64,000 nucleotides of DNA from an uncultured Rikenellaceae bacterium (lineage in GTDB: Bacteria > Bacteroidota > Bacteroidia > Bacteroidales > VadinHA17). The stretch spans positions 259 through 64,258 of the forward strand of contig CAYSBL010000006.1 in assembly GCA_964429295.1 (NCBI GenBank), written 5' to 3'. This document shows positions 1-64,000 of the stretch, one piece after another. Position numbers and translations under genes: made by a program. The stretch's first letter is position 1. Every line of letters starts with the position of its first letter. The notes beneath the pieces were generated by a model that saw only the letters and a program-made list of their open reading frames with translations, had not been told where the DNA came from and did no database searches.

Positions 1-1055
1 AGATCGATAAAGTGTTCAAAAGGATGGTATGGAAAGAAGAGCATAATATCCTTCTTGTTGATAGCCGAAAGGATGCTTTTCCCCGGGTGGATACCCTTAT
101 GCTGGATATGCCTGAATGGCTCATAATAGAATTTTTTCTTGCCGAACTGGGGAAATCTCATAAAGTCCTTGAAATTATGGTACCGGTCTCCAGGAATCAG
201 GGCATCGTCAACGCTGAAATTCAGCAGCCTGGTAAGCATTTTCAGCATGTCTTTCGGCATTTCCCTGTCATAAATGAACCTGACAGGGCTTCCATGCTTC
301 CTTTGCTGAATGCTCCGGGATATTTTCTCAATGTAGCTTTCGGAGATATCGTCAGTCAGCTCCAGTTCCGCATCACGTGTCAGCTTTATTGTATAAGCGC
401 TTATCTCATCAAAATCAAAAATGAAGAAAATGTCCTTGAGCCCGAACCGTATTATATCTTCAATGAAGATAAGGTACTTGTTTTCATCGGTTTCAGGGAG
501 GACCACCAGTCGGGGAAGGACATCAGTCGGTACTTCCAGAAGGGCAAACTTCTTCTTTTGCACGTTTTTCTTTGAGAGCGAAATAGCCAGATATATAGCG
601 TCGTCAGTCAGGTTTGGGAAATCGCTGTCTCTGTCGAAAAGGAAAGGCATCAGCCTGTTGCGCACCTCTTTAAGAAAGAAATTCCTTACAAATTCCGACT
701 GTTCAGGGTTAAGTTCCTTTTCACTTATAATATGGATATTGTGCTTTGCAAGTTCCTGGATAAGTCCGGTATAAGCTTTTTCAAACCTTGCATTCTGTTC
801 AAGGACTATCTCATTGACTTTTTTAAGGGTTGCCTTTGGGCTGTAGCCAAGGACATTATGTGATTTGGGACCGAGTTGTGTCAATCGTCTCAGGGTTGCA
901 ACCCTGACCCTGAAATACTCGTCAAGGTTATTTGAATAGATCCCCAGAAAACGAAATCTTTCAAGAAGTGGCACGTCCTTGTTTTCAGCTTCCTGGAGCA
1001 CCCTTTCATTGAATGAGAGCCAGCTTATTTCCTTTGGGATGTATGTCTTGTTCAT
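1..1055 (-). CDS. ppk1: polyphosphate kinase 1, N-terminal part (ORF runs off the left edge of the window)
   Basis: Manual minus-strand translation from the ATG at 1055-1053 gives MNKTYIPKEISWLSFNERVLQEAENKDVPLLERFRFLGIYSNNLDEYFRVRVATLRRL..., a typical PPK1 N-terminus. I translated about 1055-720 and 722-601 without finding a stop, and the absence of any minus-strand ORF listed for 1-1050 is consistent with an ORF open to the window edge. It is absent from the ORF track because no stop lies in the window. Plus-strand ORFs 12..575 and 421..774 are shadow ORFs. Confidence 0.88.
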   Translation of the reverse strand, partial: MNKTYIPKEISWLSFNERVLQEAENKDVPLLERFRFLGIYSNNLDEYFRVRVATLRRLTQLGPKSHNVLGYSPKATLKKVNEIVLEQNARFEKAYTGLIQELAKHNIHIISEKELNPEQSEFVRNFFLKEVRNRLMPFLFDRDSDFPNLTDDAIYLAISLSKKNVQKKKFALLEVPTDVLPRLVVLPETDENKYLIFIEDIIRFGLKDIFFIFDFDEISAYTIKLTRDAELELTDDISESYIEKISRSIQQRKHGSPVRFIYDREMPKDMLKMLTRLLNFSVDDALIPGDRYHNFKDFMRFPQFGKKKFYYEPFRHIQHKGIHPGKSILSAINKKDIMLFFPYHPFEHFID

Positions 1056-1549
1056 AATGTTACGTCAGGTTTCAGAAAATACTCGACAGCTCCCTTCTCC
1101 TTTAGAATGTTTCTCCAGTCATCGGTTTTGAACGACAGGCACACAATCCCGCTTTTTGGGACGAAATCGCAGCCGGTTACCGACAGGAGGTCAGGAATTT
1201 CAGTAAACGACGGATTGTGTCCGAAAAATATCACGGTATTAATTTTTTCATCAAGTTCTCCGGTTATGTCAGAAAATGATTTTAAGGAAGCTGGTGAGTA
1301 GAGGCTCTCTCTCAGGATCATTTTTCCCGGATCATATCCCAGGATCCGGGCGAAGATCACGGCTGTTTCGTAAGCCCTGAAAGCCGGGCTTGTGACCAGA
1401 ATGGCATTATCATTAAGCTTCTTTTTCAGCAGGCGTGCCATTTTTGCCGACACGGTTTTTCCTTTCTGGGTAAGCGATCTCTCGTAGTCGCCGTGCGAAC
1501 CGGTGTGTTCTTCTGCTTTACCGTGCCGCACGAAAATCATTTTTTTCAT
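1052..1549 (-). CDS. SixA-like histidine phosphatase family protein (phosphohistidine phosphatase-like)
   Basis: The N-terminal RHG catalytic motif is present (MIFVRHGKAEE). Size is 165 aa, with a later GHNP motif. Its stop overlaps the ppk1 ATG in an ATGA 4-nt overlap. Confidence 0.75.
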   Translation of the reverse strand: MKKMIFVRHGKAEEHTGSHGDYERSLTQKGKTVSAKMARLLKKKLNDNAILVTSPAFRAYETAVIFARILGYDPGKMILRESLYSPASLKSFSDITGELDEKINTVIFFGHNPSFTEIPDLLSVTGCDFVPKSGIVCLSFKTDDWRNILKEKGAVEYFLKPDVTL

Positions 1550-1586
1550 ACCGGTATTTTCAAGTTATCGAATTGCTTGTCAGCAG

Positions 1587-2627
1587 TCAGTCGCCAAAGC
1601 TGGTACCCATGTTCTTGGCTTTTACAACCATGCCGTTTTCGGGATCCACCAGGTTTGTTTTCCCGGCTATCTCGGCAAGCGGAACCGAAGTTATATCATT
1701 TTTTCTGAGTGCGACCATTTTTCCATATTCCCGTTTTGCGATCAGATCGGCTGCTGCGGATCCGTATCTTGTTGCAAGAACCCGGTCCATGGGAGAGGGG
1801 CTGCCACCCCTTTGTATATAACCGAGAACCGTCTCTCTGGTTTCGATGCCGGTAAGTTCCGAGATCCGTCTGCTAAGGTAGCGTGCAGCCGATTCCTCTT
1901 TCACGGGGACCTTTATTCCTTCGGCTACGACTATTATCGAGTAAGGCTTGTTATCCCTGAACCTGTTGATGAGGTAATCGGCAATCTTTTCTTCATCATA
2001 TTTTATTTCGGGGATCAGAATGACATCGCCTCCTCCGGCAATACCCGAATAAAGAGCGATCCAGCCGGCATTGTGTCCCATGACCTCGATAATCATTATT
2101 CTCTTGTGGGAGTTTGCAGTCGAGTGGAGCCTGTCGATGGCTTCGGTTGCAATATTGACAGCTGAATCGAATCCGAATGACTGATCGGTTCCAAAGACGT
2201 CGTTATCGATGGTTTTTGGTATGCCGATTATATTCAGTCCTTCCTGTGCAAGAAGGTTGGCTGTCTTCAGAGTTCCGTTGCCTCCAATGCAAACAAGGCA
2301 GTCGAGTTCCATTTGTTCATAATGTTCCTTAATAAGCGCAGGTTTTCTAATGTCGTTTTTATTCTTTCCATCGCTTTTAAAGGGTTTTTCCCTGGAAGTA
2401 CCCAGGATTGTGCCTCCCAGTGTGAGTATACCGGAAAGGTCCTTTTCGGTCAGTTCCCTGTATTCCTTGTTTATAAGCCCGGTATAGCCGTCACTTATGC
2501 CGATGACCCTCATGTCGTATTTCACTATGGCTGTTTTTCCCACTCCGCGAATGGCAGCGTTAAGTCCCGGACAATCGCCTCCTGCAGTAAGAATCCCGAT
2601 CTTTTGACCGTTGCGTATTTTCCCCAT
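1587..2627 (-). CDS. pfkA: 6-phosphofructokinase
   Basis: Contains GILTAGGDCPGLNAAIRG, IGGNGTL and PKTIDND motifs of the PfkA family. The track ORF starts at 2687, but homology begins at MGKIRNGQKIG, so the start is probably 2627. Confidence 0.9.
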   Translation of the reverse strand: MGKIRNGQKIGILTAGGDCPGLNAAIRGVGKTAIVKYDMRVIGISDGYTGLINKEYRELTEKDLSGILTLGGTILGTSREKPFKSDGKNKNDIRKPALIKEHYEQMELDCLVCIGGNGTLKTANLLAQEGLNIIGIPKTIDNDVFGTDQSFGFDSAVNIATEAIDRLHSTANSHKRIMIIEVMGHNAGWIALYSGIAGGGDVILIPEIKYDEEKIADYLINRFRDNKPYSIIVVAEGIKVPVKEESAARYLSRRISELTGIETRETVLGYIQRGGSPSPMDRVLATRYGSAAADLIAKREYGKMVALRKNDITSVPLAEIAGKTNLVDPENGMVVKAKNMGTSFGD

Positions 2628-2767
2628 CTGATAGATTTTGAGTTTAACAAATTTAATTCTTTTTGCGTGACGGCGCCATAAAATCATCAGTCAACATGGT
2701 TATTGACAGCTTGATTATTGGCATTATTGTACGAAAAACATAACTTTAGCCGGCTAATAAGCATTTA

Positions 2768-3658
2768 ATGACAAAGTCTGCTGCCGGTCATAATGAAACC
2801 TTTGGATTCAAACCGGTTCTTTGCGGTTTCATAAGCGAAGCACTGGAGTTGATTCAACCGGGAAGGCTGCCGGGGCAAAGGGTTGTTCACGATGTGAGGG
2901 TGCTTATGAAGAGGGCACGTGCAGCCATAAAACTGCTAAGGAGCAGCATGGATGAGCAGACCTTCAGGCGGGAATACGCTGCATTCCGCGAAACGGGAAG
3001 GATAATGAGCACATGGCGTGAATCGGCTGTACACCTAAAACTACTGAGAGATTTCAGAAAGAAGCATCCGGCTTTGTTCTCCCGCGTAAGGGATGAACAA
3101 GCAATAAGGCAGATCCTGGTGATCCATGAAGATCCGGCCTCTTCTTCCGGAAATATCAGGGAAGATCTGCTGAAGATAAGGGATATGCTTCACCGATCAT
3201 CCTTCCGGATCCGCTTTTTAAATATGCAGTATCTTGATCAGGACCTTCTTCGGGCTGAACTGGAGAGATCATTCCTGCTTGTTGCGGATTGCTACCTTAC
3301 GGCAAGGCACAATCCAAAGGATGTCAATATCCACGAGTTCAGAAAGAAAACCAAGGATCTGCTTTATCAGCTGTTTTTTTTCAGGCAATCGAATCCCAAG
3401 GCGGTGAGAAATTTCGAGAAGAGACTTGATACCCTTGCACAGGATCTTGGAAAGTACAATGATTATGCAGTATTGCTGAGAACTATAGAATATAAGTACA
3501 CACCCGGATGCCGGAATCAAGCAATGGATGAGTTTGCTGTTATCATCAGGCAGGAACAGGACAGGTATCTTGGCAGGATCTGGCCGGCGGCATACAGGAT
3601 TTTCAGACCGGGACTTACACTGCAGCATATGCGGGGATTTGGGAGGAGTGAGGAGTGA
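2768..3658 (+). CDS. CHAD domain-containing protein (polyphosphate-granule associated family)
   Basis: Two CHAD-type His-helix motifs are present: VHDVRVLMKRARAAIKLLR and IHEFRKKTKDLLYQLFFF. The protein is predicted all-helical, 296 aa. Confidence 0.7.
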   Translation: MTKSAAGHNETFGFKPVLCGFISEALELIQPGRLPGQRVVHDVRVLMKRARAAIKLLRSSMDEQTFRREYAAFRETGRIMSTWRESAVHLKLLRDFRKKHPALFSRVRDEQAIRQILVIHEDPASSSGNIREDLLKIRDMLHRSSFRIRFLNMQYLDQDLLRAELERSFLLVADCYLTARHNPKDVNIHEFRKKTKDLLYQLFFFRQSNPKAVRNFEKRLDTLAQDLGKYNDYAVLLRTIEYKYTPGCRNQAMDEFAVIIRQEQDRYLGRIWPAAYRIFRPGLTLQHMRGFGRSEE

Positions 3659-3722
3659 GGAAATTAGGAAATAAGGAAATTAGGAAATAAGGAAATTAGG
3701 AAATTGGGAAATTGGGAAATGA
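3645..3722 (+). repeat. C-free tandem array: GGAGTGA x2 followed by GGAAAT(T/A)(A/G) octamer x8
   Basis: Read directly: GGAGTGA GGAGTGA GGAAATTA GGAAATAA GGAAATTA GGAAATAA GGAAATTA GGAAATTG GGAAATTG GGAAATGA. The array spans the CHAD stop codon (3656-3658) and ends 8 nt before the ATG at 3730. Confidence 0.95.
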
Positions 3723-3729
3723 ATCCGAT

Positions 3730-5220
3730 ATGATCAGGATAAGATGCATAGGCCCTGAGGGAGCAAGGGAGATGGATTCGGAGGAAGGAATTCCGCTCCA
3801 GTCCATACTGAGAAACAACGGATACAATATTTACTCGCCGTGCGGCGGAAGGGGCCGTTGCGGCAAATGTACCGTATGGGTATCAGGTGTCGGAAAGGTA
3901 TTGTCGTGCAGATATTTCCCTGTCAGCGATATTGAAATCATTCTGCCGGGGGATGATGAAGCCAGGATACTTGTTCGACAGACCGAGTTCCTTGAGGATT
4001 TTCAGTTCAGGCCTGAGCTTTCCTCCTGTCACAGCAAAGCTCCCTATGGTGTAGCTATCGATCTGGGCACGACCACCGTGGCTCTTTACTTTCTGAACCT
4101 GATTGACGGAGCGATTGAAAAAGTATCATCCTTTCTTAATCCGCAGATGATATTCGGAGCGGACATAATAAGCCGGATCACCTGGTGCCAGGAAAATGAG
4201 ACCGGTCTTAAGGAGCTCAGGAATTTGATAACCGGTAGCATAAATTACGAAGTGGAAGCCTTTCTGGCTGAACAGGGCCTGGAAAACAAAAATATTGAAA
4301 AAGTTGTTGTGGCAGGCAATACTACAATGCTTCACCTGCTTCTGGGTGAAGATCCGGTCCCTATTGCCCTTGCTCCGTTCACACCGAAGTTTACCTCGCG
4401 GCAGGTTAGGAAGGGTTCTTTGTCCGGGCTGAAGATCAATCCTGATGGCCAGCTGATTACTCTGCCATGTCTTTCGGCTTATGTTGGTTCAGACATCATA
4501 GCAGGGCTGGCTGTACTGAAGCCCCTTTACCTTAATTATCTGTTTGTGGATATTGGCACAAACGGCGAGATAGCTCTTGTCAAAGGGGATACTGTTTATT
4601 CCTGTTCCGCTGCTGCCGGACCGGCATTCGAGGGAGCTAACCTGTCATGCGGCATGGCGGCTGTGACCGGAGCTATATCAGTTTTTTCCGATGCCGGAGT
4701 ATTTCAGGTGATAGGGAATGCAGAACCGTCAGGTATCTGCGGATCAGGTATCGTCGACATTGTTGCATATCTCGTCAGAAAAGGTATTGTGGACGAGACG
4801 GGTTTTCTGAATGAATCGTTCGTGATTCATCCCGGCAGGAACATAATGGTAACACGGCAGGATATAAGGGAAATCCAGCTTGTTAAATCAGCAATCTGTT
4901 CAGGGATCAGGATTCTCATGAAACGTGCCGGAATGGGATTTGAAGATATCGGTGCTCTTTTCCTTGCCGGCGGTTTTGGAAACTACATAAACATAAATTC
5001 AGCCATTGACATTGGTCTTCTGCCTTCAGAGCTGGAAAACCGGATCTTTGCTGTTGGAAACAGTGCAGGGATAGGTGCGATGCAAAATCTGCGTTCGGAT
5101 GAGCACGAACGGCGAATGGTCAGGATCCTTGAAAATTCAAGGTACGTGGAATTATCAGAAGCCGAAGATTTTCCTGAGGAATTTGCCATTAACATGTATT
5201 TCCCGAAACGATCAGGATGA
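3730..5220 (+). CDS. RACo-like ASKHA (DUF4445) ATPase with N-terminal plant-type 2Fe-2S ferredoxin domain (corrinoid reductive activase family)
   Basis: Shows a CGGRGRCGKC ferredoxin motif, then the ASKHA motifs DLGTTTV, VAGNTTMLHLL, DIGTNGE, AAGPAFEG and GICGSG. The track start at 3712 is a TTG inside the repeat, so the ATG at 3730 (MIRIRC) is preferred. Confidence 0.72.
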   Translation: MIRIRCIGPEGAREMDSEEGIPLQSILRNNGYNIYSPCGGRGRCGKCTVWVSGVGKVLSCRYFPVSDIEIILPGDDEARILVRQTEFLEDFQFRPELSSCHSKAPYGVAIDLGTTTVALYFLNLIDGAIEKVSSFLNPQMIFGADIISRITWCQENETGLKELRNLITGSINYEVEAFLAEQGLENKNIEKVVVAGNTTMLHLLLGEDPVPIALAPFTPKFTSRQVRKGSLSGLKINPDGQLITLPCLSAYVGSDIIAGLAVLKPLYLNYLFVDIGTNGEIALVKGDTVYSCSAAAGPAFEGANLSCGMAAVTGAISVFSDAGVFQVIGNAEPSGICGSGIVDIVAYLVRKGIVDETGFLNESFVIHPGRNIMVTRQDIREIQLVKSAICSGIRILMKRAGMGFEDIGALFLAGGFGNYININSAIDIGLLPSELENRIFAVGNSAGIGAMQNLRSDEHERRMVRILENSRYVELSEAEDFPEEFAINMYFPKRSG

Positions 5221-5345
5221 GATTCTTACCCGGATATGGTCCGGCAACCTGCATCCGGAATTTTTACGGGAGATATGATAATACCTGACTTCCTTGGCTT
5301 TTTTCCAATAGATTTCTATATTTGAGACAACAAAAAAGATTTAAA

Positions 5346-5735
5346 ATGAAAAAAGGGATTATTACATTATTAATGCTTGCATTTTGTGCAGTTTTCACCG
5401 TGACAGGTCAGACCGGCTCAAAGAGCCAGGTTCACACAGGCAAGTGGAAGTTTGAAGCTCCATATGCGCCTGAAGGATTTACCAGCGGTACCATCGATGT
5501 GAAATTTGCTGATGAAAAGTATACTACTTCCATTTCCTTCCCGGCCAGCGGTTATTCCCTGACAGGAGAAAAGGCAAAGGTAGAAAAGGATACCCTTGTA
5601 TTTACTGTTTATGTTGAAGGACAGGAAGTTGTTGTTCATCTCAAGGCTGACAGCGACCAGAAAATGACAGGCAAAGCTGTCTATTTTGAAGGAGAGATAC
5701 CCCTGACACTGACCAGAGAGGAAGCTTCAAATTAA
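5346..5735 (+). CDS. small secreted hypothetical protein
   Basis: Has a signal peptide, MKKGIITLLMLAFCAVFTVTGQ. The track start at 5322 is a TTG, so the ATG at 5346 is preferred. A terminator lies downstream. Confidence 0.5.
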   Translation: MKKGIITLLMLAFCAVFTVTGQTGSKSQVHTGKWKFEAPYAPEGFTSGTIDVKFADEKYTTSISFPASGYSLTGEKAKVEKDTLVFTVYVEGQEVVVHLKADSDQKMTGKAVYFEGEIPLTLTREEASN

Positions 5736-5778
5736 GCTTCCCCTGTTCCCGTTCAAAAAAGCAATCAGCCGCCAAATG

Positions 5779-5803
5779 TCCCCCTGACGGGGGATTTTCT
5801 TTA
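5779..5803 (+). terminator. Rho-independent terminator
   Basis: The stem TCCCCC/GGGGGA has a TGAC loop and is followed by TTTTCTTT. It lies 44 nt after the stop at 5735. Confidence 0.6.
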
Positions 5804-5831
5804 TATATGCATGAAGTGAAAAATTGATGAT

Positions 5832-7796
5832 ATGAATTTAAGACTGTGTTTTACTTTTTCACTGTCGTTTTTGCTCAGCTTGCAGCTTGTTATTTCGGAA
5901 GAAACCAAACCTCTCAGCGAGAGAACTACCGGCTACAGGTTTGACGTGAAACTAAATACGGAAGCAAAAACCGTTTCCGGTAAGATGTATGCGTTCTGGG
6001 TTAATAAAACTTCAGATACTGTTCCTGAAATCAGGATGCATCTGTATATGAATGCATTCAGAAGCAGTAAGACAACATTTTACAAAGAGTCGGGCGGCTC
6101 GCCCGGACGGAGGGAATCAGATCCGGGATGGATCGAGGTAAATTCCTTTACAGGAAATGATGGACTTGATCTTCTTCCTTCGATGGAATATATGAGTCCG
6201 GATGATGGTAACCTTGAGGACAGGACTGTGATACGGGTAATGCTTCCAAAACCGGCGATGCCGGGCGATACTGTTGCCGTGGCAATTGACTTTGAAACGA
6301 AGCTTCCGTCTGTTATCAGGAGAACAGGGTTTACTGATGACTTTTTCTTTGTAGGCCAGTGGTTTCCGAAGTTCGGAGTCTACGAACCTTCATCTGATAG
6401 TGAAAAGGGCAGGGGGGAGTGGAACTGCCATCAGTTTCATGCACATTCAGAATTCTATTCCAATCACAGTGTTTATGATGTAACAATAACACTTCCTTCA
6501 GAATATGTGACTGGTTCGGGCGGGAGGCTGATCTCGGAAAAGATAGACGGCAGTATGAAGACACAGGTTTTCCGTGCCGAGGACATTGTCGATTTTGCAT
6601 GGACAGCCTGGCCCGGTTACCATGTTTTTACTGACAAATGGAATCATGTCGATATTACGCTTCTTATACCGGAAACGCGTATAAATCAGGTTGAAAGACA
6701 GTTCTCATCTGTGAAAAATGCGCTTGAATATCTAGGCAGCAACGTGGGCCCCTATCCCTGGACTCATCTGACCATAGTTGATCCTCCTATGAAAGGCGCC
6801 GGTGCCGGGGGAATGGAATACACCACTCTATTTACATCCGGTTCATCCGACAGGATGCCTGAGTTTGTCAATCTGCCTGAAAACGTAACGATTCACGAAT
6901 TTGGTCATGCATATTTCATGGGTATATTGGCCAGCAATGAGTTTGAGGAACCCTGGCTCGATGAGGGAGTAAACAGTTACTGGGAAGGACGAATTATGGA
7001 CCATTATTACGGAAACAGGTCGGGAATGATTGATCACCGGTTATTCAGTGTTTCCGACAATTCACTTTTAAGATTATCCTACGTAAGATCTTCTGTCAGG
7101 CAGATTGCCAGCAACAGGGAGTTATCGTGGAATTATCCGCGTGGTTCATATTACATGTTGTCATACCAGAAGGCGGCCACATTGCTGCGAACTCTTGAAG
7201 GCATAATAGGAGAAAAGACCATGGACAATATTTTCAGGGAATATTACCGCAAGTGGGCTTTCCGGCATCCCCGGGGGAAGGATTTCATTGAGGTGGTCAG
7301 TGAGGTTGTGAGAAAGGAACATGGTGAAAAGTACGGCCCCGACATGAACTGGTTTTTTGACCAGACATTATACGGGACCGGCATTTGCGATTACAGAGTA
7401 TCACAGATAGTCAACAGCAGGCATTTCAGGCCGGAAGGTCTGACGGAGTATGAGGACACGGATGAAGAATCTCAGGATTCAGATTCTCTTTACACGGCAA
7501 TTGCCATGGTCGACAGGCTGGGTGAAGTAATGCTTCCCGTAGAAGTTCTTGTGCATTTCACTAACGGCGACGAGATTCTTGAGGTGTGGGATGGAAAGGA
7601 AAGATATAAAGATTTCACCTATACTGGCCACCGTCGTATCGAATGGGTTAAGGTTGATCCCGAATACAAGATTGCCATGGATGTGAATTTCGTTAATAAC
7701 TCAATGTCGGAAAGTCCATGGCGCCTTCCGGTACGCCGTCTGGCGCACAAGCTGCTTGCTTTCATTCAATTCAGTTTTAGTTTGATTTTACTGTAA
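5832..7796 (+). CDS. M1-family zinc metallopeptidase (aminopeptidase N-like), secreted
   Basis: Contains HEFGHAYF (HEXXH) followed by WLDEG (the third-ligand Glu). An N-terminal signal-like segment is present. Confidence 0.8.
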   Translation: MNLRLCFTFSLSFLLSLQLVISEETKPLSERTTGYRFDVKLNTEAKTVSGKMYAFWVNKTSDTVPEIRMHLYMNAFRSSKTTFYKESGGSPGRRESDPGWIEVNSFTGNDGLDLLPSMEYMSPDDGNLEDRTVIRVMLPKPAMPGDTVAVAIDFETKLPSVIRRTGFTDDFFFVGQWFPKFGVYEPSSDSEKGRGEWNCHQFHAHSEFYSNHSVYDVTITLPSEYVTGSGGRLISEKIDGSMKTQVFRAEDIVDFAWTAWPGYHVFTDKWNHVDITLLIPETRINQVERQFSSVKNALEYLGSNVGPYPWTHLTIVDPPMKGAGAGGMEYTTLFTSGSSDRMPEFVNLPENVTIHEFGHAYFMGILASNEFEEPWLDEGVNSYWEGRIMDHYYGNRSGMIDHRLFSVSDNSLLRLSYVRSSVRQIASNRELSWNYPRGSYYMLSYQKAATLLRTLEGIIGEKTMDNIFREYYRKWAFRHPRGKDFIEVVSEVVRKEHGEKYGPDMNWFFDQTLYGTGICDYRVSQIVNSRHFRPEGLTEYEDTDEESQDSDSLYTAIAMVDRLGEVMLPVEVLVHFTNGDEILEVWDGKERYKDFTYTGHRRIEWVKVDPEYKIAMDVNFVNNSMSESPWRLPVRRLAHKLLAFIQFSFSLILL

Positions 7797-7808
7797 AATA
7801 ATTCACTG

Positions 7809-8741
7809 ATGAAGATAATCAGTTCCCTCAGAACGGGTTTCGGCAGAGTATTCAGAGCATGGAATGCCGTTGTAATTACATGGTTTTTATTTTTTCTTCT
7901 TACTGTCCTTCTCGTTTTTCCGCTGAGGTCTGCTTTGAACAATACATTGGGCAGCAGTATGATAACCGAAAGACTGGCGGAAGGGCTGGATATTGAGGTC
8001 TTTGCTGATCTGGGAGATGCTGGAAAAAGTCTTCTGTCATTTTTTGCGAGCGGATTCTTTTATACGTTCGTTGTTGCTTTTCTGTTGAATGCTTTCATTT
8101 CGGCAGGCCTGTTCGGCATCATGAGGAAAGATTCGGCCGGATTTTCCTCAGGGGATTTCTTCAGAGCTGCCGGCCGCAATTTTCTGTCATTTCTGCTGAT
8201 ATTATTTATCCTGACGATCGTTTTTGGATTAAGCGTGATATTGCTTGTGATAGTTCCATTGGGAGCCAGCGGAATCGGGGATGGAGGATCTCCCGGTGCC
8301 ATACAGCTTGCTGCCGTCATATTGCTGATCCTTCTTTCGCCTGTTTTTCTTCTTGTTGCTGATTACTCAAGGGCCAGGAAGGCAAGCCGCGAAGATGTTT
8401 CGGCTTTTGAAGCCATTGGATACGGACTCAGCCGTACCTTTGGCAATTTCGGCAGGTCGTATCTTCTGATGGTTCTGCTGGTTCTGGCTCAGATAGTTCT
8501 TCTGGCAGCCATGTTTCTGATAATGCCGGTCTGGAGGCCGTCAACCGGCGCAGGTGTTTTGCTTATGCTGGTCGTATCCCAGCTGCTTGTATTTCTGAGA
8601 TTGTTCCTGAAAGCCTGGAGGTATGCAGGAGTTACATCAATGATGGAAAACCTTGAGCCAGCAAGGCCTGAAGCGCCTCAGTCCAAAACCACCGGGTCAG
8701 CCGCCGGCGGTTTCAGTCAGAATATGGAGAAGCTCACATAG
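7809..8741 (+). CDS. polytopic membrane protein, unknown function
   Basis: Multiple long hydrophobic segments, 310 aa. It starts 12 nt after the M1 peptidase gene. Confidence 0.5.
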   Translation: MKIISSLRTGFGRVFRAWNAVVITWFLFFLLTVLLVFPLRSALNNTLGSSMITERLAEGLDIEVFADLGDAGKSLLSFFASGFFYTFVVAFLLNAFISAGLFGIMRKDSAGFSSGDFFRAAGRNFLSFLLILFILTIVFGLSVILLVIVPLGASGIGDGGSPGAIQLAAVILLILLSPVFLLVADYSRARKASREDVSAFEAIGYGLSRTFGNFGRSYLLMVLLVLAQIVLLAAMFLIMPVWRPSTGAGVLLMLVVSQLLVFLRLFLKAWRYAGVTSMMENLEPARPEAPQSKTTGSAAGGFSQNMEKLT

Positions 8742-9818
8742 GAAATCGCGGTTGTCAGCCTGGAGGTAATGCATTTCTCCGCCCATTCTGCTGAATGTTT
8801 TGCAATAACGCAGATAATAGGCAGGATTATCGGGAGGAGGCTCCCCCTGCTTGCTCCAGTCCCATTCATTTTTTGCAAGATCGACCACTACAATCAGATG
8901 GCCGTCAATGTGTTTTCCATTCCTGATTTCTATATTCTGAGCCATCGACAATGATTTTTCAAAGATCATTGGTGACATCACGGCAGATCCAACCGAAAGA
9001 TAAACTCCGCCATTGATATTCCCAACGCTGTTGGCATAGCACAGGAAATCCCTGACGGCAGTCCGTCCGACTGCCGAACCGTTATTGACAGGATGGGTGT
9101 ATATGATATCATGACCGATCATTGGGTGTCCTGTAAACGGAACTCCGAGTTCATAGGCTGCAGCTTGAACAGAATAATTTTTGAATGGGTGAGGTATGCC
9201 CATGAAGCCGGGCTTGATCCTGCGTTTTTTTATAACCTCAAAAAGGTCGGCAGCAGATGCTGCATATCCGGGATCCTCTTTTATATTTTTGACTGTCTGG
9301 TCGGCAAGAAACTGCAGATCGGGAATATCCAGACCTTCTCTTGATATCATTCTCCCAACCGATTCACCGTATCCCAGGTTTTCAAATGCACCGACGGCCA
9401 GAGCCAGGTTTATGAAAAGTCCGGTTTCCTGCCAGATACCAAACTGTCCCCTCTCAACATTTTCCCTTACGTTTTCTCCGGATTCCCCGCGGAAAGCAAA
9501 CTCCCAGTCATGAATGATGCCTGCACCGTTAGTGGCAAGGTGAGTTACCCAGCCATGGCGGATAAGCTCTGTCAGGACAGGGCCCAGTCCGTTTTTGATG
9601 GTATGGGCGCCAAAAGCAAGGATGACAGATTTTTCCCTTTTTCGGGCCTGTAAAATTCTCGATGCGGTTTCATTTATTATCTCGCGCGTATCATCCGAAA
9701 GGCCATCCGGTCTGTAAGCAGCGGGAACCTGCTTGTCACGGAAAATGATCTGGTTTTTCCTATCATCCAGGCTTCGGATCAGGAGGCGGTCACGGTCAAA
9801 TCTTCTGCCTGCCATCAT
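8697..9818 (-). CDS. uncharacterised protein with deoxyhypusine-synthase-like motif pattern
   Basis: GAHTIKNGLGPVLTELIRHGWVTHLATNGAGIIHDWEFA resembles the DHS-fold pattern (G-A-x-x-x-x-G ... TxGA/NGA-x-x-x-HD-x-E). The match is from memory only. The start overlaps the upstream gene's stop by 4 nt. Confidence 0.4.
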   Translation of the reverse strand: MMAGRRFDRDRLLIRSLDDRKNQIIFRDKQVPAAYRPDGLSDDTREIINETASRILQARKREKSVILAFGAHTIKNGLGPVLTELIRHGWVTHLATNGAGIIHDWEFAFRGESGENVRENVERGQFGIWQETGLFINLALAVGAFENLGYGESVGRMISREGLDIPDLQFLADQTVKNIKEDPGYAASAADLFEVIKKRRIKPGFMGIPHPFKNYSVQAAAYELGVPFTGHPMIGHDIIYTHPVNNGSAVGRTAVRDFLCYANSVGNINGGVYLSVGSAVMSPMIFEKSLSMAQNIEIRNGKHIDGHLIVVVDLAKNEWDWSKQGEPPPDNPAYYLRYCKTFSRMGGEMHYLQADNRDFLCELLHILTETAGG

Positions 9819-11719
9819 CTGATATTTAAGAGGTCAAGTAAAATTTTTGCCTGTGAGAAATCGGGAATTATGATATCGGCGCCAGCCTTTATCAACCTGG
9901 TTCTTTTTGAATGATTGAGGCCGAATCGCCTCAGCTCGTCGCTTGCAACACCCACCGTAAGGCCATTGCGTTTGTGGGTTTCCCTGATCTCTACCGGTCC
10001 GTCGCCAAACGTTACTATCGATGCTGCATCATCCTTTCCTATCGTATCAAGTATTGAATCGAGCACCATTTTCTTTGCTTCGGCATTTATGCTTCCGGTC
10101 GCTCCGTAAATCCTTCCTTCAAAAAGATGGGAGTAACCAAGTACGGCGGCTTCATGTTTTACATCATCGGTATCGGTCCCGCTTGTAAGCCATAGCCTGA
10201 TTCCTTTTTCATGCAGGATTTTCAGAAAAGGGATTGCATTTTTAACGGTAAGATCTTCAACTGTTATCTCTCCCCGTTTCAGTTTTCCTTCCCGCCTTTT
10301 TACCATTCTGAGAAGGTCTTCGTTATAAATCCCTTTATAACCATGAGGATCAAGAATATCGTTTTCTGCTACAAATCCGGAATCTCTTACAAGTCCGGCA
10401 AGATAAACCATTTGCCTGAGAGTCTGGATGCCAGTGGTTTTATCAATAAGCTCATCGACGACCGATTTTACTTTTCTTAAGATATTTTCATCAGCATTCT
10501 CGTATCTGTTTCCGAGTATTGCCCTTATCATCATGGGAGCCATTATCTGTTCCCAACCTTCCCGAAGAGTAGAAATTGTGCCGTCGTTGTCGAAAATGGC
10601 ATGTTTGATCTCCGGAGGCTTTTTCCATGAGGTTATTATTTCAATTTCAGAATCCGCTTTGTAATTTGCCTGCCGCATATCTTCAGCAAGATCAGGATGA
10701 TAAACAAAATCGGCATCGGTTGCAAGGCTTATCACTTCCTGAGGACTGGCGGTCCCGGTCTGAAAAAGTTTCCGGACTGTGACCCCTGCTGTGAAAGTGC
10801 CAAGCCGGGCTGCGGCACCAGGTGTACAGCCGGCGGCAAGTGCAGCAGCAGCCCCGGCAAGATAACTGTCGCCGGCCCCCACAGTGTCAGTGGGGGAAGT
10901 GATCATCACAGATTCTATTTCAATTATTCCCTTATTGTCGGTCACTATTGAACCACGGCTGCCCCTGGTTATGAAAAGAGGTTTTCCGTATCTCTCATAC
11001 AGCCTTTCGGCAGCATGAATGACCTCTGCATGGGACACTGATTCATCAGCAGCCCTGGCTACCCTGCAAAGCCTTGCAGCTTCCCTGTCATTCATCTTCC
11101 TGTACGCTCCTGTGTACTCGTCGGTGAATTGCCTGCTGTCGGTAATGAATATTTTCTCCGGAAACTGACTGATTACTTCCGTTATTTTCTCCCTGAAATA
11201 CGGAGTATGAATTCCCGAAGCGACCTGCTGGTTAATGATCGCCAGGTCGGTTTCGTGAAGTTCGACCCTCAGGTTTGCAATGATTCTGTCGGCAGTTTCA
11301 TCCGAAAGGATGTTGAAATTGCCGAAATCGATTCTGCTCTGTTCGTCATCACCGATATGAGGTTTAATGTAGACATGTGTAGACCAGTCGGTTTCCTGAA
11401 TTAGTAAATTCCGCGAATCAATGCCGTTGTTGTTCAGCAGGGAAATCATCTCTGCTCCGAATGGATCGTTTCCGATCACACCGAAAGCCCTTACATCCTT
11501 AACTCCAAGGGAGGTCAGGTTGCAGGCAACATTTCCGGCGCCACCAAGCGAGTACTTCTGACGTCTTACAGGGGTTGTGGATTTTCCTGTTTCTACAGAG
11601 ATCTCGCTTTTTGATTCATCGATGAACCAATAAGCATCGAGGCAGAAGTCTCCGATGACCGCTATTCGCGATTTGCGAATTTTTTCCAGTATTTCTTTGA
11701 GGAATTCCGGATTCATCAT
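9815..11719 (-). CDS. fusion protein: PfkB/ribokinase-family sugar(-phosphate) kinase (HldE kinase-domain-like) + C-terminal HAD phosphatase
   Basis: The N-terminal half has GDFCLDAYW...GGAGNVA and a DTVGAGDS anion-hole motif. The C-terminal half has the HAD motif I FDNDGTIS and a distal GDGPVE/ASDE motif. Total 634 aa. Confidence 0.72.
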   Translation of the reverse strand: MMNPEFLKEILEKIRKSRIAVIGDFCLDAYWFIDESKSEISVETGKSTTPVRRQKYSLGGAGNVACNLTSLGVKDVRAFGVIGNDPFGAEMISLLNNNGIDSRNLLIQETDWSTHVYIKPHIGDDEQSRIDFGNFNILSDETADRIIANLRVELHETDLAIINQQVASGIHTPYFREKITEVISQFPEKIFITDSRQFTDEYTGAYRKMNDREAARLCRVARAADESVSHAEVIHAAERLYERYGKPLFITRGSRGSIVTDNKGIIEIESVMITSPTDTVGAGDSYLAGAAAALAAGCTPGAAARLGTFTAGVTVRKLFQTGTASPQEVISLATDADFVYHPDLAEDMRQANYKADSEIEIITSWKKPPEIKHAIFDNDGTISTLREGWEQIMAPMMIRAILGNRYENADENILRKVKSVVDELIDKTTGIQTLRQMVYLAGLVRDSGFVAENDILDPHGYKGIYNEDLLRMVKRREGKLKRGEITVEDLTVKNAIPFLKILHEKGIRLWLTSGTDTDDVKHEAAVLGYSHLFEGRIYGATGSINAEAKKMVLDSILDTIGKDDAASIVTFGDGPVEIRETHKRNGLTVGVASDELRRFGLNHSKRTRLIKAGADIIIPDFSQAKILLDLLNIR

Positions 11720-11731
11720 TCAATGGTATTA

Positions 11732-12373
11732 TCAGCCGTAAAAATAGTTCTCGACAATAAGGCAGACTGTGTGCAGGGCAGGCAGGCATAATTCCTGAAC
11801 CCACGCAGTTCTGGTTTCAGGTACACTGATCAGAATATCGCAATACTGCTTCATTTTTCCACCGGTTTTTCCGGTGAAGCCGATGACATTCATGTTCAGG
11901 GCCCTGGCGGTTATGCACGCATCTATCACATTGACAGAGTTTCCTGAAGTGCTTAGTCCGACAAGAATATCTCCCTCGTTTCCATAGCCTATAACCTGCT
12001 GGGCAAATACAACCGAGGAGCCTGTATCGTTGCATATAGCGGTTGAAAGGGCTGTATTCGAAGGAAGCGGAATTGCCGGAAGTGCATGATTCAGTTTACC
12101 TCCGAGGAATCTGCCCCTTGAAGGTGATATTTCGCAGAGCCTGTCTTTCAGTGACTGATCGAGCGGTCTTTCTTTCTCAAAGCTTTTCATGAGCTCTGCG
12201 GAGAAGTGTTCAGCGTCGGCACTGCTTCCCCCGTTGCCGCATACAAGCAGCTTGCCTCCTCCGCTGTAACACCTGATTATCATTTCAGAGGCTTCAGCTA
12301 TATTGTCTTTCAAACCTGCCAGGGAAGGGTATCTGCGACAAAGTGTGTCAAGATGAATGTCAGTTTTCTTCAT
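11732..12373 (-). CDS. SIS-domain sugar-phosphate isomerase, GmhA/DiaA-like
   Basis: LLVCGNGGSSADAEHFSAEL is the GmhA-type signature, with a later STSGNS motif. The probable start is MKKTDIHLD at 12373, 1 nt after the murQ stop; the track start is 12415. Confidence 0.72.
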   Translation of the reverse strand: MKKTDIHLDTLCRRYPSLAGLKDNIAEASEMIIRCYSGGGKLLVCGNGGSSADAEHFSAELMKSFEKERPLDQSLKDRLCEISPSRGRFLGGKLNHALPAIPLPSNTALSTAICNDTGSSVVFAQQVIGYGNEGDILVGLSTSGNSVNVIDACITARALNMNVIGFTGKTGGKMKQYCDILISVPETRTAWVQELCLPALHTVCLIVENYFYG

Positions 12374-12374
12374 A

Positions 12375-13238
12375 TTATTTCTGACCGGTATTGTTGTTAT
12401 TTTCAATAAAGGCATCTAAGGCTTTCCTGACCGATCCGTGAAGAAGAAGGAGTTTTCTTGATGTCTCAGGATCAAGTCCGAGTTTATCCGAAATCATTTT
12501 GGTACCCCTGCTGATAAGTTTCTGGTTGGTAAGCTGCATATTAACCATAAGGTTCCCTTTTACCCTTCCCAGCCTGATCATGGTCGAGGTGGTTATCATA
12601 TTGAGGACCAGCTTTTGAGCGGTACCAGCCTTCATTCGGGTGCTTCCGGTTACGAATTCTGGTCCGGTAATTACTTCTATTGCAATATCTGCATTTTCCG
12701 CGACAGGAGTTCCCGGATTACAGGTTATGGCACCTGTGAAAATACCGTTCTGCCTTGCTCTTTTCAAGGCTCCTGTTACATAGGGTGTTGTTCCGGATGC
12801 AGCGATTCCGATCACCACATCGGAAGGTGTTGGTTTGAAAGCCAGAATATCCTTCCAGCCCAGTTCTTCATTGTCTTCAGCCATTTCAACTGCTTTTCTG
12901 ATCGCTCCGTCGCCTCCTGCTATCAATCCTACTACATATCCATGGTCGAGACCGAAGGTTGGGGGTATTTCGGATGCATCCACAATACCAAGGCGTCCGC
13001 TGGTTCCTGCACCGATATAAAAAATCCGGCCTCCCTTCTTCATTTTTGACACAATGGTTTCAACCAGCCGGGCGATTTCAGGGATAGATTTTCTGACAAT
13101 AAGTGCTACTTTCTGATCTTCAGTGTTTATGGATTGGAGTAATTCAGTTACCGGCATCTTTTCAAGATCGTGGTACAGGGATTCGGATTCTGTTATACTG
13201 GTCATTTTTTGTTGCTTGTTAAAATCAGTTTTGGACAT
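12375..13238 (-). CDS. murQ: N-acetylmuramic acid 6-phosphate etherase
   Basis: GRIFYIGAGTSGRLGIVDASEIPPTFG and the C-terminal GSTRMKAGTAQK are typical of MurQ. An alternative start lies at 13205. Confidence 0.85.
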   Translation of the reverse strand: MSKTDFNKQQKMTSITESESLYHDLEKMPVTELLQSINTEDQKVALIVRKSIPEIARLVETIVSKMKKGGRIFYIGAGTSGRLGIVDASEIPPTFGLDHGYVVGLIAGGDGAIRKAVEMAEDNEELGWKDILAFKPTPSDVVIGIAASGTTPYVTGALKRARQNGIFTGAITCNPGTPVAENADIAIEVITGPEFVTGSTRMKAGTAQKLVLNMITTSTMIRLGRVKGNLMVNMQLTNQKLISRGTKMISDKLGLDPETSRKLLLLHGSVRKALDAFIENNNNTGQK

Positions 13239-13274
13239 CCGTTTCAGGATGCTTTTTTGATAAGGCCAGGAAAT

Positions 13275-14120
13275 TTATGAATTTTCTTTGTGATACTGTA
13301 TCAGACCTTCGATTGGTCCCTGGCATACGGTTGATATTACAAAACCGTATCTGCTGAAGACCTCCTCCAGTATATCCCTGAAATGCCATGCTACCGAACC
13401 GGTGACAGCTAATCCGCTACCGGGGGGAATACCGTAAAGGTTTAAATTCCGGCGGACGAATTCCCCAAAGGAAATCTCAACCAGGTCCCTGCAGTAGGAT
13501 TCACTGATATGGTCATTCAGAAATTTCACAAAACCACCGATATAGCGGCTCGGGAATACTCCCCTGTATACGTTTGATACAATTTCATCCTTTTCAGCAC
13601 CGTAGATGCTTCTGAACTCATCTGAAAGTTTTTCCGGCATTATTCCCCTGAGGAAGTCTGCTATCAGCCTTTTTCCCAGTGCAGCCCCGCTTCCCTCATC
13701 ACCCAGAATAAATCCGAGAGGAGGTACGTTGGAGGTGATGTTTCTGCCGTCGTAATAACCTGAGTTTGATCCTGTTCCTATCATGCAGATATAACCCGGT
13801 CTGTTTCCGAGCAGACCCCTTGCAGCTCCCGTCAGGTCGGAAAGCACATTTACCCTGATGCCCGGAAGGGCTGAATTGACTGCTTCCGCAACTTTACGAA
13901 GCATGGCTTCTCCGGCACAGCCTGCGCCATAAAACCAGACCTCGTCGACCGGGGGATTGTTCATTGCCGGAAGAACTTCCAGTGTCAATACCTCCCGGAT
14001 TGTATCCTTCGACACGAAATTGGGATTGAGCCCTATGGTTGGAATGATCCCGGTTTCTCCGGTATCCGACATGGCGCACCAGTTTGTCTTGGTCCCGCCA
14101 CTTTCAGCTATTAGTATCAT
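13275..14120 (-). CDS. BadF/BadG/BcrA/BcrD-type ATPase, GlcNAc/MurNAc kinase-like (MurK-like)
   Basis: Has the N-terminal ILIAESGGTKTNW phosphate-1 motif and an internal GTGSNS motif. It lies directly upstream of murQ, as in the Tannerella murK-murQ arrangement. Confidence 0.7.
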   Translation of the reverse strand: MILIAESGGTKTNWCAMSDTGETGIIPTIGLNPNFVSKDTIREVLTLEVLPAMNNPPVDEVWFYGAGCAGEAMLRKVAEAVNSALPGIRVNVLSDLTGAARGLLGNRPGYICMIGTGSNSGYYDGRNITSNVPPLGFILGDEGSGAALGKRLIADFLRGIMPEKLSDEFRSIYGAEKDEIVSNVYRGVFPSRYIGGFVKFLNDHISESYCRDLVEISFGEFVRRNLNLYGIPPGSGLAVTGSVAWHFRDILEEVFSRYGFVISTVCQGPIEGLIQYHKENS

Positions 14121-14250
14121 ATCTCAAAATTACAATAATTATCCATACTTCATTCCTTCCCCTGACAGCTCAGATTGCAATCCTGAAGTACGTATTTATA
14201 CCCACTTCAAAATAGGTTTTAACCCTCTTATATGGCTATGTTCAAAAACG

Positions 14251-14258
14251 TACTTTTG
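14251..14258 (+). promoter_or_regulatory. candidate Bacteroidota -7 promoter box (TAnnTTTG)
   Basis: TACTTTTG lies 46 nt upstream of the ATG at 14304, in the 183-bp divergent intergenic region. No clear -33 TTTG was seen. Confidence 0.35.
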
Positions 14259-14303
14259 TTGTTAATAAAATAACAGAACCCGATTATATTAAACATTTCC
14301 TGA

Positions 14304-15014
14304 ATGGAAAACTACCTGGAACTGCTGAAGCAGGACATAAGGTTTGTGGAAGGGCTTAAGGCTTGCATGAACTGCGGTATCTGCACCGCAATATGTCCGG
14401 CAGCCGAATTCTATGACTATGATCCGCGGAAAATTGTTGACACGGTGCAGAAAGGTGACAACGAGGAGATCGAAAAGCTTCTCAGGTCGGAGACTATCTG
14501 GTACTGCGGAGAATGCATGTCGTGCAAGACAAGATGCCCCAGAGGCAACACTCCTGCTCTAGTGGTGATGTCTCTCAGAACACTCTCCCAGAAGCTGGGT
14601 TTTTTTACCGATTCTGAAAAGGGAAGGCAGCAATTTGCGATCAAGCGTACTGTAGGAGAGAATATTTTCAAATACGGATACTGCGTTGCCACTTATGCAG
14701 TCAGGCCCGATATGCACATGGAGCAGGGCCCCATCTGGCAGTATATACTTGACAATACCTACGATATATATGAGCGTCTGGGAGGCCAGATCAACGAGCT
14801 TGGAGCAGGTCCTTTAAGGAAGATCCCGGAAGACGCCAGGGAAGAGCTTAAGAAGATATTCGAGGTTACCGGCGGGACCGAGTTATATGAAACAATTGAA
14901 GCCCACTCTCGGAAAAAGGCTGCCGAGATGGGACTCCAGTTCGATGAGGAAGGAATCGACAATGAGTATTTCATTGAGACATACACCGCCGCAAACAAAA
15001 AACATACCTTTTGA
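14304..15014 (+). CDS. HdrC-like 2x[4Fe-4S] protein
   Basis: Two CX2CX2CX3CP motifs are present: CMNCGICTAICP and CGECMSCKTRCP. Size is 236 aa. Confidence 0.72.
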   Translation: MENYLELLKQDIRFVEGLKACMNCGICTAICPAAEFYDYDPRKIVDTVQKGDNEEIEKLLRSETIWYCGECMSCKTRCPRGNTPALVVMSLRTLSQKLGFFTDSEKGRQQFAIKRTVGENIFKYGYCVATYAVRPDMHMEQGPIWQYILDNTYDIYERLGGQINELGAGPLRKIPEDAREELKKIFEVTGGTELYETIEAHSRKKAAEMGLQFDEEGIDNEYFIETYTAANKKHTF

Positions 15015-15033
15015 TATCATTCATTCATTCAAT

Positions 15034-16095
15034 ATGCAACAGAAAGAAAGTAAAATGGTCTGGCGTGATTACCAGAAGGAAATTGCAGACGATCATTTTT
15101 TTTATGTAAGGTCATGTATCAGGCAGAGTTTTTTCCCTGGTTCAGAACAGTTTTTCCTGCATCTTTTGCGGGATGTTCTGGGCAAGGATGTGTATGAGAA
15201 TCCGTCACATACTACCTGTACCGGAATAGGCTATCATTCAGATGTAGTTCCGTTTTCGACCATACAGACCGTAATTGCCCGGCATTATGCCCTTATGAAG
15301 GAAGCCGGGTATAAGAATATAGCCATCTCTTGTGTAACTTCCTTCGGTATCTACACCGAGATACTTGAAACCTGGAAGCATTTTCCTGAGGAGCTTGAGA
15401 AGACCAGGGAATACCTTTACAAGGCTACCGGAAGGGAATTTGACGTTCCGGAAAATGTGGTTCATACAAGTGATCTCGTTTACAAGTTCCGCGACGAGAT
15501 AGCTGCCAGGGCAAAGTTTCCCCTTGTTAATAAGTTAACGGGAGAACCTCTTCGCGTGGTTGAGCATATCGGCTGTCATTATGCAAAGATATTCCCGAAA
15601 TATGGTGTGGGAGGGGCGGAATTTCCGCATGTTTTGAGCGGGATGATTGAGTCGTGGGGAGGACAGGTTGTCGATTATCCTGAAAGAAGGCACTGTTGCG
15701 GTTTCGGATTCAGACAATACCTGGTTCAGGCAAACAGGGGCTATTCGCTCTCAAACACTGTAAAGAAGTTTACATCGATGAAGCCATACAAACCCGACCT
15801 GGTTCTTACCAACTGCCCGGGTTGCACAATGTTCATGGATAAGTGGCAGTATACTATAAGGGAAATGGATGGAACCACCTTCGGAGCCGACGGCGAAGCC
15901 ATTCCTGTGCTTACCTACGAGGAGCTAGCAGCACTGGTCATGGGATACAATCCCTGGGATCTGGGACTACAGATACACATGGTTCAGTCGGAGCCCCTTC
16001 TCAGGAAGATGGGTATCGAATATGATCCCCGCGATAAATTTCTTACCAGGGACGGAAGGCAAATGCCAATACCGAAAGATCTTATAAATTCCTGA
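15034..16095 (+). CDS. HdrB-like CCG-domain protein
   Basis: Contains RRHCCGFGFRQY (CCG motif) and LTNCPGCTMF. The track ORF (14887) overlaps the previous gene, so the ATG at 15034 (MQQKESK) is preferred. Confidence 0.68.
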   Translation: MQQKESKMVWRDYQKEIADDHFFYVRSCIRQSFFPGSEQFFLHLLRDVLGKDVYENPSHTTCTGIGYHSDVVPFSTIQTVIARHYALMKEAGYKNIAISCVTSFGIYTEILETWKHFPEELEKTREYLYKATGREFDVPENVVHTSDLVYKFRDEIAARAKFPLVNKLTGEPLRVVEHIGCHYAKIFPKYGVGGAEFPHVLSGMIESWGGQVVDYPERRHCCGFGFRQYLVQANRGYSLSNTVKKFTSMKPYKPDLVLTNCPGCTMFMDKWQYTIREMDGTTFGADGEAIPVLTYEELAALVMGYNPWDLGLQIHMVQSEPLLRKMGIEYDPRDKFLTRDGRQMPIPKDLINS

Positions 16096-16096
16096 G

Positions 16097-17122
16097 ATGA
16101 GCCGGCGTGTTGTTGTCATAGGAGGAGGAACGGCAGGAATGGAAGCCGCAGGCCGGCTTGCCCGGGAAGGTGTTACGGTGACTCTTGTAGAAAAAGGACA
16201 GGACCTCGGAGGGCACCTCAGGAACTGGTATCATTTGTTTCCCGACAGGCGAAGCAGCGATGAGGTACTTGAATATCTCAACGGGCAGGTGTCGCATCAG
16301 AACATCCGTCTTTTGAAAGGCTGCCAGGTAACCGGGTTTCATCGGGATGGAAATGAATTCAGGGTAACCACGGGAAACGGCGAAACAATAAATGCAGATG
16401 CCCTGTTGCTGGCAACAGGTTTTGACCTGTTCAGGAGCGAACGGAAGGAAGAGTATGGCTATGGTATTTATGACAATGTTATTACCTCAGCCGATCTGGA
16501 AACAATGTTCAGGAAGAACGAGATTAAACTTGCAAATGGCCTTATCCCTGAAAGGATTGGATTTGTGCATTGTGTGGGTTCGAGGGATGAAAAAGTCGGC
16601 AACATCTACTGCTCAAAGCTTTGCTGCGTTACGGCAGTTAAGCAGGCTATTGAGGTCAGGAAGATAATCCCTTCGTGCAAAGCTGTTTGTTTCTATATGG
16701 ATATCAGGATGGGCGGCGCCCTGTATGAAGAACTATACAAGGAGGCCCAGGAAAAATACTCGGTAAGCTTCATCCGCGGAAAAGTGTCGGAAGTGGCTGT
16801 GAATATTTCTAACCGGCTTGTCGCCAAAGTAGAGGATACTCTTGTGGGACGTCCTCTTAAAATGGAGATGGATATGCTTGTTCTCATGGCAGGTATGGAA
16901 ATGGCGGAAGATGCTGTCAAGCTTGCTGATGAGGCAAAGCTGAAGAGGGGCGAGAACAGGTTTTTCCAGCCGGCCGATCATCATTTCGGTACGAACATGG
17001 GTAATGTCAGAGGTGTGTTTTATGCCGGCGCCTGCACAGCACCGCTGAACATAACGGAGACTATTTCCCATGCCCGCAGTGCTGTCATGGAAATAGTAAA
17101 CTATCTGAACTCAGCTAAGTAA
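16097..17122 (+). CDS. short HdrA-like FAD/[4Fe-4S] flavoprotein (341 aa)
   Basis: Has a VVVIGGGTAGMEAA dinucleotide fold and an intact HdrA cluster motif, CVGSRDEKVGNIYCSKLCC. The ATG lies 1 nt after the upstream stop. Confidence 0.8.
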   Translation: MSRRVVVIGGGTAGMEAAGRLAREGVTVTLVEKGQDLGGHLRNWYHLFPDRRSSDEVLEYLNGQVSHQNIRLLKGCQVTGFHRDGNEFRVTTGNGETINADALLLATGFDLFRSERKEEYGYGIYDNVITSADLETMFRKNEIKLANGLIPERIGFVHCVGSRDEKVGNIYCSKLCCVTAVKQAIEVRKIIPSCKAVCFYMDIRMGGALYEELYKEAQEKYSVSFIRGKVSEVAVNISNRLVAKVEDTLVGRPLKMEMDMLVLMAGMEMAEDAVKLADEAKLKRGENRFFQPADHHFGTNMGNVRGVFYAGACTAPLNITETISHARSAVMEIVNYLNSAK

Positions 17123-17467
17123 ATGGAGAAATTCGGATTTACACTTTCTAAAGCACGTGTCATCGATTATGACGCCAACGACCGCAGTATCGTTTCCTAT
17201 ATTATTGAAAGGGAACCAAGTCTTAAACTCTGTATTGAATGCGGAAGTTGCACGGCAACGTGCACAACAGGGAATTTCACCGGTTTCAGTCTGAGGGAGA
17301 TACATATTTTATTGAAAAGGGGTGAAAATGAACTGGTAAGGCAGAAAGTAAAGAAATGCATGCTGTGCGGCAAGTGCATTCTGGTCTGCCCAAGGGGAGT
17401 CAACACCCGCAATGTGGTAAGTCTGGCTAAACAGGCGTTCAGAAAAACAGAAGGCTATGAATTTTGA
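17123..17467 (+). CDS. small 2x[4Fe-4S] ferredoxin-like protein (HdrC2-like)
   Basis: Contains CIECGSCTATC and CMLCGKCILVCP. The ATG directly abuts the upstream stop. Confidence 0.68.
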   Translation: MEKFGFTLSKARVIDYDANDRSIVSYIIEREPSLKLCIECGSCTATCTTGNFTGFSLREIHILLKRGENELVRQKVKKCMLCGKCILVCPRGVNTRNVVSLAKQAFRKTEGYEF

Positions 17468-19361
17468 TCCGTTCATCATACCATTTAACATTGGACTTTA
17501 CTTCATAATCATCTATGCAGTGGTCAGGAGCGTTATCTGGTTCAGGGAGCTTTCAAGATCCGACAAGCTCAGGCTCCAGAGGGGATTTTTCGGCAGGGCA
17601 TTCGGTCAGAGCCTTAAGGAGATATTCCTTGAGAGTCTTATTCACAGAAAGATACTCAGGTCGAATCCCCGCCTTGGCTATATGCATATGAGTCTTGCTT
17701 TCGGATGGTTTCTTCTTATTCTGTTCGGGACAATAGAGGCTGATATCTTTGGGGAAAAACATCTGAATCCTCCGTACAAGGCCATATTCTTCAAGTTCTT
17801 CAATCCCGACCATGGTAAAACTTTTTTTGAGGCGTCCTATACATTCCTCATGGATCTTATACTTGCCTTCATATTGTCGGGACTGATACTGGCTGTCATC
17901 AAGAGGTTTACATCAAAAGTTGTTGGCATGAAGAAGACTACCCGGCTCAAGCCTCTTGACAAGATTGCCCTGACATCTCTCTGGCTTATTTTTCCAAGTC
18001 GTCTTATCGCAGAGAGTCTTACAAGCGGAGCTTACGGTACGGGCAGTTTTCTGACAGGAAACCTGGGAGCAGCACTGGCCTCTTTTCTTCCTGCGAATGA
18101 GGTTGCCTATCCTTTCTGGTGGCTCTATTCGTTATCGCTCGGTACATTTTTCGTTCTGCTTCCTCTCACCAGGTATCTTCACATTCCGACTGAACTGTTC
18201 CTGATCTTCATGAGAAACTCAGGCATCAGGACGGGCGACCGGCCCGGAACCTATTCGGAGGTAGAAGTGCATTCATGCTCTTCCTGCGGGATGTGCATCG
18301 ATGTGTGTCAGCTTGGCTTTTCGGCGGGGATCAATACTATCCAGGCCACCTACCTGATGAAAGGAATCCGAAACAGTGAGGAACTCTATGACGTAGCCCA
18401 CAATTGCCTCATGTGCGGCAGATGTGATCACATATGCCCGGTAGGGATAGAGATATCCCCGATAAGGATGATAGTCAGAAGGACCGAGGAAAACGAACAT
18501 GTTTACGAGAACAGGTGGAACGGATATTTCAGGAACAGACTGAATGTGGCTTCGCCGAAGCAGCAGAACGGTACATCATATGGTTTTCTTCCAAAACCGA
18601 AACAGGAAAAAGCAGATGTACTATATTTTGCCGGGTGCATGACGCATCTTACTCCCTCGATCAAGAAAGCCATGGTCAGGATACTGGATGCATCTGGTCT
18701 CAACTGGTCGTTCATGGACGAGCAGGGCGGAGCTTGCTGTGGAAGACCGCTTATGCTGGAAGGCAATGACAGGGAGGCGCGTGAACTGATAAACTACAAC
18801 TCTCAGCTCATCTGGAATTCCGGTGCCCATACACTCGTAACATCATGCCCGATATGCTTTAAGGTATTCAGGGAGAGTTATTATCTTGATGTCGAAGTGC
18901 TTCATCATTCACAATTCATCAAAAACCTTATAGATGAAGGTCTTATCGACCTCAATTTTCTTCAGAAACGGGTCACCTACCATACCCCCTGCGAACTTGG
19001 ACGAAGGTCAGGTATTTACGATGAACCAAAGGAAGTAATAAGGCATGTGGCCACTCTCGAAGCCACCGGTTATGATGATGAGAATTCCCTGTGCTGCGGG
19101 GGAAGCCTGGGAAACATCATGCTTAGTCGCGAAAAAAAGCAAAGGATAGCGGAGGATGTTACAGCAAGGCTGACTGCCTGTTCTCCCGACTCACTTATTA
19201 CTTCATGTCCTCTTTGTAAGAAGACTCTGGCTCAGGCCACCGGCACAAAAGTCATGGATATTGCTGAGCTTGTCGTCGAGGCAATAGCCAGTGCTCACGA
19301 GCCGAAAAAAAGCCACGGGAGATTTAAAAAAAAGATCCTGAGTGAGTCGACCGCATCCTGA
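17457..19361 (+). CDS. membrane-anchored FeS/CCG oxidoreductase subunit (HdrE/DsrM-like membrane domain fused to HdrD/DsrK/GlpC-like module)
   Basis: The N-terminal ~270 aa carries 5-6 hydrophobic helices with His residues (GYMHMSLAFGW, RYLHIPTE). This is followed by CSSCGMCIDVCQ and CLMCGRCDHICP, and then two CCG domains (GGACCGRP...TSCPIC; NSLCCGGS...TSCPLC). It overlaps the previous gene by 11 nt. Confidence 0.75.
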   Translation: MNFDPFIIPFNIGLYFIIIYAVVRSVIWFRELSRSDKLRLQRGFFGRAFGQSLKEIFLESLIHRKILRSNPRLGYMHMSLAFGWFLLILFGTIEADIFGEKHLNPPYKAIFFKFFNPDHGKTFFEASYTFLMDLILAFILSGLILAVIKRFTSKVVGMKKTTRLKPLDKIALTSLWLIFPSRLIAESLTSGAYGTGSFLTGNLGAALASFLPANEVAYPFWWLYSLSLGTFFVLLPLTRYLHIPTELFLIFMRNSGIRTGDRPGTYSEVEVHSCSSCGMCIDVCQLGFSAGINTIQATYLMKGIRNSEELYDVAHNCLMCGRCDHICPVGIEISPIRMIVRRTEENEHVYENRWNGYFRNRLNVASPKQQNGTSYGFLPKPKQEKADVLYFAGCMTHLTPSIKKAMVRILDASGLNWSFMDEQGGACCGRPLMLEGNDREARELINYNSQLIWNSGAHTLVTSCPICFKVFRESYYLDVEVLHHSQFIKNLIDEGLIDLNFLQKRVTYHTPCELGRRSGIYDEPKEVIRHVATLEATGYDDENSLCCGGSLGNIMLSREKKQRIAEDVTARLTACSPDSLITSCPLCKKTLAQATGTKVMDIAELVVEAIASAHEPKKSHGRFKKKILSESTAS

Positions 19362-19505
19362 TGATTACTTTTTAACCCAAATTGTTGATAACTTCTTTGT
19401 TTGTTGGTAAGAGGTTGGTATTTTTTTTGTTTTTTCGCGAACTGATGGAATACTCTAAATGTTAAAATTACGTTCTAATAAAGTTGTTAGTCAAAAAACT
19501 CATAT

Positions 19506-20042
19506 ATGAATAGAAAAATCTTTACCCTATTTGGTCTGGTTATTCTGTTGGTTTGGTCGTGCGGAAGTGATTCACCGAAGGATAAAGTATCGGAGAATGC
19601 CGTGGTACAGGAATCAGACGGAACCTTTGCTCTCAATCTGGAGGATGCTGCCTGTTACAGCGATGCTGAAAATCCGGAAAGCAACACTGCAGAATGGAAG
19701 GTGATGGTATCAGAACCGGGAACATACAAGGTATGGCTCTCGAGTGCGACAAGGGATACCACCGATTTAAGTTACATCAACTCTGTCAGGATAAGTCTTC
19801 TTGACAAGCTTATCGAAGTTGATCCTGCTATCGACAGGGTGGTTCTTGATTCAAAGGAAGTATCATTGCCATTTTACAGGGCTGATTCCTATGCCGGATC
19901 GTTCTATTTTTCAGAACCCGGGGAATACAGCATTCAGGTGATAAGTGAGAAGATACTTCCCAAGGAAGCCATGAACAGTTCAAGGGAGGAGAGTATCGAT
20001 ACCAAGCTTGTTTCGGTGATCCTCACTCCGCTGACCCGCTGA
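19506..20042 (+). CDS. lipoprotein, unknown function
   Basis: The lipobox-like signal is LVILLVWSCGSD. Size is 178 aa. Its 3' end overlaps the convergent purL by 20 nt. Confidence 0.5.
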   Translation: MNRKIFTLFGLVILLVWSCGSDSPKDKVSENAVVQESDGTFALNLEDAACYSDAENPESNTAEWKVMVSEPGTYKVWLSSATRDTTDLSYINSVRISLLDKLIEVDPAIDRVVLDSKEVSLPFYRADSYAGSFYFSEPGEYSIQVISEKILPKEAMNSSREESIDTKLVSVILTPLTR

Positions 20043-23000
20043 CTTTAGTTTCGATCCAGAGCCTTGCATTAACAAAGGCTTTTATCCAGGGAGTGACTTC
20101 ATCCTGTTTTCTTTCAGCCGGATAGAATCCGCATTGCCATGGGAAGAATGATCTTTCCAGATGTGGCATCATTGCCAGATGCCGGCCGTCGCCGGAACAC
20201 AGTCCGGCAACATCGTATTCTGAACCGTTGGGATTTGCCGGATACGAGCTTCTGCTGTATTTAAGTACAACCTCGTATTTTTCTTCAGGAAGGGGCAGAC
20301 TGAACCGGCCCTCTCCATGGGCAACCCATATGCCGAGTTCCATGCCTGCCATATTCCCAAGCATTACAGAGTTGTTGACTGGAATTTTTACTCCCAGAAA
20401 GGAGGATTCGAATTTTCCAGATTTGTTGTGCAGGAGTTTTACCTTCTTCATGTGCCGCGGATAGATAAGGTCGAGTTCGGCCATAAGCTGGCAGCCATTG
20501 CAGACACCAAGGGACAGGGTATCAGGTCTGGAGTAGAAACCCTGAAGAGCTTTTCTGGCTTTTTCATTATATTTGAATGCTCCGGCCCAGCCCTTTGCAG
20601 ATCCGAGCACATCGGAGTTTGAAAAACCTCCCACAAATACTATCATGTTCAGTTCTACAAGTGTTTCCCTGCCACTGATCAGGTCAGTCATATGGACGTC
20701 CCTGACATCAAATCCGGCAAGCCACAGTGCATAAGCCATCTCACGGTCGCCGTTGACTCCCTTTTCCCTGATTATGCCAGCCCTGGTGCCCCACTTTTTC
20801 CTCCGGTCGGGGGAGATACCAAGCGATTTGAAAGTACCCTGGAAATTGCAAAGGTCAAACCTTACGGGACTCTTTTTGTATGTTTCGTATCTCTCTCTTG
20901 CATTATCGGCACCGCTCTGGCGGCGGTCAAACAGATATGATGTATGGAACCACAGGTCCCTCAGGCGGTCTATGTCGAAGGAGAAGGATTCATCATTGCT
21001 GGCGACTCTCAGCATTCTTTCTGTAACGGGGTGTCCTATTGCCAGATAGGAGATCCCGCGTTCGAGCAGCATCTCTGTTATTTCGTTCACATCCTTCACC
21101 TGAATTATTATCCCCGGATTCTGACTGAAAAGGATCCTGACCGTATCTCTTTCATTGAGTGCTGAAAGGTTAATGGAGGCACCGCCTTCGGTATTTGAAA
21201 AGCACATTTCGAGAAGGGTGGTTATCATTCCACCTGCTGATATATCATGTCCGGCAAGGATCTTCCCGTTGCTGATCAGATGCTGAATGGTATTGAAGAC
21301 CTCGGCAAAATATGCAGGATCGGTAACAATAGGAGCTTCACCGCCTATTCTGTTCAGAATCTGTGAAAAACAACTGCCTCCTGTCTTAAGACCATCCCTG
21401 CTCATGTCTATATAGATCAGACTGGTGTAGGGATCGTTCACCATTACGGGTTCGACTATTTTTCTGATGTTGCTTATCTCGGCAGCTGCCGAAATAATAA
21501 CAGTTCCCGGGGAAAGTACCGTCTGATCGGAATATTTCTGTGTCATAGAAAGACTGTCCTTGCCAGTCGGAATATTTATTCCAAGTTCGATGGCAAATTT
21601 ACCAGCTGCCTTAACTGCTTTGTACAGCCTTGCATCTTCTCCCTTATTTTTGCAGGGCCAGGTCCAGTTTGCCGAGAGCGAAACGCTTTTTAGCCCGTCG
21701 GTGAGAGGCGCCCAGATAATATTTGTAAGAGCCTCCGCTATTGATAGCACTGATCCTGCCTCGGGATCAAGAAGCCCTGCTGCAGGTGCATGACCAACGG
21801 CAACTGCCATTCCCCTGCATCCCCTGTAATCGAGAGTAATTGCTCCCAGGTTATTGAGCGGAAGCTGGAGGGGCCCGGCGCACTGTTGTTTGGCAATTCG
21901 TCCGGTTACCGACCTGTCGACCTTGCTGGTAAGCCAGTCTTTACAGGCAACTTCTTCAAGCTGCAGGACTTTTTCCAGGTAATCCGGAATTTTTGAGGAA
22001 CTGTATTCAGGAGGACTGAATCCTGTGTTTTCGGTTGTGTCGGTAATAACTGTTCTCGGAGGATTGCCGAAGAGCGCTTCAAGCTCAAGGTCAACTGGTT
22101 TCTCACCGGTCTTTCCGTTGTAAAAACTGAACCTGTGATCTCCGGTAATCTCGCCAATGATGTAGATGGGAGCTCTTTCCCTTTCTGCAATAGCAAAGAG
22201 TTCCTGAACATCACCGGGTCTCATCACAAGGCCCATTCTTTCCTGCGATTCATTACCAATAAGTTCCCTGGCTGAAAGGGTTGGGTCGCCCACAGGAAGC
22301 TTGCTTATGTCAATTTTGCCGCCGGTGGTGTCGACAAGTTCCGACAGACAGTTCAGATGCCCGCCGGCTCCATGGTCGTGTATTGATACTATGGGGTTCA
22401 ATTCCGATTCTCCAAGTGCTCTGATCGCATTAAATACCCTCTTCTGCATTTCGGGATTGGCACGCTGCACTGCATTGAGCTCTATTGAGCTGTCGTATTT
22501 GCCCGTTTCCACAGAAGAAACGGCACCGCCTCCCATGCCGATCCTGTAATTGTCGCCGCCAAGAAGCACTATCAGGTCGCCCTTTTGAGGTACATCTTTC
22601 TCCGAATCCTTTTTCTTCCCGACGCCGATTCCGCCTGCAAGCATGACCACCTTGTCGTAACCATATTTCTTCAGGTTTTCGAAGTGTTCAAAGGTTAGAA
22701 CGGAGCCGCATATCAGTGGCTGACCAAACTTATTTCCGAAATCGCTTGCTCCGTTGGATGCTTTTATAAGTATATCGGACGGAGTGCGGTACAACCATGG
22801 TCTTTCTGGTATTGTCTTTTCCCACGGCCGGGCTCCGTCGGGTCGTGGATAGGCTGTCATATAGACTGCAGTTCCTGCGATGGGGAAGGAACCTTTTCCC
22901 CCGGCCATCCTGTCACGTATTTCGCCTCCCGTTCCGGTCGAAGCGCCGTTGAAAGGTTCTACGGTCGTCGGAAAATTATGAGTCTCAGCCTTAAGTGACA

Positions 23001-23724
23001 GCACCGATTCAAATTCCTTCACGGCAAAATAGTCGGGTTTGTCCTGGGATGCCGGTGCAAACTGCTCTGCAACAGGCCCCTGAAGAAAGGCACAGTTATC
23101 CTTATATGCCGAAACGACCTTGTTCCTGTTGAAATGAGTGGTGTTCTTTATAAGCTGAAAAAGTGTCGAGTCCCTTTCTTCGCCGTCGATCACAAATATC
23201 CCGTTGAATATTTTATGACGGCAATGTTCTGAATTGACCTGGGAGAAACCAAAGACCTCGCTGTCGGTAAGGGGCCTGTTCAGCGACCTTGAAAGTCCTT
23301 CAAGATATTCGATTTCATCTTCGTTAAGCGCCAGACCTTCTTTTTCGTTGTATGCCCTGATGTCAATTATCCTTACTATCTCTTCAGGTTTCCGGTCAGT
23401 GGTGAAAAGATCCTGGCCGGGATTAACATACATTGCCTGAAGCATCGGATCATATCCAGGAATGTCTGTCCTGACGGGGAAAAATTCTTCAATCCTTGTT
23501 ATTCCGCTTATTCCCATATTCTGGGTTATCTCAACAGCGTTGGTGCTCCACGGAGTGATCATTTCCTTTCTGGGTCCCACGAACCTTCCCTCGAGCCTGG
23601 ATTTGCTGAAAAGCTGAGCTTCGCCAAAGAGCCAGACCAGTTTTTCGGTATCCTCCTTTTTTAAATCGGTTGTAGTTCCCGCTGCAATTATGTTACCTGA
23701 CCTGCTTTCAAAGAATAGAATCAT
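20023..23724 (-). CDS. purL: phosphoribosylformylglycinamidine synthase, single-chain large type
   Basis: 1233 aa. It carries the FGAM synthase AIR-synthase-like repeats and a C-terminal glutaminase domain (GVCNGCQ nucleophile elbow). Confidence 0.93.
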   Translation of the reverse strand: MILFFESRSGNIIAAGTTTDLKKEDTEKLVWLFGEAQLFSKSRLEGRFVGPRKEMITPWSTNAVEITQNMGISGITRIEEFFPVRTDIPGYDPMLQAMYVNPGQDLFTTDRKPEEIVRIIDIRAYNEKEGLALNEDEIEYLEGLSRSLNRPLTDSEVFGFSQVNSEHCRHKIFNGIFVIDGEERDSTLFQLIKNTTHFNRNKVVSAYKDNCAFLQGPVAEQFAPASQDKPDYFAVKEFESVLSLKAETHNFPTTVEPFNGASTGTGGEIRDRMAGGKGSFPIAGTAVYMTAYPRPDGARPWEKTIPERPWLYRTPSDILIKASNGASDFGNKFGQPLICGSVLTFEHFENLKKYGYDKVVMLAGGIGVGKKKDSEKDVPQKGDLIVLLGGDNYRIGMGGGAVSSVETGKYDSSIELNAVQRANPEMQKRVFNAIRALGESELNPIVSIHDHGAGGHLNCLSELVDTTGGKIDISKLPVGDPTLSARELIGNESQERMGLVMRPGDVQELFAIAERERAPIYIIGEITGDHRFSFYNGKTGEKPVDLELEALFGNPPRTVITDTTENTGFSPPEYSSSKIPDYLEKVLQLEEVACKDWLTSKVDRSVTGRIAKQQCAGPLQLPLNNLGAITLDYRGCRGMAVAVGHAPAAGLLDPEAGSVLSIAEALTNIIWAPLTDGLKSVSLSANWTWPCKNKGEDARLYKAVKAAGKFAIELGINIPTGKDSLSMTQKYSDQTVLSPGTVIISAAAEISNIRKIVEPVMVNDPYTSLIYIDMSRDGLKTGGSCFSQILNRIGGEAPIVTDPAYFAEVFNTIQHLISNGKILAGHDISAGGMITTLLEMCFSNTEGGASINLSALNERDTVRILFSQNPGIIIQVKDVNEITEMLLERGISYLAIGHPVTERMLRVASNDESFSFDIDRLRDLWFHTSYLFDRRQSGADNARERYETYKKSPVRFDLCNFQGTFKSLGISPDRRKKWGTRAGIIREKGVNGDREMAYALWLAGFDVRDVHMTDLISGRETLVELNMIVFVGGFSNSDVLGSAKGWAGAFKYNEKARKALQGFYSRPDTLSLGVCNGCQLMAELDLIYPRHMKKVKLLHNKSGKFESSFLGVKIPVNNSVMLGNMAGMELGIWVAHGEGRFSLPLPEEKYEVVLKYSRSSYPANPNGSEYDVAGLCSGDGRHLAMMPHLERSFFPWQCGFYPAERKQDEVTPWIKAFVNARLWIETKVSGSAE

Positions 23725-23864
23725 ATGAATTTGTTAAAGAATTGAATGTTAACAAGATATATTTGACATCAAAGTATGGTGCCGGTTATTCAAAGTTAAT
23801 GTTTGTTTTATATCATTATGGAACATTGAAAGCTTGAAATTTGATGCATTTGATATTCAGTATT

Positions 23865-25925
23865 TTACATAGTTACCATGTTTTGACTTTCAGTATTACT
23901 CAGACCGCTTCTCTCCAGGAAAGCGTCCATGGAAGGTTCTCTTCCCCTGAATCTGATGTACAGGTCCATAGGTTTTTCGGACTCACCCCTTTCAAGGATA
24001 TTCTTTCTGAACGATCCTGCGACTTCCGGATTGAAGAGACCTGATTCCCTGAAGTGCATGAAGGCATCGGCATCGAGCACTTCGGCCCATTTGTAACCAT
24101 AATAGCCTGCAGCATATCCTCCGCCGAAGAGATGGGTGAATGAACAGCTCATGTTAAGATCCATGTCGACCGGGAATATTTCCGTTTTTTTCATAGCATT
24201 GACCTCAAAATCCTTCACATCGCCCGTGAAAGGTTCGGTGATAGTGTGCCATGCCATGTCGAGCAGGGCAAATCCCAGCTGCCGGCTGCAGGCATAGCCT
24301 TCATTGAAAGTCGAAGCATCCCTGATCCTCCAGATCAGATCGGGAGGTATTTTTTCCCCGGTTTTGTAATGGACTGCCCAGGTATCGAGCCATTCCTGCT
24401 CATAGGCCCAGTTTTCCATGAACTGGGAAGGCAGCTCCACAAAATCCCTTGCTACATTTGTTCCTGAAAGGCCTTCATAGCTGCAGTCGGAAAGCATTCC
24501 GTGAAGGGCATGTCCGAACTCGTGAAGAAAAGTGGTAAGCTCGCCAAATGTAAGTAGTGAAGGATCCGAATTGGTGGGTCTGGAAAAGTTGGCAACGATC
24601 GATACAAGAGGTATAATCCTTTTACCGTTATCCCTCCACTGCTCCCTGAAGCTTGTCATCCATGCACCACCATTCTTTCCAGGCCTTGGATGAAAATCGG
24701 TATAAAGTATTGCCAGAATGGCGTTATCATTGTCAAAGACCTGGTATGCGGTCACCTCTTCATGGTAAACTGGGATCGAACCGTCTCGTTCAAACCTCAC
24801 GCCGAAAAGGCGTTTGCACAGTGAAAATATGGCATCCGTAACAATTTCAAGAGGGAAATAAGGCTTCAGTATCTCATCGTCTATCAGGTACTTTTCCTTT
24901 TTGAGCTTTTCGGAAAAAAATGCCCAGTCCCACCGTTCAATTCTATCGTTGTGGCCGAGACTCCCGGCGAAAGCATCTATATTGCGGTAATCCCTTAAAG
25001 CTGCTTCCCTTGATGCCGAGTGAAGATTGCCGAGAAATGATTCCACCTTTCCGGGTGTTTCTGCCATCCGGTCGGAGAGAGCCATTTCTGCAAAGTTCCT
25101 GAATCCGAGCAATTTTGCTGTTTCGAGTCTCAGGTTCACCATTCGTTCCACCAGCAATCTGTTGTCTCTTTGGTTTTTCCGGTAAGCTCTTGAGGAATAT
25201 GCACGGAGCAGAAGTTCCCTGAGGTGTCTTTTTTCCGAGTACTGCATGAAGGGCAGGTAGCTAGGGTGCTGAAGAGTGAAAACCCAGCCTGTGAGGTTTC
25301 GCCTGGCGGCTTCCATGGCTGCCATCTCTAAAATTCCGGGAGGGAGACCTGCAAGGTCATCCTGCTCTTCCAGATGAAGTTGAAAGGCATTGGTTTCTTC
25401 CAGAACATTTTCCTCAAATTTCAGAGCAAGCGTTGAAAGTTCCTCCGAAATCTCCCTGAATCTCTTTTTATCATGTTCATTCAGTTCAGCACCGCCAAGC
25501 ATAAAACTGCGGTATTTCTTTTCGAGAAGCATTTTTTGTTCAGTTGTCAGGTCCGGTTTTTCAGCTGAGTTCCTGACAGTCTTTAGCCTTGCGAAAAGGG
25601 CTTCATTCATTGAGACATCATTCGAGAATCTGGTAAGGAGGGGAGATATCTCCTGTGCTGCAGCCTGGAGCTCCTTTGATGTTTCGGCACTGTTAAGGTT
25701 GAACAGCATGGCAGAGATCCTTCCCAGCCTCTGTCCGCATCGGTCAAGTGCAGCGACGGTGTTTTCAAAAGTCGGGGGATCGGGGCTGACGGTAATCTGT
25801 TCTATTTCAACCGCGGCAATTTTGATAGCCTCTTCAACAGCGGGTTTGAAATCGGCGGTTTTAACAAGGTGAAAAGGAGGAGTTTCCCAGGGAGTGTCCC
25901 AGTTCTCCAGCAACGGATTCAGCAT
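23865..25925 (-). CDS. M3-family zinc metallopeptidase (peptidyl-dipeptidase Dcp / oligopeptidase A-like)
   Basis: Contains the HEFGHALHG zinc motif. The 686-aa length and overall pattern fit the M3A family. Confidence 0.82.
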   Translation of the reverse strand: MLNPLLENWDTPWETPPFHLVKTADFKPAVEEAIKIAAVEIEQITVSPDPPTFENTVAALDRCGQRLGRISAMLFNLNSAETSKELQAAAQEISPLLTRFSNDVSMNEALFARLKTVRNSAEKPDLTTEQKMLLEKKYRSFMLGGAELNEHDKKRFREISEELSTLALKFEENVLEETNAFQLHLEEQDDLAGLPPGILEMAAMEAARRNLTGWVFTLQHPSYLPFMQYSEKRHLRELLLRAYSSRAYRKNQRDNRLLVERMVNLRLETAKLLGFRNFAEMALSDRMAETPGKVESFLGNLHSASREAALRDYRNIDAFAGSLGHNDRIERWDWAFFSEKLKKEKYLIDDEILKPYFPLEIVTDAIFSLCKRLFGVRFERDGSIPVYHEEVTAYQVFDNDNAILAILYTDFHPRPGKNGGAWMTSFREQWRDNGKRIIPLVSIVANFSRPTNSDPSLLTFGELTTFLHEFGHALHGMLSDCSYEGLSGTNVARDFVELPSQFMENWAYEQEWLDTWAVHYKTGEKIPPDLIWRIRDASTFNEGYACSRQLGFALLDMAWHTITEPFTGDVKDFEVNAMKKTEIFPVDMDLNMSCSFTHLFGGGYAAGYYGYKWAEVLDADAFMHFRESGLFNPEVAGSFRKNILERGESEKPMDLYIRFRGREPSMDAFLERSGLSNTESQNMVTM

Positions 25926-25949
25926 ATTGAAAGGAATTTTCTGTTTTGA

Positions 25950-28613
25950 TTAGTCCTCGTGTTCATCATCTTCAGGTTCGCTTTCATTCTTTTTAGCCCC
26001 GGCATATTTTGCCGGATAGGGCAGGTTACCTTTTTCGGTATACCAGAGGATCCTGTTCAGCAGGTCGTCATTTCCTGAGTCCACCCTGGCGAAATCAGGC
26101 AGCATGCTCTTTTTGGCAAAATGAAGGGCTTTCCCTCTGAGTGAGGAAAGCGGCGGATTCATTTCATCGATTGGAATATTGGACGGAAGGGCTGTGTATG
26201 GTGAAAGGTCGGGAACTGTTCCAAAGCAATCTGCCATAGGATTTGCAATTGCATCCTGGATGTTCATTGGAGGCATACCGAGGATCTGTTCTACAGTTCT
26301 GACCATGGATGGCTGGGTGTAGTGTGTGCTGACAGTCTTTTTCAGCCTGGAATAAGGGCTGATGACAAGTGCCACGGTGCGGTATGAGGAGACATGGTCC
26401 CAGCCGCCCTGCGAATCGTCTTCCACAACGAAAATCACTGTGTTTTCCCAGAAACGGCTTTTGCTGAAGGCCTCAACTATTCTGCCGAGAGCCAGGTCGT
26501 TGTCGGCCACCATGGCCCTGGGTGTCGGGAAACCCGGCCTCACACCTGCGGTATGATCGTTCGGAAGGGCGATTACCATCAACTCAGGCATGGCATCGCC
26601 AGGCATTGCCTCATATTCGTGAAGTTCTTTTATAAGCACGTCAGCCCTCATCTGGTCGGTGAAGACATGTGGTCCGTACGAAGGATAGGTAGGGGACAGG
26701 ATATGCCTCACCGGCTCAATAGTTGTAATATTTGTGAAAGGCACCTTTTCTCCTTTCCTGTACATATTGTAAACATCCGTCCATGTTACGTTGTACTTAA
26801 ATACAGGAGAAGACGCCTCACCATAAATCCGAACAGTTCTTCCGTGTTTAAGGGCATTGTCCCAGATGAATCCGGTGGGAGCGTAAACAAGGGCATCTTC
26901 CTGAACATGAGGATAGCTCCTGAACCAGGCTCTCATGTTCTTTTCAATATAATCGGTCACTATGGAGGCATCGGTCCACTGATGCCCCTCGGCCGAGCAT
27001 TTCCCTGATACATGGAAATTATCCAGGAGCAGAAATTCCTCGCACAGGCGATGGGTGTTGGGTGTAATATTGGCTCCGTAGGTGCAAAGTCCGGGATCTC
27101 CCTTTCCCTGGGGCATATCTCCCAGGATCTGATCGTAGGTCCTGTTTTCCTTGATTATGTATAGCACATGTTTGAATACCGAGGGTTCTCCTATCCTGTC
27201 GGGCACCGTTTTCGGGCTGACGCCGCTTCTGGGTGCATCCCTTGCCAGAATAGCCCTCGACAGGTCGTTAAGTGCGATAACAGTATCTGTATAAGATCTC
27301 AGGGTGCGCTTGTCGGGAAACGGGATTGCAGACACCGATGCCAGCATATTGTGTGAATTATAAATGGGATTAGTGGTGGCACTGGTTGTGGATGCAAGCC
27401 TGGCTCCCGCCGCTTCCAGATTGGCAACATAGATTTTTCCCTTGCCAGGCATTACGGACACTCCCGAAGGATATGCTCCCGTGGGTATGAACCCCGTCAC
27501 CGTGCTGACTTTTCCCCGGCCTTTTCTGGCCGACTTTTTTGCAAGTCTGATAACCGCCAGGGCATTGTCCATGCCGTTTGCAACAAACAAGTGTTTCTCA
27601 TCGTCCGAAAGGCAGAGACCGTTGGGGGAGTCGCCGAAAAAAGGATTTATTTCCGGCTGCAGCCTGACACTGATTGTTTCAATAACTTCATCTATCATGG
27701 TGTTAATAACCATGACGTTGTCGCTGTTTGAGTTTGTGAGGTAAACAAAGCGGCCATGACTGTCGGCTATAATTTCGTTCGGATGAAGTCCGACAATGAG
27801 TTCCTTCAGTTTTATTCCGGTTTTTGAATCGATTACAGTAACGCTTCCTTCCCGGGTGCTTCCGCCGGCTTTATTATCGACGCGTGCTGTACCCCAGGGG
27901 ATACCAGCTACCTCAGTGTCGCCGGGAAGGGGTGTACGACCTGCCCAGTTTGTAACATAAAGCTTTCCTTCAGCCATTGCAATGCCGTAAGGGGCAACCC
28001 CGGGATCGGCAACCCAGATTGTATCGCCTGTGGCCAGGTCCTGCTTGATCACCTTATTATTGCCGTTAAGGACCACATAGATGAAATTCCGGTCCGACTC
28101 CCTGTTGATAAGAATTTCATTCGGGAGAGCCATATCGGCAATCCCGTCGCTCCGGTATTCGAACAGGTTAAGAAATTCGGCGGTTGTGCCATCCCAGGAT
28201 GCAGATGCTACAAATGACCTGTCCTCCCTGTTGACTACGCTCCAGTACACTTCAGTTTTGCCGTTGTTAACGAACCATTGTATCCCGGAATAGGTGTTGT
28301 TTGCCCCTCTGAGAAGAGGATGGAAATTATTCCTGAGAACAAACCTTACATCATCCGTACGGGAGTCGATGAAGACTATGCTGGTTCTTTCCATCACGGC
28401 TGTCCATCGTTTGTCGGGGGAAAGCGCCACATCCATTGCATGGTTTTCCAAACCATCATCTCCGAAAAAGATCTGGACCCCGGCTGAATGGACCAGCCTG
28501 TTATAGGGAAGCTGAACCCTGTCGAGGCCGGTGGCAACCTCAGTCTCGGTTGTAACCTGTGCTCCGGCGATGGCGGAGAACAGCAAAAAGCAAAGGGCAA
28601 AGTAATATCTCAT
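25950..28613 (-). CDS. secreted beta-propeller (YncE-like) fused to phosphoesterase/AcpA-phospholipase C family domain
   Basis: Has a signal peptide. The N-terminal half has repeated propeller-like blades. The C-terminal half begins with YIIKENRTYDQILGD, typical of the phosphoesterase family. Confidence 0.65.
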   Translation of the reverse strand: MRYYFALCFLLFSAIAGAQVTTETEVATGLDRVQLPYNRLVHSAGVQIFFGDDGLENHAMDVALSPDKRWTAVMERTSIVFIDSRTDDVRFVLRNNFHPLLRGANNTYSGIQWFVNNGKTEVYWSVVNREDRSFVASASWDGTTAEFLNLFEYRSDGIADMALPNEILINRESDRNFIYVVLNGNNKVIKQDLATGDTIWVADPGVAPYGIAMAEGKLYVTNWAGRTPLPGDTEVAGIPWGTARVDNKAGGSTREGSVTVIDSKTGIKLKELIVGLHPNEIIADSHGRFVYLTNSNSDNVMVINTMIDEVIETISVRLQPEINPFFGDSPNGLCLSDDEKHLFVANGMDNALAVIRLAKKSARKGRGKVSTVTGFIPTGAYPSGVSVMPGKGKIYVANLEAAGARLASTTSATTNPIYNSHNMLASVSAIPFPDKRTLRSYTDTVIALNDLSRAILARDAPRSGVSPKTVPDRIGEPSVFKHVLYIIKENRTYDQILGDMPQGKGDPGLCTYGANITPNTHRLCEEFLLLDNFHVSGKCSAEGHQWTDASIVTDYIEKNMRAWFRSYPHVQEDALVYAPTGFIWDNALKHGRTVRIYGEASSPVFKYNVTWTDVYNMYRKGEKVPFTNITTIEPVRHILSPTYPSYGPHVFTDQMRADVLIKELHEYEAMPGDAMPELMVIALPNDHTAGVRPGFPTPRAMVADNDLALGRIVEAFSKSRFWENTVIFVVEDDSQGGWDHVSSYRTVALVISPYSRLKKTVSTHYTQPSMVRTVEQILGMPPMNIQDAIANPMADCFGTVPDLSPYTALPSNIPIDEMNPPLSSLRGKALHFAKKSMLPDFARVDSGNDDLLNRILWYTEKGNLPYPAKYAGAKKNESEPEDDEHED

Positions 28614-28705
28614 ATTATCTGATTTATTAAGTTAAATATCAATCAGTCTGTCTGTTATGTAAAAGGAGCAGATAGAAGCCCGCTTCACCTAAGATAGGGA
28701 TAAAA

Positions 28706-28741
28706 ATCAAAAAAAAGACTGAAGGGAAACTTCAGTCTTTC
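28706..28741 (-). terminator. Rho-independent terminator for the DUF3127 gene
   Basis: A 9-bp stem AGACTGAAG/CTTCAGTCT (28716-28724 / 28730-28738) has a GGAAA loop. On the minus strand it is followed by a run of 7 T. Confidence 0.75.
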
Positions 28742-28747
28742 ATTTTT

Positions 28748-29128
28748 TCAGAACGGCAGGTCACTGAGATCATCAATTTCCGGCGGAGCGTCTTCAAGCT
28801 CAGGACCGGGTTTGGACACCTCGTTCCTGGCGGGTTCTGATACTCTTTCAATTTTCCAGGCATCGAGGTTTGTGAAATAATTCACACGACCGTCGCGTTC
28901 CCATCTGTTACCCCTTAGATTAAAGGATATTTTTACTTCCTCGTTAAGAAAAGATTCATTTATGAGGTCGCATTTGTCCTGGACAAGCTGGAATTTGATG
29001 TAGTCAATAAAAACCGCAGAACCTCCAGTATCTTTTTTCTCAATTACAAATTCACGTTTTTTGAATTTGTCGCTGACCTGGTTAACAGGCATGACGTCGA
29101 CTACCCGGCCGGTGATCTCGAATGACAT
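28748..29128 (-). CDS. DUF3127-like OB-fold protein
   Basis: MSFEITGRVVDVMPVNQVSDKFKKREFVIEKKD matches the typical DUF3127 N-terminal pattern, and the tail is acidic. Confidence 0.55.
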   Translation of the reverse strand: MSFEITGRVVDVMPVNQVSDKFKKREFVIEKKDTGGSAVFIDYIKFQLVQDKCDLINESFLNEEVKISFNLRGNRWERDGRVNYFTNLDAWKIERVSEPARNEVSKPGPELEDAPPEIDDLSDLPF

Positions 29129-29129
29129 A

Positions 29130-29588
29130 TTATTCTTCGTTTATTGTTATTTTTTCAATCTGGTCTCCCTGACGTATTGCGTCAATTACATCAAGGCCTT
29201 CAATCACTTTTCCAAAGCAGGTATGCTGTCCGTCTAGGTGCTTTGTATTGCTTCTGTTGTGACAGATGAAGAACTGGGATCCGCCAGTGTTTCTTCCGGC
29301 GTGGGCCATTGAAAGGACACCTTTGTCGTGATACTGGTTTCCGCCCGTAAGTTCGCAGGGGATCTTGTATCCGGGACCTCCGGTTCCTACTCTTGGATCG
29401 CTCAGATCCCGTGAAAAGGGACAGCCTCCCTGGATGACGAAATTTGGAATTACCCTGTGGAATGCCAGTCCGTCATAGAATCCCTCTCCTGCCAGTTTTA
29501 CAAAGTTTTCGACTGTGCCCGGTGCATCTTCCTCATAGAAGCTGACCTTCATAATGCCCTTTGGTGTATGGATTTCAGCTGTTCTCAT
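29130..29588 (-). CDS. ppiB: cyclophilin-type peptidyl-prolyl cis-trans isomerase
   Basis: [13 protein letters not shown] and GSQFFI motifs are present. Confidence 0.9.
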
Positions 29589-29589
29589 G

Positions 29590-30303
29590 TTATTCGACTA
29601 TGTCAAGCAGTTCGACTTCAAAAATCAGAGTGGAGAAAGGTTTTATGGGATCACCGGGAGCATTTGCACCATAACCGAGATCCTGGGGCAGGTAGATCTT
29701 GAATTTCGAGCCTACGGGCATTAGCTGAAGAGCTTCAGTCCAGCCTGAAATGACTCCTGCAAGAGGAAACTGGGCAGGTTCGCCTCTTTTAACAGAAGAG
29801 TCAAATTCGGTACCGTCGATCATTGTTCCAATATAATGGACCTTAACTGTACTGTTAATGGTGGGTTTGTTTCCGGTTCCCATTTTGATAACCTCATATT
29901 GAAGTCCGCTTGGAGTAACGATAACTCCTGATTTCTCCTTGTTTTTTGCAAGAAATGCCTCATTATCAGCAATATAGTCCTTATATAATATTTTGTCCTG
30001 TTCAGCTTGCCTTTCAGCCATTTCAGCCTGACGCCTGGTAAGATACGACATTATAACACCATTTGCAATCTCATCCGACATACTGGATTTGCCTTTTTCA
30101 CTGTCCATCATCGCCTTAGCAACAAGCAACGGATTCACCACAATCGAATCAGCCTGCAGCTGTTTGAAATTGAACATCCCGAAGGCATATGAAAGCGAGT
30201 CGGCATTGGTTTTCAATTTGGCATTTGTTATGGACTGCTTTGCGCAGGAGCCAAGCATGAGGGTAACAACAGCGGTCAGAACAATTAATTCCTTGATTTT
30301 CAT
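29590..30303 (-). CDS. FKBP-type peptidyl-prolyl isomerase lipoprotein (FklB/Mip-like)
   Basis: Has a signal peptide with a Cys (GSCAK). The C-terminal FKBP domain contains [12 protein letters not shown] and VISGWTEAL. Confidence 0.85.
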
Positions 30304-30383
30304 TTGATATTGATTTAATTTTTAGAAATTTTGGCAAAGATAATACTTTGGCATCAGGAAAAAAGGACGGCTTTAATAAATTT

Positions 30384-31040
30384 TCAAATTTTTACCGCCC
30401 GTGTGATCTGTCTTTTTCCCGGAGGGCCGGGAAGAAGAGTAACGTTGAAACCTGCTCTTTTGAGCGATCTCTGCACGCTTCCCTTGGCAGAGTAAGTTAC
30501 AAGCAGACCTCCGGGTACGGTTATGGCCGCCATTTTCTCAAATACTTCGTCGGTCCACATCTCAGGCTGTTTGTCGGGTCCGAAGGCATCGAAATATACC
30601 AGGTCATAAATTCCTTCCGGATCCATCTCAGTCAGGTCTCCTTCTTTCTTCAGGAGTGTAAAGTTATCTGAGATGTCAAAGGGTGAGTTCCAAGGGCAGG
30701 AATGTATTTCACGGAAGATATCAGCCTCACCGGGGAACAGGCTTGAATAGTTAAGCTTTCCGGTAATATGAGAGGGGAGAGGATATTTTTCAAAAGAGGT
30801 ATAGAATGTTTTTCTCTCTGTCAGCGATGATTCGACAGCAGTCAGCAATGCATTGAGTCCGGTTCCGAAACCTGCTTCGAAAATTCTGACCGGTGATGCA
30901 GTGGAGTACCTGAATCCATTGTCGATAAAAATAAAGCCTGATTCCTGAACAGCGCCGTGGATGGAATGGTAATGTTCATTAAGTTCGGGAACGTAAAGAG
31001 TATGAGAGCCGTCTTTGGTAAGAATAATCTCAGGCATCAC
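30384..31040 (-). CDS. mnmD: tRNA (mnm5s2U34) methyltransferase MnmD
   Basis: The N-terminus ILTKDGSHTLYVPELNEHYHSIHGAVQES is typical of stand-alone MnmD. The SAM motif FEAGFGTGLN is present. Confidence 0.75.
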   Translation of the reverse strand: MMPEIILTKDGSHTLYVPELNEHYHSIHGAVQESGFIFIDNGFRYSTASPVRIFEAGFGTGLNALLTAVESSLTERKTFYTSFEKYPLPSHITGKLNYSSLFPGEADIFREIHSCPWNSPFDISDNFTLLKKEGDLTEMDPEGIYDLVYFDAFGPDKQPEMWTDEVFEKMAAITVPGGLLVTYSAKGSVQRSLKRAGFNVTLLPGPPGKRQITRAVKI

Positions 31041-31636
31041 CAGTTTGAATCATACCATGAGCGTACATCAGTGGGGATCATTCCGGCCATTCGGGCAGCC
31101 TCAAGTCCAAGATCGCCGTCTTCAAACACTTCAATATGAGATGGTTCTACATTCATCATTTCAGCGCATTTCAGGAATGTTTCCGGATGGGGCTTGAAAT
31201 TATCCACATCATTGGCTGTCACAATAATGTCGAAGTATTGACTGAGTCCCGCTATTTTTAGGGTGCGTTCAACAGCCTCCCTGTGACCTCCGGTTCCGAC
31301 AGCCATCGGGAGCTTGCCATGATATTTCCTTACTATATCGGCAACAGGTTCTATTTCCCTGACATTATGCTGTACCCTGAAGAACTGATCAAGTTTTTCG
31401 GTGATGATCTGTTCAACTGAGACCTTTCCTTCAAGCCCGCTGTTCTTAATAATCTCCGAGGCTATCAGCCATCCGGGACTGCCGGTGTGGAGTCTCAGGA
31501 ATGCCGTATCGATAGTGGCGCCGTATTTTTTGCAGGCAGCCTGCCAGCCCTGAAAATGATAAGGCATGGTATCGGCAAGCGTACCGTCGAGATCAAAGAT
31601 CAAACCCTTTACCCCGGGCTGAATGTCATATTTCAT
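31037..31636 (-). CDS. HAD-family phosphatase (beta-phosphoglucomutase-like subfamily IA)
   Basis: IFDLDGTLADT is HAD motif I, with a distal FEDGDLG motif. It overlaps mnmD by 4 nt. Confidence 0.8.
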   Translation of the reverse strand: MKYDIQPGVKGLIFDLDGTLADTMPYHFQGWQAACKKYGATIDTAFLRLHTGSPGWLIASEIIKNSGLEGKVSVEQIITEKLDQFFRVQHNVREIEPVADIVRKYHGKLPMAVGTGGHREAVERTLKIAGLSQYFDIIVTANDVDNFKPHPETFLKCAEMMNVEPSHIEVFEDGDLGLEAARMAGMIPTDVRSWYDSNW

Positions 31637-31674
31637 AAGCGGAAAAAACTAAGGGGCAAAGGTAAGCAATCTTT

Positions 31675-32766
31675 CTATTTTATCCTCAGGTTCGACTGGC
31701 TTTCAAACCACAGACAATCATTCCTGAGCTTTCTGGCAAGACTGTTCCTGTTGTCAATTCCCCTATAGAATTCATCAAGATACTTTATCATTCCCTGTTT
31801 TACATTATCAGGCAGGTAAGGGAATGAGCTTATTACACTGTAGAAATCATTCTTCTTTTCCGCGAACTCATTAAGTAGTTCAACAAAACGTTCCTCGCTT
31901 CTGCAAACAGCCATGTACAGACGTTCCCTGACTGTCTTTATCGGCAGGTCGGTAAACGGAACAGCGTAGTTAGTGTTTACCAGCCCGGAATAATCAAAAT
32001 CGTATGCCACAATCATATTATCATTCGGATACGGGTTCTGTGCCTCCTGAAGGATTATCACGTTATGATGGATCGGAACCGACCAGTCGGAATTGCCTAT
32101 CATGTAGTTGAATATGGCAACCCTGTCAAGCATATCCTGCCTGATTTCCCTCTGGGTAAGTTTTCTTTCCACCTCAACGGTTCCGGTCCGGCGTTCCATG
32201 TTCTCTACAGGCTCTATGGCAAAACCATACTGGGTTAGCGGTTTCTTTTCCTTTGCCGTGTTAATGTAAGTGATCCTGAAGAGCCTTGCTCTCAGACTGT
32301 ATTCGGTAACAATATTGAACATCTTGTAGGCCAGGTATTCCTTTAATATATACTGTTCGAAACCTGCCCTGCAATACGGAACAATCTTAAGTTTGTTGAT
32401 CCCTGCAAATTCAGTGTTTTCAGAGTCCGTAACCTTGAAGTTAAGCATCATGGGAGGGAAGTCGCATATGGCTGTGCGCCGTATGTTGCCGCGTGCCCTG
32501 ACTCTAATGTTTTTTACAACAGAGTCTGTTTCGCCAAGGTAGTATGTCAGGACAGCAGGCAGATACATCGTATCCGATTTATACCTTTTGTACTTGTTGA
32601 TGTCAAACTTAATTGAAATGTCAAGCACATCGTCAGTATCAAAAAGCGTGACCCGGACAGCCTGGGTGTCACGTACGGCAAAATTGGAGTCGAGCGAGTC
32701 GATCTGGGCAGAAAGGGAGGCTGTCAGGAAAGCCGTGAACAGAACTACCGGAATGATTCTTTTCAT
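31675..32766 (-). CDS. secreted hypothetical protein (weak CotH-like features)
   Basis: Has a signal peptide, MKRIIPVVLFTAFLTASLSAQ. I cannot assign a firm family. Confidence 0.45.
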   Translation of the reverse strand: MKRIIPVVLFTAFLTASLSAQIDSLDSNFAVRDTQAVRVTLFDTDDVLDISIKFDINKYKRYKSDTMYLPAVLTYYLGETDSVVKNIRVRARGNIRRTAICDFPPMMLNFKVTDSENTEFAGINKLKIVPYCRAGFEQYILKEYLAYKMFNIVTEYSLRARLFRITYINTAKEKKPLTQYGFAIEPVENMERRTGTVEVERKLTQREIRQDMLDRVAIFNYMIGNSDWSVPIHHNVIILQEAQNPYPNDNMIVAYDFDYSGLVNTNYAVPFTDLPIKTVRERLYMAVCRSEERFVELLNEFAEKKNDFYSVISSFPYLPDNVKQGMIKYLDEFYRGIDNRNSLARKLRNDCLWFESQSNLRIK

Positions 32767-32915
32767 GACGAACGATTTTAATAGCCTGTGATTAAATCCC
32801 GAATACCTAAAAAAAGCGAATAAAGTACCGATTTATTTTCCGGGGCAAAAAAAATTACCGTGCCGAAAAGTAAACCATGAAGCAGCGCGAGGGCTTACAA
32901 AAGCCTTTAGACCGG

Positions 32916-32952
32916 GTTTTTAATGTTATAACATTGTTATAACATTGAAAAC
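32916..32952. promoter_or_regulatory. 37-bp AT-rich near-perfect inverted repeat (candidate operator or RNA hairpin)
   Basis: GTTTTTAATGTTATAAC-ATT-GTTATAACATTGAAAAC has 17-nt arms with one mismatch. It contains the core TGTTATAACA twice. It lies ~150 bp upstream of the start at 32766, in the 297-bp spacer after tkt. Confidence 0.5.
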
Positions 32953-33063
32953 GGGCTGTTCACCTTTAAAGAACATTTAATCATACACTCCGGTTCATCA
33001 AACAGTAAAAACAGCCTGGTCCGGGTGGCCTTCAGGGCCATGAAACAGACCTTCATCGGAGTT

Positions 33064-35103
33064 TTATTTAAATGAGGCAAGGTAATCCTTTACCTGCCTG
33101 TAAACATTTTCAGCAGTGAATCCGAATTTTTCATCGAGCACCTTATATGGTGCCGAGTAACCGAATGATGAAACTCCCCAGACCTTTCCGTTTTGCCCTG
33201 CAAGTCCCTGAAGGGTTACAGGCAGTCCGGCAGTAAGTCCGAAGACAGGTATTCCTCCGGGAATAACCGAATCGCGGTATTCCCGTGCCTGGTTTCTGAA
33301 AAGGCCTTCGGACGGTGCTGACACAATTCTTATTTTAATACCTTCCTTCTTAAGCATTTCGGCTCCTCCGGTCAGGGTAGCGACCTCTGATCCGCTGGCC
33401 AGGAGAATAACATCGGGAGTTCCCTGGCAATCGGCGACTATATAAGCTCCTTTCTCAGTCTTTAGTGCTTCCTGGTATCTGGATCCGCGTTCAGCAGGCA
33501 GATCAGCGATGTTCTGACGCGACAGCAGAAGGGCGGTGGGAGTGGTCTTGTTTTCAAGGGCAAGCTTCCATGATACTGTTGTCTCAGCTGAATCTGCAGG
33601 TCTGAGGACGAGCATGCTGTTTGCGCCGCTGTGATTTTTCAGTTGTTCCATCAGCCTTATTTGTGCTTCCTGTTCCACGGGCTGGTGAGTTGGTCCGTCT
33701 TCACCTACGCGGAAGGCATCATGTGTCCAGATGTATTTAACAGGAAGTTCCATAAGGCAGGCAAGCCTGACAGCAGGTTTCATATAATCGGAGAAAACGA
33801 AGAATGTACCGCAGGCAGGTATTACACCACCGTGGAGAGCCATTCCGTTCATGACAGCTGCCATTGTGAGTTCAGCAACTCCGGCCTGGAGAAATGATCC
33901 CGAGAAATCACCTTTGGTGAATGCCCTGGTCTTTTTAAGAAAGCCGTCGGTCTTGTCGGAGTTGGAAAGATCGGCTGATGCAACTATCATGTTTTCGATC
34001 CCGGAAGCCAGAACACCCAGTACAACCGATGAAGCAGCCCTGGTAGCCGAGTTTTCCTTCTGTACTATGGCGCTGAAATCAATATCCGGGATATCGCCCG
34101 ACCAGAACTTATTGAGTTTTTTCTCCAGTTCGGGATTTTCGGATGCCCATCCTGCCTTTTTTCTGTTCCATTCGTCAGCAGCTTTTCTTTTATCTGAAAG
34201 AATCTGATTGTAAAGGGTTTTAACATCTTCAAACACCTGGAACGGATCGGCCGGATTGCCTCCCAGGTTAACAAGCGATTTTTCGAATGAGCCGCCGGCC
34301 TCACCGACCGGCATGCCATGAGTGGACGTTTTTCTTTCAAAGCTGTTCCCGTCGTTGTCAAGGAGTCCTTTGCCCATGATGGTTTTACCGATTATGATCA
34401 CCGGCTTTTCCTTCTCGTTCACAGCTTCCCTGAGGGCATTCCTGATCTGGTCGTGGTCGTTTCCGTTAATCGTAATAACCCTCCAGCCCCATGCGGTGTA
34501 TTTCATTGAAGTATCCTCGGCCGTAACTGCTTTGGTCTCGGTTGAAAGCTGGATATCATTCGAGTCGTAGAACATCACCAGGTTATTAAGTCCAAGGAAG
34601 CCGGCAAGTCTTCCCGCGCCCTGAGATATCTCCTCCTGGACTCCGCCGTCGGAAATAAAGGTAAAGGTTTTGTGGGCGAACAATTCACCGAAGCGTGCTG
34701 CAAGGAACCTTTCGGCAATGGCGGCACCCACAGCCATTGTATGTCCCTGTCCGAGCGGGCCCGAGGTGTTTTCAATTCCGCGGGCTATATCCAGTTCAGG
34801 ATGTCCTGGAGTGGGGCTTCCCCACTGCCTGAAGCTGCGAAGTTCTTCGGTGGTGAAATGTCCTGTAAGGGTCAGGATTGAATAGAGCATGGGCGACATG
34901 TGTCCGGGATCGAGAAAAAACCTGTCGCGGTTGATCCACCGTGGATCGTCGGGATTAAAACTGAGAAATTCTGAAAACAGGATATGAATGAAATCAGCTC
35001 CGCCCATTGCGCCGCCGGGATGACCGGAACGGGCCTTTTCGACCATTGCCATTGACAGTATCCTTATGTTGTCCGCTGCCCTTAAGTGCACTTCATTATT
35101 CAT
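33064..35103 (-). CDS. tkt: transketolase
   Basis: Contains SGHPGGAMGGADF (the TPP motif region), GPLGQG and the C-terminal domains. The track ORF extends to 35292, but homology starts at MNNEVHLRAADNIR, so the ATG at 35103 is preferred. Confidence 0.93.
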   Translation of the reverse strand: MNNEVHLRAADNIRILSMAMVEKARSGHPGGAMGGADFIHILFSEFLSFNPDDPRWINRDRFFLDPGHMSPMLYSILTLTGHFTTEELRSFRQWGSPTPGHPELDIARGIENTSGPLGQGHTMAVGAAIAERFLAARFGELFAHKTFTFISDGGVQEEISQGAGRLAGFLGLNNLVMFYDSNDIQLSTETKAVTAEDTSMKYTAWGWRVITINGNDHDQIRNALREAVNEKEKPVIIIGKTIMGKGLLDNDGNSFERKTSTHGMPVGEAGGSFEKSLVNLGGNPADPFQVFEDVKTLYNQILSDKRKAADEWNRKKAGWASENPELEKKLNKFWSGDIPDIDFSAIVQKENSATRAASSVVLGVLASGIENMIVASADLSNSDKTDGFLKKTRAFTKGDFSGSFLQAGVAELTMAAVMNGMALHGGVIPACGTFFVFSDYMKPAVRLACLMELPVKYIWTHDAFRVGEDGPTHQPVEQEAQIRLMEQLKNHSGANSMLVLRPADSAETTVSWKLALENKTTPTALLLSRQNIADLPAERGSRYQEALKTEKGAYIVADCQGTPDVILLASGSEVATLTGGAEMLKKEGIKIRIVSAPSEGLFRNQAREYRDSVIPGGIPVFGLTAGLPVTLQGLAGQNGKVWGVSSFGYSAPYKVLDEKFGFTAENVYRQVKDYLASFK

Positions 35104-35212
35104 AAAAGAGATTTTAACCGTTGTTAAATGTGACGATAACAAAAATATAATTAATTGATGACAGATCAAAGCAAGGCGGCATAAAGCCGTGTTTAAAACT
35201 CCGGAAAGTATT

Positions 35213-36427
35213 CTATAGTCCGAGCTTTGTTCTGATGGCGGGAGGTATTCCGTCCTTGTGAACCATAATGAACATGGTTTTTGCCCTAACAAAGCTTTCA
35301 GACATGTTCAGGTAACCTCCAAATGTATTTCTGTCGGTTCCCCATGAGTTCTTCGTCTTGTAGTATTTTACCCCGTTCTGGTCCTTTACAATGCCTGTAA
35401 GATGCATCAGATGATCGTCGGTAGTAACAAAGGTCTCATAGCCTTCCTGGCGTATTTCCTGGCTAATACTGACTTCGGGACCGGGTTCAGGAGGTTCAGG
35501 GACCGAGGACTGGGTGTTTCCGGGTCCCGTTCTTTCAAGTCTGGCCCTGTCGGTCACAGGCAATCCGGCAGGCTGCCGGACTTCAGGAATGAAAGCAACT
35601 CCATTGGTGTGTGAGAAATTCCTTTCGCTTACGTCACCGTCCCAGTTCACGGTGTACCCGTTATTCAGTGAATAGTCCATGATCTCGATGAGCTCGTCGA
35701 GCGGAACATTGTAGAACCGACCCATGGTCCAGTTGTCGGGTACCTCGAGCAGTCCCTGCGTATAGAACGGGAAATGGGTGAAGGAGGTTATCTCGACATA
35801 GTCGGCCGGATTAATTCCAAGACTCTCAGCAAAGGAAAGAGGTGTATAGGTGGCTCCCCTGTAAGTGAAAGTTTCAGGCACTTTGCCGAGGTAAGCATCA
35901 AGAATGGAATTGACTATCTGACGGTACTGGTCGCTTTCCCTCTTTCTCTGCACAGGGACGGCAGCCACTGCGTTAATGAAAGCCTGAAGCTCACCGTGGT
36001 TGTGAGTCGGGGAGCCGTAATTCAATCCGTTGTACACTTCCTCAGGCACGATTCCTTCTTCGGAAAACTGCCTGAAAAAGTCATGGGAAAGGCTTCCGGG
36101 ACCCAGATTCCCCTTGCCCTGCCGAAGGTAATTATCCTTCAGCCTGTCGATATAGTTATTTCTGACAATGAACATTTCCGAAAGATCATATTCTCCCTTT
36201 CCCATCCTCAGAAGTTCCGATTCTACAAAGGATGTTGTTGCGAAACACCAGCAGGTGCCTGTGCTCGCCTGGTTCTTGACCGGTGTGGCTTTCAGGTCGA
36301 CGACAGGTGTGAAGACGAAACCTTCGGTTTCATTTTTGGTTTCGGTTTTGTTGTTTTTAACACGCTGGGCTGTGGAGACGGAACTCATCAATCCTATGCA
36401 TATTACAATAAAAATGGTTCTTTTCAT
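35213..36427 (-). CDS. pepC: C1-family cysteine peptidase, aminopeptidase C / bleomycin hydrolase-like
   Basis: NQASTGTCWCFATTSF holds the catalytic Cys motif. A signal-like N-terminus is present. Size is 404 aa. Confidence 0.8.
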   Translation of the reverse strand: MKRTIFIVICIGLMSSVSTAQRVKNNKTETKNETEGFVFTPVVDLKATPVKNQASTGTCWCFATTSFVESELLRMGKGEYDLSEMFIVRNNYIDRLKDNYLRQGKGNLGPGSLSHDFFRQFSEEGIVPEEVYNGLNYGSPTHNHGELQAFINAVAAVPVQRKRESDQYRQIVNSILDAYLGKVPETFTYRGATYTPLSFAESLGINPADYVEITSFTHFPFYTQGLLEVPDNWTMGRFYNVPLDELIEIMDYSLNNGYTVNWDGDVSERNFSHTNGVAFIPEVRQPAGLPVTDRARLERTGPGNTQSSVPEPPEPGPEVSISQEIRQEGYETFVTTDDHLMHLTGIVKDQNGVKYYKTKNSWGTDRNTFGGYLNMSESFVRAKTMFIMVHKDGIPPAIRTKLGL

Positions 36428-36833
36428 TTGTCTGCTTTGTTTTCCGGTTCAGTGTCCGATTGTTTCAATAAGATTTTAATTTAAGGGGGCAAATTTAAAT
36501 AATTTGATAATTATTGCGGCATTTTCATTATCAATGCAGAGATTTTTACCATATCAAGATTGACTGTTTTAAAAATAATGACAAATAGCATGTTAATTTT
36601 TTCACAATGTACACTAAAAAAAGGCCTGTAAGTAAAATTCAGAAAATGAACAAAATAGAATCATGGTTTAAACTTTATGGCATGTCGTTCAGCGGGTTAT
36701 TAACATAGTTTATGAAAAATTATGATATGTGTCTTGGTTAATTCGGAATTATTGTTATTAATTTCACACAACATTGGAAAGGTTACTCCAAGACTGGGAA
36801 AAATTATAGTAATTATTTAAAAAACAGGCAAGT

Positions 36834-37301
36834 ATGTATGAAGTTGAAGATCTTGTAAAGAATTTGTCCCTTAAGTTTGGCCGAAGCAGGAGCAGTCTTA
36901 TGCCCATTCTTCAGGGAATTGTGGAGAAGCATAATTATCTGACTGATGAGGCAATGGTCGAGGTTGCCAAGACACTTGACGTATCAGCAGCGGAAGTATA
37001 TGGGACAGCTTCTTTTTACACTTTTCTCGACACGAGCGTGCGAGGAAAATACGTTATAAGAGTTTGTAAAACAATAACTTGTTCGATGAAGGGCAAGGGA
37101 GAGATCATTCAGACTATTGAAGATATGCTGAAGATCAAGCCCGGGGAAACCACTCCCGACAGGATGTTTACCCTTTTGGAGACCAACTGTATTGGCTGGT
37201 GTCACAAGGCACCTGCTATTCTTATTAATGAGATGCCATACACGGAGCTTACACCCGAGAAGGTTGTTGAAATACTTAAAAGTTATATGAAAACCCAGTA
37301 A
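36834..37301 (+). CDS. hydC: NuoE-like thioredoxin-fold [2Fe-2S] subunit of [FeFe]-hydrogenase
   Basis: 155 aa, with CKTITCSMKG...CIGWC Cys spacing as in NuoE/HydC. It is the first gene of the hydrogenase operon. Confidence 0.8.
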   Translation: MYEVEDLVKNLSLKFGRSRSSLMPILQGIVEKHNYLTDEAMVEVAKTLDVSAAEVYGTASFYTFLDTSVRGKYVIRVCKTITCSMKGKGEIIQTIEDMLKIKPGETTPDRMFTLLETNCIGWCHKAPAILINEMPYTELTPEKVVEILKSYMKTQ

Positions 37302-37312
37302 TCTGCTGTAAT

Positions 37313-38473
37313 ATGGAAAAAATAGGATTAAACAAGGTAGGGCTGATTTTCGAGAATATTGAACCAAAGGAAGTTCTGACGAAGGCTCTCAGAATGTCGA
37401 AAGATGAGATAATTCAGCAGGTTCTTGATTCAGGTCTTAAGGGCCGGGGTGGAGCCGGATTTCCCACAGGGCTGAAATGGAAGTACACTGCTTCAGAAAA
37501 GGACCCGGAGAAGTATATTGTTTGCAATGCAGACGAGGGAGAACCAGGTACTTTCAAGGACAGGGAGATACTTGATCGTGTTGCTTACAAAGTCTATGGC
37601 GGCATGGCAATTGCCGGTCATACAATAGGGGCAAAGGAAGGATATGTTTATCTGCGGGGTGAGTACAAGTTCCTGCTTCCGAAGCTGATGAAGGAGCTCG
37701 ATGATTTTCACAGGATGATCGATGAGATCGGCTATGATTTCAGGATTCATTACCGGATGGGAAGCGGGGCATATATATGCGGTGAGGAAAGTGCTTTGTT
37801 CGAATCAATTGAGGGTTTCAGGGGTGAACCAAGGAACAAGCCTCCCTATCCTACAACCTCGGGTGTTTTCTGCAAGCCGACCTCGATCAATAATGTTGAG
37901 ACTCTGGTTACCGTAATGATGATCATAAGGGACGGAGCTGAATCGTATGTAAGGCTGGGAACAAAGGATTCAAGGGGTTCCAAGGTTTTCTCAATTTCGG
38001 GCGACACTCCAACTCCGGGCATATTTGAACTAGAACTGGGAATGACCGTTCAGGAATTCGTTAGTGAATTTGGCGACGGCGACACCAAGGCAGTTCAGGT
38101 TGGCGGGGCTTCAGGTTTTTGCGTGCCAAGGAAAAAATTCGCAGATACCATCATTGGTTTTGAAGGAGTTCCCACAGGCGGATCAATGAAGCTTTTCAAC
38201 AGCTCGCGATCGATGTATAATGTTCTGCATAATTATCTTGATTTCTTTACCGAAGAATCATGCGGACAATGCACTCCCTGCAGGGTAGGCTGCCAGCAGC
38301 TGCTTAAGGGAGTGGAGAAGGTAAAAAAGGGAGAAGTGAAATCAACCTATCTGAACGAACTGGTTAAACTTGCCGACACCATGAAGATAGCTTCGAAGTG
38401 CGGTCTGGGCCAGTCAGTGGGAAATGCCTTCCGTACCATTGTAGAGAACTTCAGGGAAGAGATCATCTATTAA
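37313..38473 (+). CDS. hydB: NuoF-like FMN/NAD(P)H-binding subunit of [FeFe]-hydrogenase (minimal form, no extra ferredoxin domains)
   Basis: GRGGAGFPTGLKW and NADEGEPGTFKDR motifs are present, together with the N3 cluster motif CGQCTPCRVG...KCGLG. Only 386 aa. Confidence 0.85.
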   Translation: MEKIGLNKVGLIFENIEPKEVLTKALRMSKDEIIQQVLDSGLKGRGGAGFPTGLKWKYTASEKDPEKYIVCNADEGEPGTFKDREILDRVAYKVYGGMAIAGHTIGAKEGYVYLRGEYKFLLPKLMKELDDFHRMIDEIGYDFRIHYRMGSGAYICGEESALFESIEGFRGEPRNKPPYPTTSGVFCKPTSINNVETLVTVMMIIRDGAESYVRLGTKDSRGSKVFSISGDTPTPGIFELELGMTVQEFVSEFGDGDTKAVQVGGASGFCVPRKKFADTIIGFEGVPTGGSMKLFNSSRSMYNVLHNYLDFFTEESCGQCTPCRVGCQQLLKGVEKVKKGEVKSTYLNELVKLADTMKIASKCGLGQSVGNAFRTIVENFREEIIY

Positions 38474-38496
38474 TTCACTTAGAAAATCAGAAAACT

Positions 38497-40278
38497 ATGA
38501 TAAATCTGACCATAAACGACCAGAAGGTTTCAGTACCTGCGGGAACTACGGTTCTTGAGGCTGCAAAACAACTAAAGATTAACATACCAACGTTGTGTAA
38601 TCACCCCGACCTTTGTGTGGCAGGAAATTGCCGCGTATGCGTGGTGGAACAGAAAGGAGCCAGGACTCTTATTGCTTCATGCGCGACTCCTGTTTCAGAG
38701 GGCATGGAAATAAATACCAATACCCTGAAGGTAAGGAATGCGCGCAGGCACATTGTTGAACTCCTTCTTTCAGAGCATCGTTCCGACTGCACAAAATGCT
38801 ATAAGAACACCAAGTGCGAACTTCAGGCCCTCGCCAATGAATTTGCCTTTGGCGATACGATTTTCCTGGATCTGGTGGAGGATCATCCGTACACTATCGA
38901 CAGATCATCTCCATCCTTCATAAAGGACGACAGTAAATGTATCAGGTGTCAGCGCTGCGTGAGAACCTGTTCCGAGCTTCAGTACATTTCTGCAATTGCT
39001 GTTGCCAACAAGGGAGCTCACCAGAAGATATCATCCTTCCACGACAGGCCGATGAGCCATGTTATCTGCACCAACTGCGGGCAGTGTGTAAACCGCTGTC
39101 CTACCGGTGCCCTTACAGAAAAGACCTATATCGACCAGGTATGGGATGCCATTTATGACCCTGAGAAGTATGTCATTGTCCAGACCGCTCCGGCGGTAAG
39201 GGTTGCCCTTGGTGAGGACCTGGGTTATGATCCAGGTGAAAGGGTTACCGGGAAAATGGTCAATGCTCTCAGGCAGCTTGGATTCGATAGTGTTCTTGAC
39301 ACCGATTTCAGCGCCGACCTGACCATAATGGAAGAAGGGACTGAACTGCTTACAAGGTTGAAGAAAGCCCTGGTCGACAAGGATACCTCGATAAAATTCC
39401 CCATGTTCACTTCCTGTTCTCCGGGCTGGATTAAGTTCATTGAACACAAGTATCCTGAATTTCTTCCGAACCTCTCAACCTGCAAATCACCGCAGCAAAT
39501 GTTCGGTGCACTTGCAAAAACCTTTTATGCTGAAAAGAAGAAGGTCGATCCGTCAAGGGTGGTATCTGTATCCATCATGCCATGCACGGCAAAGAAATAT
39601 GAAGCCGACAGGCCTGAAATGAGGGCCAGCGGTTACAAGGACATCGATTTTGTTCTTACAACACGTGAACTTGCCGTAATGATAAAACAGGCCGGCATTG
39701 ATTTCAGGAATCTCGAATCTGCTCATTATGATTCCATTATGGGTGATTCGACCGGCGCAGCCGTGATTTTCGGAGCTACCGGAGGAGTTATGGAAGCTGC
39801 GCTCAGAACTGCATACGAAATAGTAACCGGCAGGGAGGTTCCTTTCAATAATCTCAACATCACTCCTGTAAGGGGTCTTGAAGGTGTCAAGGAAGCTACG
39901 GTGAAAATACAGGGCTGTACCGAGGACTGGAAGTTCCTGGAAGGAGCAGAACTGAAGGTTGCCATAGCTCACGGACTTGTTAATGCCAACCAGGTTATGG
40001 CGGACGTCCGCGAAGGAAAATCCCCATATCACTTTGTTGAAATAATGGCATGCCCCGGAGGTTGCATCGGAGGCGGAGGCCAGCCGATCCCGACCAGTCA
40101 GGAGATCCGTCAGAACCGGGTGAATGCCATCTATGAAGAAGATGAGCATATGGTTCTGCGTAAGTCGCATGATAATCCCGATGTTATAGCCCTTTACAAG
40201 GAATTCCTTGGCAAGCCCAACAGCCATAAGGCACATGAATTATTGCATACCCACTATTTCGAAAGGGACAGCTTTTAG
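38497..40278 (+). CDS. hydA: [FeFe]-hydrogenase catalytic subunit (M3-type: 2Fe-2S + His-ligated 4Fe-4S + 2x4Fe-4S + H-domain)
   Basis: The N-terminus has CNHPDLCVAGNCRVC, then CIRCQRCVRTC and CTNCGQCVNRCP. H-cluster motifs are FTSCSPGW (L1, variant), MPCTAKKYEA (L2) and EIMACPGGCIGGGGQP (L3). The start is set at the ATG at 38497 (MINLTINDQ); the track start at 38398 overlaps hydB. Confidence 0.9.
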   Translation: MINLTINDQKVSVPAGTTVLEAAKQLKINIPTLCNHPDLCVAGNCRVCVVEQKGARTLIASCATPVSEGMEINTNTLKVRNARRHIVELLLSEHRSDCTKCYKNTKCELQALANEFAFGDTIFLDLVEDHPYTIDRSSPSFIKDDSKCIRCQRCVRTCSELQYISAIAVANKGAHQKISSFHDRPMSHVICTNCGQCVNRCPTGALTEKTYIDQVWDAIYDPEKYVIVQTAPAVRVALGEDLGYDPGERVTGKMVNALRQLGFDSVLDTDFSADLTIMEEGTELLTRLKKALVDKDTSIKFPMFTSCSPGWIKFIEHKYPEFLPNLSTCKSPQQMFGALAKTFYAEKKKVDPSRVVSVSIMPCTAKKYEADRPEMRASGYKDIDFVLTTRELAVMIKQAGIDFRNLESAHYDSIMGDSTGAAVIFGATGGVMEAALRTAYEIVTGREVPFNNLNITPVRGLEGVKEATVKIQGCTEDWKFLEGAELKVAIAHGLVNANQVMADVREGKSPYHFVEIMACPGGCIGGGGQPIPTSQEIRQNRVNAIYEEDEHMVLRKSHDNPDVIALYKEFLGKPNSHKAHELLHTHYFERDSF

Positions 40279-40299
40279 GAAATAATTTGTAATTTGACA

Positions 40300-40328
40300 G
40301 CCGGCATTGTTATAATGCCGGCTTTTTT
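40300..40328 (+). terminator. Rho-independent terminator of the hydrogenase operon
   Basis: A 9-bp stem GCCGGCATT/AATGCCGGC has a GTTAT loop and is followed by TTTTTT. It lies 22 nt after the hydA stop. Confidence 0.8.
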
Positions 40329-40396
40329 CTTTCCGGGCAGGCAATAACACTCAAGCAGGAGAAGATTCCGAAAATTCTGGCTTAAACAGTATATTG

Positions 40397-41368
40397 ATGA
40401 AAAATAGTGAACTTACGATTGCAACCGCACAATTCGAAAACAGGAGCGGGGACAAGGAATACAATCTGTCGGTTATCGCTTCCCTTGCTGCCCGGGCTGC
40501 CGAAGCAGGAGCAGATGCAATAGCCTTTCACGAGTGTTCGCTTACCGGTTACACGTTTGCGGGGAAACTTTCGGAAAGCGGACTTCTTGAAATCGCTGAA
40601 TCAATACCGGATGGTCCGGGTGTTTCGAGTCTTACCGCTATCGCCGGAAAGAATAATATTCATATTCTAGCCGGGCTTTTCGAAAAAGATGATAAAGGAA
40701 AGATCTTCAAGGCGTACGTCTGTGTGGGTCCTGACGGACTTGTGGCAAAACACCGCAAGATACATCCATTTATAAACCCTGCCATAGTCCCGGGCAGCAG
40801 CTACACCGTATTCGACCTGAAAGGATGGAAGTGCGGCATCCTGATCTGCTATGACAACAATGTGATAGAGAATGTAAGGGCAACCGCCCTTCTGGGAGCA
40901 GAAATACTGTTCATGCCGCATGTTACCATGTGTACGCCTTCTCCGCGTCCGGGAGCAGGATTTGTTGATCCTCAGCTATGGATTAACCGGCATTCCGATC
41001 CGGAACCGCTGAGAAAGGAGTTCGACGGACCGAAGGGAAGGGAATGGCTGATGAAGTGGCTGCCGGCCCGTGCCTACGACAATGGTATCTATGTAGTGTT
41101 TTCCAATCCGATAGGCATGGATGACGATCAGCTGAAGAATGGATGCTCAATGATTCTGGATCCCTTTGGAGGTATCATTGCGGAATGCAGGGAGTTTGGT
41201 GATTGTTTCGTTACAGCAGAGATTACAAGGCAGAAGCTTATGGATGCAGGCGGATACCGCTATACCATGGCCCGCCGTCCTGACCTTTACAGGGACATTA
41301 TCGGAAGGGATCATACCGCGGTTCAGAAAGTGGCCTGGCTGAAGAACAGGGACAAATTTCCGGGATAA
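40397..41368 (+). CDS. carbon-nitrogen hydrolase (nitrilase superfamily) protein
   Basis: A CN-hydrolase pattern is present, including AFHECSLTGY (Glu), KHRKIHPF (Lys) and CGILICYD (Cys). The track start at 40394 is a TTG, so the ATG at 40397 is preferred. Confidence 0.78.
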   Translation: MKNSELTIATAQFENRSGDKEYNLSVIASLAARAAEAGADAIAFHECSLTGYTFAGKLSESGLLEIAESIPDGPGVSSLTAIAGKNNIHILAGLFEKDDKGKIFKAYVCVGPDGLVAKHRKIHPFINPAIVPGSSYTVFDLKGWKCGILICYDNNVIENVRATALLGAEILFMPHVTMCTPSPRPGAGFVDPQLWINRHSDPEPLRKEFDGPKGREWLMKWLPARAYDNGIYVVFSNPIGMDDDQLKNGCSMILDPFGGIIAECREFGDCFVTAEITRQKLMDAGGYRYTMARRPDLYRDIIGRDHTAVQKVAWLKNRDKFPG

Positions 41369-41423
41369 AAGGATGTTTTGTAATTTTGTATTGAAACCGG
41401 CAATAATTCTCAAATCACCGTAA

Positions 41424-41882
41424 ATGGAAATTCGATATCACTGGAAGACAAAATTCTTCAGCAGAAAGTTTGAAATCTTTCAGAATGAAATTCTGAAGGG
41501 TGAGTTGTTCAAAGCGGGCCTGTCGAGAAAAGTGACCGGTGAACTTAATGCAAAGAGATTTCAGTTTGAGACGAAAGGTATATTTAAGAATGAGACCACG
41601 ATCACTGATCTTCAGAGGCATACCGGTGCCGGAAAAATTCTGATCACCTGGAAGAAAAACAGTACTGTGATCGTATATAACGGGAAGGAGTATAAATGGA
41701 AGTTTGAGAATTTCCTTTGTTCGCGATGGTCCCTCAGCGATGACAGAAGGGTGCTTATTAAATATCACTCAAACGCCTTCTCGGGTATGATCGAGTCATA
41801 TACCGGCGATGAGTTGCTTATTCTTTCGGGATTCTTTATAAGGAACTTTGTCAGGCAGAGACAAAACCAGTCTGCCGTTTAG
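41424..41882 (+). CDS. hypothetical protein
   Basis: 152-aa ORF with protein-like composition. The antisense ORF 41415..41768 is judged a shadow. Confidence 0.45.
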   Translation: MEIRYHWKTKFFSRKFEIFQNEILKGELFKAGLSRKVTGELNAKRFQFETKGIFKNETTITDLQRHTGAGKILITWKKNSTVIVYNGKEYKWKFENFLCSRWSLSDDRRVLIKYHSNAFSGMIESYTGDELLILSGFFIRNFVRQRQNQSAV

Positions 41883-41917
41883 GAACTTTCTGTGCCTCCC
41901 GTTTCTCCCGCAGCACA

Positions 41918-42997
41918 ATGAGAAAGATAATTCATATTGACATGGATGCATTTTTTGCCTCCATAGAACAGCTTGATAATCCGGAACTCAGGGGCAAGCC
42001 TGTAGCAGTGGGAGGGAGCGGCATCCGTCATGTTGTTGCGGCAGCTAGTTACGAGGCCCGCAAGTTCGGCGTTCATTCGGCCATGCCCTCCGTTACTGCA
42101 AGAAAACTTTGTCCCGGACTAATATTTGTCAGGCACAGGTTCGAAAGGTACCATGAACTGTCGGAGAAAGTGTTTGAAATATTCCTGGAATATACTGATC
42201 TGGTCGAACCCCTCTCGATCGATGAGGCATTTCTGGATGTCACCTGCGATAAAAAAGGTATCGGATCGGCTACCGTCATAGCAAAGATGATAAAGGAGCA
42301 GATAAAGGAGAGGACCGGCCTTACAGCTTCCGCCGGGATATCGGTGAACAAATTTCTTGCAAAGATTGCTTCAGACATGGACAAACCAGATGGTTTGTAT
42401 CTGATTCCTCCTGAGAAGGCAGCCGGTTTCATAGAAAAATTGCCGATTGAGAAGTTCTTTGGCATTGGCAGGGTGACTGCTGCTAAAATGCATAAGCTTG
42501 GAATTCATTCCGGGGCCGATCTTAAAAACTGGGACTTGCTGTCACTTATCAGAAACTTTGGCAAGGTGGGGAGGTTCTACCATGATATTGCAAGAGGCAT
42601 TGACGAACGTCCGGTTGAGGTGAATTCAGAACGTAAGTCAATTGGTACCGAGCTGACCTATGAAAAGGACCTTACGACCCAGTTTGAGATCATCGCCGAA
42701 TTATACAAAGTTGAGAAAGAGTTGATGGAAAGGATTGAAAGTGCCGGAGTGACAGGTAGAACCGTGACCTTAAAAGTGAAATTTGCCGATTTCAGACAGA
42801 TAACAAGGAGCAGGACGCTGCCGGATTACATCCGGTCGTTCGGGAAGCTGCATGAGGAAGTAAGCGGGATCAGAAAATCGCTCGACCTGAAAGGAAGCAG
42901 GATAAGGCTGCTGGGCGTGAGTGTTTCAAACCTTGAGACGGACGATTGCGGAGACAGGCAGCTCGAACTGTTCAGTGATGAGGATCTCATTGACTGA
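41918..42997 (+). CDS. dinB: DNA polymerase IV (Y-family)
   Basis: IIHIDMDAFFASIEQ, SIDEAFLDVT and the little-finger region are present. Size is 359 aa. Confidence 0.92.
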   Translation: MRKIIHIDMDAFFASIEQLDNPELRGKPVAVGGSGIRHVVAAASYEARKFGVHSAMPSVTARKLCPGLIFVRHRFERYHELSEKVFEIFLEYTDLVEPLSIDEAFLDVTCDKKGIGSATVIAKMIKEQIKERTGLTASAGISVNKFLAKIASDMDKPDGLYLIPPEKAAGFIEKLPIEKFFGIGRVTAAKMHKLGIHSGADLKNWDLLSLIRNFGKVGRFYHDIARGIDERPVEVNSERKSIGTELTYEKDLTTQFEIIAELYKVEKELMERIESAGVTGRTVTLKVKFADFRQITRSRTLPDYIRSFGKLHEEVSGIRKSLDLKGSRIRLLGVSVSNLETDDCGDRQLELFSDEDLID

Positions 42998-43649
42998 AAC
43001 CAACTTCCTTTTCAAATTCCCTGAAGAACTCGTCGAGAATGAGATATCTCCTTCTATGTTTTTCAATAAGAACAGGGTATTTTCCGAAACCTGATTCCAG
43101 GTTGCGGAATCTGTTTGAAGCATTCTTTCTGATCTCTGCCCCGATTCTTTCGGGAGGGATTCCCCGTTCCGTGTAAATTTCAAGATAACGGTAGATCCCT
43201 GTAAGTCCGAACGCATCCAGGTCGTCGGCAGCAGATAGTATTACAAGGATGCTGTTTCTTCCACTTTCTTCCTCAGAGTATTCCTTGTCATCATGTTTTT
43301 CAATAGCATCAAGCATATCGGTCCAGTCAGACAGATCCAGACCCTGCCCTGAAAGGAAAGCGGCTGCTAAATTCCTGCTTTCAATTCCATGGTCAGCTTT
43401 CGTTGTGACCGTCATGCCCAGATCGTGAAGGTAGCACGCAATAATTATCCTGCAGCAAAAATCAAGGGAATACGGATTGCTGCTGTTCTCAGTACAGACC
43501 AGAAGTTCCCTGGCAAAACCCCATACTCTCCTGTGATGACTCAGATCGTGGGAAAAAAGCTTCCTGGTGCCCCACCGGGCACTGAAAAAAACTTCAAGAG
43601 CCTGCTGATACTTGGATTCAGCAAGCCCCGGGGTATTCAGGATATCCAT
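42987..43649 (-). CDS. HD-domain phosphohydrolase family protein
   Basis: Shows an H...HD pattern (SHHRRVWGFA ... YLHDLGM). Size is 220 aa. Confidence 0.65.
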   Translation of the reverse strand: MDILNTPGLAESKYQQALEVFFSARWGTRKLFSHDLSHHRRVWGFARELLVCTENSSNPYSLDFCCRIIIACYLHDLGMTVTTKADHGIESRNLAAAFLSGQGLDLSDWTDMLDAIEKHDDKEYSEEESGRNSILVILSAADDLDAFGLTGIYRYLEIYTERGIPPERIGAEIRKNASNRFRNLESGFGKYPVLIEKHRRRYLILDEFFREFEKEVGFSQ

Positions 43650-43704
43650 TGATTTGTAGAAATAACAAGAAGCAAAACCTCGCGGATAGAAAGCCTTTCT
43701 GCTT

Positions 43705-43947
43705 CTATCTCAGCATGCTTTCAGCCAGATCGAGAATTGTTGTATCGTCAAAGGTCACTATTCCGCCTCCCGGTCCCTGCTCAAAGTGTACACCCACACA
43801 CTGCCCAAGTTCAAAATTTGTTCCTCCGAAGTAGTTTCTGACAGTCTCTTCATGCAGATCAAGCTTCTCTGCAATCTTCCTCATACTACCGGAGGGCAAT
43901 TGGTCTTTGATCTTCCGGAGTTCATTGAATGTGATTGTTTTTGCCAT
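43705..43947 (-). CDS. small putative helix-turn-helix DNA-binding protein
   Basis: 80 aa. SMRKIAEKLDLHEETVRNYFGG resembles an HTH segment. Confidence 0.4.
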   Translation of the reverse strand: MAKTITFNELRKIKDQLPSGSMRKIAEKLDLHEETVRNYFGGTNFELGQCVGVHFEQGPGGGIVTFDDTTILDLAESMLR

Positions 43948-44025
43948 GATAGCGGAATTAAATTAATATTTAGAATTTCATACAATATCTTTACCAAAGT
44001 TAGTGATAAATCGGTATAAAAAAAA

Positions 44026-44484
44026 TCAAATGTCCATGTCAGGCACATCTCTGATAATGTAGACCAGGTATTCTCCAAGAGGCTTGAAACCAAATGTTTC
44101 ATAAAGTTTTATGGCTTTGATGTTAGAGGAATGAACCTCAAGCTTTACCTGATGTCCGGATTCTCTGACAAACCTCAGGGATTCTTTTAGCAGGTATTTT
44201 GAAAGCCCGTTGCCCTGGTATTGGGGCAGAATTCCGAAATGGTGAAGAAATATCCTTCTGCCATCGAAGGTGAGCCAGGATGTGCCGGCGATCGAGCCTG
44301 AGGATTTTTCCATCAGGATCAGCAGGTTGCCGCCGCTCCTGATTGTATTCATAATGGTTTCGGCGTTGTCCCCGCGCTCCGGATCTCCCATGCCGGTAAT
44401 TTTCCATAAGGTTGCAACCGATTCAAAGTCCTCTTCCCTGTATGATCTTACCAGGAATTTTTCCTTTATCAGTGTTTCTTTCAT
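44026..44484 (-). CDS. GNAT-family N-acetyltransferase
   Basis: The acetyl-CoA motif A is present: HHFGILPQYQGNGLSKYLL (Q/RxxGxG/A). The start overlaps the mqnA stop by 4 nt. Confidence 0.8.
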   Translation of the reverse strand: MKETLIKEKFLVRSYREEDFESVATLWKITGMGDPERGDNAETIMNTIRSGGNLLILMEKSSGSIAGTSWLTFDGRRIFLHHFGILPQYQGNGLSKYLLKESLRFVRESGHQVKLEVHSSNIKAIKLYETFGFKPLGEYLVYIIRDVPDMDI

Positions 44485-45236
44485 AGTTTTTCCAGATATT
44501 CCAGAAAGAGTTTAAGGGCGTAGCTTTTTCGTTCGTCAAAAACATAATCGATATTATTTTTAAGATAGTCTCTCAATGCCGGTCCGCTAATTATTCCGCT
44601 GTTTTCAAAACGTTCAGCCACCTTGTCGAGATTGTTTACCCCCAGGGAAAGGGCTTTGCTGAATTCGGATATGAAATCCGAAGGAAGCTTTCTGTTTGCG
44701 ACCCAGCAGGCAAATACAAAGGGGAGTCCTGTAAAATTCTTCCATTCTTCGGCAAGGTCAGTACTGTACATGTAGCTGTTTTCAAGTTCAAAGCACTGAT
44801 CTCCGATCAATACCACAGCTTCATTTTTTCGAGCCGACCGGAAGTCAAAACCCTCGGAGGTGTTTATCCATTCAGGAACCGTTTTCCAGAAATTTTTGGC
44901 TATTACCCTGATAAGGTTTACCGATGTTCTAGATCGGTAATCGAGGAAGATCCTGTGCACGTTTTCCGGTTTTGAATTGCTCATCATTTGCACCGTTCTG
45001 ACTTTTCCGTCGGCGCCAATACAGTAGTCTCCGGTAATATTCGGTTCTTTAATGAGTGGAATTGCTGCTACGGGAACAAGTCCCAGGTCGGCCTTTCCGG
45101 TGATAAGTTTGTCGGCACAGACCGACGGATGGTCGGTTTCGATAACAGCCTTACTCTCAAAGCCGCTCTCTGTCAACCCGTAGATGAACGGATAGGTATT
45201 GGCGTATCTGACGGCTGATATTCTGATTTTCTCCAT
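44481..45236 (-). CDS. mqnA: chorismate dehydratase MqnA (futalosine-pathway menaquinone biosynthesis)
   Basis: The N-terminus IRISAVRYANTYPFIYGL is typical of MqnA. The ~250-aa size fits a periplasmic-binding-protein-like fold. Confidence 0.72.
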   Translation of the reverse strand: MEKIRISAVRYANTYPFIYGLTESGFESKAVIETDHPSVCADKLITGKADLGLVPVAAIPLIKEPNITGDYCIGADGKVRTVQMMSNSKPENVHRIFLDYRSRTSVNLIRVIAKNFWKTVPEWINTSEGFDFRSARKNEAVVLIGDQCFELENSYMYSTDLAEEWKNFTGLPFVFACWVANRKLPSDFISEFSKALSLGVNNLDKVAERFENSGIISGPALRDYLKNNIDYVFDERKSYALKLFLEYLEKL

Positions 45237-45264
45237 TACATGTAATTTTGAGCTTCTAAAATAG

Positions 45265-45272
45265 TACTTTTG
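45265..45272 (+). promoter_or_regulatory. candidate Bacteroidota -7 promoter box (TAnnTTTG) for purB
   Basis: TACTTTTG lies 41 nt upstream of the ATG at 45313. A TTTG at 45247-45250 could be a -33 element, but the spacing is shorter than consensus. Confidence 0.35.
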
Positions 45273-45312
45273 TACTCATATTGGAACTAAGGAACAGCCA
45301 AAAAGGTAAACA

Positions 45313-46656
45313 ATGGAATTGAACAATCTTACGGCCATTTCTCCCATCGACGGACGTTACCGGCACAAAACCGGGGAGCTTGACAGGTACTTTTCTGAAT
45401 TTGCACTTATTAAGTACAGATTGATGGTGGAAATTGAATATTTCATTGCATTATGTGAAATACCGCTTCCCCGGCTTTCAGATTTCGGCAAGGAATATTA
45501 TTCGGAGCTGAGGGCTTTTTATGAGGATTTTGACATTAGGGAAGCTGAAAGGATAAAGGAACTGGAAAGGACCACGAACCATGATGTTAAGGCAGTGGAG
45601 TATTATCTGAAGGAGAAATTCTTCCAGTCGGGGTGGGGAAGATGGTCGGAATACATTCATTTTGGTCTTACATCTCAGGACATTAACAATACAGCCATTC
45701 CTCTTTCGCTTAAGGATGCTGTGACTGAGGTTTATTTCCCCCTTCTTTTTGAATTAAGGGAGATGCTTGCAGGGCTTGCAGAGGAATGGAATGATATACC
45801 CATGCTTGCCAGGACTCACGGTCAGCCTGCCTCTCCGACACGGCTTGGAAAGGAGATAAGAGTATTTATTGTGAGGATAGATGAACAGTCAAAGTATTTC
45901 GGGCAGATACCATGGTCGGCAAAATTCGGCGGAGCCACCGGCAATATGAATGCCCATAAAGCAGCATTTCCCGACATTGACTGGATGGAGTTTGCAGACA
46001 GTTTTGTGAATGAGTCACTCGGATTGCAGCGATCTTTCCCGACAACCCAGATCGAGCACTACGACAATCTTGCTGCACTTTTTGACAATCTTCGCAGGAT
46101 TAACGTGATTCTCACCGATCTGACCCGCGATATGTGGTATTATATCTCGCTCGAATATTTCAGGCAGAAAATTCGTAAGGGAGAGATCGGATCGTCGGCT
46201 ATGCCCCATAAGGTAAACCCTATCGATTTTGAGAACAGCGAGGGGAATCTGGGTTACGCCAACGCAATATTTGGATTTATGGCCGAAAAACTTCCTGTGT
46301 CAAGGCTTCAGCGCGACCTTACCGACTCCACTGTACTTAGAAACATAGGAGTTCCCATCGGACATACTGTGATTGCCATGAATTCATTGCTGAAAGGATT
46401 GAACCGGGTAGTGGTCAACAGGGAAAGGATCGAAAGCGATCTGGATAACAACTGGGCTGTTGTTGCTGAAGCAATCCAGACAGTATTAAGAAGGGAAGGA
46501 TTTCACAAACCATATGAAGCATTGCTTGAGCTTGCACGGACCAATCAGAAGATAACCAGAGAATCAATAATAGATTTTATTGATAATCTTGATATCAGCG
46601 AATCCCTGAAATCGGAACTGAAAGGGATAACCCCTTTTAATTATACCGGTTTCTGA
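45313..46656 (+). CDS. purB: adenylosuccinate lyase
   Basis: Contains ISPIDGRY and TSQDINNTA motifs and the GSSAMPHKVNP signature loop. Confidence 0.93.
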   Translation: MELNNLTAISPIDGRYRHKTGELDRYFSEFALIKYRLMVEIEYFIALCEIPLPRLSDFGKEYYSELRAFYEDFDIREAERIKELERTTNHDVKAVEYYLKEKFFQSGWGRWSEYIHFGLTSQDINNTAIPLSLKDAVTEVYFPLLFELREMLAGLAEEWNDIPMLARTHGQPASPTRLGKEIRVFIVRIDEQSKYFGQIPWSAKFGGATGNMNAHKAAFPDIDWMEFADSFVNESLGLQRSFPTTQIEHYDNLAALFDNLRRINVILTDLTRDMWYYISLEYFRQKIRKGEIGSSAMPHKVNPIDFENSEGNLGYANAIFGFMAEKLPVSRLQRDLTDSTVLRNIGVPIGHTVIAMNSLLKGLNRVVVNRERIESDLDNNWAVVAEAIQTVLRREGFHKPYEALLELARTNQKITRESIIDFIDNLDISESLKSELKGITPFNYTGF

Positions 46657-46657
46657 A

Positions 46658-48478
46658 ATGAACAAGGCCAGGCTTCTTCTCAAGTATATCGAACCATATA
46701 AATGGTCGGCAGTCAGGAATATCATCTACAATATCCTCAGTGCACTGTTTGCACTTATCTCATACACTCTTGTAATTCCTTTTCTCCAGATACTCTTTGA
46801 CCGTGTCGGCACTGCACCCGATCCCGGAGAGTTTCAGCTTAACCTCGATTACCTTGGTAATGCAGCCAAATACTACCTGTACGACTTTATTGACACTTAT
46901 GGAGAATTCAGGGCACTGATGCTTGTTTGCCTGATTGTTGTAGGGGCGAGTCTGCTGAAGAACGGATTCATTTTTCTGGCAAACAACAGTATGGCTTTTA
47001 TAAGGGCCTCTGTTGTACGGGATCTTAGGAAGCTTATGTACGACAAAGTGTTGCGTCTCCAGTTGTCATTCTTTTCTGATGCCAGAAAGGGAGATGTAAT
47101 GACCAGGATATCCAATGACGTTCAGGAAATAGAAATTTCGGTGGTATCGTCGCTTACCATGATGTTCAGGGATCCGCTTTATATTCTTTTATTTGTTATA
47201 TACCTGTTTGTGGCAAGCTACCAGCTAACTCTGTTTGCGCTGGTTTTGCTTCCTCTCAGCGGATGGCTCATAGGAAAGGCCAGCCGTACCCTGCGGTCCT
47301 CTTCTTTTGTAGGGCAGCAATATCTGGGCAAGTTATTGTCGGTTGTGGAGGAAACACTCACCGGGCTGCGGATTGTGAAGGGATTCAATGCCGAGGACAA
47401 GATGAAAAGGCAGTTTGCCCAGACCAATGAGCGTTACTCGAAAGTTTTCAAGAGGGTCACACGTAAAGCCTATCTTGCCTCGCCGATAAGTGAATTCCTT
47501 TCTACAATAGTCCTGATGGTCCTTATGTACTTCGGAAGTACGCTTGCGCTTAGAGGTTCAGGAAATATGGGGCAGGAGCAGCTCATTGCCTTCCTGGTGG
47601 TCTTTTCGCAGATCCTTCAGCCGGCTAAGAACATTACAACGGCATGGTTCAGCATCCAGAAAGGTATGGCATCGATCGACAGGATAGATCAGATACTTGA
47701 GGCAGAGGAAACTATTACTGAAAAGCCCGGAGCCCTTCCCGTCAATGAGTTCAGGGATTCGATAGAATTCAGGTCCGTGTGGTACGGTTACAACGATGAG
47801 CCGATACTGAAGGACATCAACCTTACAATCAGGAAAGGTCAGACTGTAGCACTTGTAGGTAAGTCAGGAGCTGGAAAATCGACCCTTGCAGATCTTCTGC
47901 CAAGATTCATGGATGTGGACTCAGGTCAGGTGCTTATAGATGGCCTTGATGTCCGCGACCTCAGGCTTAGGGATTTAAGAAGCATGATGGGGATTGTCAG
48001 CCAGCAGTCGATTCTTTTCAACACCACATTCAGTGAAAATATAGCTTTTGGTGTTGCAGAACCTGATATGGAAAAGGTTTCAGAAGCCGCCCGCATAGCG
48101 AATGCTCACGATTTCATTATGGAAACAGAAAACGGTTATGAGACCGGTGTAGGTGAGGGAGGAACCAAGCTAAGCGGCGGACAACGGCAAAGGATAAGCA
48201 TTGCAAGGGCTATAATGGCCAATCCGCCCATTCTGATTCTCGACGAGGCGACCTCAGCGCTCGATACAGAATCTGAAAGGCTCGTTCAGGAAGCCATTAT
48301 CAACCTGATGAAAAACAGGACCTCTGTCGTGATTGCTCACCGTCTTTCCACCATACAGCATGCAGATCTTATAGTGGTGATAGATAACGGCAGGATCATA
48401 GAGACCGGCACCCATGCCGAACTTATGGCAAACGAAGAAGGATACTACAGGAAACTTCACAGTTATCAGGCAATCTGA
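46658..48478 (+). CDS. ABC transporter, fused permease/ATPase, MsbA-like exporter
   Basis: Six N-terminal TM helices, Walker A GKSGAGKST, signature LSGGQRQR and Walker B ILILDEATS. The ATG lies 1 nt after the purB stop. Confidence 0.85.
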   Translation: MNKARLLLKYIEPYKWSAVRNIIYNILSALFALISYTLVIPFLQILFDRVGTAPDPGEFQLNLDYLGNAAKYYLYDFIDTYGEFRALMLVCLIVVGASLLKNGFIFLANNSMAFIRASVVRDLRKLMYDKVLRLQLSFFSDARKGDVMTRISNDVQEIEISVVSSLTMMFRDPLYILLFVIYLFVASYQLTLFALVLLPLSGWLIGKASRTLRSSSFVGQQYLGKLLSVVEETLTGLRIVKGFNAEDKMKRQFAQTNERYSKVFKRVTRKAYLASPISEFLSTIVLMVLMYFGSTLALRGSGNMGQEQLIAFLVVFSQILQPAKNITTAWFSIQKGMASIDRIDQILEAEETITEKPGALPVNEFRDSIEFRSVWYGYNDEPILKDINLTIRKGQTVALVGKSGAGKSTLADLLPRFMDVDSGQVLIDGLDVRDLRLRDLRSMMGIVSQQSILFNTTFSENIAFGVAEPDMEKVSEAARIANAHDFIMETENGYETGVGEGGTKLSGGQRQRISIARAIMANPPILILDEATSALDTESERLVQEAIINLMKNRTSVVIAHRLSTIQHADLIVVIDNGRIIETGTHAELMANEEGYYRKLHSYQAI

Positions 48479-48500
48479 ACGACTGGCGGTAAGCTTTAAA

Positions 48501-51500
48501 ATGGCAGGTATGGAAGGAAAGTTTATATACAAGGCACTTATTCTGTCCTTGCTTTTATTCCTGCCTGTCGATCCTCATGTTGCAGCACAGGCGGACTTTT
48601 CATATCAGTCGGATTATTATTATCTCAAGGGAAAGGATGCTGCCTCGCTTCCGGAGTCATGGAAGGATACCGGATTTAACTGTTCATCATGGATGAAGGC
48701 AAAGGCTCCCTTCAGGTATGGGAACGGAGCAGGAGGAACTGAGCTGACTGATATGCAAAACAGCTACACAACCTTGTATCTGAGGTCGGAGTTTGAGTGC
48801 AGAAATAAGGATCTGATCAAGGAGCTTGTTATTACTGCAGATTATGACGACGGATTTATTGTCTGGATAAACGGTTCTCTTGCACTGACGGTGAATGCTC
48901 CGGCAGTGCCTTCCTGGAATGGTGTGGCTCCGGCCAATCATGAATCAGGTTCTGGTGTATTATTTACACTTGATGCCGCTGCGGCCGGACTTGTTGAGGG
49001 GATGAACTGCATTGCTATTCAGGGATTTAACGTAAGTTCTGGCAGTTCAGATTTTTATCTTGATTTTGAGATCCATGCTGAAATCAGCCTGCCGCAGCTT
49101 ACCGACACTCTCGGGCTGGATTTTTCTGCCCTTCCGGGTTACTATGATACCCCATTCATTCTTACGGTCTCTTCACCTGACCCCGGTAACGAGATTACCT
49201 ATACTCTCGACGGAAGCAATCCTCAGAATTCGGTGACCGCATTCAGGTCACCTAATCCTGCATTGATTACTATTGATCCTGAAAGCAGTGAAGGACGACC
49301 GGTTGCTCCATCGGTAACTGTAAGGGCTTCTCCCTCGCGGCCCGGGATGAAACCTGCTCTGCCATCGACGAGGACATACATTTTTCCTGAGAAAGTCAGA
49401 ACCCAGAAATGGCCGGGAGGAAGCTGGCCTCAAAACAGTGTTTATGGACAGATAATAGATCTGGAAATGGATCCTGATGTAGTGGAGGATCCCATTTATT
49501 CTTCCTTGCTTCCCGGGTCCCTGCTTGGTATACCGGCGGTTTCGATCGTAACCGACAATAAAAACCTTTTCGATCCGGCTTCAGGTATCTATGTTAATGC
49601 AAAGGGTCATGGACTTGAATGGGAAAGAGAATGCAGTGTCGAGCTCATTTATCCCGATGGACAGGAGGGCTTCAGCATCAATGCGGGTTTAAGGATTCGC
49701 GGAGGTTACAGCCGTAATGACGAATTTCCAAAACATGCGTTCCGTCTCTTCTTCAGAGAGAAATATGGATACGACAAGCTCAGATATCCCCTTTTCGGAG
49801 ATGAAGGAGTTGATGTGTTTGATAAGATCGACCTAAGAGCAGAACAGAATTATTCCTGGAGCAATGGTCAGTCAAATAATTCCATGGTTCGGGAGGTTTT
49901 TTCGCGCGATACCCAGCGTGATATAGGCCAGCCCTATACCCGAAGCAGATATTATCATTTGTACCTCAATGGTATGTACTGGGGATTGTATCAGTCGCAG
50001 GAAAGGTCAGAGGCAAGGTATGGTCAGTCGTATTTTGGAGGAAGTGAGGACGACTATGATGTGATAAAGGTTAATACTGAAAATGGTTACCTGGTGGAGG
50101 CCACTGACGGATCGCTCGATTCATGGAAGTCGTTGTACAACATGTGTAACAAGGGATTTAAGTCTGATGCCGACTACTTCAGGATTGAAGGCAGGGATGC
50201 CTATGGTAAACCTGTCAGAGGAGGAGAGATCATGGTTGATATTGACAACCTGATAGATTTCATGTGCGTCATTTTCTATACTGGCAACTTTGATTCGCCA
50301 ACGGCGGTTTTTATGCAAAACAAGAAAGCTAATAATTTTTATGCCATCGACGACAGGGAAGACAGGTCTGAAGGATTTACCTTTTATATACATGATGCAG
50401 AACATTCGATGTTTGACGAACCCCACAACCCGGGAATCGGATTGTTTGAAGACAGGGTAAATATTGGGATAAGGACAGATGGTTTGCGCATGGAGGTCAG
50501 TGATATTACCAGGTTCCATCCCCAGTGGCTTCATTTCAGGCTTTCAGATAATCCTGAGTACCGCATCCGTTTTGCCGACAGGGCATGGCAGCATTTCTCC
50601 GATTCGGGAGTTCTTTCCCCCGCAGCCGCTTTAGCCCGGCTTGAAAGCAGGGTCGCTGAAGCAGATGCCGCGGTAGTTGCAGAGTCAGCTCGATGGGGTG
50701 ATTCAAGGAGAACCGGTGCGCCTTACACGAAAGAAGCCAACTGGATCCCGGAAATCAATAAAATCAGGAACCGGTTCATTCCTGAAAGGACCAGGATTGT
50801 AATTAACCAGCTTAAACAGGCAGGACTCTTTCCTCTTGTCAGGGCGCCACAGATATCAGGAGACAAAGGAATTATTGATCAGAATGGAATGGTTCTGACC
50901 GGATCTGTGAATGTAACCATTGAAAATCCTAATTCATCAGGGACCATCTACTATACTCTCGATGGTTCAGATCCGCGCAAGACGGGAGGAGGTGTAAACA
51001 AGGGAGTGCTGTTTTCTTTGAACAGGGCGACTTTGAACATCGATGAATCAACCATTATCAGGGCAAGGATACTGTCTGACGGCAACTGGAGTGCAATCGT
51101 ACAGGCAAGCTTCTTCAGGCAGGATGAGGATTACAGCAAGCTTAAAATAACGGAACTTAATTACCATCCTCCGGATGTTATTACCGGATCGGATACAATC
51201 GACGGTAAGGACCTTGAGTTCATAGAATTCAAGAATACCGCGAATCATTCAATCAATCTTGGCGGCCTTCAGATCGATTCGGCTGTTCACTACAGTTTCC
51301 CCGAAAAGTTCATCCTGCCTCCCAGGCAGTTTTTCGTTGTTGCATCCAAGCCTTCCGAATTCTTCAGTTATTATGGAATGATACCATCGGGAAATTATGA
51401 GGGTAACCTTTCAAATGCAGGAGAGGAAATACTTGTCAGGGACAGGAATGGAGCTGAAGTAATCCGTTTTACTTATGTTGATTCCCCTCCATGGCCGGAT

Positions 51501-51905
51501 GAAGCCGACGGTGGCGGATATTCAATTGCTTCGGCTGAGATTAATCCGGACGGAGATCCGGGTGTTCATACGTACTGGGCACCATCGGTGAAGAAGGATG
51601 GAAATCCTTTTGCCGATAATATCGTGACACCTGATGATCCCTTTGATCCTGTTCCCGATGGATCGCTGCTTGTTTATCCGAATCCCACCACCGGAGTGGT
51701 AACGGTTCAGGTAATTGCCGGTGAAGACCTCGAGGAGATGGAAATCGAAATATACTCGTCGGGAGGCAGGCTGATGAGAAGGCTGAAAATAGGCAATCCC
51801 GGGATGGTTGATCTGAAATCTGAAGGACTTCCGGCAGGATTCTATATCTTAGGGGTCAAAACAAGTGAGTATTCAGCGAAAAAGGCAATTATTCTGATCA
51901 AGTAG
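48501..51905 (+). CDS. large secreted CotH-kinase-like protein with lamin-tail domain (LTD) and T9SS C-terminal sorting domain
   Basis: The signal peptide starts after MAGMEGKF. The CotH core is YYHLYLNGMYWGLYQSQER. The LTD is ITELNYHPP...LEFIEFKNTANHSINLGGL. The T9SS CTD is LLVYPNPTTGVVTVQV...GFYILGV. The track start at 48414 overlaps the ABC gene, so the ATG at 48501 is preferred. Confidence 0.75.
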   Translation: MAGMEGKFIYKALILSLLLFLPVDPHVAAQADFSYQSDYYYLKGKDAASLPESWKDTGFNCSSWMKAKAPFRYGNGAGGTELTDMQNSYTTLYLRSEFECRNKDLIKELVITADYDDGFIVWINGSLALTVNAPAVPSWNGVAPANHESGSGVLFTLDAAAAGLVEGMNCIAIQGFNVSSGSSDFYLDFEIHAEISLPQLTDTLGLDFSALPGYYDTPFILTVSSPDPGNEITYTLDGSNPQNSVTAFRSPNPALITIDPESSEGRPVAPSVTVRASPSRPGMKPALPSTRTYIFPEKVRTQKWPGGSWPQNSVYGQIIDLEMDPDVVEDPIYSSLLPGSLLGIPAVSIVTDNKNLFDPASGIYVNAKGHGLEWERECSVELIYPDGQEGFSINAGLRIRGGYSRNDEFPKHAFRLFFREKYGYDKLRYPLFGDEGVDVFDKIDLRAEQNYSWSNGQSNNSMVREVFSRDTQRDIGQPYTRSRYYHLYLNGMYWGLYQSQERSEARYGQSYFGGSEDDYDVIKVNTENGYLVEATDGSLDSWKSLYNMCNKGFKSDADYFRIEGRDAYGKPVRGGEIMVDIDNLIDFMCVIFYTGNFDSPTAVFMQNKKANNFYAIDDREDRSEGFTFYIHDAEHSMFDEPHNPGIGLFEDRVNIGIRTDGLRMEVSDITRFHPQWLHFRLSDNPEYRIRFADRAWQHFSDSGVLSPAAALARLESRVAEADAAVVAESARWGDSRRTGAPYTKEANWIPEINKIRNRFIPERTRIVINQLKQAGLFPLVRAPQISGDKGIIDQNGMVLTGSVNVTIENPNSSGTIYYTLDGSDPRKTGGGVNKGVLFSLNRATLNIDESTIIRARILSDGNWSAIVQASFFRQDEDYSKLKITELNYHPPDVITGSDTIDGKDLEFIEFKNTANHSINLGGLQIDSAVHYSFPEKFILPPRQFFVVASKPSEFFSYYGMIPSGNYEGNLSNAGEEILVRDRNGAEVIRFTYVDSPPWPDEADGGGYSIASAEINPDGDPGVHTYWAPSVKKDGNPFADNIVTPDDPFDPVPDGSLLVYPNPTTGVVTVQVIAGEDLEEMEIEIYSSGGRLMRRLKIGNPGMVDLKSEGLPAGFYILGVKTSEYSAKKAIILIK

Positions 51906-51923
51906 AAATTAAAACACCAAACC

Positions 51924-53744
51924 ATGATAAGAAGAGTTTTTCTGGCAGGTCTTTCTGTTATTTTGTTAACAGTGACAGGGTTTTCTCAGAAGGCAAAGAC
52001 GCGGCACACATTTGCTCTCGGGACAACCGAGTTTTTACTGGATGACAGTCCGTTTCAGATAATAAGCGGCGAGTTGCATCCTTCAAGGATACCGGCAGAG
52101 TATTGGCAGCACAGGATACAAATGGCAAAAGCCATGGGATGCAACACTATAAGCGTTTATATAATGTGGAATTACCATGAACAGCAGGAGGGGGTCTTTG
52201 ATTTTGAAACCGAAGACAGGAACCTGGCCCGGTTCTTCAACCTTGTGGAAGAAGAGGGCTTATGGCTTATTGTGCGTCCGGGACCCTATGTGTGTGCTGA
52301 ATGGGAACTTGGCGGAATTCCTCCTTACCTTCTCAGGATCCCCGACATAAAGCTCAGATGTATGGATCCCAGGTATATGGCAGCGGCGGAACGTTACATT
52401 GGTAAGCTTGCCGAAGTGATTAAGCCTTTCCAGGTAACCAACGGGGGGCCGTTGCTTATGGTTCAGATAGAAAATGAATACGGCAGTTTTGGAAACGACA
52501 GGAACTACCTTGCACGCCTGAAGGAGGTGTGGACGGAGAACGGGATAGATGTGCCCTTCTTCACCGGCGACGGACCAACGACCTATATGCTTGAAGCAGG
52601 TACTCTGCCGGGCTGTGCTGTCGGACTTGATTCGGGAAGCAGACCGGAACACTTCGAGCTTGCGGCCAAAATGAACCCCGGAGTACCAGTATTCAGCAGC
52701 GAGACATATCCGGGGTGGCTTACCCACTGGGGTGAAAAATGGGCAAGACCTGATACAGCCAGTCTGATGAAGGAGGTTAAGTTCCTGATGGATAACAGGA
52801 AATCATTCAATTTCTATGTCATACACGGCGGAACGAACTTCGGATTCACTGCCGGCGCCAATTCAGGAGGCAAGGGATACGAACCGGACGTGACCAGCTA
52901 TGATTACGATGCTCCGATTGACGAGCAGGGCCGGCCAACAGCGAAATACATGTCGCTCAGGAATCTGATCGGATCATATCTGCCCAAGGGAAAGAAACTT
53001 CCACCTGTCCCTGAGCCGATCCCTGCCTATGAAATTCCTTCAATAGGTCTTACAGTGTTCTCGTCGGTCTGGGACAATCTGCCGGAAGCCGTTAGTTCAG
53101 TTCAGCCCAAACCATTTGAGGCCTACGGCCAGGATTACGGATTCATTCTTTATTCAACCGAGCTGATCGGCCACAAAAAAGGCAAACTCACGGTGACTGA
53201 TCTTCATGATTATGCAACCGTTTTTCTAAACGGAGAATTCATAGGCACTCTCGACAGAAGGGAGGGCATCAATACAATCGAAATACCCGAAAGTAAAGCG
53301 GAACGCCCGCGTCTTGAAATTCTGGTGGAGGGAATGGGACGCATCAACTTTGCCCAGCATCTCATTGACAGAAAAGGAATAACCGACAGGGTTACACTGA
53401 ACGGGATGACTCTGATGAACTGGAAAGTTTATAATCTTCCCATGGATCACAAATTCATTTATGAACTCAGATCATCGAACAGAAATCCGGGAAAGAAGGG
53501 TATATTCTTCAAGGGTAATTTCTTTCTTTCAGCGCCCGGTGATACATTTCTGGATGTGTCGAATTTCCAGAAAGGGATTGTATGGGTGAATGGTCATAAC
53601 CTTGGCCGTTACTGGAATATCGGACCTCAGAAAAGGCTGTACTGCCCGGCCACAATTCTTAGAAAAGGCAATAACGAAATGCTCGTATTTGACCTGCTTG
53701 AGACTGATTCGCAGATAGTAGTTGGCTTCAAGACAGCGGAATAG
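51924..53744 (+). CDS. glycoside hydrolase family 35 beta-galactosidase
   Basis: FQIISGELHPSRIPAEYWQHRIQMAKAMGCNTISVYIMWNYHE and QIENEYG (acid/base Glu) are present. It has a signal peptide. Confidence 0.85.
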   Translation: MIRRVFLAGLSVILLTVTGFSQKAKTRHTFALGTTEFLLDDSPFQIISGELHPSRIPAEYWQHRIQMAKAMGCNTISVYIMWNYHEQQEGVFDFETEDRNLARFFNLVEEEGLWLIVRPGPYVCAEWELGGIPPYLLRIPDIKLRCMDPRYMAAAERYIGKLAEVIKPFQVTNGGPLLMVQIENEYGSFGNDRNYLARLKEVWTENGIDVPFFTGDGPTTYMLEAGTLPGCAVGLDSGSRPEHFELAAKMNPGVPVFSSETYPGWLTHWGEKWARPDTASLMKEVKFLMDNRKSFNFYVIHGGTNFGFTAGANSGGKGYEPDVTSYDYDAPIDEQGRPTAKYMSLRNLIGSYLPKGKKLPPVPEPIPAYEIPSIGLTVFSSVWDNLPEAVSSVQPKPFEAYGQDYGFILYSTELIGHKKGKLTVTDLHDYATVFLNGEFIGTLDRREGINTIEIPESKAERPRLEILVEGMGRINFAQHLIDRKGITDRVTLNGMTLMNWKVYNLPMDHKFIYELRSSNRNPGKKGIFFKGNFFLSAPGDTFLDVSNFQKGIVWVNGHNLGRYWNIGPQKRLYCPATILRKGNNEMLVFDLLETDSQIVVGFKTAE

Positions 53745-53756
53745 AAAGACAAAACA

Positions 53757-53790
53757 GAAAAAAGGAGCGTCATAAGGCGCTCCTTTTTTT
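53757..53790. terminator. bidirectional Rho-independent terminator between convergent genes
   Basis: The sequence reads AAAAAA-AGGAGCG-(8-nt loop)-CGCTCCT-TTTTTT. The stem is flanked by an A-run and a T-run. Confidence 0.75.
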
Positions 53791-53813
53791 ATGCTGAAAA
53801 TTGTTGACGGGAA

Positions 53814-54761
53814 TCAAACAAGGATCCTGGTGGTCAGGTTGGTTATACTTTTCTGAATGTCAGCGAACATGTCGCCATCCCTTGTCTCATCCTGTTCAAC
53901 TATCATATACTTCATTCCTGCAATATCCTTTGCTGCAATTATATCCTTGAACGGAACCACTCCTTCACCTACGGGAGCGATGTTGTCCTTTACCACATCA
54001 AAGTAAGGAGGCATCTGAGTATAACCGTCCTTCAGGTGGAAAAGAGGGAATCTTCCCGGATACTTGTTGAAGATATCCACCGGATTGTGGCCGGCCTGGG
54101 TAACCCAGAACATATCCATTTCCATGACCACCAGATCTTTGTCTAATTCGGCAAGCATAATATCGAAATAGGGTACTTTGCCTTCAACGGTGGCAAACTC
54201 GAAGTTGTGGTTATGATACCCAAACTGAAGTCCGAATTCCTTCATTACCTTACCTATCTCATTCCAGTTGGCTGCCATTTTCTGGTAAGTAGCGACCGAG
54301 TTTCTCATTTCTTCCACGATCCATGGCTGAATGCAGTATTTGGCTCCGATAAGGGCATGGTCCTCAGCCATTTTTCTGGCACTCTCGAGGGTAACTCCGA
54401 CTCCCTCAACCTGAGTGTGGCTGCTCAGAATCTCCATTCCGAGATCATTTACCATTTTTTTGAAGTCTGCCGGGGAGTAACCGTAGAATTTACCATCAAC
54501 GTAATCGGCAAGTTCAACATATTTATAACCCAGGTCGGAAACTTTTTTGAGTGAACCCGGAACATCGGCTGTCATAGCATCCCTTATGGTATAAAGCTGA
54601 AGCCCAAGGCCGAATGATTTGGGATCAACATTTTCTGGTTCCGCAACCTTTGCTGCCTTATTGGAGGCATTCCGGCAGGACGACTGTGATAGAACAAAAG
54701 CTCCGAGAGCGCCGGCCGCTGACACCCTCAGAAAATCTCTCCTGGATTGTGATTTTTTCAT
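53814..54761 (-). CDS. xylose-isomerase-like TIM-barrel protein (sugar phosphate isomerase/epimerase) with Tat signal
   Basis: Has an N-terminal twin-arginine motif, SRRDFLRVSAAGALGA. The remainder is AP-endonuclease-2/XylA-like TIM-barrel sequence. Confidence 0.65.
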   Translation of the reverse strand: MKKSQSRRDFLRVSAAGALGAFVLSQSSCRNASNKAAKVAEPENVDPKSFGLGLQLYTIRDAMTADVPGSLKKVSDLGYKYVELADYVDGKFYGYSPADFKKMVNDLGMEILSSHTQVEGVGVTLESARKMAEDHALIGAKYCIQPWIVEEMRNSVATYQKMAANWNEIGKVMKEFGLQFGYHNHNFEFATVEGKVPYFDIMLAELDKDLVVMEMDMFWVTQAGHNPVDIFNKYPGRFPLFHLKDGYTQMPPYFDVVKDNIAPVGEGVVPFKDIIAAKDIAGMKYMIVEQDETRDGDMFADIQKSITNLTTRILV

Positions 54762-54997
54762 GGTATAATTTCTAAATAATTATGAGTTAATTGTTTGTTT
54801 AAACGAAGTTCAATTGTCAAAAATAATACAATTCTTAAATCAATTTATTCGAAATGCTATTTTTCTGTTTTACGCCGGCGGGGTATTTATCCCGTTTTTT
54901 GTTTAATTTTATAAACCGGCCATTTTTTCCCGGGGTTAAGAAGGTACGCCTTAAGCTGCAACTGTAAAATAAAATTTTTAACCAATATAAAAGGTAC

Positions 54998-56176
54998 ATG
55001 TACAGGACAATTCTTATGCTGACAATCGTTCTGCTTTCTTCCTGCGGTTCACTTACTGAATCCGGGAAAAAGACAGATACTGAACTGAAGTGGTCGGTCA
55101 GGATGGCCAATACGGTTATAAACCGCTCTGACAGTCTGATCTACTATGTCGACAGGCACCCGAAATGGGCATATGATGTTGCTTTTCTTGGAATGGCTAT
55201 TGACCGGCTTGGTTCCATGGACCCAAAATTCTCAAATTACATGGAGGACTGGGTGGATTATTTCGTCAGGGAAGATGGCAGCGTCGTTGATTACAGAAAA
55301 GAGGAGTATAATCTCGACAGGATCTTTCCCGGGAGGAATGTCCTTACGGTCTATGGAAGGAAAGGGGATGACAAATACAGGATAGCTCTTGATGGTTTTA
55401 TTGATCAGCTGCGCGATCATCCCTTAACAAACTCGGGAGGGTACTGGCATAAGAAGATCTATCCCTGGCAGATGTGGCTTGACGGGATTTTTATGGGATC
55501 GACCTTTATGGTGCAGTATGCGTCCAGTTTTAATGCTCCCGAATGGTACGACGTTGCTGTGAACCAGGCACGGATGGCTTATGAGAAGACACTCGATCCG
55601 GAATCAGGATTACTGATGCATGCCTGGGATGAAAGCCGGGAGCAGAAGTGGTGTGATCCCGCGACAGGCCGCTCGCATTTTCCCTGGAGCCGTGCAACAG
55701 GCTGGTATCTTATGGCTCTTACAGATATACTGGAATATCTGCCTGAGGAACATCCTGGAAGAGGCGATCTGATTCATATCCTGCAATCGACATCTGAAGC
55801 TCTTCTCAAAGTGCAGGATGCAGAGACCGGACTCTGGTTTCAGGTGCTTAATCAGGGCAACAGGGAAGGAAACTATATTGAAGGTTCCGGCTCTGCCATG
55901 TTCGCTTATGTATTTGCACGAGCAGCAAAAGCAGGGTATCTCGACAAGAAATATCTTGAAATCGCAGGAAAGGCCTTTGATAACATTGTTAAGGAGCTCA
56001 TAACCGTAGATGCGGACGGAAATCTGACCATGCACAATATAGTCGGAGGATGCGGCCTGGGAGGTAATCCTTACCGCGACGGCTCATACGAATATTATAT
56101 CAACGAGAAACGCGTCGACAATGATACCAAGGGTGTAGCTCCCTTTATTCTGGCAGCCCTGGAACTGGATAAGTAA
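54998..56176 (+). CDS. GH105/GH88-type unsaturated rhamnogalacturonyl (glucuronyl) hydrolase, YteR-like
   Basis: GGYWHKKIYPWQMWLDGIFMG and WSRATGW motifs are typical of YteR-like (alpha/alpha)6 hydrolases. A lipoprotein-type signal (LLSSCGS) is present. Confidence 0.75.
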   Translation: MYRTILMLTIVLLSSCGSLTESGKKTDTELKWSVRMANTVINRSDSLIYYVDRHPKWAYDVAFLGMAIDRLGSMDPKFSNYMEDWVDYFVREDGSVVDYRKEEYNLDRIFPGRNVLTVYGRKGDDKYRIALDGFIDQLRDHPLTNSGGYWHKKIYPWQMWLDGIFMGSTFMVQYASSFNAPEWYDVAVNQARMAYEKTLDPESGLLMHAWDESREQKWCDPATGRSHFPWSRATGWYLMALTDILEYLPEEHPGRGDLIHILQSTSEALLKVQDAETGLWFQVLNQGNREGNYIEGSGSAMFAYVFARAAKAGYLDKKYLEIAGKAFDNIVKELITVDADGNLTMHNIVGGCGLGGNPYRDGSYEYYINEKRVDNDTKGVAPFILAALELDK

Positions 56177-56183
56177 GACTATA

Positions 56184-57431
56184 TTACAGAAATATCCTTT
56201 TTATATGTCTTGAATACATATTGTCAAAGACGCATTGGGATACAACTTCCATGTGTTTATCAAGGAGCCTGAAGAAATGGTCCATGTCATTAGCTGCTAG
56301 CTTGTATGCAACATGGATGAGCTGCCGCATGTTTGGATTGTAATCGCTGACCGACTGATCGTGCCTGAGCGATGATGCGAATTTCCGGCTGTTCCATGCC
56401 CGTACTTCACCGGCCGACGGCAGCATCTTTACGTTGATATCTATAACATCCGCATACGGGGCGCAAAGCTCCTCGGTCTTTTCAAGCGCCTGAATATAAA
56501 TGGATTTCGCAAAATCAAGCGCATCTCCTCCGGCTTCCGCAAGTCCGATGATTTCTTCAAGCCAGGTTGTTCCCGCTGTTTTGAGGTGAACTCCTTTGTT
56601 GTGTTTTTTTAGTATTGAACCAATGATGGGATACAGGGCAAACTTGTCTGAGCCGGAATGAATGCTGATCTTCAGCTCTGAAGGCAATCCGAATTCCTTT
56701 ATTGCAAGATCGATCACCATGAGGTCTTCCTCGAATTCAATGCCAAACTGAGCAGGATCGCCTACATAGTCAACCCCCTTGTTGAATCTGCCTGAGAATT
56801 TTGGTGCAATTGTCCGGACAGGTACTTTTTCTTCCCCAAGCATAAGCAGGATGAAGAAGAGTTCCACAGGTGTCTGTGGCGATGCGACTTCGTCCATTGA
56901 TACTTCTGTGACAAAATTGCCTGCCCCCTTTGACTTTTCAATTTTCCTGTATATCTCTCCGGCTTTTCCGGCAGCGAAAAGGTATTTCTCAGCTATACCT
57001 GCCAATTGGTCTGCTGAACACCTGATTGATTTCCTGAGGCCGGGAACCTCAATCCTGCCTGAATATTTCCTTGCCGTTTCGAGGAAGGAGCCGATTTTTG
57101 AATCTTCTGCCCGTTTTCCTATATAGGAAGCAACGTCGATGGTGAAGAAGTCGGAGGCTGGAATAAACCTGTCGACGGTATCAAAGTTAATATGATCGGC
57201 ATCCACAAAATAGGGTCCGGTAAAACCGGCAGCCCTGGTGACGGCATCGGCCTCTTTTCTTACGTCCGGTGGCTGTGTGCCAATGATCATGTGCTCTCTG
57301 TTCGACTTGTTCCATACGGGAGTGATGTCGACACCAACTTTCCCTGCTTCAATAACAGCCTTAAGCTGTGCGTGACCCTGATGACCAAAGCGGTCACCCA
57401 TACCCATTGAGTATTTACCTAATGTCTTCAT
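56184..57431 (-). CDS. UxaE-family tagaturonate/fructuronate epimerase-like protein
   Basis: GMGDRFGHQGHAQL...NREH...FVDADHINF follows the UxaE pattern I recall (GxGDRxG...H...RE...DADH). It lacks the N-terminal extension of the Thermotoga enzyme. The gene context is hexuronate. Confidence 0.55.
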   Translation of the reverse strand: MKTLGKYSMGMGDRFGHQGHAQLKAVIEAGKVGVDITPVWNKSNREHMIIGTQPPDVRKEADAVTRAAGFTGPYFVDADHINFDTVDRFIPASDFFTIDVASYIGKRAEDSKIGSFLETARKYSGRIEVPGLRKSIRCSADQLAGIAEKYLFAAGKAGEIYRKIEKSKGAGNFVTEVSMDEVASPQTPVELFFILLMLGEEKVPVRTIAPKFSGRFNKGVDYVGDPAQFGIEFEEDLMVIDLAIKEFGLPSELKISIHSGSDKFALYPIIGSILKKHNKGVHLKTAGTTWLEEIIGLAEAGGDALDFAKSIYIQALEKTEELCAPYADVIDINVKMLPSAGEVRAWNSRKFASSLRHDQSVSDYNPNMRQLIHVAYKLAANDMDHFFRLLDKHMEVVSQCVFDNMYSRHIKRIFL

Positions 57432-57438
57432 TGCTCAT

Positions 57439-58851
57439 TTAAATGTTTTCCACCCGTTTCATCCTTGGGACAAGGAAATGCATCAGTATCCAGGCGACAA
57501 GGTAGGCTATTCCACAGAATATGAACATAATTCCGTAGCCGACTTCCGTCTTGTCCAGAGTAGTGTAATGCTTGAGAAGAAGCCCTGCTGCCTGTGCAAC
57601 AAGAATACCACCTACAGCACCTGCCATTCCTCCGATGCCGGTTACGGATGCCACTGCTTTTTTGGGGAACATGTCAGTTACGGTCGTAAAAATATTGGCT
57701 GACCATGCCTGGTGAGCGGCACATGCAAGTCCGATGACGAGTACTGCATACCATGTGTTGAACTGACCGAGCCAGCTTGCGAGCAGAACTGAAAGAGGGA
57801 ACAGGGCATAGATGAACATGGAAAGCTTTCTGGCCTTGTATGTTGCCATTCCTCCGTTCATGAATTTTTTCGGGAGCCATCCGCCGAAAATCGATCCGAT
57901 GGTTGCAATAGTGTAAACCACAGCCACTGCAATGGTCCAGCTTATCACCCCGGGAACATCAGCTCCGGTGCCTGAATAGGCAGGATTCATGTTTTTGAAT
58001 TCAAGGATCTTTCTTGCATTCTCACCATTCAGGAAAGCCGGCAGCCAGAACAGATAGAACCACCATACCGGGTCGGTCAGGAACTTACCGAAGAAGAAGG
58101 CCCATGTCTGGCGTTTTGAAAGCAGAATAACCCAGGGAACTTTTTCTGCCTTGCCTTCAAGTTCTTTCTTCTTTTCTTCCTTCTCGTCGATGTCGCTATG
58201 GATATAATCATATTCAGCCTGAGTAAGCACTCCGGCTTTCAGCTTCTGTTCAGGTGAGGCATAGGTGCGGAACCAGAATAAGAGCCATACGAGTCCGATT
58301 GCTCCCACGAAAATGAATGCCACTTCCCATCCCCAGTGAACTGCTATCCATGGAACGAAGAGAGGAGTAAGGATGGCTCCGACATTTGTTCCTGAATTAT
58401 AGATACCTGTGGCAAGTGCCCTTTCTTTTTTGGGAAACCATTCTGCCATTGTCTTGTTTGCGGCAGGGAAGTTGCCTGCTTCGGTGAAGCCAAGGGCTGC
58501 CCTCCAGATACCAAAGGTAAATGCGTTATGAGCAAGAGCGTGTCCCATTGCCGCGATACTCCATCCAAGCAGTGAAAAGGCGTATCCTCTCTTTGTGCCG
58601 ATCCAGTCGATGAACCTGCCTGCAAGAGTCATACCAACGGCATAGGCGATCTGGAAAGCCATTACCACCCATGAGTAGTATAATTCCTGGTTGGCTTTGT
58701 CGGCTCCGAAGACACCCTCTTCGGCCAGGGTTGGTTTAAGAAGACCGAGTACATTACGGTCGAAGTAGTTTACTGTAGTTGCGAAAAAGACAAGAGCACA
58801 GATGGTCCACCTGTATTTTCCAATAGTCTCATTGATAGAAGCTGCTGACAT
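57439..58851 (-). CDS. MFS transporter, ExuT-like hexuronate transporter
   Basis: A 12-TM MFS. The N-terminus YRWTICALVFFATTVNYFDRNVLGLL is typical of the ACS/ExuT family. Confidence 0.72.
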   Translation of the reverse strand: MSAASINETIGKYRWTICALVFFATTVNYFDRNVLGLLKPTLAEEGVFGADKANQELYYSWVVMAFQIAYAVGMTLAGRFIDWIGTKRGYAFSLLGWSIAAMGHALAHNAFTFGIWRAALGFTEAGNFPAANKTMAEWFPKKERALATGIYNSGTNVGAILTPLFVPWIAVHWGWEVAFIFVGAIGLVWLLFWFRTYASPEQKLKAGVLTQAEYDYIHSDIDEKEEKKKELEGKAEKVPWVILLSKRQTWAFFFGKFLTDPVWWFYLFWLPAFLNGENARKILEFKNMNPAYSGTGADVPGVISWTIAVAVVYTIATIGSIFGGWLPKKFMNGGMATYKARKLSMFIYALFPLSVLLASWLGQFNTWYAVLVIGLACAAHQAWSANIFTTVTDMFPKKAVASVTGIGGMAGAVGGILVAQAAGLLLKHYTTLDKTEVGYGIMFIFCGIAYLVAWILMHFLVPRMKRVENI

Positions 58852-58873
58852 AAAAATCTTGGATTAGGTATGC

Positions 58874-60328
58874 TTAGACATTGTAGATTGTTGATGCTGT
58901 TGTTCCTCCGCGGCCGGTCCAGTTTGTATGGAAGAATTCTCCTCTTGGCCTGTCGGTACGTTCATAAGTATGGGCTCCGAAGTAATCCCTCTGGGCCTGA
59001 AGAAGATTGGCGGGTAGTTTCTCGCACCTGTATCCGTCAAAATAACACAGGGCTGACGACATTGCAGGAACGGGGATCCCGTTGACAAGAGCCGACGAAA
59101 TGACGTTTCTCCACCCAGCCTGGGCTTTCTCAACCTTTGTCCTGAAGAACGGATCAAGGAGCAGGTTCGGAATATCCGGATTATTATCGAAAGCTTCCTT
59201 GATCTTTCCGAGGAACGCTGATCTGATTATACAGCCGCCCCTCCACATCAGGGCAATTCCTCCGTAGTTGAGCTTCCATCCGAATTCCCCGGCAGCGGCC
59301 CTCATAAGCTGGTAGCCCTGGGCATAGGAAACAATTTTCGAAGCATACACCGCTTCCCTCAGATCATTGATAAATGCTTTGCGGTCGCCGCTGAAAACTT
59401 TCCCGGGACCTGACAATATCCCGGAAGCTGCAACTCTTTCATCCTTTATTGCTGAGAGACACCTCGAAAACACGGCTTCTCCGATAAGAGTAAGGGGAAT
59501 GCCTACGTCAAGCGCGGTGACAGCCGTCCATTTTCCTGTGCCCTTCTGGCCAGCGGTATCGAGTATCTTGTCGACCAGCGGCTTGCCGTCCTCATCCTTA
59601 AAGGCAAGAATGTCCCTTGTTATTTCTATAAGATAACTGTCGAGTTCTCCTTCGTTCCATTCCCTGAACACAAGGTGCATATCATCAGCGCTCATATGGA
59701 GAAGATCCCTCATTATCTGGTAGGCTTCGCAGATCAGCTGCATGTCTCCGTATTCAATGCCGTTATGAACCATTTTGACGAAATGTCCTGCGCCGTTTTC
59801 GCCAACCCAGTCGCAGCACGGTGTCCCGTCGTCTACTTTTGCTGCGATAGCCTGGAATATGGGTTTGACTTCGGGCCATGCGGCAGGTGAACCGCCGGGC
59901 ATTATAGATGGTCCCAGAAGAGCTCCTTCTTCTCCTCCCGAAACTCCGGTCCCGATATAGAGAAGCCCCTTGCTTTCAACCAGGGCGGTCCTCCTGTTGG
60001 TATCAGGGAAATGAGTGTTCCCGCCATCAATGATAATATCCCCTTTTTCAAGGTAGGGGATAAGGGTGTTGATCATATCATCAACCGCACCGCCTGCCTT
60101 TACCATTATCATAATCTTCCTCGGTCTCTTAAGGGATTTTACCAGCTCCTCAACCGAATGGGCTCCGACAATTTTCAAGCCCTTTGCCCGCCCCGCAAGG
60201 AAGTCATCAACCCTTTGAAGCGTCCGGTTGTAAACAGTGACCTGAAAGCCCTTACTCTCCATGTTGAGAACAAGGTTTTCACCCATCACGGCCAACCCGA
60301 TCAATCCGATATCCGATTTTGTGTCCAT
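58874..60328 (-). CDS. gnd: 6-phosphogluconate dehydrogenase, decarboxylating
   Basis: IGLIGLAVMGENLVLN (NADP fold), GAGHFVKMVHNGIEYGDMQLI and a C-terminal tail. Size is 484 aa. Confidence 0.92.
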   Translation of the reverse strand: MDTKSDIGLIGLAVMGENLVLNMESKGFQVTVYNRTLQRVDDFLAGRAKGLKIVGAHSVEELVKSLKRPRKIMIMVKAGGAVDDMINTLIPYLEKGDIIIDGGNTHFPDTNRRTALVESKGLLYIGTGVSGGEEGALLGPSIMPGGSPAAWPEVKPIFQAIAAKVDDGTPCCDWVGENGAGHFVKMVHNGIEYGDMQLICEAYQIMRDLLHMSADDMHLVFREWNEGELDSYLIEITRDILAFKDEDGKPLVDKILDTAGQKGTGKWTAVTALDVGIPLTLIGEAVFSRCLSAIKDERVAASGILSGPGKVFSGDRKAFINDLREAVYASKIVSYAQGYQLMRAAAGEFGWKLNYGGIALMWRGGCIIRSAFLGKIKEAFDNNPDIPNLLLDPFFRTKVEKAQAGWRNVISSALVNGIPVPAMSSALCYFDGYRCEKLPANLLQAQRDYFGAHTYERTDRPRGEFFHTNWTGRGGTTASTIYNV

Positions 60329-60440
60329 AGAATTTTCTTTATCAATTAAACATTTGTTTACCTTGTTGATAGCTGCACTGCCGGCATACTGTTAAAACTG
60401 CGATCCCTGCTGGTCTCCTGTCCATGAGTTTTCCGGTCAG

Positions 60441-61436
60441 TCATGTTTTTAGACCTGTCTCCCTGTAGTATTCCTTTACAACCTCATCCATCACCCAACT
60501 GGTCCTTGCACCTGTAATTCCGGTGCTTACAACATCTCCTCCCCCTGAAAGAGCCCTGACAATCTGCTCAATCAGATAAAACTGTATGTTTTCAGGTCTT
60601 TCATTTGCAAATTCCTTAGTTCCCGAGGAATTGACAAGGACGATCGGGTCGTATGTAAATGTAGAGGTTTTTATGATTCCTTTATCACCGACAATCTCAA
60701 AATAATCTCTGTTGGCTTCCCTGGAAACAGTAAAACTCCAGATTCCGGTACCGACTATATTGCCTTTGAAAACGAAGGATGCTGCGACGAAATCCTCTGC
60801 CTGATACAATCCTGACTGGTTGACGGCCATTGATGATACTTTGATTACCGGTCCGAAAATGTAATCAAGGAAATCAAGCTGATGGGATCCCAGGTCAAAG
60901 AAATGACCTGCTCCCGATATTTCCGGAATCACTCTCCAGGGAGGATTTCCGGATTTTTCGGCTTCGGAAGCATAATTATAGATCTGAAAGTTTGCAAACC
61001 GTGGTTGCCCGATCTCGCCGGCTTCTATCAGATTCTTTATCAATTGAAAACCTGGTAGTGTTCTCCTGTAATAAGCAACATAAACAGGAAGCCCGGCATT
61101 TTCTGCAGCCTCATTTATCATGACACACTCCCTGTAATTTGCGGCCATAGGTTTTTCAATATACACCGGTTTTCCTGCTTTCAGAGTCCTGATGGCATAT
61201 TCAGCATGACTTCCGGGTGGAGTAGCTATATAAACTGCATTTACCTCATTATCATGGATGAGGTCATCGGCATTGGAATAATACCTTGGCACATTATGCC
61301 TTCTGGCATAATCTTCAGCCAGATGCCTGTTCCGGCGCATAACTGCAACAAGTCTCGATCCGTCAACTTTATTGAAAGCCGGACCACTCTTTTGCTCAGT
61401 GACTTTGCCGCAGCCTATTATCCCCCAGTTAATCAT
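60441..61436 (-). CDS. Gfo/Idh/MocA-family NAD(P)-dependent oxidoreductase
   Basis: The N-terminus INWGIIGCGKV is a Rossmann fold, and the EKP motif (YIEKPMA) is present. It overlaps the upstream gene by 4 nt. Confidence 0.8.
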   Translation of the reverse strand: MINWGIIGCGKVTEQKSGPAFNKVDGSRLVAVMRRNRHLAEDYARRHNVPRYYSNADDLIHDNEVNAVYIATPPGSHAEYAIRTLKAGKPVYIEKPMAANYRECVMINEAAENAGLPVYVAYYRRTLPGFQLIKNLIEAGEIGQPRFANFQIYNYASEAEKSGNPPWRVIPEISGAGHFFDLGSHQLDFLDYIFGPVIKVSSMAVNQSGLYQAEDFVAASFVFKGNIVGTGIWSFTVSREANRDYFEIVGDKGIIKTSTFTYDPIVLVNSSGTKEFANERPENIQFYLIEQIVRALSGGGDVVSTGITGARTSWVMDEVVKEYYRETGLKT

Positions 61437-62704
61437 CTGAGCTTGTCTTTAGATGCCCAAAGCCCCACAGCAGGATTTGAAATATAGTAGATCTCCTCGC
61501 CGTCAGGCATTATGTTAACTCCTTCCCTGAGTCGCATGGGATCATATTTCTTTATCATGATATCAAGATCGGTATACCTGAAATTTACCGATTCCATTTC
61601 CTGTCTGGTAAGGAATCCCGGACAGTAGGTAATTGAAAATCTTCCCTCTGAACTGCCATGAATCAGGTGTGCTGCAGCACTGAGATTATCCATAAGCTCG
61701 GGATTCTGATCGGTTGCATTCAGGGTAGCAGGAGTACCCCTGTACCCGTACTTCCTTATCAGCCTGTCAATTTCCTTGTCTTCGCCGAACTCCTTCAGCC
61801 CGGGCGCAAGTATTATCAATTCACCGTTGTCGGCCATCGCCATCCTTGTACGGTATATGCTTTTATTGCCCAGCCAGGTGCTTTTGAATTCCGAAGGATC
61901 AAGATAAACCACTGCTTTCTTAATGGGTTTTTCGAGAACGGTGAAATTGACCCTTATTGATAGGTCTGAAGCAAGTTTGAATACTTCGTAGTCATCGCCG
62001 ATATAAAGTCCTCTTATAACCAGTTTCCCATTATCATCACGGCCAATTACCGTCTGGATATAGACAACCGGAAGGTCACGGATGAAGTTGTCGGAAGCAT
62101 AGTTAAGCATCTTTCTGACCGGTGTATCGGCTTTTCCCATCATTCTTTCCATCCCGTATACGGCCCCGACAAAGTGGCTCTTGTTGATACCTTCCGGGCC
62201 GCCGGTGCCGACAAACAGGTTCTTGTTGTAGTTGGCCATGCCCACAACTTCATGAGGTACGACCTGACCGATCGAGATAATCAGGTCGTATCTGCCATTG
62301 ACGAGAAGTTTGTTCAGCTGTGCAGGCCAGGAATAGGAGAGCTTTCCTTCTGTTATTTCCGAAATGAATTCTCCAGGAACAGTACCTACGGTAACAACAT
62401 CGTTTCTCCAGTCATGGACCCTGAATAATTTTGCCGGAACTCCACTGAACATTTCGTTTATCTCAGCCGGTGTCATCGGGGAATGGGTACCCAGTGCGGG
62501 TAAAATGTCGGTAAGGCTCTCGTTGTAGTACTTGTAAACGAGGGTGGTAATGTCGCCGGCACGTGAGTGGAACCTTGTAAAATCGGGTGGCAGTGCCAGT
62601 ACTTTCTTTCTCTGCCCAAGCTTCACCAGCGCGGAGTAGACTCCATACTCCAGTTCATTGGGGCCAATCACTGTATTTTCCGATCCTGATTGATAGTATA
62701 TCAT
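61433..62704 (-). CDS. LarA-like (DUF2088) nickel-pincer-cofactor hydroxyacid racemase/epimerase family protein
   Basis: ALGTHSPMT matches the His108-like motif. PHEVVGMANYNK...(16)...H reproduces the His174-x10-Lys184-x16-His200 spacing of L. plantarum LarA. Confidence 0.6.
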   Translation of the reverse strand: MIYYQSGSENTVIGPNELEYGVYSALVKLGQRKKVLALPPDFTRFHSRAGDITTLVYKYYNESLTDILPALGTHSPMTPAEINEMFSGVPAKLFRVHDWRNDVVTVGTVPGEFISEITEGKLSYSWPAQLNKLLVNGRYDLIISIGQVVPHEVVGMANYNKNLFVGTGGPEGINKSHFVGAVYGMERMMGKADTPVRKMLNYASDNFIRDLPVVYIQTVIGRDDNGKLVIRGLYIGDDYEVFKLASDLSIRVNFTVLEKPIKKAVVYLDPSEFKSTWLGNKSIYRTRMAMADNGELIILAPGLKEFGEDKEIDRLIRKYGYRGTPATLNATDQNPELMDNLSAAAHLIHGSSEGRFSITYCPGFLTRQEMESVNFRYTDLDIMIKKYDPMRLREGVNIMPDGEEIYYISNPAVGLWASKDKLR

Positions 62705-62734
62705 TGTTTTTCTGTTATGTTGTATTAAATCAAT

Positions 62735-62867
62735 AAGTTGCTGGTTGCTGGTTACTGGAGACTTACCGATTTCCGATTACTGAATACTGAATACTGAATA
62801 CTGAATACCAGTCCCTAACTGCCAACTGCTTCCTGCCAGCTGCCAACTTTTCCTTTACCCTTTGCCA
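62735..62867. repeat. phase-coherent heptanucleotide tandem array (19 heptads, several sub-families)
   Basis: Plus strand reads: AAGTTGC TGGTTGC TGGTTAC TGGAGAC TTACCGA TTTCCGA TTACTGA ATACTGA ATACTGA ATACTGA ATACCAG TCCCTAA CTGCCAA CTGCTTC CTGCCAG CTGCCAA CTTTTCC TTTACCC TTTGCCA. It ends exactly at the SDR stop codon (62868). Confidence 0.9.
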
Positions 62868-63725
62868 TCACACCCCGGAATACGCACTGAATCCTCCGTC
62901 GACCGGTATAACGACTCCCGTAACAAATTTCGACAGGTCAGATACCAGGTACAGCAACGTTCCTGTTAGTTCCTCCGGTGTGCCGAAGCGTTCCATCGGT
63001 GTGCTTCCCAGGATCTTTCTGGTCCTGGCAGTTGGTTCTCCGGTTTTTTCATCCATTAGGAGGAACCTGTTCTGATTGGTAAGCAGGAAACCGGGAGCTA
63101 TGGCATTCACCCTGATCCCTATTTTTGAGAAATGAACTGCAAGCCATTGTGTGAAATTATTAACAGCAGACTTTGCTGCTGAATATGCTGCTATTTTGGT
63201 AAGAGGCCTGTATGAGTTCATCGAAGAAATGTTAACAATAACACCGCTCCTGTTTTTCACCATGTCGGTAGCATAGACCATGGTCGGAATCAGCGTACCT
63301 TTGAAGTTCAGGTCAAATACCTTGTCAAAACCTTCAAGTTTAAGCCCGAAAAAGGTGTCTTCAGGGTCCTCTGTGCCATCCATCTTCTCGGCTTTAGCAG
63401 TTGCAGCCGGGGAGTTACCGCCAGCGCCGTTGACAAGTATATCTATTGAGCCGAAATTCTCGTTGATTATTTTTTTGGATGCCAGAAGTGAGTCCCTGTC
63501 AAGCACGCTTGCAGAGAGTCCCATTGAAGGAGTTCCGAACTGCTTTTCAATGTCACCGGCAACTTTCATGGCTGCTTCCTGGTTCAGATCTATAATTACG
63601 GTTTTTACACCCTGGAATGCAAGGGATCTGGCCATTTCCGAACAAATGAGACCTGCACCGCCGGTGATGACTGCTGTTTTTCCTTTTAGATTTAGTTCAT
63701 TCATGTTTTGTAGCTTTATTAACAT
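62868..63725 (-). CDS. SDR-family oxidoreductase, UxuB-like (fructuronate/mannonate reductase type)
   Basis: TGGAGLICSEMA is the TGxxxGxG motif. The YSAAK catalytic motif and NAIAPG are present. The probable true start is MNELNLKGK at 63704. Confidence 0.72.
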   Translation of the reverse strand: MLIKLQNMNELNLKGKTAVITGGAGLICSEMARSLAFQGVKTVIIDLNQEAAMKVAGDIEKQFGTPSMGLSASVLDRDSLLASKKIINENFGSIDILVNGAGGNSPAATAKAEKMDGTEDPEDTFFGLKLEGFDKVFDLNFKGTLIPTMVYATDMVKNRSGVIVNISSMNSYRPLTKIAAYSAAKSAVNNFTQWLAVHFSKIGIRVNAIAPGFLLTNQNRFLLMDEKTGEPTARTRKILGSTPMERFGTPEELTGTLLYLVSDLSKFVTGVVIPVDGGFSAYSGV

Positions 63726-63778
63726 TATGGTATCCGTTAATGGTTGTATGGATGCCGTCCTGCGGGAATGGGTTTAAT

Positions 63779-64000
63779 TTAGAATTCAAAATATTCTTTT
63801 GCGTTTTTGTATGACACGCCTTCGATCAAAGGTTTAACCAGTTCATCTTCATCGGGAATGTTGCCCTTCTCAATCTGGGAGCCGATGAAATTGCATAGTA
63901 TCCTTCTGAAGTACTCATGACGTGGGAAGGAAAGGAAGCTTCTGGAATCAGTAACCATACCCACGAATCTTCTCAGTAATCCAAGTGAAGCAAGGTCCCT
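63779..64000 (-). CDS. uxaC: glucuronate isomerase, C-terminal part (ORF runs off the right edge)
   Basis: The C-terminal sequence [36 protein letters not shown] is the conserved UxaC tail. The frame is open to position 64000. Confidence 0.85.

What the first reader, a model, noticed from the sequence alone, without database searches (positions are those of the whole stretch)
8697..14120. MurK/MurQ operon extended by a GmhA-like isomerase, a sugar kinase-HAD phosphatase fusion and a DHS-fold protein
Five minus-strand genes are tightly coupled: a 36-nt gap, a 1-nt gap, a 12-nt gap and a 4-nt overlap.
- The first two, a BadF-type kinase and the MurNAc-6-P etherase MurQ, form the known MurNAc catabolic pair.
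- The downstream three are not part of any described MurNAc route.
- These are a GmhA-type SIS isomerase (CGNGGSSADAEHFSAEL), a 634-aa fusion of an HldE-kinase-like PfkB domain (DTVGAGDS) to a capped HAD phosphatase (FDNDGTIS), and a 373-aa protein whose GAHTIKNG...ATNGAGIIHDWE pattern resembles deoxyhypusine-synthase-fold enzymes.
- Isomerase + kinase + phosphatase is the logic of heptose-1-phosphate synthesis (GmhA/HldE/GmhB).
- The kinase is fused to the phosphatase rather than to an adenylyltransferase, and there is no nucleotidyltransferase.
This suggests an undescribed sugar-phosphate conversion linked to peptidoglycan amino-sugar salvage.
Basis: partly seen in the sequence, partly recalled or inferred. 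Interest (0 to 1): 0.58.

Follow-up and report, generated by a model that had tools for sequence, protein, structure and literature searches.

The report
MurNAc operon fused to heptose-like module
The five genes form one operon, but its last three genes are a widespread, uncharacterised sugar-phosphate module related to the bacterial heptose pathway and built around an enzyme family of unknown function, and this module normally sits beside mannose-utilisation or heptose-glycan genes rather than cell-wall recycling genes.

Summary
Five minus-strand genes at 8697-14120 are tightly coupled: a MurK-family kinase, MurQ, a GmhA-like SIS isomerase, an HldA-like PfkB kinase fused to a C1-capped HAD phosphatase, and a 373-aa protein with a real deoxyhypusine-synthase/ornithine-cyclodeaminase fold.

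The 373-aa protein belongs to NCBIfam NF052581, 'GSU2086 family protein', whose function is unknown. The family has about 1,160 clusters at 50% identity.

Across 160 related loci and several gene fusions, this family travels with four partner types:
- GmhA-like isomerases
- HldA-like kinases
- phosphatases
- in some taxa, HldC-like nucleotidyltransferases with GT9 heptosyltransferases

The three genes are therefore a conserved variant of the ADP-heptose pathway logic with a new fifth enzyme. They are neither a canonical LPS cassette nor a MurNAc-specific extension.

MurK and MurQ accompany the module in only 3 of 48 well-flanked loci. In the nearest relatives that carry both, an opposite-strand DUF3788 gene separates the two units.

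The usual Bacteroidota neighbours are a mannose-2-epimerase-like enzyme, an SGLT-like symporter, a ROK kinase and GH38/GH92 alpha-mannosidases.

Best reading: a manno-configured sugar phosphate is converted through a 1,n-bisphosphate, with a dinucleotide-dependent, redox-neutral step. That last step is inferred.

The parts
13275..14120 (-). MurK-family (BadF/ASKHA) sugar kinase, 281 aa, first gene of the operon
   Evidence: ORF. PDB phmmer: PG1100 (1zbs) 234 bits, 8oqw and 8ow9 ('putative novel MurNAc kinase') about 192 bits, 8oqk and 8ow7 (GlcNAc kinase) about 170 bits. No Pfam hit. MurNAc versus GlcNAc specificity was not determined.
12375..13238 (-). MurQ, N-acetylmuramic acid 6-phosphate etherase, 287 aa
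   Evidence: NF003915 369.9 bits (cutoff 168) and TIGR00274 303.2 bits (cutoff 302). PDB 4s12 at 263 bits. 36-nt gap to the kinase gene.
11732..12373 (-). GmhA-like single-SIS aldose-ketose isomerase, 213 aa, starting 1 nt after the murQ stop
   Evidence: TIGR00441 143.6 bits (cutoff 209) and PRK13936 162.5 bits (cutoff 276). Solved GmhAs score 114-138 bits in two blocks. The motifs CGNGGS.ADA.HF..E, ND.G, STSGNS and QE-x6-H are kept. There is a 26-residue insertion (residues 70-96), and Ser replaces the Arg of the GmhA 'GRY/GRF' motif.
10685..11719 (-). HldA/HldE-domain-I-like PfkB kinase domain (residues 1-345 of the 634-aa fusion)
   Evidence: PF00294 115.6 bits. Best NCBIfam hit is rfaE_dom_I at 131.4 bits (cutoff 345). 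Best solved relative is D-beta-D-heptose 7-phosphate kinase 4e84, E = 3.9e-14.
9815..10684 (-). C1-capped HAD phosphatase domain (residues 346-634 of the fusion), DxDGT motif FDNDGTIS
   Evidence: PF00702 36.3 bits. No sequence hit in the PDB. AF2 model pLDDT 88.4. Best Foldseek matches are beta-phosphoglucomutase and phosphoglycolate-phosphatase type C1-capped HADs, E about 1e-7. Conserved cap residues R41, K117 and R131 (domain numbering).
8697..9818 (-). GSU2086-family protein, 373 aa, DHS/ornithine-cyclodeaminase fold, 4-nt overlap with the fusion gene
   Evidence: NF052581 325.7 bits (cutoff 250). AF2 pLDDT 95.7. Foldseek: DHS, AgrE/ArgZ OCD domain and 3c2q, E about 1e-7, TM 0.40-0.47. 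Profile hit to ArgZ/AgrE, E = 2e-6, over the G.H...G / NGAG.IHD.E region. Invariant residues G70, H72, E106, E115, G124, G127, G149, G235, D257 and G277.
14121..14303 (.). 183-nt divergent intergenic region, the only space for the operon's promoter (inferred)
   Evidence: ORF map and sequence. It contains TAATTTTG just upstream of the kinase ATG, which matches the Bacteroidetes -7 consensus TAnnTTTG as I remember it. This was not tested.

Best explanation
The last three genes are one conserved functional module. It is a paralogous variant of the ADP-heptose pathway logic, joined in this lineage to a MurK-MurQ pair.

Proposed steps:
1. The GmhA-like isomerase interconverts a ketose phosphate (fructose-6-P or sedoheptulose-7-P) and the manno-configured aldose phosphate.
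2. The HldA-like PfkB domain phosphorylates the anomeric C1 to give a 1,n-bisphosphate.
3. The fused C1-capped HAD domain removes one phosphate, most simply the distal one. Together the fusion acts as an ATP-driven phosphomutase that yields a sugar-1-phosphate.
4. The GSU2086-family protein is translationally coupled to the fusion and sits in the slot that the epimerase HldD fills in the classical five-step pathway. Using a bound nicotinamide-type dinucleotide, it carries out a redox-neutral conversion of the sugar phosphate, most likely an epimerisation.

What is shown: the family assignments, the folds, the conserved catalytic motifs of the isomerase, and the synteny and fusions.

What is inferred: the substrate (a manno-configured hexose or heptose phosphate), which phosphate the HAD removes, cofactor binding, and the reaction of the GSU2086 protein.

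Co-transcription with murK-murQ is real here but evolutionarily recent. At most it means that MurNAc-derived hexose phosphate is one feed into the module.
For: 1. Each partner's best family match is the corresponding heptose-pathway enzyme, and none reaches the equivalog cutoff.
- GmhA models: 143.6-162.5 bits.
- rfaE_dom_I: 131 bits, with HldA structure 4e84 as the best solved relative.
- The GmhA catalytic and phosphate-loop motifs are kept.

2. Synteny over 80 genome loci from many phyla. Of the 48 with at least 4 kb on both sides:
- kinase next to or near the GSU2086-like gene in 38
- HAD in 37, as a kinase-HAD fusion in 36
- SIS in 21

3. In 80 metagenome loci of the short form, the same four functions are separate genes in the order (SIS)-HAD-GSU2086-PfkB-ROK, and SIS+HAD fusions occur.

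4. Gene fusions join the GSU2086 domain to every partner type:
- rfaE_dom_II-like nucleotidyltransferase (P0262 on 8 contigs, P0267, P0265)
- SIS (P0334)
- PfkB (P0338)
- HAD (P0313)
- PfkB+HAD (P0242)

5. Biosynthetic contexts contain GT9 heptosyltransferases and no SDR-type epimerase within 8 kb:
- L161: SIS-PfkB-NT-GmhB-like-[NT+GSU2086]-GT9
- L163-165: [GT9+NUDIX]-SIS-PfkB-[NT+GSU2086]-PMT_2
- L166: HldE-[SIS+GSU2086]
Geobacter has gmhA-GSU2086-hldE, and all three genes show electrode-growth fitness defects.

6. A phosphatase (HAD, GmhB-like or ARMT1-like) accompanies GSU2086 in most contexts. The family is therefore the fifth function and not the phosphatase.

7. The fold is that of DHS and AgrE-type ornithine cyclodeaminase, which use bound NAD+ transiently. 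The glycine-rich NGAG turn aligns with the TAGG turn of DHS, and the HD.E motif is shared with AgrE/ArgZ.

8. The HAD cap carries conserved basic residues, consistent with a bisphosphate substrate. Its fold is beta-phosphoglucomutase-like.
Against: - No biochemical data exist for any member.
- NAD binding is inferred from fold and motif similarity at 11-16% identity and TM 0.40-0.47. The invariant His, Asp and Glu residues could equally form a metal site.
- Known DHS/OCD-fold enzymes oxidise amines, not sugar hydroxyls.
- In the Bacteroidota form there is no nucleotidyltransferase or glycosyltransferase to consume a sugar-1-phosphate. The neighbours there look catabolic: SGLT-like symporter, mannose-2-epimerase-like enzyme, GH38/GH92, LacI regulators.
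- Some loci have GSU2086 with SIS only, or with an FGGY kinase and a DHDPS-family protein, and no kinase-HAD.
- Several fusions rest on a single contig. The PfkB+HAD+GSU2086 fusion could be a frameshift artefact at a 4-nt overlap.
- Absence of an HldD-type epimerase was checked only within 8 kb.
Confidence: 0.4

Rival explanations
1. Catabolic phosphorylate-convert-dephosphorylate route. In the Bacteroidota form, the kinase-HAD fusion and the GSU2086 protein convert an imported or glycosidase-released manno-type sugar. The sequence would be kinase, then dinucleotide-dependent epimerisation or isomerisation, then phosphatase. The product is then handled by mannose 2-epimerase, a ROK kinase and the GmhA-like isomerase, which would act as a phosphomannose isomerase feeding fructose-6-P. 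In this window the MurK-like kinase and MurQ replace ROK and the epimerase as the feeder.
For: - The common long-form gene order is ROK-SIS-(GH38)-(MFS)-KinHAD-GSU2086-AGE-SSF-(DUF1080)-(GH92), with LacI regulators.
- The AGE neighbour scores 703 bits to PDB 8h1k-n.
- The SSF neighbour is SGLT-like: 215 bits to SGLT1 against 75 bits to the sialic-acid transporter.
- SSF is near the module in 24 of 48 loci and AGE in 22 of 48.
- L061 and L076 have SSF-GSU2086-SSF-FGGY kinase-DHDPS family-GH38.
- Fusing the first and last enzymes of a three-step channel, with the middle enzyme translationally coupled, is plausible.
Against: - The kinase's closest relatives phosphorylate sugar phosphates at C1, not free sugars.
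- Mannose needs none of these steps once a 2-epimerase and a glucokinase are present.
- The same family sits in clearly biosynthetic clusters with nucleotidyltransferases and GT9 or GT-C transferases.
- The window itself has no AGE, SSF, ROK, GH38 or GH92 gene.
Confidence: 0.25
2. One reading: a peptidoglycan amino-sugar salvage extension. GlcNAc-6-P released by MurQ would be processed by the three downstream enzymes, for example GlcNAc-6-P to GlcNAc-1,6-bisphosphate to GlcNAc-1-P for UDP-GlcNAc synthesis.
For: - There is a 1-nt gap between murQ and the SIS gene in the window, and an overlap in L001, so the genes are co-transcribed.
- A kinase-phosphatase pair could act as a phosphoacetylglucosamine mutase.
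- ROK and AGE neighbours elsewhere belong to superfamilies that also include GlcNAc/ManNAc enzymes.
Against: - MurQ and the MurK-like kinase accompany the module in only 3 of 48 loci.
- In L002 and L003 an opposite-strand DUF3788 gene separates them from the module.
- A GmhA-type isomerase cannot isomerise a 2-acetamido sugar (established enzymology of aldose-ketose isomerases).
- The AGE neighbour is nearly identical to a chain I believe is a mannose 2-epimerase.
- The transporter is hexose-type.
Confidence: 0.1
3. The GSU2086-family protein is a non-HAD analogue of GmhB, that is, a heptose-1,7-bisphosphate 7-phosphatase, so the module is simply a complete sugar-1-phosphate pathway with a redundant or differently specific HAD.
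For: - Three arrangements contain an isomerase, a kinase, a nucleotidyltransferase and GSU2086 but no phosphatase gene in the operon: Geobacter gmhA-GSU2086-hldE, L166 HldE-[SIS+GSU2086], and L163-165 SIS-PfkB-[NT+GSU2086].
- The invariant His, Asp and Glu residues could bind a catalytic metal.
Against: - Most loci carry a phosphatase next to or fused with the partners: HAD in 37 of 48 long-form and 10 of 18 short-form loci, a GmhB-like HAD in L161, and an ARMT1-like phosphatase in the same polypeptide in P0265.
- The fold and the retained glycine-rich turn point to dinucleotide binding.
- To my knowledge, gmhB is unlinked and dispensable in E. coli, so its absence from an operon says little.
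Confidence: 0.1
4. An ordinary LPS ADP-heptose cassette (GmhA, HldA, GmhB) plus an unrelated hypothetical gene, lying next to murQ by chance.
For: The best family matches are GmhA and the HldE kinase domain. JGI annotators named homologues 'rfaE bifunctional protein kinase chain'.
Against: - All scores are far below the equivalog cutoffs.
- The phosphatase is a C1-capped beta-PGM-type HAD, not the capless GmhB type.
- No adenylyltransferase, HldD or GT9 gene is in the 64-kb window (Pfam of the flanking genes).
- The 373-aa gene is the most constant member of the set across phyla and is fused to the partners.
- Neighbours in related Bacteroidota are mannosidases and sugar transporters.
Confidence: 0.05

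Closest known systems
ADP-L-glycero-beta-D-manno-heptose pathway (GmhA, HldE or HldA+HldC, GmhB, HldD)
   Same: The order of chemistry is the same: ketose-P isomerase, anomeric PfkB kinase, phosphatase. Some relatives add an HldC-like nucleotidyltransferase and a GT9 transferase. The isomerase keeps the GmhA catalytic motifs.
   Different: - All components score below the equivalog cutoffs.
- The phosphatase is a C1-capped HAD fused to the kinase, not a capless GmhB.
- There is no nucleotidyltransferase here.
- The fifth enzyme has a DHS/OCD fold, not the SDR fold of HldD.
- The Bacteroidota contexts are sugar-utilisation loci.
MurNAc catabolic pair MurK/MurQ of Bacteroidetes (Tannerella forsythia murT-murK-murQ; from my own knowledge)
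   Same: The first two genes match solved MurK-family kinases and MurQ and are adjacent in the same order.
   Different: No MurT-like transporter gene is adjacent. The pair is co-transcribed with three unrelated genes, and only in this narrow lineage.
Deoxyhypusine synthase and AgrE/ArgZ/TIGR00300-type ornithine cyclodeaminase domains
   Same: The overall fold is shared. So are the first Rossmann unit with G.(S/H)..(S/K)(S/N)G, the glycine-rich dinucleotide turn, and the HD.E motif shared with AgrE/ArgZ.
   Different: - 11-16% identity, TM 0.40-0.47.
- Scores are below the Pfam and NCBIfam cutoffs.
- Those enzymes act on polyamine or amino-acid amines, whereas this family is tied to sugar-phosphate enzymes.
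- The long form has an extra insertion of about 50 residues (residues ~160-208).
Beta-phosphoglucomutase / phosphoglycolate-phosphatase type C1-capped HAD enzymes
   Same: DxDGT nucleophile motif, helical C1 cap and Rossmannoid core.
   Different: The cap is about twice the usual size, with about 130 residues between motifs I and II. There is no detectable sequence match to any solved HAD. It is fused to a PfkB kinase.
Mannose-utilisation loci with mannose 2-epimerase (Runella slithyformis enzyme; Saburi 2019 and Wang 2023, cited in PMC13363691)
   Same: In related Bacteroidota the module is co-oriented with an AGE-family gene scoring 703 bits to PDB 8h1k-n, an SGLT-like symporter and GH38/GH92 alpha-mannosidases.
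   Different: The window has lost these neighbours, or never had them. The role of the module in such loci has not been described in any paper I could find.

Membership tests
GSU2086 family (NCBIfam NF052581) | Whole-protein score above the curated cutoff of 250 bits | tested here: met
   325.7 bits, profile positions 2-300 of 301. The family has no assigned function.
Deoxyhypusine synthase (PF01916 / TIGR00321) | Score above the gathering or equivalog cutoff | tested here: not met
   PF01916 21.9 bits (cutoff 27). TIGR00321 16.1 bits (cutoff 304). Only residues ~52-109 match.
Deoxyhypusine synthase / OCD fold (structural superfamily) | Same overall fold in a confident model | tested here: met
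   Model pLDDT 95.7. Foldseek probability 1.00, E about 1e-7, TM 0.40-0.47 to DHS, AgrE and 3c2q.
Deoxyhypusine synthase / OCD fold (structural superfamily) | Bound NAD+ (or related dinucleotide) cofactor | not testable with these tools
   Only motif alignment is available: NGAG against TAGG, and a shared HD.E.
GmhA, D-sedoheptulose-7-phosphate isomerase (TIGR00441) | Equivalog score cutoff of 209.45 bits | tested here: not met
   143.6 bits in two blocks, with a 26-residue insertion.
GmhA, D-sedoheptulose-7-phosphate isomerase (TIGR00441) | Catalytic/zinc His-Glu and Gln...His residues plus the STSG phosphate loop (residue roles from my own knowledge) | tested here: met
   The alignments to 1tk9, 5i01, 2xbl and 2x3y keep HF..E, ND.G, STSGNS and QE-x6-H. 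The Arg of the GRY/GRF motif is Ser here.
HldE domain I / HldA heptose-7-phosphate kinase (TIGR02198) | Equivalog-domain cutoff of 345 bits | tested here: not met
   131.4 bits. It is still the best-scoring family and the best solved relative (4e84).
HldE bifunctional protein | C-terminal adenylyltransferase domain (rfaE_dom_II) | tested here: not met
   The C-terminal half is a HAD domain. tblastn with an rfaE_dom_II-like domain finds nothing in the window.
GmhB heptose-1,7-bisphosphate phosphatase | Small capless (C0) HAD of the histidinol-phosphatase-like subfamily | tested here: not met
   The model shows a large helical C1 cap. Its structural neighbours are beta-PGM and Gph-type HADs. There is no GmhB hit in NCBIfam.
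MurQ, MurNAc-6-P etherase | NCBIfam cutoffs (NF003915 168 bits; TIGR00274 302 bits) | tested here: met
   369.9 and 303.2 bits. 263 bits to solved MurQ 4s12.
MurK, MurNAc kinase of Bacteroidetes | Homology to characterised MurK chains | tested here: met
   About 192 bits to 8oqw and 8ow9 over the full length.
MurK, MurNAc kinase of Bacteroidetes | Preference for MurNAc over GlcNAc | not testable with these tools
   The protein scores similarly to chains named GlcNAc kinase (about 170 bits). The best hit, PG1100, is uncharacterised.

The most novel reading that the evidence does not exclude
The GSU2086 family is a new class of dinucleotide-dependent sugar-phosphate epimerase or isomerase built on the deoxyhypusine-synthase/ornithine-cyclodeaminase fold. 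The cofactor would be NAD+ or, as in its TIGR00300 relatives, a nickel-pincer-type dinucleotide. It would define a nucleotide-independent route to a modified manno-sugar, for example L-glycero-D-manno-heptose made at the phosphate level and replacing HldD. In Bacteroidota, together with an ATP-driven kinase-phosphatase 'mutase', it would be used to salvage or catabolise mannose or heptose from glycans and cell-envelope debris.
Probability: 0.2. Interest if true: 0.8.

Novelty: new variant of a known kind. Interest (0 to 1): 0.6.

Why it matters
- The family is large, with about 1,160 clusters at 50% identity at E <= 1e-10, and it occurs in many phyla. It is linked to heptose-type sugar activation, whose products (heptose bisphosphate, ADP-heptose) are envelope building blocks and innate-immune agonists.
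- If the GSU2086 protein fills the epimerase slot or performs another step, the textbook five-enzyme pathway has a widespread alternative. The DHS/OCD fold would also gain its first carbohydrate substrate.
- In Bacteroidota, the module sits inside alpha-mannoside and mannose loci. This points to an unrecognised cytoplasmic step in mannose or heptose handling.
- The finding supplies concrete, cheap assays: four soluble enzymes and commercially available substrates.
- Two cultured carriers, Mariniphaga anaerophila DSM 26910 and Draconibacterium aestuarii, are available for genetics.

Tried and rejected
- **Sequence search of the 373-aa protein against the PDB:** only marginal hits. A family profile was needed.
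- **The search for related loci with the 34-sequence alignment A1:** failed because no conserved stretch was available. I repeated it with nine closer sequences, which biases the genome set toward the long form. The short form was sampled separately from metagenomes.
- **Literature:**
  - 'GSU2086' appears only in a Geobacter Tn-seq table.
  - Searches on deoxyhypusine-synthase-like proteins with heptose or sugar, on Geobacter heptose genes and on phosphoheptose isomerase with PULs gave nothing relevant.
  - The nickel-pincer OCD paper and the AgrE structure paper are not held.
- **Sialic-acid locus reading of the AGE + SSF + ROK neighbours:** considered and rejected. The AGE gene is nearly identical to 8h1k-n, not to GlcNAc 2-epimerases, and the symporter is SGLT-like, not SiaT-like.
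- **GSU2086 as the missing GmhB:** considered and down-weighted because phosphatases co-occur in most loci.
- **Promoter and terminator scans:** no signal above chance.

Full report
**1. Observation**

The window contains five consecutive minus-strand ORFs:
- 13275-14120 (281 aa)
- 12375-13238 (287 aa)
- 11732-12373 (213 aa, counted from the ATG that matches the length of homologues; the longest ORF begins at 12415)
- 9815-11719 (634 aa)
- 8697-9818 (373 aa)

The spacings are 36 nt, 1 nt, 12 nt and a 4-nt overlap.

The block is bounded on both sides:
- Upstream is a 183-nt divergent intergenic region (14121-14303), facing heterodisulfide-reductase-like genes.
- Downstream is a convergent gene (7809-8741) whose 3' end overlaps the last gene by 45 nt.

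Consensus promoter and terminator scans show nothing above chance inside the block. GC content is uniform. The five genes form a single operon as far as sequence can show.

**2. The first two genes**

MurQ passes both NCBIfam cutoffs: NF003915 at 369.9 bits (cutoff 168) and TIGR00274 at 303.2 bits (cutoff 302). It scores 263 bits to a solved MurNAc-6-P etherase.

The 281-aa kinase has no Pfam hit. It aligns end to end with these chains:
- P. gingivalis PG1100: 234 bits
- a B. thetaiotaomicron homologue: 222 bits
- chains deposited as 'putative novel MurNAc kinase' or 'ATPase': about 192 bits
- chains deposited as 'N-acetylglucosamine kinase': about 170 bits

It therefore belongs to the Bacteroidetes MurK/GlcNAc-kinase family. 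Its sugar preference cannot be read from sequence. No MurT-like transporter gene is adjacent.

**3. The three downstream proteins**

*SIS protein.* GmhA models are its best matches, but it stays below their cutoffs (TIGR00441 143.6 bits against 209). Alignments to four solved GmhAs show the following:
- The motifs CGNGGS.ADA.HF..E, ND.G, STSGNS and QE-x6-H are kept. To my knowledge these include the catalytic and zinc residues and the phosphate loop.
- There is a 26-residue insertion at residues 70-96.
- Ser replaces the Arg of the GRY/GRF motif.

*The 634-aa protein.* It has two domains:
- A PfkB kinase domain. Its best family is HldE domain I (131 bits, cutoff 345) and its best solved relative is the heptose-7-phosphate kinase HldA, 4e84.
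- A HAD domain with a DxDGT motif and no sequence match in the PDB. An AlphaFold model (pLDDT 88.4) shows a large helical C1 cap. Its Foldseek neighbours are beta-phosphoglucomutases and phosphoglycolate-phosphatase-type HADs, not the capless GmhB type.

*The 373-aa protein.*
- It is a member of NCBIfam NF052581, 'GSU2086 family protein' (325.7 bits, cutoff 250). This family is named but has no assigned function.
- Its model is very confident (pLDDT 95.7).
- The best structural matches are deoxyhypusine synthases, the NAD+-binding ornithine-cyclodeaminase domain of AgrE/ArgZ, and the M. maripaludis LOR/SDH protein. These score E about 1e-7, TM 0.40-0.47 and 11-16% identity.
- A profile of 34 family members hits ArgZ and AgrE at E about 2e-6. 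The hit covers the first Rossmann unit, the glycine-rich turn (NGAG against TAGG in DHS) and a shared HD.E motif.

The protein is not a DHS: it scores below all DHS cutoffs.

**4. How widespread the family is, and what it travels with**

An exhaustive search finds 1,864 representative clusters at E <= 1e-3 and 1,164 at E <= 1e-10. There are two forms:
- a long form of about 370 aa, with an insertion of about 50 residues at residues 160-208; the window protein is of this type
- a short form of about 320 aa

*Long-form genome loci.* I fetched 80 genome loci from Bacteroidota, Lentisphaerota/Victivallales, Verrucomicrobiota, Elusimicrobia, Calditrichota, KSB1, Ignavibacteria, Nitrospirota, Hydrogenedentota, Spirochaetia, Chloroflexota, Planctomycetota and Acidobacteriota. 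Of these, 48 have at least 4 kb of sequence on both sides. Within 6 kb of the GSU2086-like gene those 48 loci show:

| Neighbour | Loci (of 48) |
|---|---|
| HldA-like kinase | 38 |
| HAD | 37 (36 as the same kinase-HAD fusion) |
| SGLT-like SSF symporter | 24 |
| AGE-family gene | 22 |
| GmhA-like SIS gene | 21 |
| GH38 | 12 |
| GH92 | 10 |
| MurQ and the MurK-like kinase | 3 |

*Short-form metagenome loci.* Eighty loci show the same functions as separate genes, typically (SIS)-HAD-GSU2086-PfkB-ROK-(SIS). SIS+HAD fusions occur.

*Fusion proteins.* The GSU2086 domain is joined to every partner type:
- an rfaE_dom_II-like nucleotidyltransferase at 152-169 bits against a cutoff of 181.5 (P0262 seen on 8 contigs, P0267, and P0265, which also carries an ARMT1-like phosphatase)
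- SIS (P0334)
- PfkB (P0338)
- HAD (P0313)
- PfkB+HAD (P0242)

Several of these rest on one contig only. The triple fusion could be a frameshift at the usual 4-nt overlap.

**5. Two kinds of neighbourhood**

*(a) Biosynthetic neighbourhoods.*
- L161: GT2s-SIS-PfkB-NT-GmhB-like HAD-[NT+GSU2086]-GT9 heptosyltransferase-methyltransferase-flippase.
- L163-165: [GT9+NUDIX]-SIS-PfkB-[NT+GSU2086]-PMT_2.
- L166: HldE-[SIS+GSU2086]-methyltransferases.
- L162: HldE-[ARMT1+NT+GSU2086].
- Geobacter sulfurreducens: hldE (GSU2085)-GSU2086-gmhA (GSU2087). [quoted passage not shown]
- None of these loci contains an SDR-type (HldD-like) epimerase within 8 kb.

*(b) Sugar-utilisation neighbourhoods, typical of the long form in Bacteroidota.*
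- The common order is ROK-SIS-(GH38)-(MFS)-[kinase-HAD]-GSU2086-AGE-SSF-(DUF1080/3-keto-disaccharide-hydrolase-like)-(GH92), often with LacI regulators and further secreted glycosidases. Mariniphaga anaerophila DSM 26910 (L030) is an example.
- The AGE gene scores 703 bits to PDB 8h1k-n. Those chains are deposited as 'N-acylglucosamine 2-epimerase'. To my knowledge they are the Runella slithyformis D-mannose 2-epimerase of Saburi 2019 and Wang 2023, papers cited in PMC13363691.
- The symporter resembles SGLT1 (215 bits) far more than the sialic-acid transporter (75 bits).
- Other long-form contexts are SSF-GSU2086-SSF-FGGY kinase-DHDPS family-GH38 (L061, L076) and GSU2086 next to a TMEM260/PMT_2-like GT-C transferase (L049, L051). 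A GSU2086+PMT_2 fusion, P0325, also exists.

The common theme is manno-configured sugars: mannose in one kind of neighbourhood, D-glycero-D-manno-heptose in the other.

**6. The MurK/MurQ link**

Only L001 (85% identical GSU2086 homologue, Bacteroidales UBA6117), L002 and L003 carry the MurK-like kinase and MurQ upstream of the module.

In L002 and L003 a DUF3788 gene on the opposite strand lies between murQ and the SIS gene. The module there is followed by convergent SSF and AGE genes. The same DUF3788 gene precedes the SIS gene in L008, L015 and L021, which have no murK or murQ.

The window and L001 have lost DUF3788, SSF and AGE. That loss brought murQ and the SIS gene to within 1 nt of each other. 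The five-gene operon is therefore a recent, lineage-specific fusion of two units. Co-expression is real here, but it gives only weak evidence that the module's chemistry concerns MurNAc.

**7. Mechanism: what is shown and what is inferred**

*Shown:*
- The family and fold assignments.
- Retention of GmhA catalytic motifs.
- The kinase's nearest relatives are anomeric kinases of heptose-7-P.
- The HAD is a C1-capped type with conserved basic cap residues (R41, K117, R131 in domain numbering).
- The constant association and fusion of these functions with the GSU2086 domain.

*Inferred:*
- The isomerase makes a manno-aldose phosphate from fructose-6-P or sedoheptulose-7-P.
- The kinase makes the 1,n-bisphosphate.
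- The HAD removes the distal phosphate, which makes the fusion an ATP-driven mutase.
- The GSU2086 protein supplies the fifth function.

A phosphatase accompanies GSU2086 in most contexts. Its fold is that of enzymes that use a bound dinucleotide for transient oxidation. The biosynthetic loci lack an HldD-type epimerase. For these three reasons the most economical assignment is a redox-neutral epimerisation or isomerisation of the sugar phosphate.

I put this whole model at about 0.4. Within it:
- That the three genes form one conserved heptose-pathway-like module is about 0.85.
- That GSU2086 is a dinucleotide-dependent epimerase is about 0.3-0.35.

The rivals are:
- a catabolic phosphorylate-convert-dephosphorylate route for a mannose-type sugar (0.25)
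- GSU2086 as a GmhB analogue (0.1)
- a plain LPS cassette (0.05)

**8. A side lead on the cofactor**

NCBIfam now names the TIGR00300 relatives 'ornithine cyclodeaminase, nickel-pincer nucleotide-dependent'. A 2026 paper cites Desguin 2025 for a nickel-pincer adenine dinucleotide cofactor in such cyclodeaminases (PMC13524815). The HD.E motif shared with that clade leaves open that GSU2086 proteins use something other than plain NAD+. I saw no recurrent LarB, LarC or LarE-like gene family among the clustered neighbours, but I did not search for them specifically.

**9. Comparison and novelty**

The closest known system is the ADP-heptose pathway. The module works like its first three steps but fails membership tests for GmhA, HldE and GmhB. 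It also adds a protein family with no known function.

I found no publication describing the family's role. I rate the finding as a new variant of a known kind.

Interest is 0.6, for these reasons:
- The family is large and phylogenetically broad.
- A DHS/OCD fold tied to carbohydrate phosphate metabolism would be unprecedented.
- The hypothesis is directly testable.

Against that, the function is not resolved here, and the specific peptidoglycan-salvage angle that motivated the finding is weak.

Noticed in passing
window 14304-19361 (+): Divergently transcribed cluster: a ferredoxin-like 4Fe-4S protein, a CCG-domain protein, an FAD/NAD pyridine-nucleotide-disulphide oxidoreductase, a small 4Fe-4S protein, and a 634-aa membrane protein with 4Fe-4S and two CCG domains. 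This is heterodisulfide-reductase-like. The same three upstream genes flank the operon in L001-L003.
   Followed up: partly
window 2768-5220 (+): A CHAD-domain protein is followed by a RACo-type protein (reductive activator of corrinoid enzymes; ASKHA C-terminal domain plus RACo middle region). This suggests corrinoid-dependent methyl-transfer metabolism in this Bacteroidales organism.
   Followed up: no
window 8697-8741: The 3' end of the GSU2086-family gene overlaps by 45 nt the 3' end of a convergent 310-aa multi-pass membrane protein gene (7809-8741). That protein has no Pfam family. No terminator-like element lies between them.
   Followed up: no
L163 5048-6421, also L164 and L165: A GT9 heptosyltransferase is fused to a NUDIX hydrolase domain, directly upstream of SIS-PfkB-[NT+GSU2086]. 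This is an unusual pairing of a nucleotide-sugar user with a nucleotide-diphosphate hydrolase.
   Followed up: no
P0244 / L168 5116-7536: An 806-aa protein joins a XylR/AraC-type sugar-sensing regulator (Peripla_BP_3 + HTH_18) to a full long-form GSU2086 domain. It is seen on one contig only, so it could be a gene-call or assembly fusion. If real, the domain may also serve as a ligand sensor.
   Followed up: partly
L032, L041, L042, L048 (e.g. L042 3144-4388 and 4395-5666): Two tandem paralogues of a secreted protein of about 410 aa, with no Pfam or NCBIfam match, take the place of ROK-SIS upstream of the kinase-HAD gene in GH92-containing loci. This is possibly an undescribed glycosidase family.
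   Followed up: no
window 8697-9818, residues ~160-208 of the protein: The long-form GSU2086 proteins carry an insertion of about 50 residues, predicted as helices plus a strand, that is absent from the short form and from the 301-position NCBIfam profile. Its role is unknown.
   Followed up: no
window 14124-14131 (minus strand): TAATTTTG lies 3 nt upstream of the kinase ATG. It matches the Bacteroidetes -7 promoter consensus TAnnTTTG as I remember it, which would imply a leaderless or nearly leaderless first gene. This was not tested.
   Followed up: no

Follow-up and report, generated by a model that had tools for sequence, protein, structure and literature searches.

Does the LarA-like protein encoded among the hexuronate genes of this uncultured Rikenellaceae bacterium epimerize D-mannonate to D-gluconate, and would it then carry uronic-acid carbon to 6-phosphogluconate dehydrogenase instead of through the classical KDG route? 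Both were parts of the original prediction, made for a minus-strand operon in the window (the whole stretch of 64,000 nucleotides analyzed). The proposed gene order, uxaC, SDR mannonate oxidoreductase, LarA homolog, Gfo/Idh/MocA, gnd, MFS, and UxaE, was borne out, and the gene-by-gene profile and family matches agree with it. The 3' end of uxaC (glucuronate isomerase; 63779 to 64000, minus strand, 73 aa) is cut by the window edge; the fragment is 89% identical to the C-terminus of UxaC from locus L007, which is full-length and scored 593 bits on NF002794, and another contig of the same strain (L095) has the full-length uxaC of 465 aa. The SDR-type D-mannonate oxidoreductase (fructuronate reductase; 62868 to 63725, minus strand) scored 386 bits on PRK08277 (cutoff 281), and gene callers favored a start at 63704, which gives a protein of 278 aa. 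Its closest PDB match is 4WUV (281 bits). Thermotoga maritima UxaD (TM0441/1VL8) was rejected as its ortholog, its 101 bits representing generic SDR similarity.

Between the SDR gene and the LarA homolog lies a spacer (62705 to 62867) with three heptamer tandem arrays. The copy number of the GTATTCA array varies between strains (four in the window and seven in a 99.2%-identical contig, L099), and Logan assemblies stop inside the heptamer array, about 100 nt upstream of the LarA homolog. On the other side, the Gfo/Idh/MocA oxidoreductase gene (60441 to 61436, minus strand; Pfam GFO_IDH_MocA N- and C-terminal domains) has a start that overlaps the stop of the LarA homolog by 4 nt, and the two are translationally coupled. 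Its protein reached the cutoff of no NCBIfam model, and its nearest PDB matches, at most 101 bits, are uncharacterized or GFOR/AFR proteins. Then follow gnd, for the decarboxylating 6-phosphogluconate dehydrogenase (58874 to 60328, minus strand; TIGR00873, 778 bits, cutoff 427), and an MFS transporter of the anion:cation symporter type (57439 to 58851, minus strand; Pfam MFS_1, 194 bits), a candidate hexuronate/hexonate importer, whose top NCBIfam match was the D-galactonate transporter subfamily at 185 bits, under the cutoff. The last gene encodes a UxaE-like tagaturonate/fructuronate epimerase (56184 to 57431, minus strand; Pfam PF16257, 173 bits, cutoff 27). Convergent with it is the gene for a GH88 unsaturated glucuronyl hydrolase (54998 to 56176, plus strand; Pfam Glyco_hydro_88, 307 bits), the position of which is conserved in two relatives (L010 and L013). 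When the operon was scanned for sigma-70 promoters and terminators, a scan that does not cover Bacteroidota promoters, sites were no commoner than in shuffled sequence.

The open reading frame at 61433 to 62704 (minus strand, 423 aa from an ATG start) encodes a LarA-superfamily protein in which all of the catalytic and cofactor-binding residues are intact. It falls into LarAH group 18 ("G2E3") and is a putative NPN-dependent D-mannonate/D-gluconate 2-epimerase. On the NCBIfam equivalog NF052594 ("nickel-dependent putative hexonate epimerase") it scored 657.5 bits (E-value 6.5e-198, cutoff 500) over profile positions 3 to 410 of 411, and it matched PDB entry 4NAR with an E-value of 2e-36; given these E-values, chance is no issue for the family assignment. 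The protein sequence, VVPHEVVGMANYNKNLFVGTGGPEGINKSHFVG, carries ALGTHSP, which contains H74, and PH-x9-K-x15-H, which supplies H151, K161, and H177; these motifs, and their LarA spacing, had been predicted and were confirmed by the reading frame, the sequence, and the alignment with LarA. In the family-profile alignment to Lactobacillus plantarum LarA (5HUQ/6C1W), H74, H151, K161, and H177 correspond to H108, H174, K184, and H200, and D41/R44 to D72/R75, while K281 corresponds to the catalytic K298 when mapped via K287 of GntE2. Both members of the catalytic histidine pair of LarA (H108/H174) are therefore represented, and single-His LarA-like enzymes (9Q3J) were found as distant matches only. 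H74, H151, K161, H177, D41, R44, and K281 are each at least 90% conserved among 34 homologs of 34 to 90% identity; at the NPN-binding positions, K161 and H177 are each kept in 32 of the 34 and R44 in 31.

The logo given by Desguin et al. for group 18 reads D R H H E V K H. W L/V N K, followed by A-A-(x)-L-I-H-(G)-S. The window protein has D41, R44, H74, H151, E152, V153, K161, H177, W277, N280, and K281, its key residues, together with L278 and SAAAHLIHGSS. Its AF2 model (pLDDT 96.1, pTM 0.91) has the two-domain LarA fold, and in a Foldseek search of the PDB all 19 matches at E-values of 1e-3 or below were LarA-family structures, among them 4NAR (GntE2, TM 0.82), the best, and 5HUQ (TM 0.69 to 0.71). 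Compared with L. plantarum LarA, which has the same fold, the same H-x9-K-x15-H spacing, and equivalents of all seven residues named above, the protein is only about 16% identical, and it has E152/V153 in place of the bulky F175/F176 loop and small residues in place of W358. These replacements would fit a polyhydroxylated C6 substrate.

The family to which the gene belongs has been catalogued before, and its enzymes, their chemistry, and the idea of the pathway are all in the literature; the finding is of value as a sound annotation and does not reveal a system of a new kind. Desguin et al. (2020) termed group 18 a putative hexonate epimerase, and their supplement (Table S1) already tabulates its association with gnd, SDR, and uxaC. 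The window protein agrees in length and signature residues with the group-18 references Melioribacter roseus MROS_2332, Tannerella forsythia BFO_3309, and Acidobacterium capsulatum ACP_2683 (67%, 64%, and 62% identity, respectively), and the group shares its genomic partners (SDR, gnd, PfkB kinase, MFS, UxaC, and KduI in Table S1). More divergent group-18 references are 47 to 54% identical to it, a diatom member 54%, and GntE2 (4NAR) about 25%; group 19 was compared indirectly only. The operon of the window lineage differs from those of the group in lacking the usual PfkB kinase and LacI regulator and in having uxaC, uxaE, and the MFS gene in the same transcription unit, and none of these differences defines a group.

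Activity has been measured in relatives. GntE1 and GntE2 (groups 19 and 20; 2020) epimerize D-mannonate (PMC7583248), and Urdiain-Arraiza et al. (2024) found that, among 20 substrates, Phytophthora nicotianae LarAH15 acts only on D-mannonate/D-gluconate, with a Km of 9.4 mM and a kcat of 111 per s (PMC11770544). For free mannonate, the Km values of the assayed GntEs range from 9 to 120 mM, and the kcat values of the Phytophthora enzyme and GntE1/GntE2 from 59 to 197 per s (PMC7583248, PMC11770544). LarAH15, a eukaryotic enzyme, probably belongs to group 18 itself, as do its P. infestans and diatom homologs: its primer-encoded N-terminus, MATLLFAEG, which was compared in place of the full sequence, is that of the group-18 member P. 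infestans PITG_09435 (Desguin Dataset S2), and eukaryotic LarAHs are all stated to lie in the GntE branch. The termini of LarAH15 had no exact match among the retrieved group representatives. T. maritima GntE2 (TM0442, LarAH20) shares with the window protein the catalytic and NPN residues and an E-V/S loop after the catalytic histidine, but has Gly where the window protein has Asn (N280) before the catalytic lysine. According to the papers that cite it (PMC7583248, PMC6978723), Rodionova (2012) proposed the route from mannonate through gluconate to 6-phosphogluconate for Thermotoga, and so far as these citations and Desguin et al. (2020) describe it, its logic is the same, with UxaC, UxaE, an SDR reductase, an epimerase, a kinase, and Gnd. 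However, the Thermotoga SDR is not orthologous to that of the window, and the partner kinase is FGGY-type in Thermotoga and PfkB-type or a fused GntK-type in group 18.

We surveyed related loci from 80 species in at least five phyla, counting over those with sufficient flank (n = 55, 52, or 40). Of 55 loci, 42 (76%) have an SDR gene on the same strand within 5 kb on the upstream side of the epimerase gene, and gnd lies downstream in 39 of the 52 with at least 5 kb of flank (75%). UxaE and UxaC were present in 24 and 23, respectively, of 40 loci with full flanks. In 30 of 55 loci (55%), the gene immediately upstream of the epimerase gene encodes a dedicated PfkB kinase. This LarA-linked kinase forms clades apart from the Eda-linked KdgK type, with about 30% identity, and scored 167 and 87 to 97 bits on KDG-kinase models, on which the Eda-linked type scored 505 and 218. 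In four cluster representatives, a GntK/IdnK-type gluconokinase is fused to the group-18 epimerase (TIGR01313, 128 to 184 bits, cutoff 113.75). Directly downstream of the epimerase, a Gfo/Idh/MocA gene was found in 17 of 52 loci, and downstream a gene for a PdxB-like D-2-hydroxyacid dehydrogenase in 21 of 52; both are optional parts of the module. The SDR and gnd parts of the module are present in the window operon; a kinase accompanies the gene in most relatives, but none was found in the approximately 74 kb of this strain.

Together, these results suggest that the protein is probably an NPN-dependent 2-hydroxyacid epimerase of LarAH group 18 that interconverts D-mannonate and D-gluconate at C2 and feeds a Gnd branch that runs in parallel with the KduI/KduD-KDG route. 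By homology with LarA, K161 would tether NPN through a thioamide and H177 would ligate the nickel. One of the two histidines, H74 or H151, would deprotonate the hydroxyl as NPN accepts the hydride from C2 at its pyridinium C4, leaving enzyme-bound 2-keto-gluconate; the hydride would then be delivered back to the opposite face, with reprotonation by whichever histidine had not acted first. In the cell, glucuronate or galacturonate would be imported by the MFS transporter and converted by UxaC to fructuronate or tagaturonate, the latter being turned into fructuronate by UxaE. The SDR would reduce fructuronate to D-mannonate, the presumed substrate of the epimerase, and the flux would presumably run on to D-gluconate, which a kinase encoded elsewhere may phosphorylate to 6-phosphogluconate. 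Gnd would then yield ribulose-5-phosphate, CO2, and NADPH, and the KduI/KduD-KDG route alongside would serve unsaturated uronates. The coupled Gfo/Idh/MocA gene has no place in this scheme, and any role for its product is a matter of inference. Counted against the scheme are the lack of a kinase or larBCE in the approximately 74 kb, the high Km of the GntEs, and the data for L. suebicus.

The window holds no uxuA, kdgK, or kdgA, as had been predicted. We reached the stretch past position 64000 through contigs of the same strain, with the 278-aa form of the SDR as the query. It contains the rest of uxaC and then kduI-kduD; uxuA-kdgK-kdgA, which if directly upstream would have spoken against the prediction, are absent there. 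The unsaturated uronate that GH88 supplies needs the KduI/KduD-KDG route; thus, with kduI-kduD past position 64000 and the GH88 gene beside the operon, KDG is made and KdgK and KdgA must exist elsewhere. For the same reason the route is a branch alongside the KDG pathway and not a replacement for it, and in other species the epimerase module adjoins a classical UxaC-KdgK-Eda module. The core of the original prediction, an NPN-dependent mannonate/gluconate 2-epimerase feeding gnd, is well supported by family, residues, fold, cross-species context, and the enzymology of relatives, whereas its claim that the KDG route is bypassed is not supported.

Two alternatives concern what is epimerized. One is that the PfkB kinase acts first, phosphorylating mannonate, and that the enzyme is a 6-phospho-D-mannonate 2-epimerase delivering 6-phosphogluconate to Gnd. 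Valk et al. (2020) showed that L. suebicus extracts did not form gluconate from mannonate without ATP; they formed 6-phosphomannonate and interconverted it with 6-phosphogluconate, and free mannonate was not epimerized (PMC6978723). That route has the same entry (UxaC, UxaE, and UxuB) and exit (6-phosphogluconate and Gnd) and is likewise redox-neutral from uronate to ribulose-5-phosphate, but its two middle steps are in reverse order, and the likeness is one of activities, not genes. Valk et al. left the genes unassigned, and we found no later paper that assigns them. It is conceivable, if doubtful, that the genes of these two orphan activities are those of the epimerase of group 18 and of the diverged PfkB kinase upstream of it; in that case group 18 would in truth act on a sugar acid that is already phosphorylated, and its turnover of free mannonate, with a Km of about 10 mM, would be a side reaction. 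The upstream position of the kinase, its separation from KdgK with poor KDG-kinase scores, and the high Km of all assayed GntEs agree with this order of steps. However, the Phytophthora enzyme of group-18 type and GntE1/GntE2 do turn over free mannonate at the rates given above, the fusions carry a gluconokinase of the GntK/IdnK type, and E. coli GntK, according to Valk et al., refuses mannonate (PMC6978723). Furthermore, the window operon has no partner kinase, and 6-phosphomannonate has no precedent as a substrate of a LarA homolog. We thus regard phosphorylation before epimerization as unlikely. The other alternative is a different hexonate pair (L-gulonate/L-idonate, D-altronate/D-allonate, or L-galactonate/L-talonate), with Gfo/Idh/MocA making or consuming the substrate and the mannonate activity of relatives being a side reaction. 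Desguin et al. (2020) and NCBIfam deliberately write "hexonate" rather than gluconate, N280 replaces the Gly of GntE2, and both the overlapping Gfo/Idh/MocA gene and the PdxB-like dehydrogenase recur downstream of the epimerase; yet these two genes are optional, and the commonest partners, an upstream SDR that forms mannonate and a downstream gnd, leave exactly one C2 inversion and one phosphorylation to be made between them. Since UxaE funnels tagaturonate to fructuronate, altronate is not expected. With the gluconokinase-epimerase fusions and the specificity of LarAH15 for mannonate/gluconate (PMC11770544) also pointing to the main reading, another hexonate seems very unlikely.

The third alternative is that the protein is inactive as an NPN enzyme in its host, either as an apoprotein in a genome without larBCE or with a different, cofactor-independent function. 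Neither the 64-kb window nor roughly 10 kb of additional sequence from the strain contains larB, larC, or larE. Among related loci, larBCE lie within 10 kb of the epimerase in only 1 of 80, Table S1 of Desguin et al. (2020) has no Lar gene near group 18, and only 4.7% of reference Bacteroidota have a LarA homolog. However, larBCE are usually unlinked to larA homologs of other groups as well, and LarC is common in the Bacteroidota families that have the group-18 epimerase. In one Bacteroidota isolate, Saccharicrinis sp. FJH62, larB, larC, and larE, all over their cutoffs, lie 2 to 7 kb from the epimerase-gnd pair. Furthermore, all of the NPN-binding and catalytic residues are kept here and conserved family-wide, which is not expected without selection for the cofactor chemistry. 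We consider loss of NPN function extremely improbable and presume that the genome encodes the NPN-synthesis proteins, as well as the kinase, elsewhere. No candidate hexonate kinase of the PfkB, GntK, or FGGY type was found in the same approximately 74 kb. The only PfkB protein of the window, a PfkB-HAD fusion (9815 to 11719), was rejected as the missing kinase: it shares 16% identity with either kinase clade, gave no tblastn match, is unrelated to KdgK, and lies among SIS-domain genes 50 kb away. When a Bacteroidota LarC and the kinase of locus L017 were searched against the protein database, none of the 120 matches listed was on the long contigs of the relatives with about 90% identity.

For the family, the survey offers three testable leads: the dedicated PfkB kinase, a paralog mis-annotated as "KDG kinase" that accompanies the epimerase; the gluconokinase-epimerase fusions; and the unexplained Gfo/Idh/MocA and PdxB-like oxidoreductases. 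Together they make the order of the steps, epimerase first or kinase first, directly testable. For the organism, our reading adds an uncultured Bacteroidales lineage to those in which some of the carbon of uronic acids, derived from plant and host glycans (pectin, glycosaminoglycans, and hemicellulose), probably enters the pentose phosphate pathway. The importance of a nickel-cofactor epimerase route alongside the classical KDG route is modest, but it would affect metabolic models of anaerobic digesters and gut communities in CO2 and NADPH yield, in nickel requirement, and in offering a redox-neutral route to ribulose-5-phosphate.

The 423-aa LarA-like open reading frame at 61433-62704 on the minus strand starts with ATG, and the hexuronate operon that the original prediction placed around it was borne out by ORF calls and by Pfam and NCBIfam matches on that strand. 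At the window edge this minus-strand operon is cut within uxaC, of which the 3' end remains (73 aa, with 89% identity to a full-length glucuronate isomerase scoring 593 bits on NF002794). Upstream of the LarA homolog lies an SDR placed in the D-mannonate oxidoreductase subfamily PRK08277 (386 bits, cutoff 281), and downstream of the homolog a Gfo/Idh/MocA oxidoreductase gene, the first 4 nt of which overlap the LarA stop. The operon also comprises gnd (TIGR00873, 778 bits), an MFS transporter gene and a gene for a tagaturonate/fructuronate epimerase of the UxaE family (Pfam, 173 bits). Between the SDR and epimerase genes, the spacer (62705-62867) consists of heptamer tandem arrays (62737-62758, 62778-62808 and 62817-62848) and is a hypervariable repeat within the operon: in the GTATTCA array the window has 4 copies, whereas a 99.2%-identical contig (L099, 1811-1994) has 7, the rest of the spacer being identical, and relatives of about 90% identity carry other heptamers there, AGGGCRC in about 18 copies or AGTTGGC in 3.4 (L007 9799-9928; L010 9901-9924). 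Logan assemblies break inside the array.

The cofactor motifs claimed for the protein are present, ALGTHSP holding H74 and VVPHEVVGMANYNKNLFVGTGGPEGINKSHFVG having the arrangement H151-x9-K161-x15-H177. By aligning a profile of 34 homologs (34-90% identity) to L. plantarum LarA (5HUQ/6C1W), for which the published numbering was recovered when residues were counted along the printed chain, we found that D41/R44 correspond to D72/R75 of LarA, H74 to H108, and H151, K161 and H177 to H174, K184 and H200; the catalytic K298 of LarA corresponds to K281 by way of K287 in the gluconate 2-epimerase GntE2. The mapped cofactor and catalytic residues are kept in at least 31 of the 34 homologs. Directly after the second catalytic His stands E152-V153, which is the 'E-V/S' loop described by Desguin et al. 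as a signature of LarA homolog (LarAH) groups 18-20 (PMC7583248). The AlphaFold model of the protein is very confident (pLDDT 96.1, pTM 0.91) and its significant PDB matches are to the LarA family only, the best being 4NAR, the T. maritima gluconate 2-epimerase GntE2 (TM 0.82), whereas LarA itself reaches a TM of about 0.7.

On NF052594, a curated NCBIfam equivalog titled 'nickel-dependent putative hexonate epimerase' (model name NPN_18_hexonate), the protein reaches 657.5 bits (cutoff 500) and covers the full model. It also matches the signature of group 18 (D R H H E V K H V W L N K S A A L I H S), labelled 'G2E3' in Dataset S2 of PMC7583248, and by sequence it is assigned to LarAH group 18 of Desguin et al. 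2020 (PMC7583248). Its identity to group-18 members is 67% for Melioribacter roseus, 64% for Tannerella forsythia BFO_3309 (Bacteroidales), 62% for Acidobacterium capsulatum and 54% for a diatom, but about 25% to GntE2.

The interpretation as a mannonate/gluconate epimerase is already in the literature and in the curated annotation model. As cited in PMC7583248 and PMC6978723, Rodionova et al. 2012 proposed from T. maritima gene context that a LarA homolog, GntE, converts mannonate to gluconate, and that gluconokinase and 6-phosphogluconate dehydrogenase then join hexuronate catabolism to the pentose phosphates. Gluconate 2-epimerase activity was demonstrated by Desguin et al. 2020 for LarAH19 of C. 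glutamicum and LarAH20 of T. maritima (PMC7583248), and Table S1 of that study lists as neighbours of group 18 an SDR (36%), 6-phosphogluconate dehydrogenase (32%), a ribokinase-family kinase (16%), and MFS, glucuronate isomerase and KduI (12% each). In 2024 the Desguin laboratory reported that 'LarAH15' of Phytophthora nicotianae is a GntE, active among 20 substrates only on D-mannonate/D-gluconate (Km 9.4 mM, kcat 111 per s), and placed all eukaryotic LarAHs in the GntE branch (PMC11770544). The LarAH15 cloning primer encodes M-A-T-L-L-F-A-E-G (PMC11770544), and the group-18 entry PITG_09435 of P. infestans (Dataset S2) contains MTLLFAEGS. From this short N-terminal match, rather than a full alignment, we infer that LarAH15 belongs to group 18, which would thus have an assayed representative.

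Assemblies with an identical LarA protein all end about 100 nt upstream of its gene, and contigs with an identical 278-aa SDR run on past the window edge, matching the window at 100% identity for 1,221 nt. Past position 64000 they carry the remainder of uxaC, a divergent kduI, a kduD-like SDR gene and then unrelated genes. No uxuA, kdgK or kdgA, which the original prediction had considered as possible immediate upstream neighbours, was found past position 64000 in these contigs. However, kduI-kduD and the neighbouring GH88 gene imply that 2-keto-3-deoxygluconate (KDG) is produced, so that KdgK and KdgA are needed somewhere in the genome. The proposed epimerase shunt is largely right in substance, but not as a route used instead of the classical one: it is a branch beside the KDG route, not a substitute. 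The gene between GH88 and GH35 (53814-54761, minus strand), which keeps this position in relatives, encodes a TIM-barrel protein resembling xylose isomerase (AP_endonuc_2). Its signal, MKKSQSRRDFLRVSAAGALGAFV, is of the twin-arginine type, and the protein probably serves the glycan-degrading locus as a sugar isomerase or lyase in the periplasm. Elsewhere, at 37313-40278 (+) and 14304-19361 (+), are genes for an NADH-dependent [FeFe]-hydrogenase (a Nuo51-like subunit and a large subunit that includes the small-subunit domain) and for heterodisulfide-reductase-like CCG/4Fe-4S proteins with a flavin oxidoreductase, in keeping with a strictly anaerobic, fermentative way of life.

At least 598 species-representative genomes were found to carry the epimerase, and neighbourhoods were compared for the closest 80 (64-81% identity), from Bacteroidota, Ignavibacteriota, Verrucomicrobiota, Planctomycetota, Acidobacteriota and others; ORFs were called and clustered, frequent clusters were annotated, and counts were restricted to loci with enough flank. 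The recurrent module runs LacI, SDR, PfkB kinase, epimerase, optionally Gfo/Idh/MocA and a PdxB-like dehydrogenase, and gnd, and a divergent classical module (UxaE, UxaC, KdgK-type PfkB, Eda, MFS) often adjoins it. Upstream of the epimerase we found the SDR at 42 of 55 loci and, directly upstream, a PfkB kinase at 30 of 55; downstream were gnd (39/52), the PdxB-like gene (21/52) and Gfo (17/52). Within 8-10 kb on both sides, Eda occurred at 10 and UxuA at 3 of 40 loci. The window lineage is unusual in having uxaC, MFS and uxaE in the epimerase's own unit and no kinase there. The PdxB-like D-2-hydroxyacid dehydrogenase, absent from the window, occurs at 32 of the 80 loci (e.g. L060 11297-12433, L038 12532-13653), and scores 433.4 bits on NF001309 (cutoff 434). 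In many Bacteroidota and Ignavibacteria, as well as in one gammaproteobacterial MAG, its gene stands between the epimerase gene and gnd; it may act as a 2-keto-6-phosphogluconate reductase or a similar enzyme, or be a genuine PdxB retained by synteny. At six loci (L015, L022, L040, L060, L083, directly upstream of the epimerase, and L043) the usual PfkB slot holds a protein of about 300 aa with a HAD-like DxDG motif and no NCBIfam match.

The epimerase-linked PfkB kinases, all outside the window (L030 8881-9990, L082 179-1258, L017 17656-18498 and about 35 other loci), form clades apart from the Eda-linked PfkB, at about 30% identity. On KDG-kinase models they score 167 and 87-97 bits, well below the cutoffs, against 505 and 218 for the Eda-linked kinases; public pipelines label them 2-dehydro-3-deoxygluconokinase regardless. 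They are candidate gluconate or mannonate kinases. The window, the extended contigs of the strain and the flanking 10 kb in relatives of about 90% identity show neither a PfkB of either clade nor a GntK-type kinase; in a 72%-identity relative the kinase lies about 6 kb downstream, so it may be unlinked from the operon. The window's PfkB kinase-HAD phosphatase fusion (634 aa), followed by two SIS-domain proteins, one resembling glucokinase regulatory protein or MurQ (9815-13238, minus strand), is a sugar-phosphate module unrelated to the epimerase operon. Four representatives of 50%-identity clusters (P0125, P0128, P0141 and P0149; 588-612 aa, with 48-54% identity to the window protein) have a GntK/IdnK-type gluconokinase domain N-terminal to the group-18 epimerase, with 128-184 bits against the NCBIfam cutoff of 113.75. 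Another protein, P0147 (823 aa), joins the epimerase to a C-terminal AGE-family domain (GlcNAc 2-epimerase-like, PF07221). In Thermotoga the partner kinase is of the FGGY type (Table S1, group 20, PMC7583248), and GntE-like epimerases are thus accompanied by three non-homologous kinases: FGGY, the adjacent PfkB of most group-18 relatives and the fused P-loop GntK. This argues that the conserved requirement is for a hexonate 6-kinase, and since established gluconokinase families account for two of these types, gluconate is modestly favoured as its substrate.

The main rival explanation reverses these steps, mannonate being phosphorylated before 6-phosphomannonate is epimerised, as shown for two orphan activities in L. 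suebicus extracts (PMC6978723). Two observations would suit this order, the close pairing of PfkB and epimerase and the high Km values obtained with free mannonate; the turnover seen on free mannonate and the gluconokinase fusions speak against it. It is less likely that the substrate is a different hexonate, perhaps with the Gfo/Idh/MocA and PdxB-like proteins involved, given the flanking SDR and gnd. Genes for cofactor synthesis (larB, larC and larE) were found neither in the window nor in the further 10 kb from this strain; Saccharicrinis sp. FJH62 is alone among the 80 loci in carrying them within 10 kb of the epimerase, all above equivalog cutoffs and, together with a TonB-dependent receptor gene, 2-7 kb from the epimerase-gnd pair. 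LarC is common among Bacteroidota families carrying the epimerase. That the protein is an inactive apoprotein is unlikely, as every cofactor-binding residue is conserved. In Saccharicrinis, a minus-strand stretch beside the epimerase-gnd pair (L030 12819-18599) holds larE-larC-larB, then a 244-aa ORF without a match and the gene for the TonB-dependent receptor, which may be a component of nickel or cofactor-precursor uptake.

The best-supported reading is a putative nickel-pincer nucleotide-dependent D-mannonate/D-gluconate 2-epimerase: D-mannonate from the SDR would be converted to D-gluconate, phosphorylated by a kinase encoded elsewhere and passed to Gnd. For the family, the comparison adds leads on a dedicated kinase, on epimerase fusions, on accessory oxidoreductases and on the order of steps; these lie mostly outside the window.
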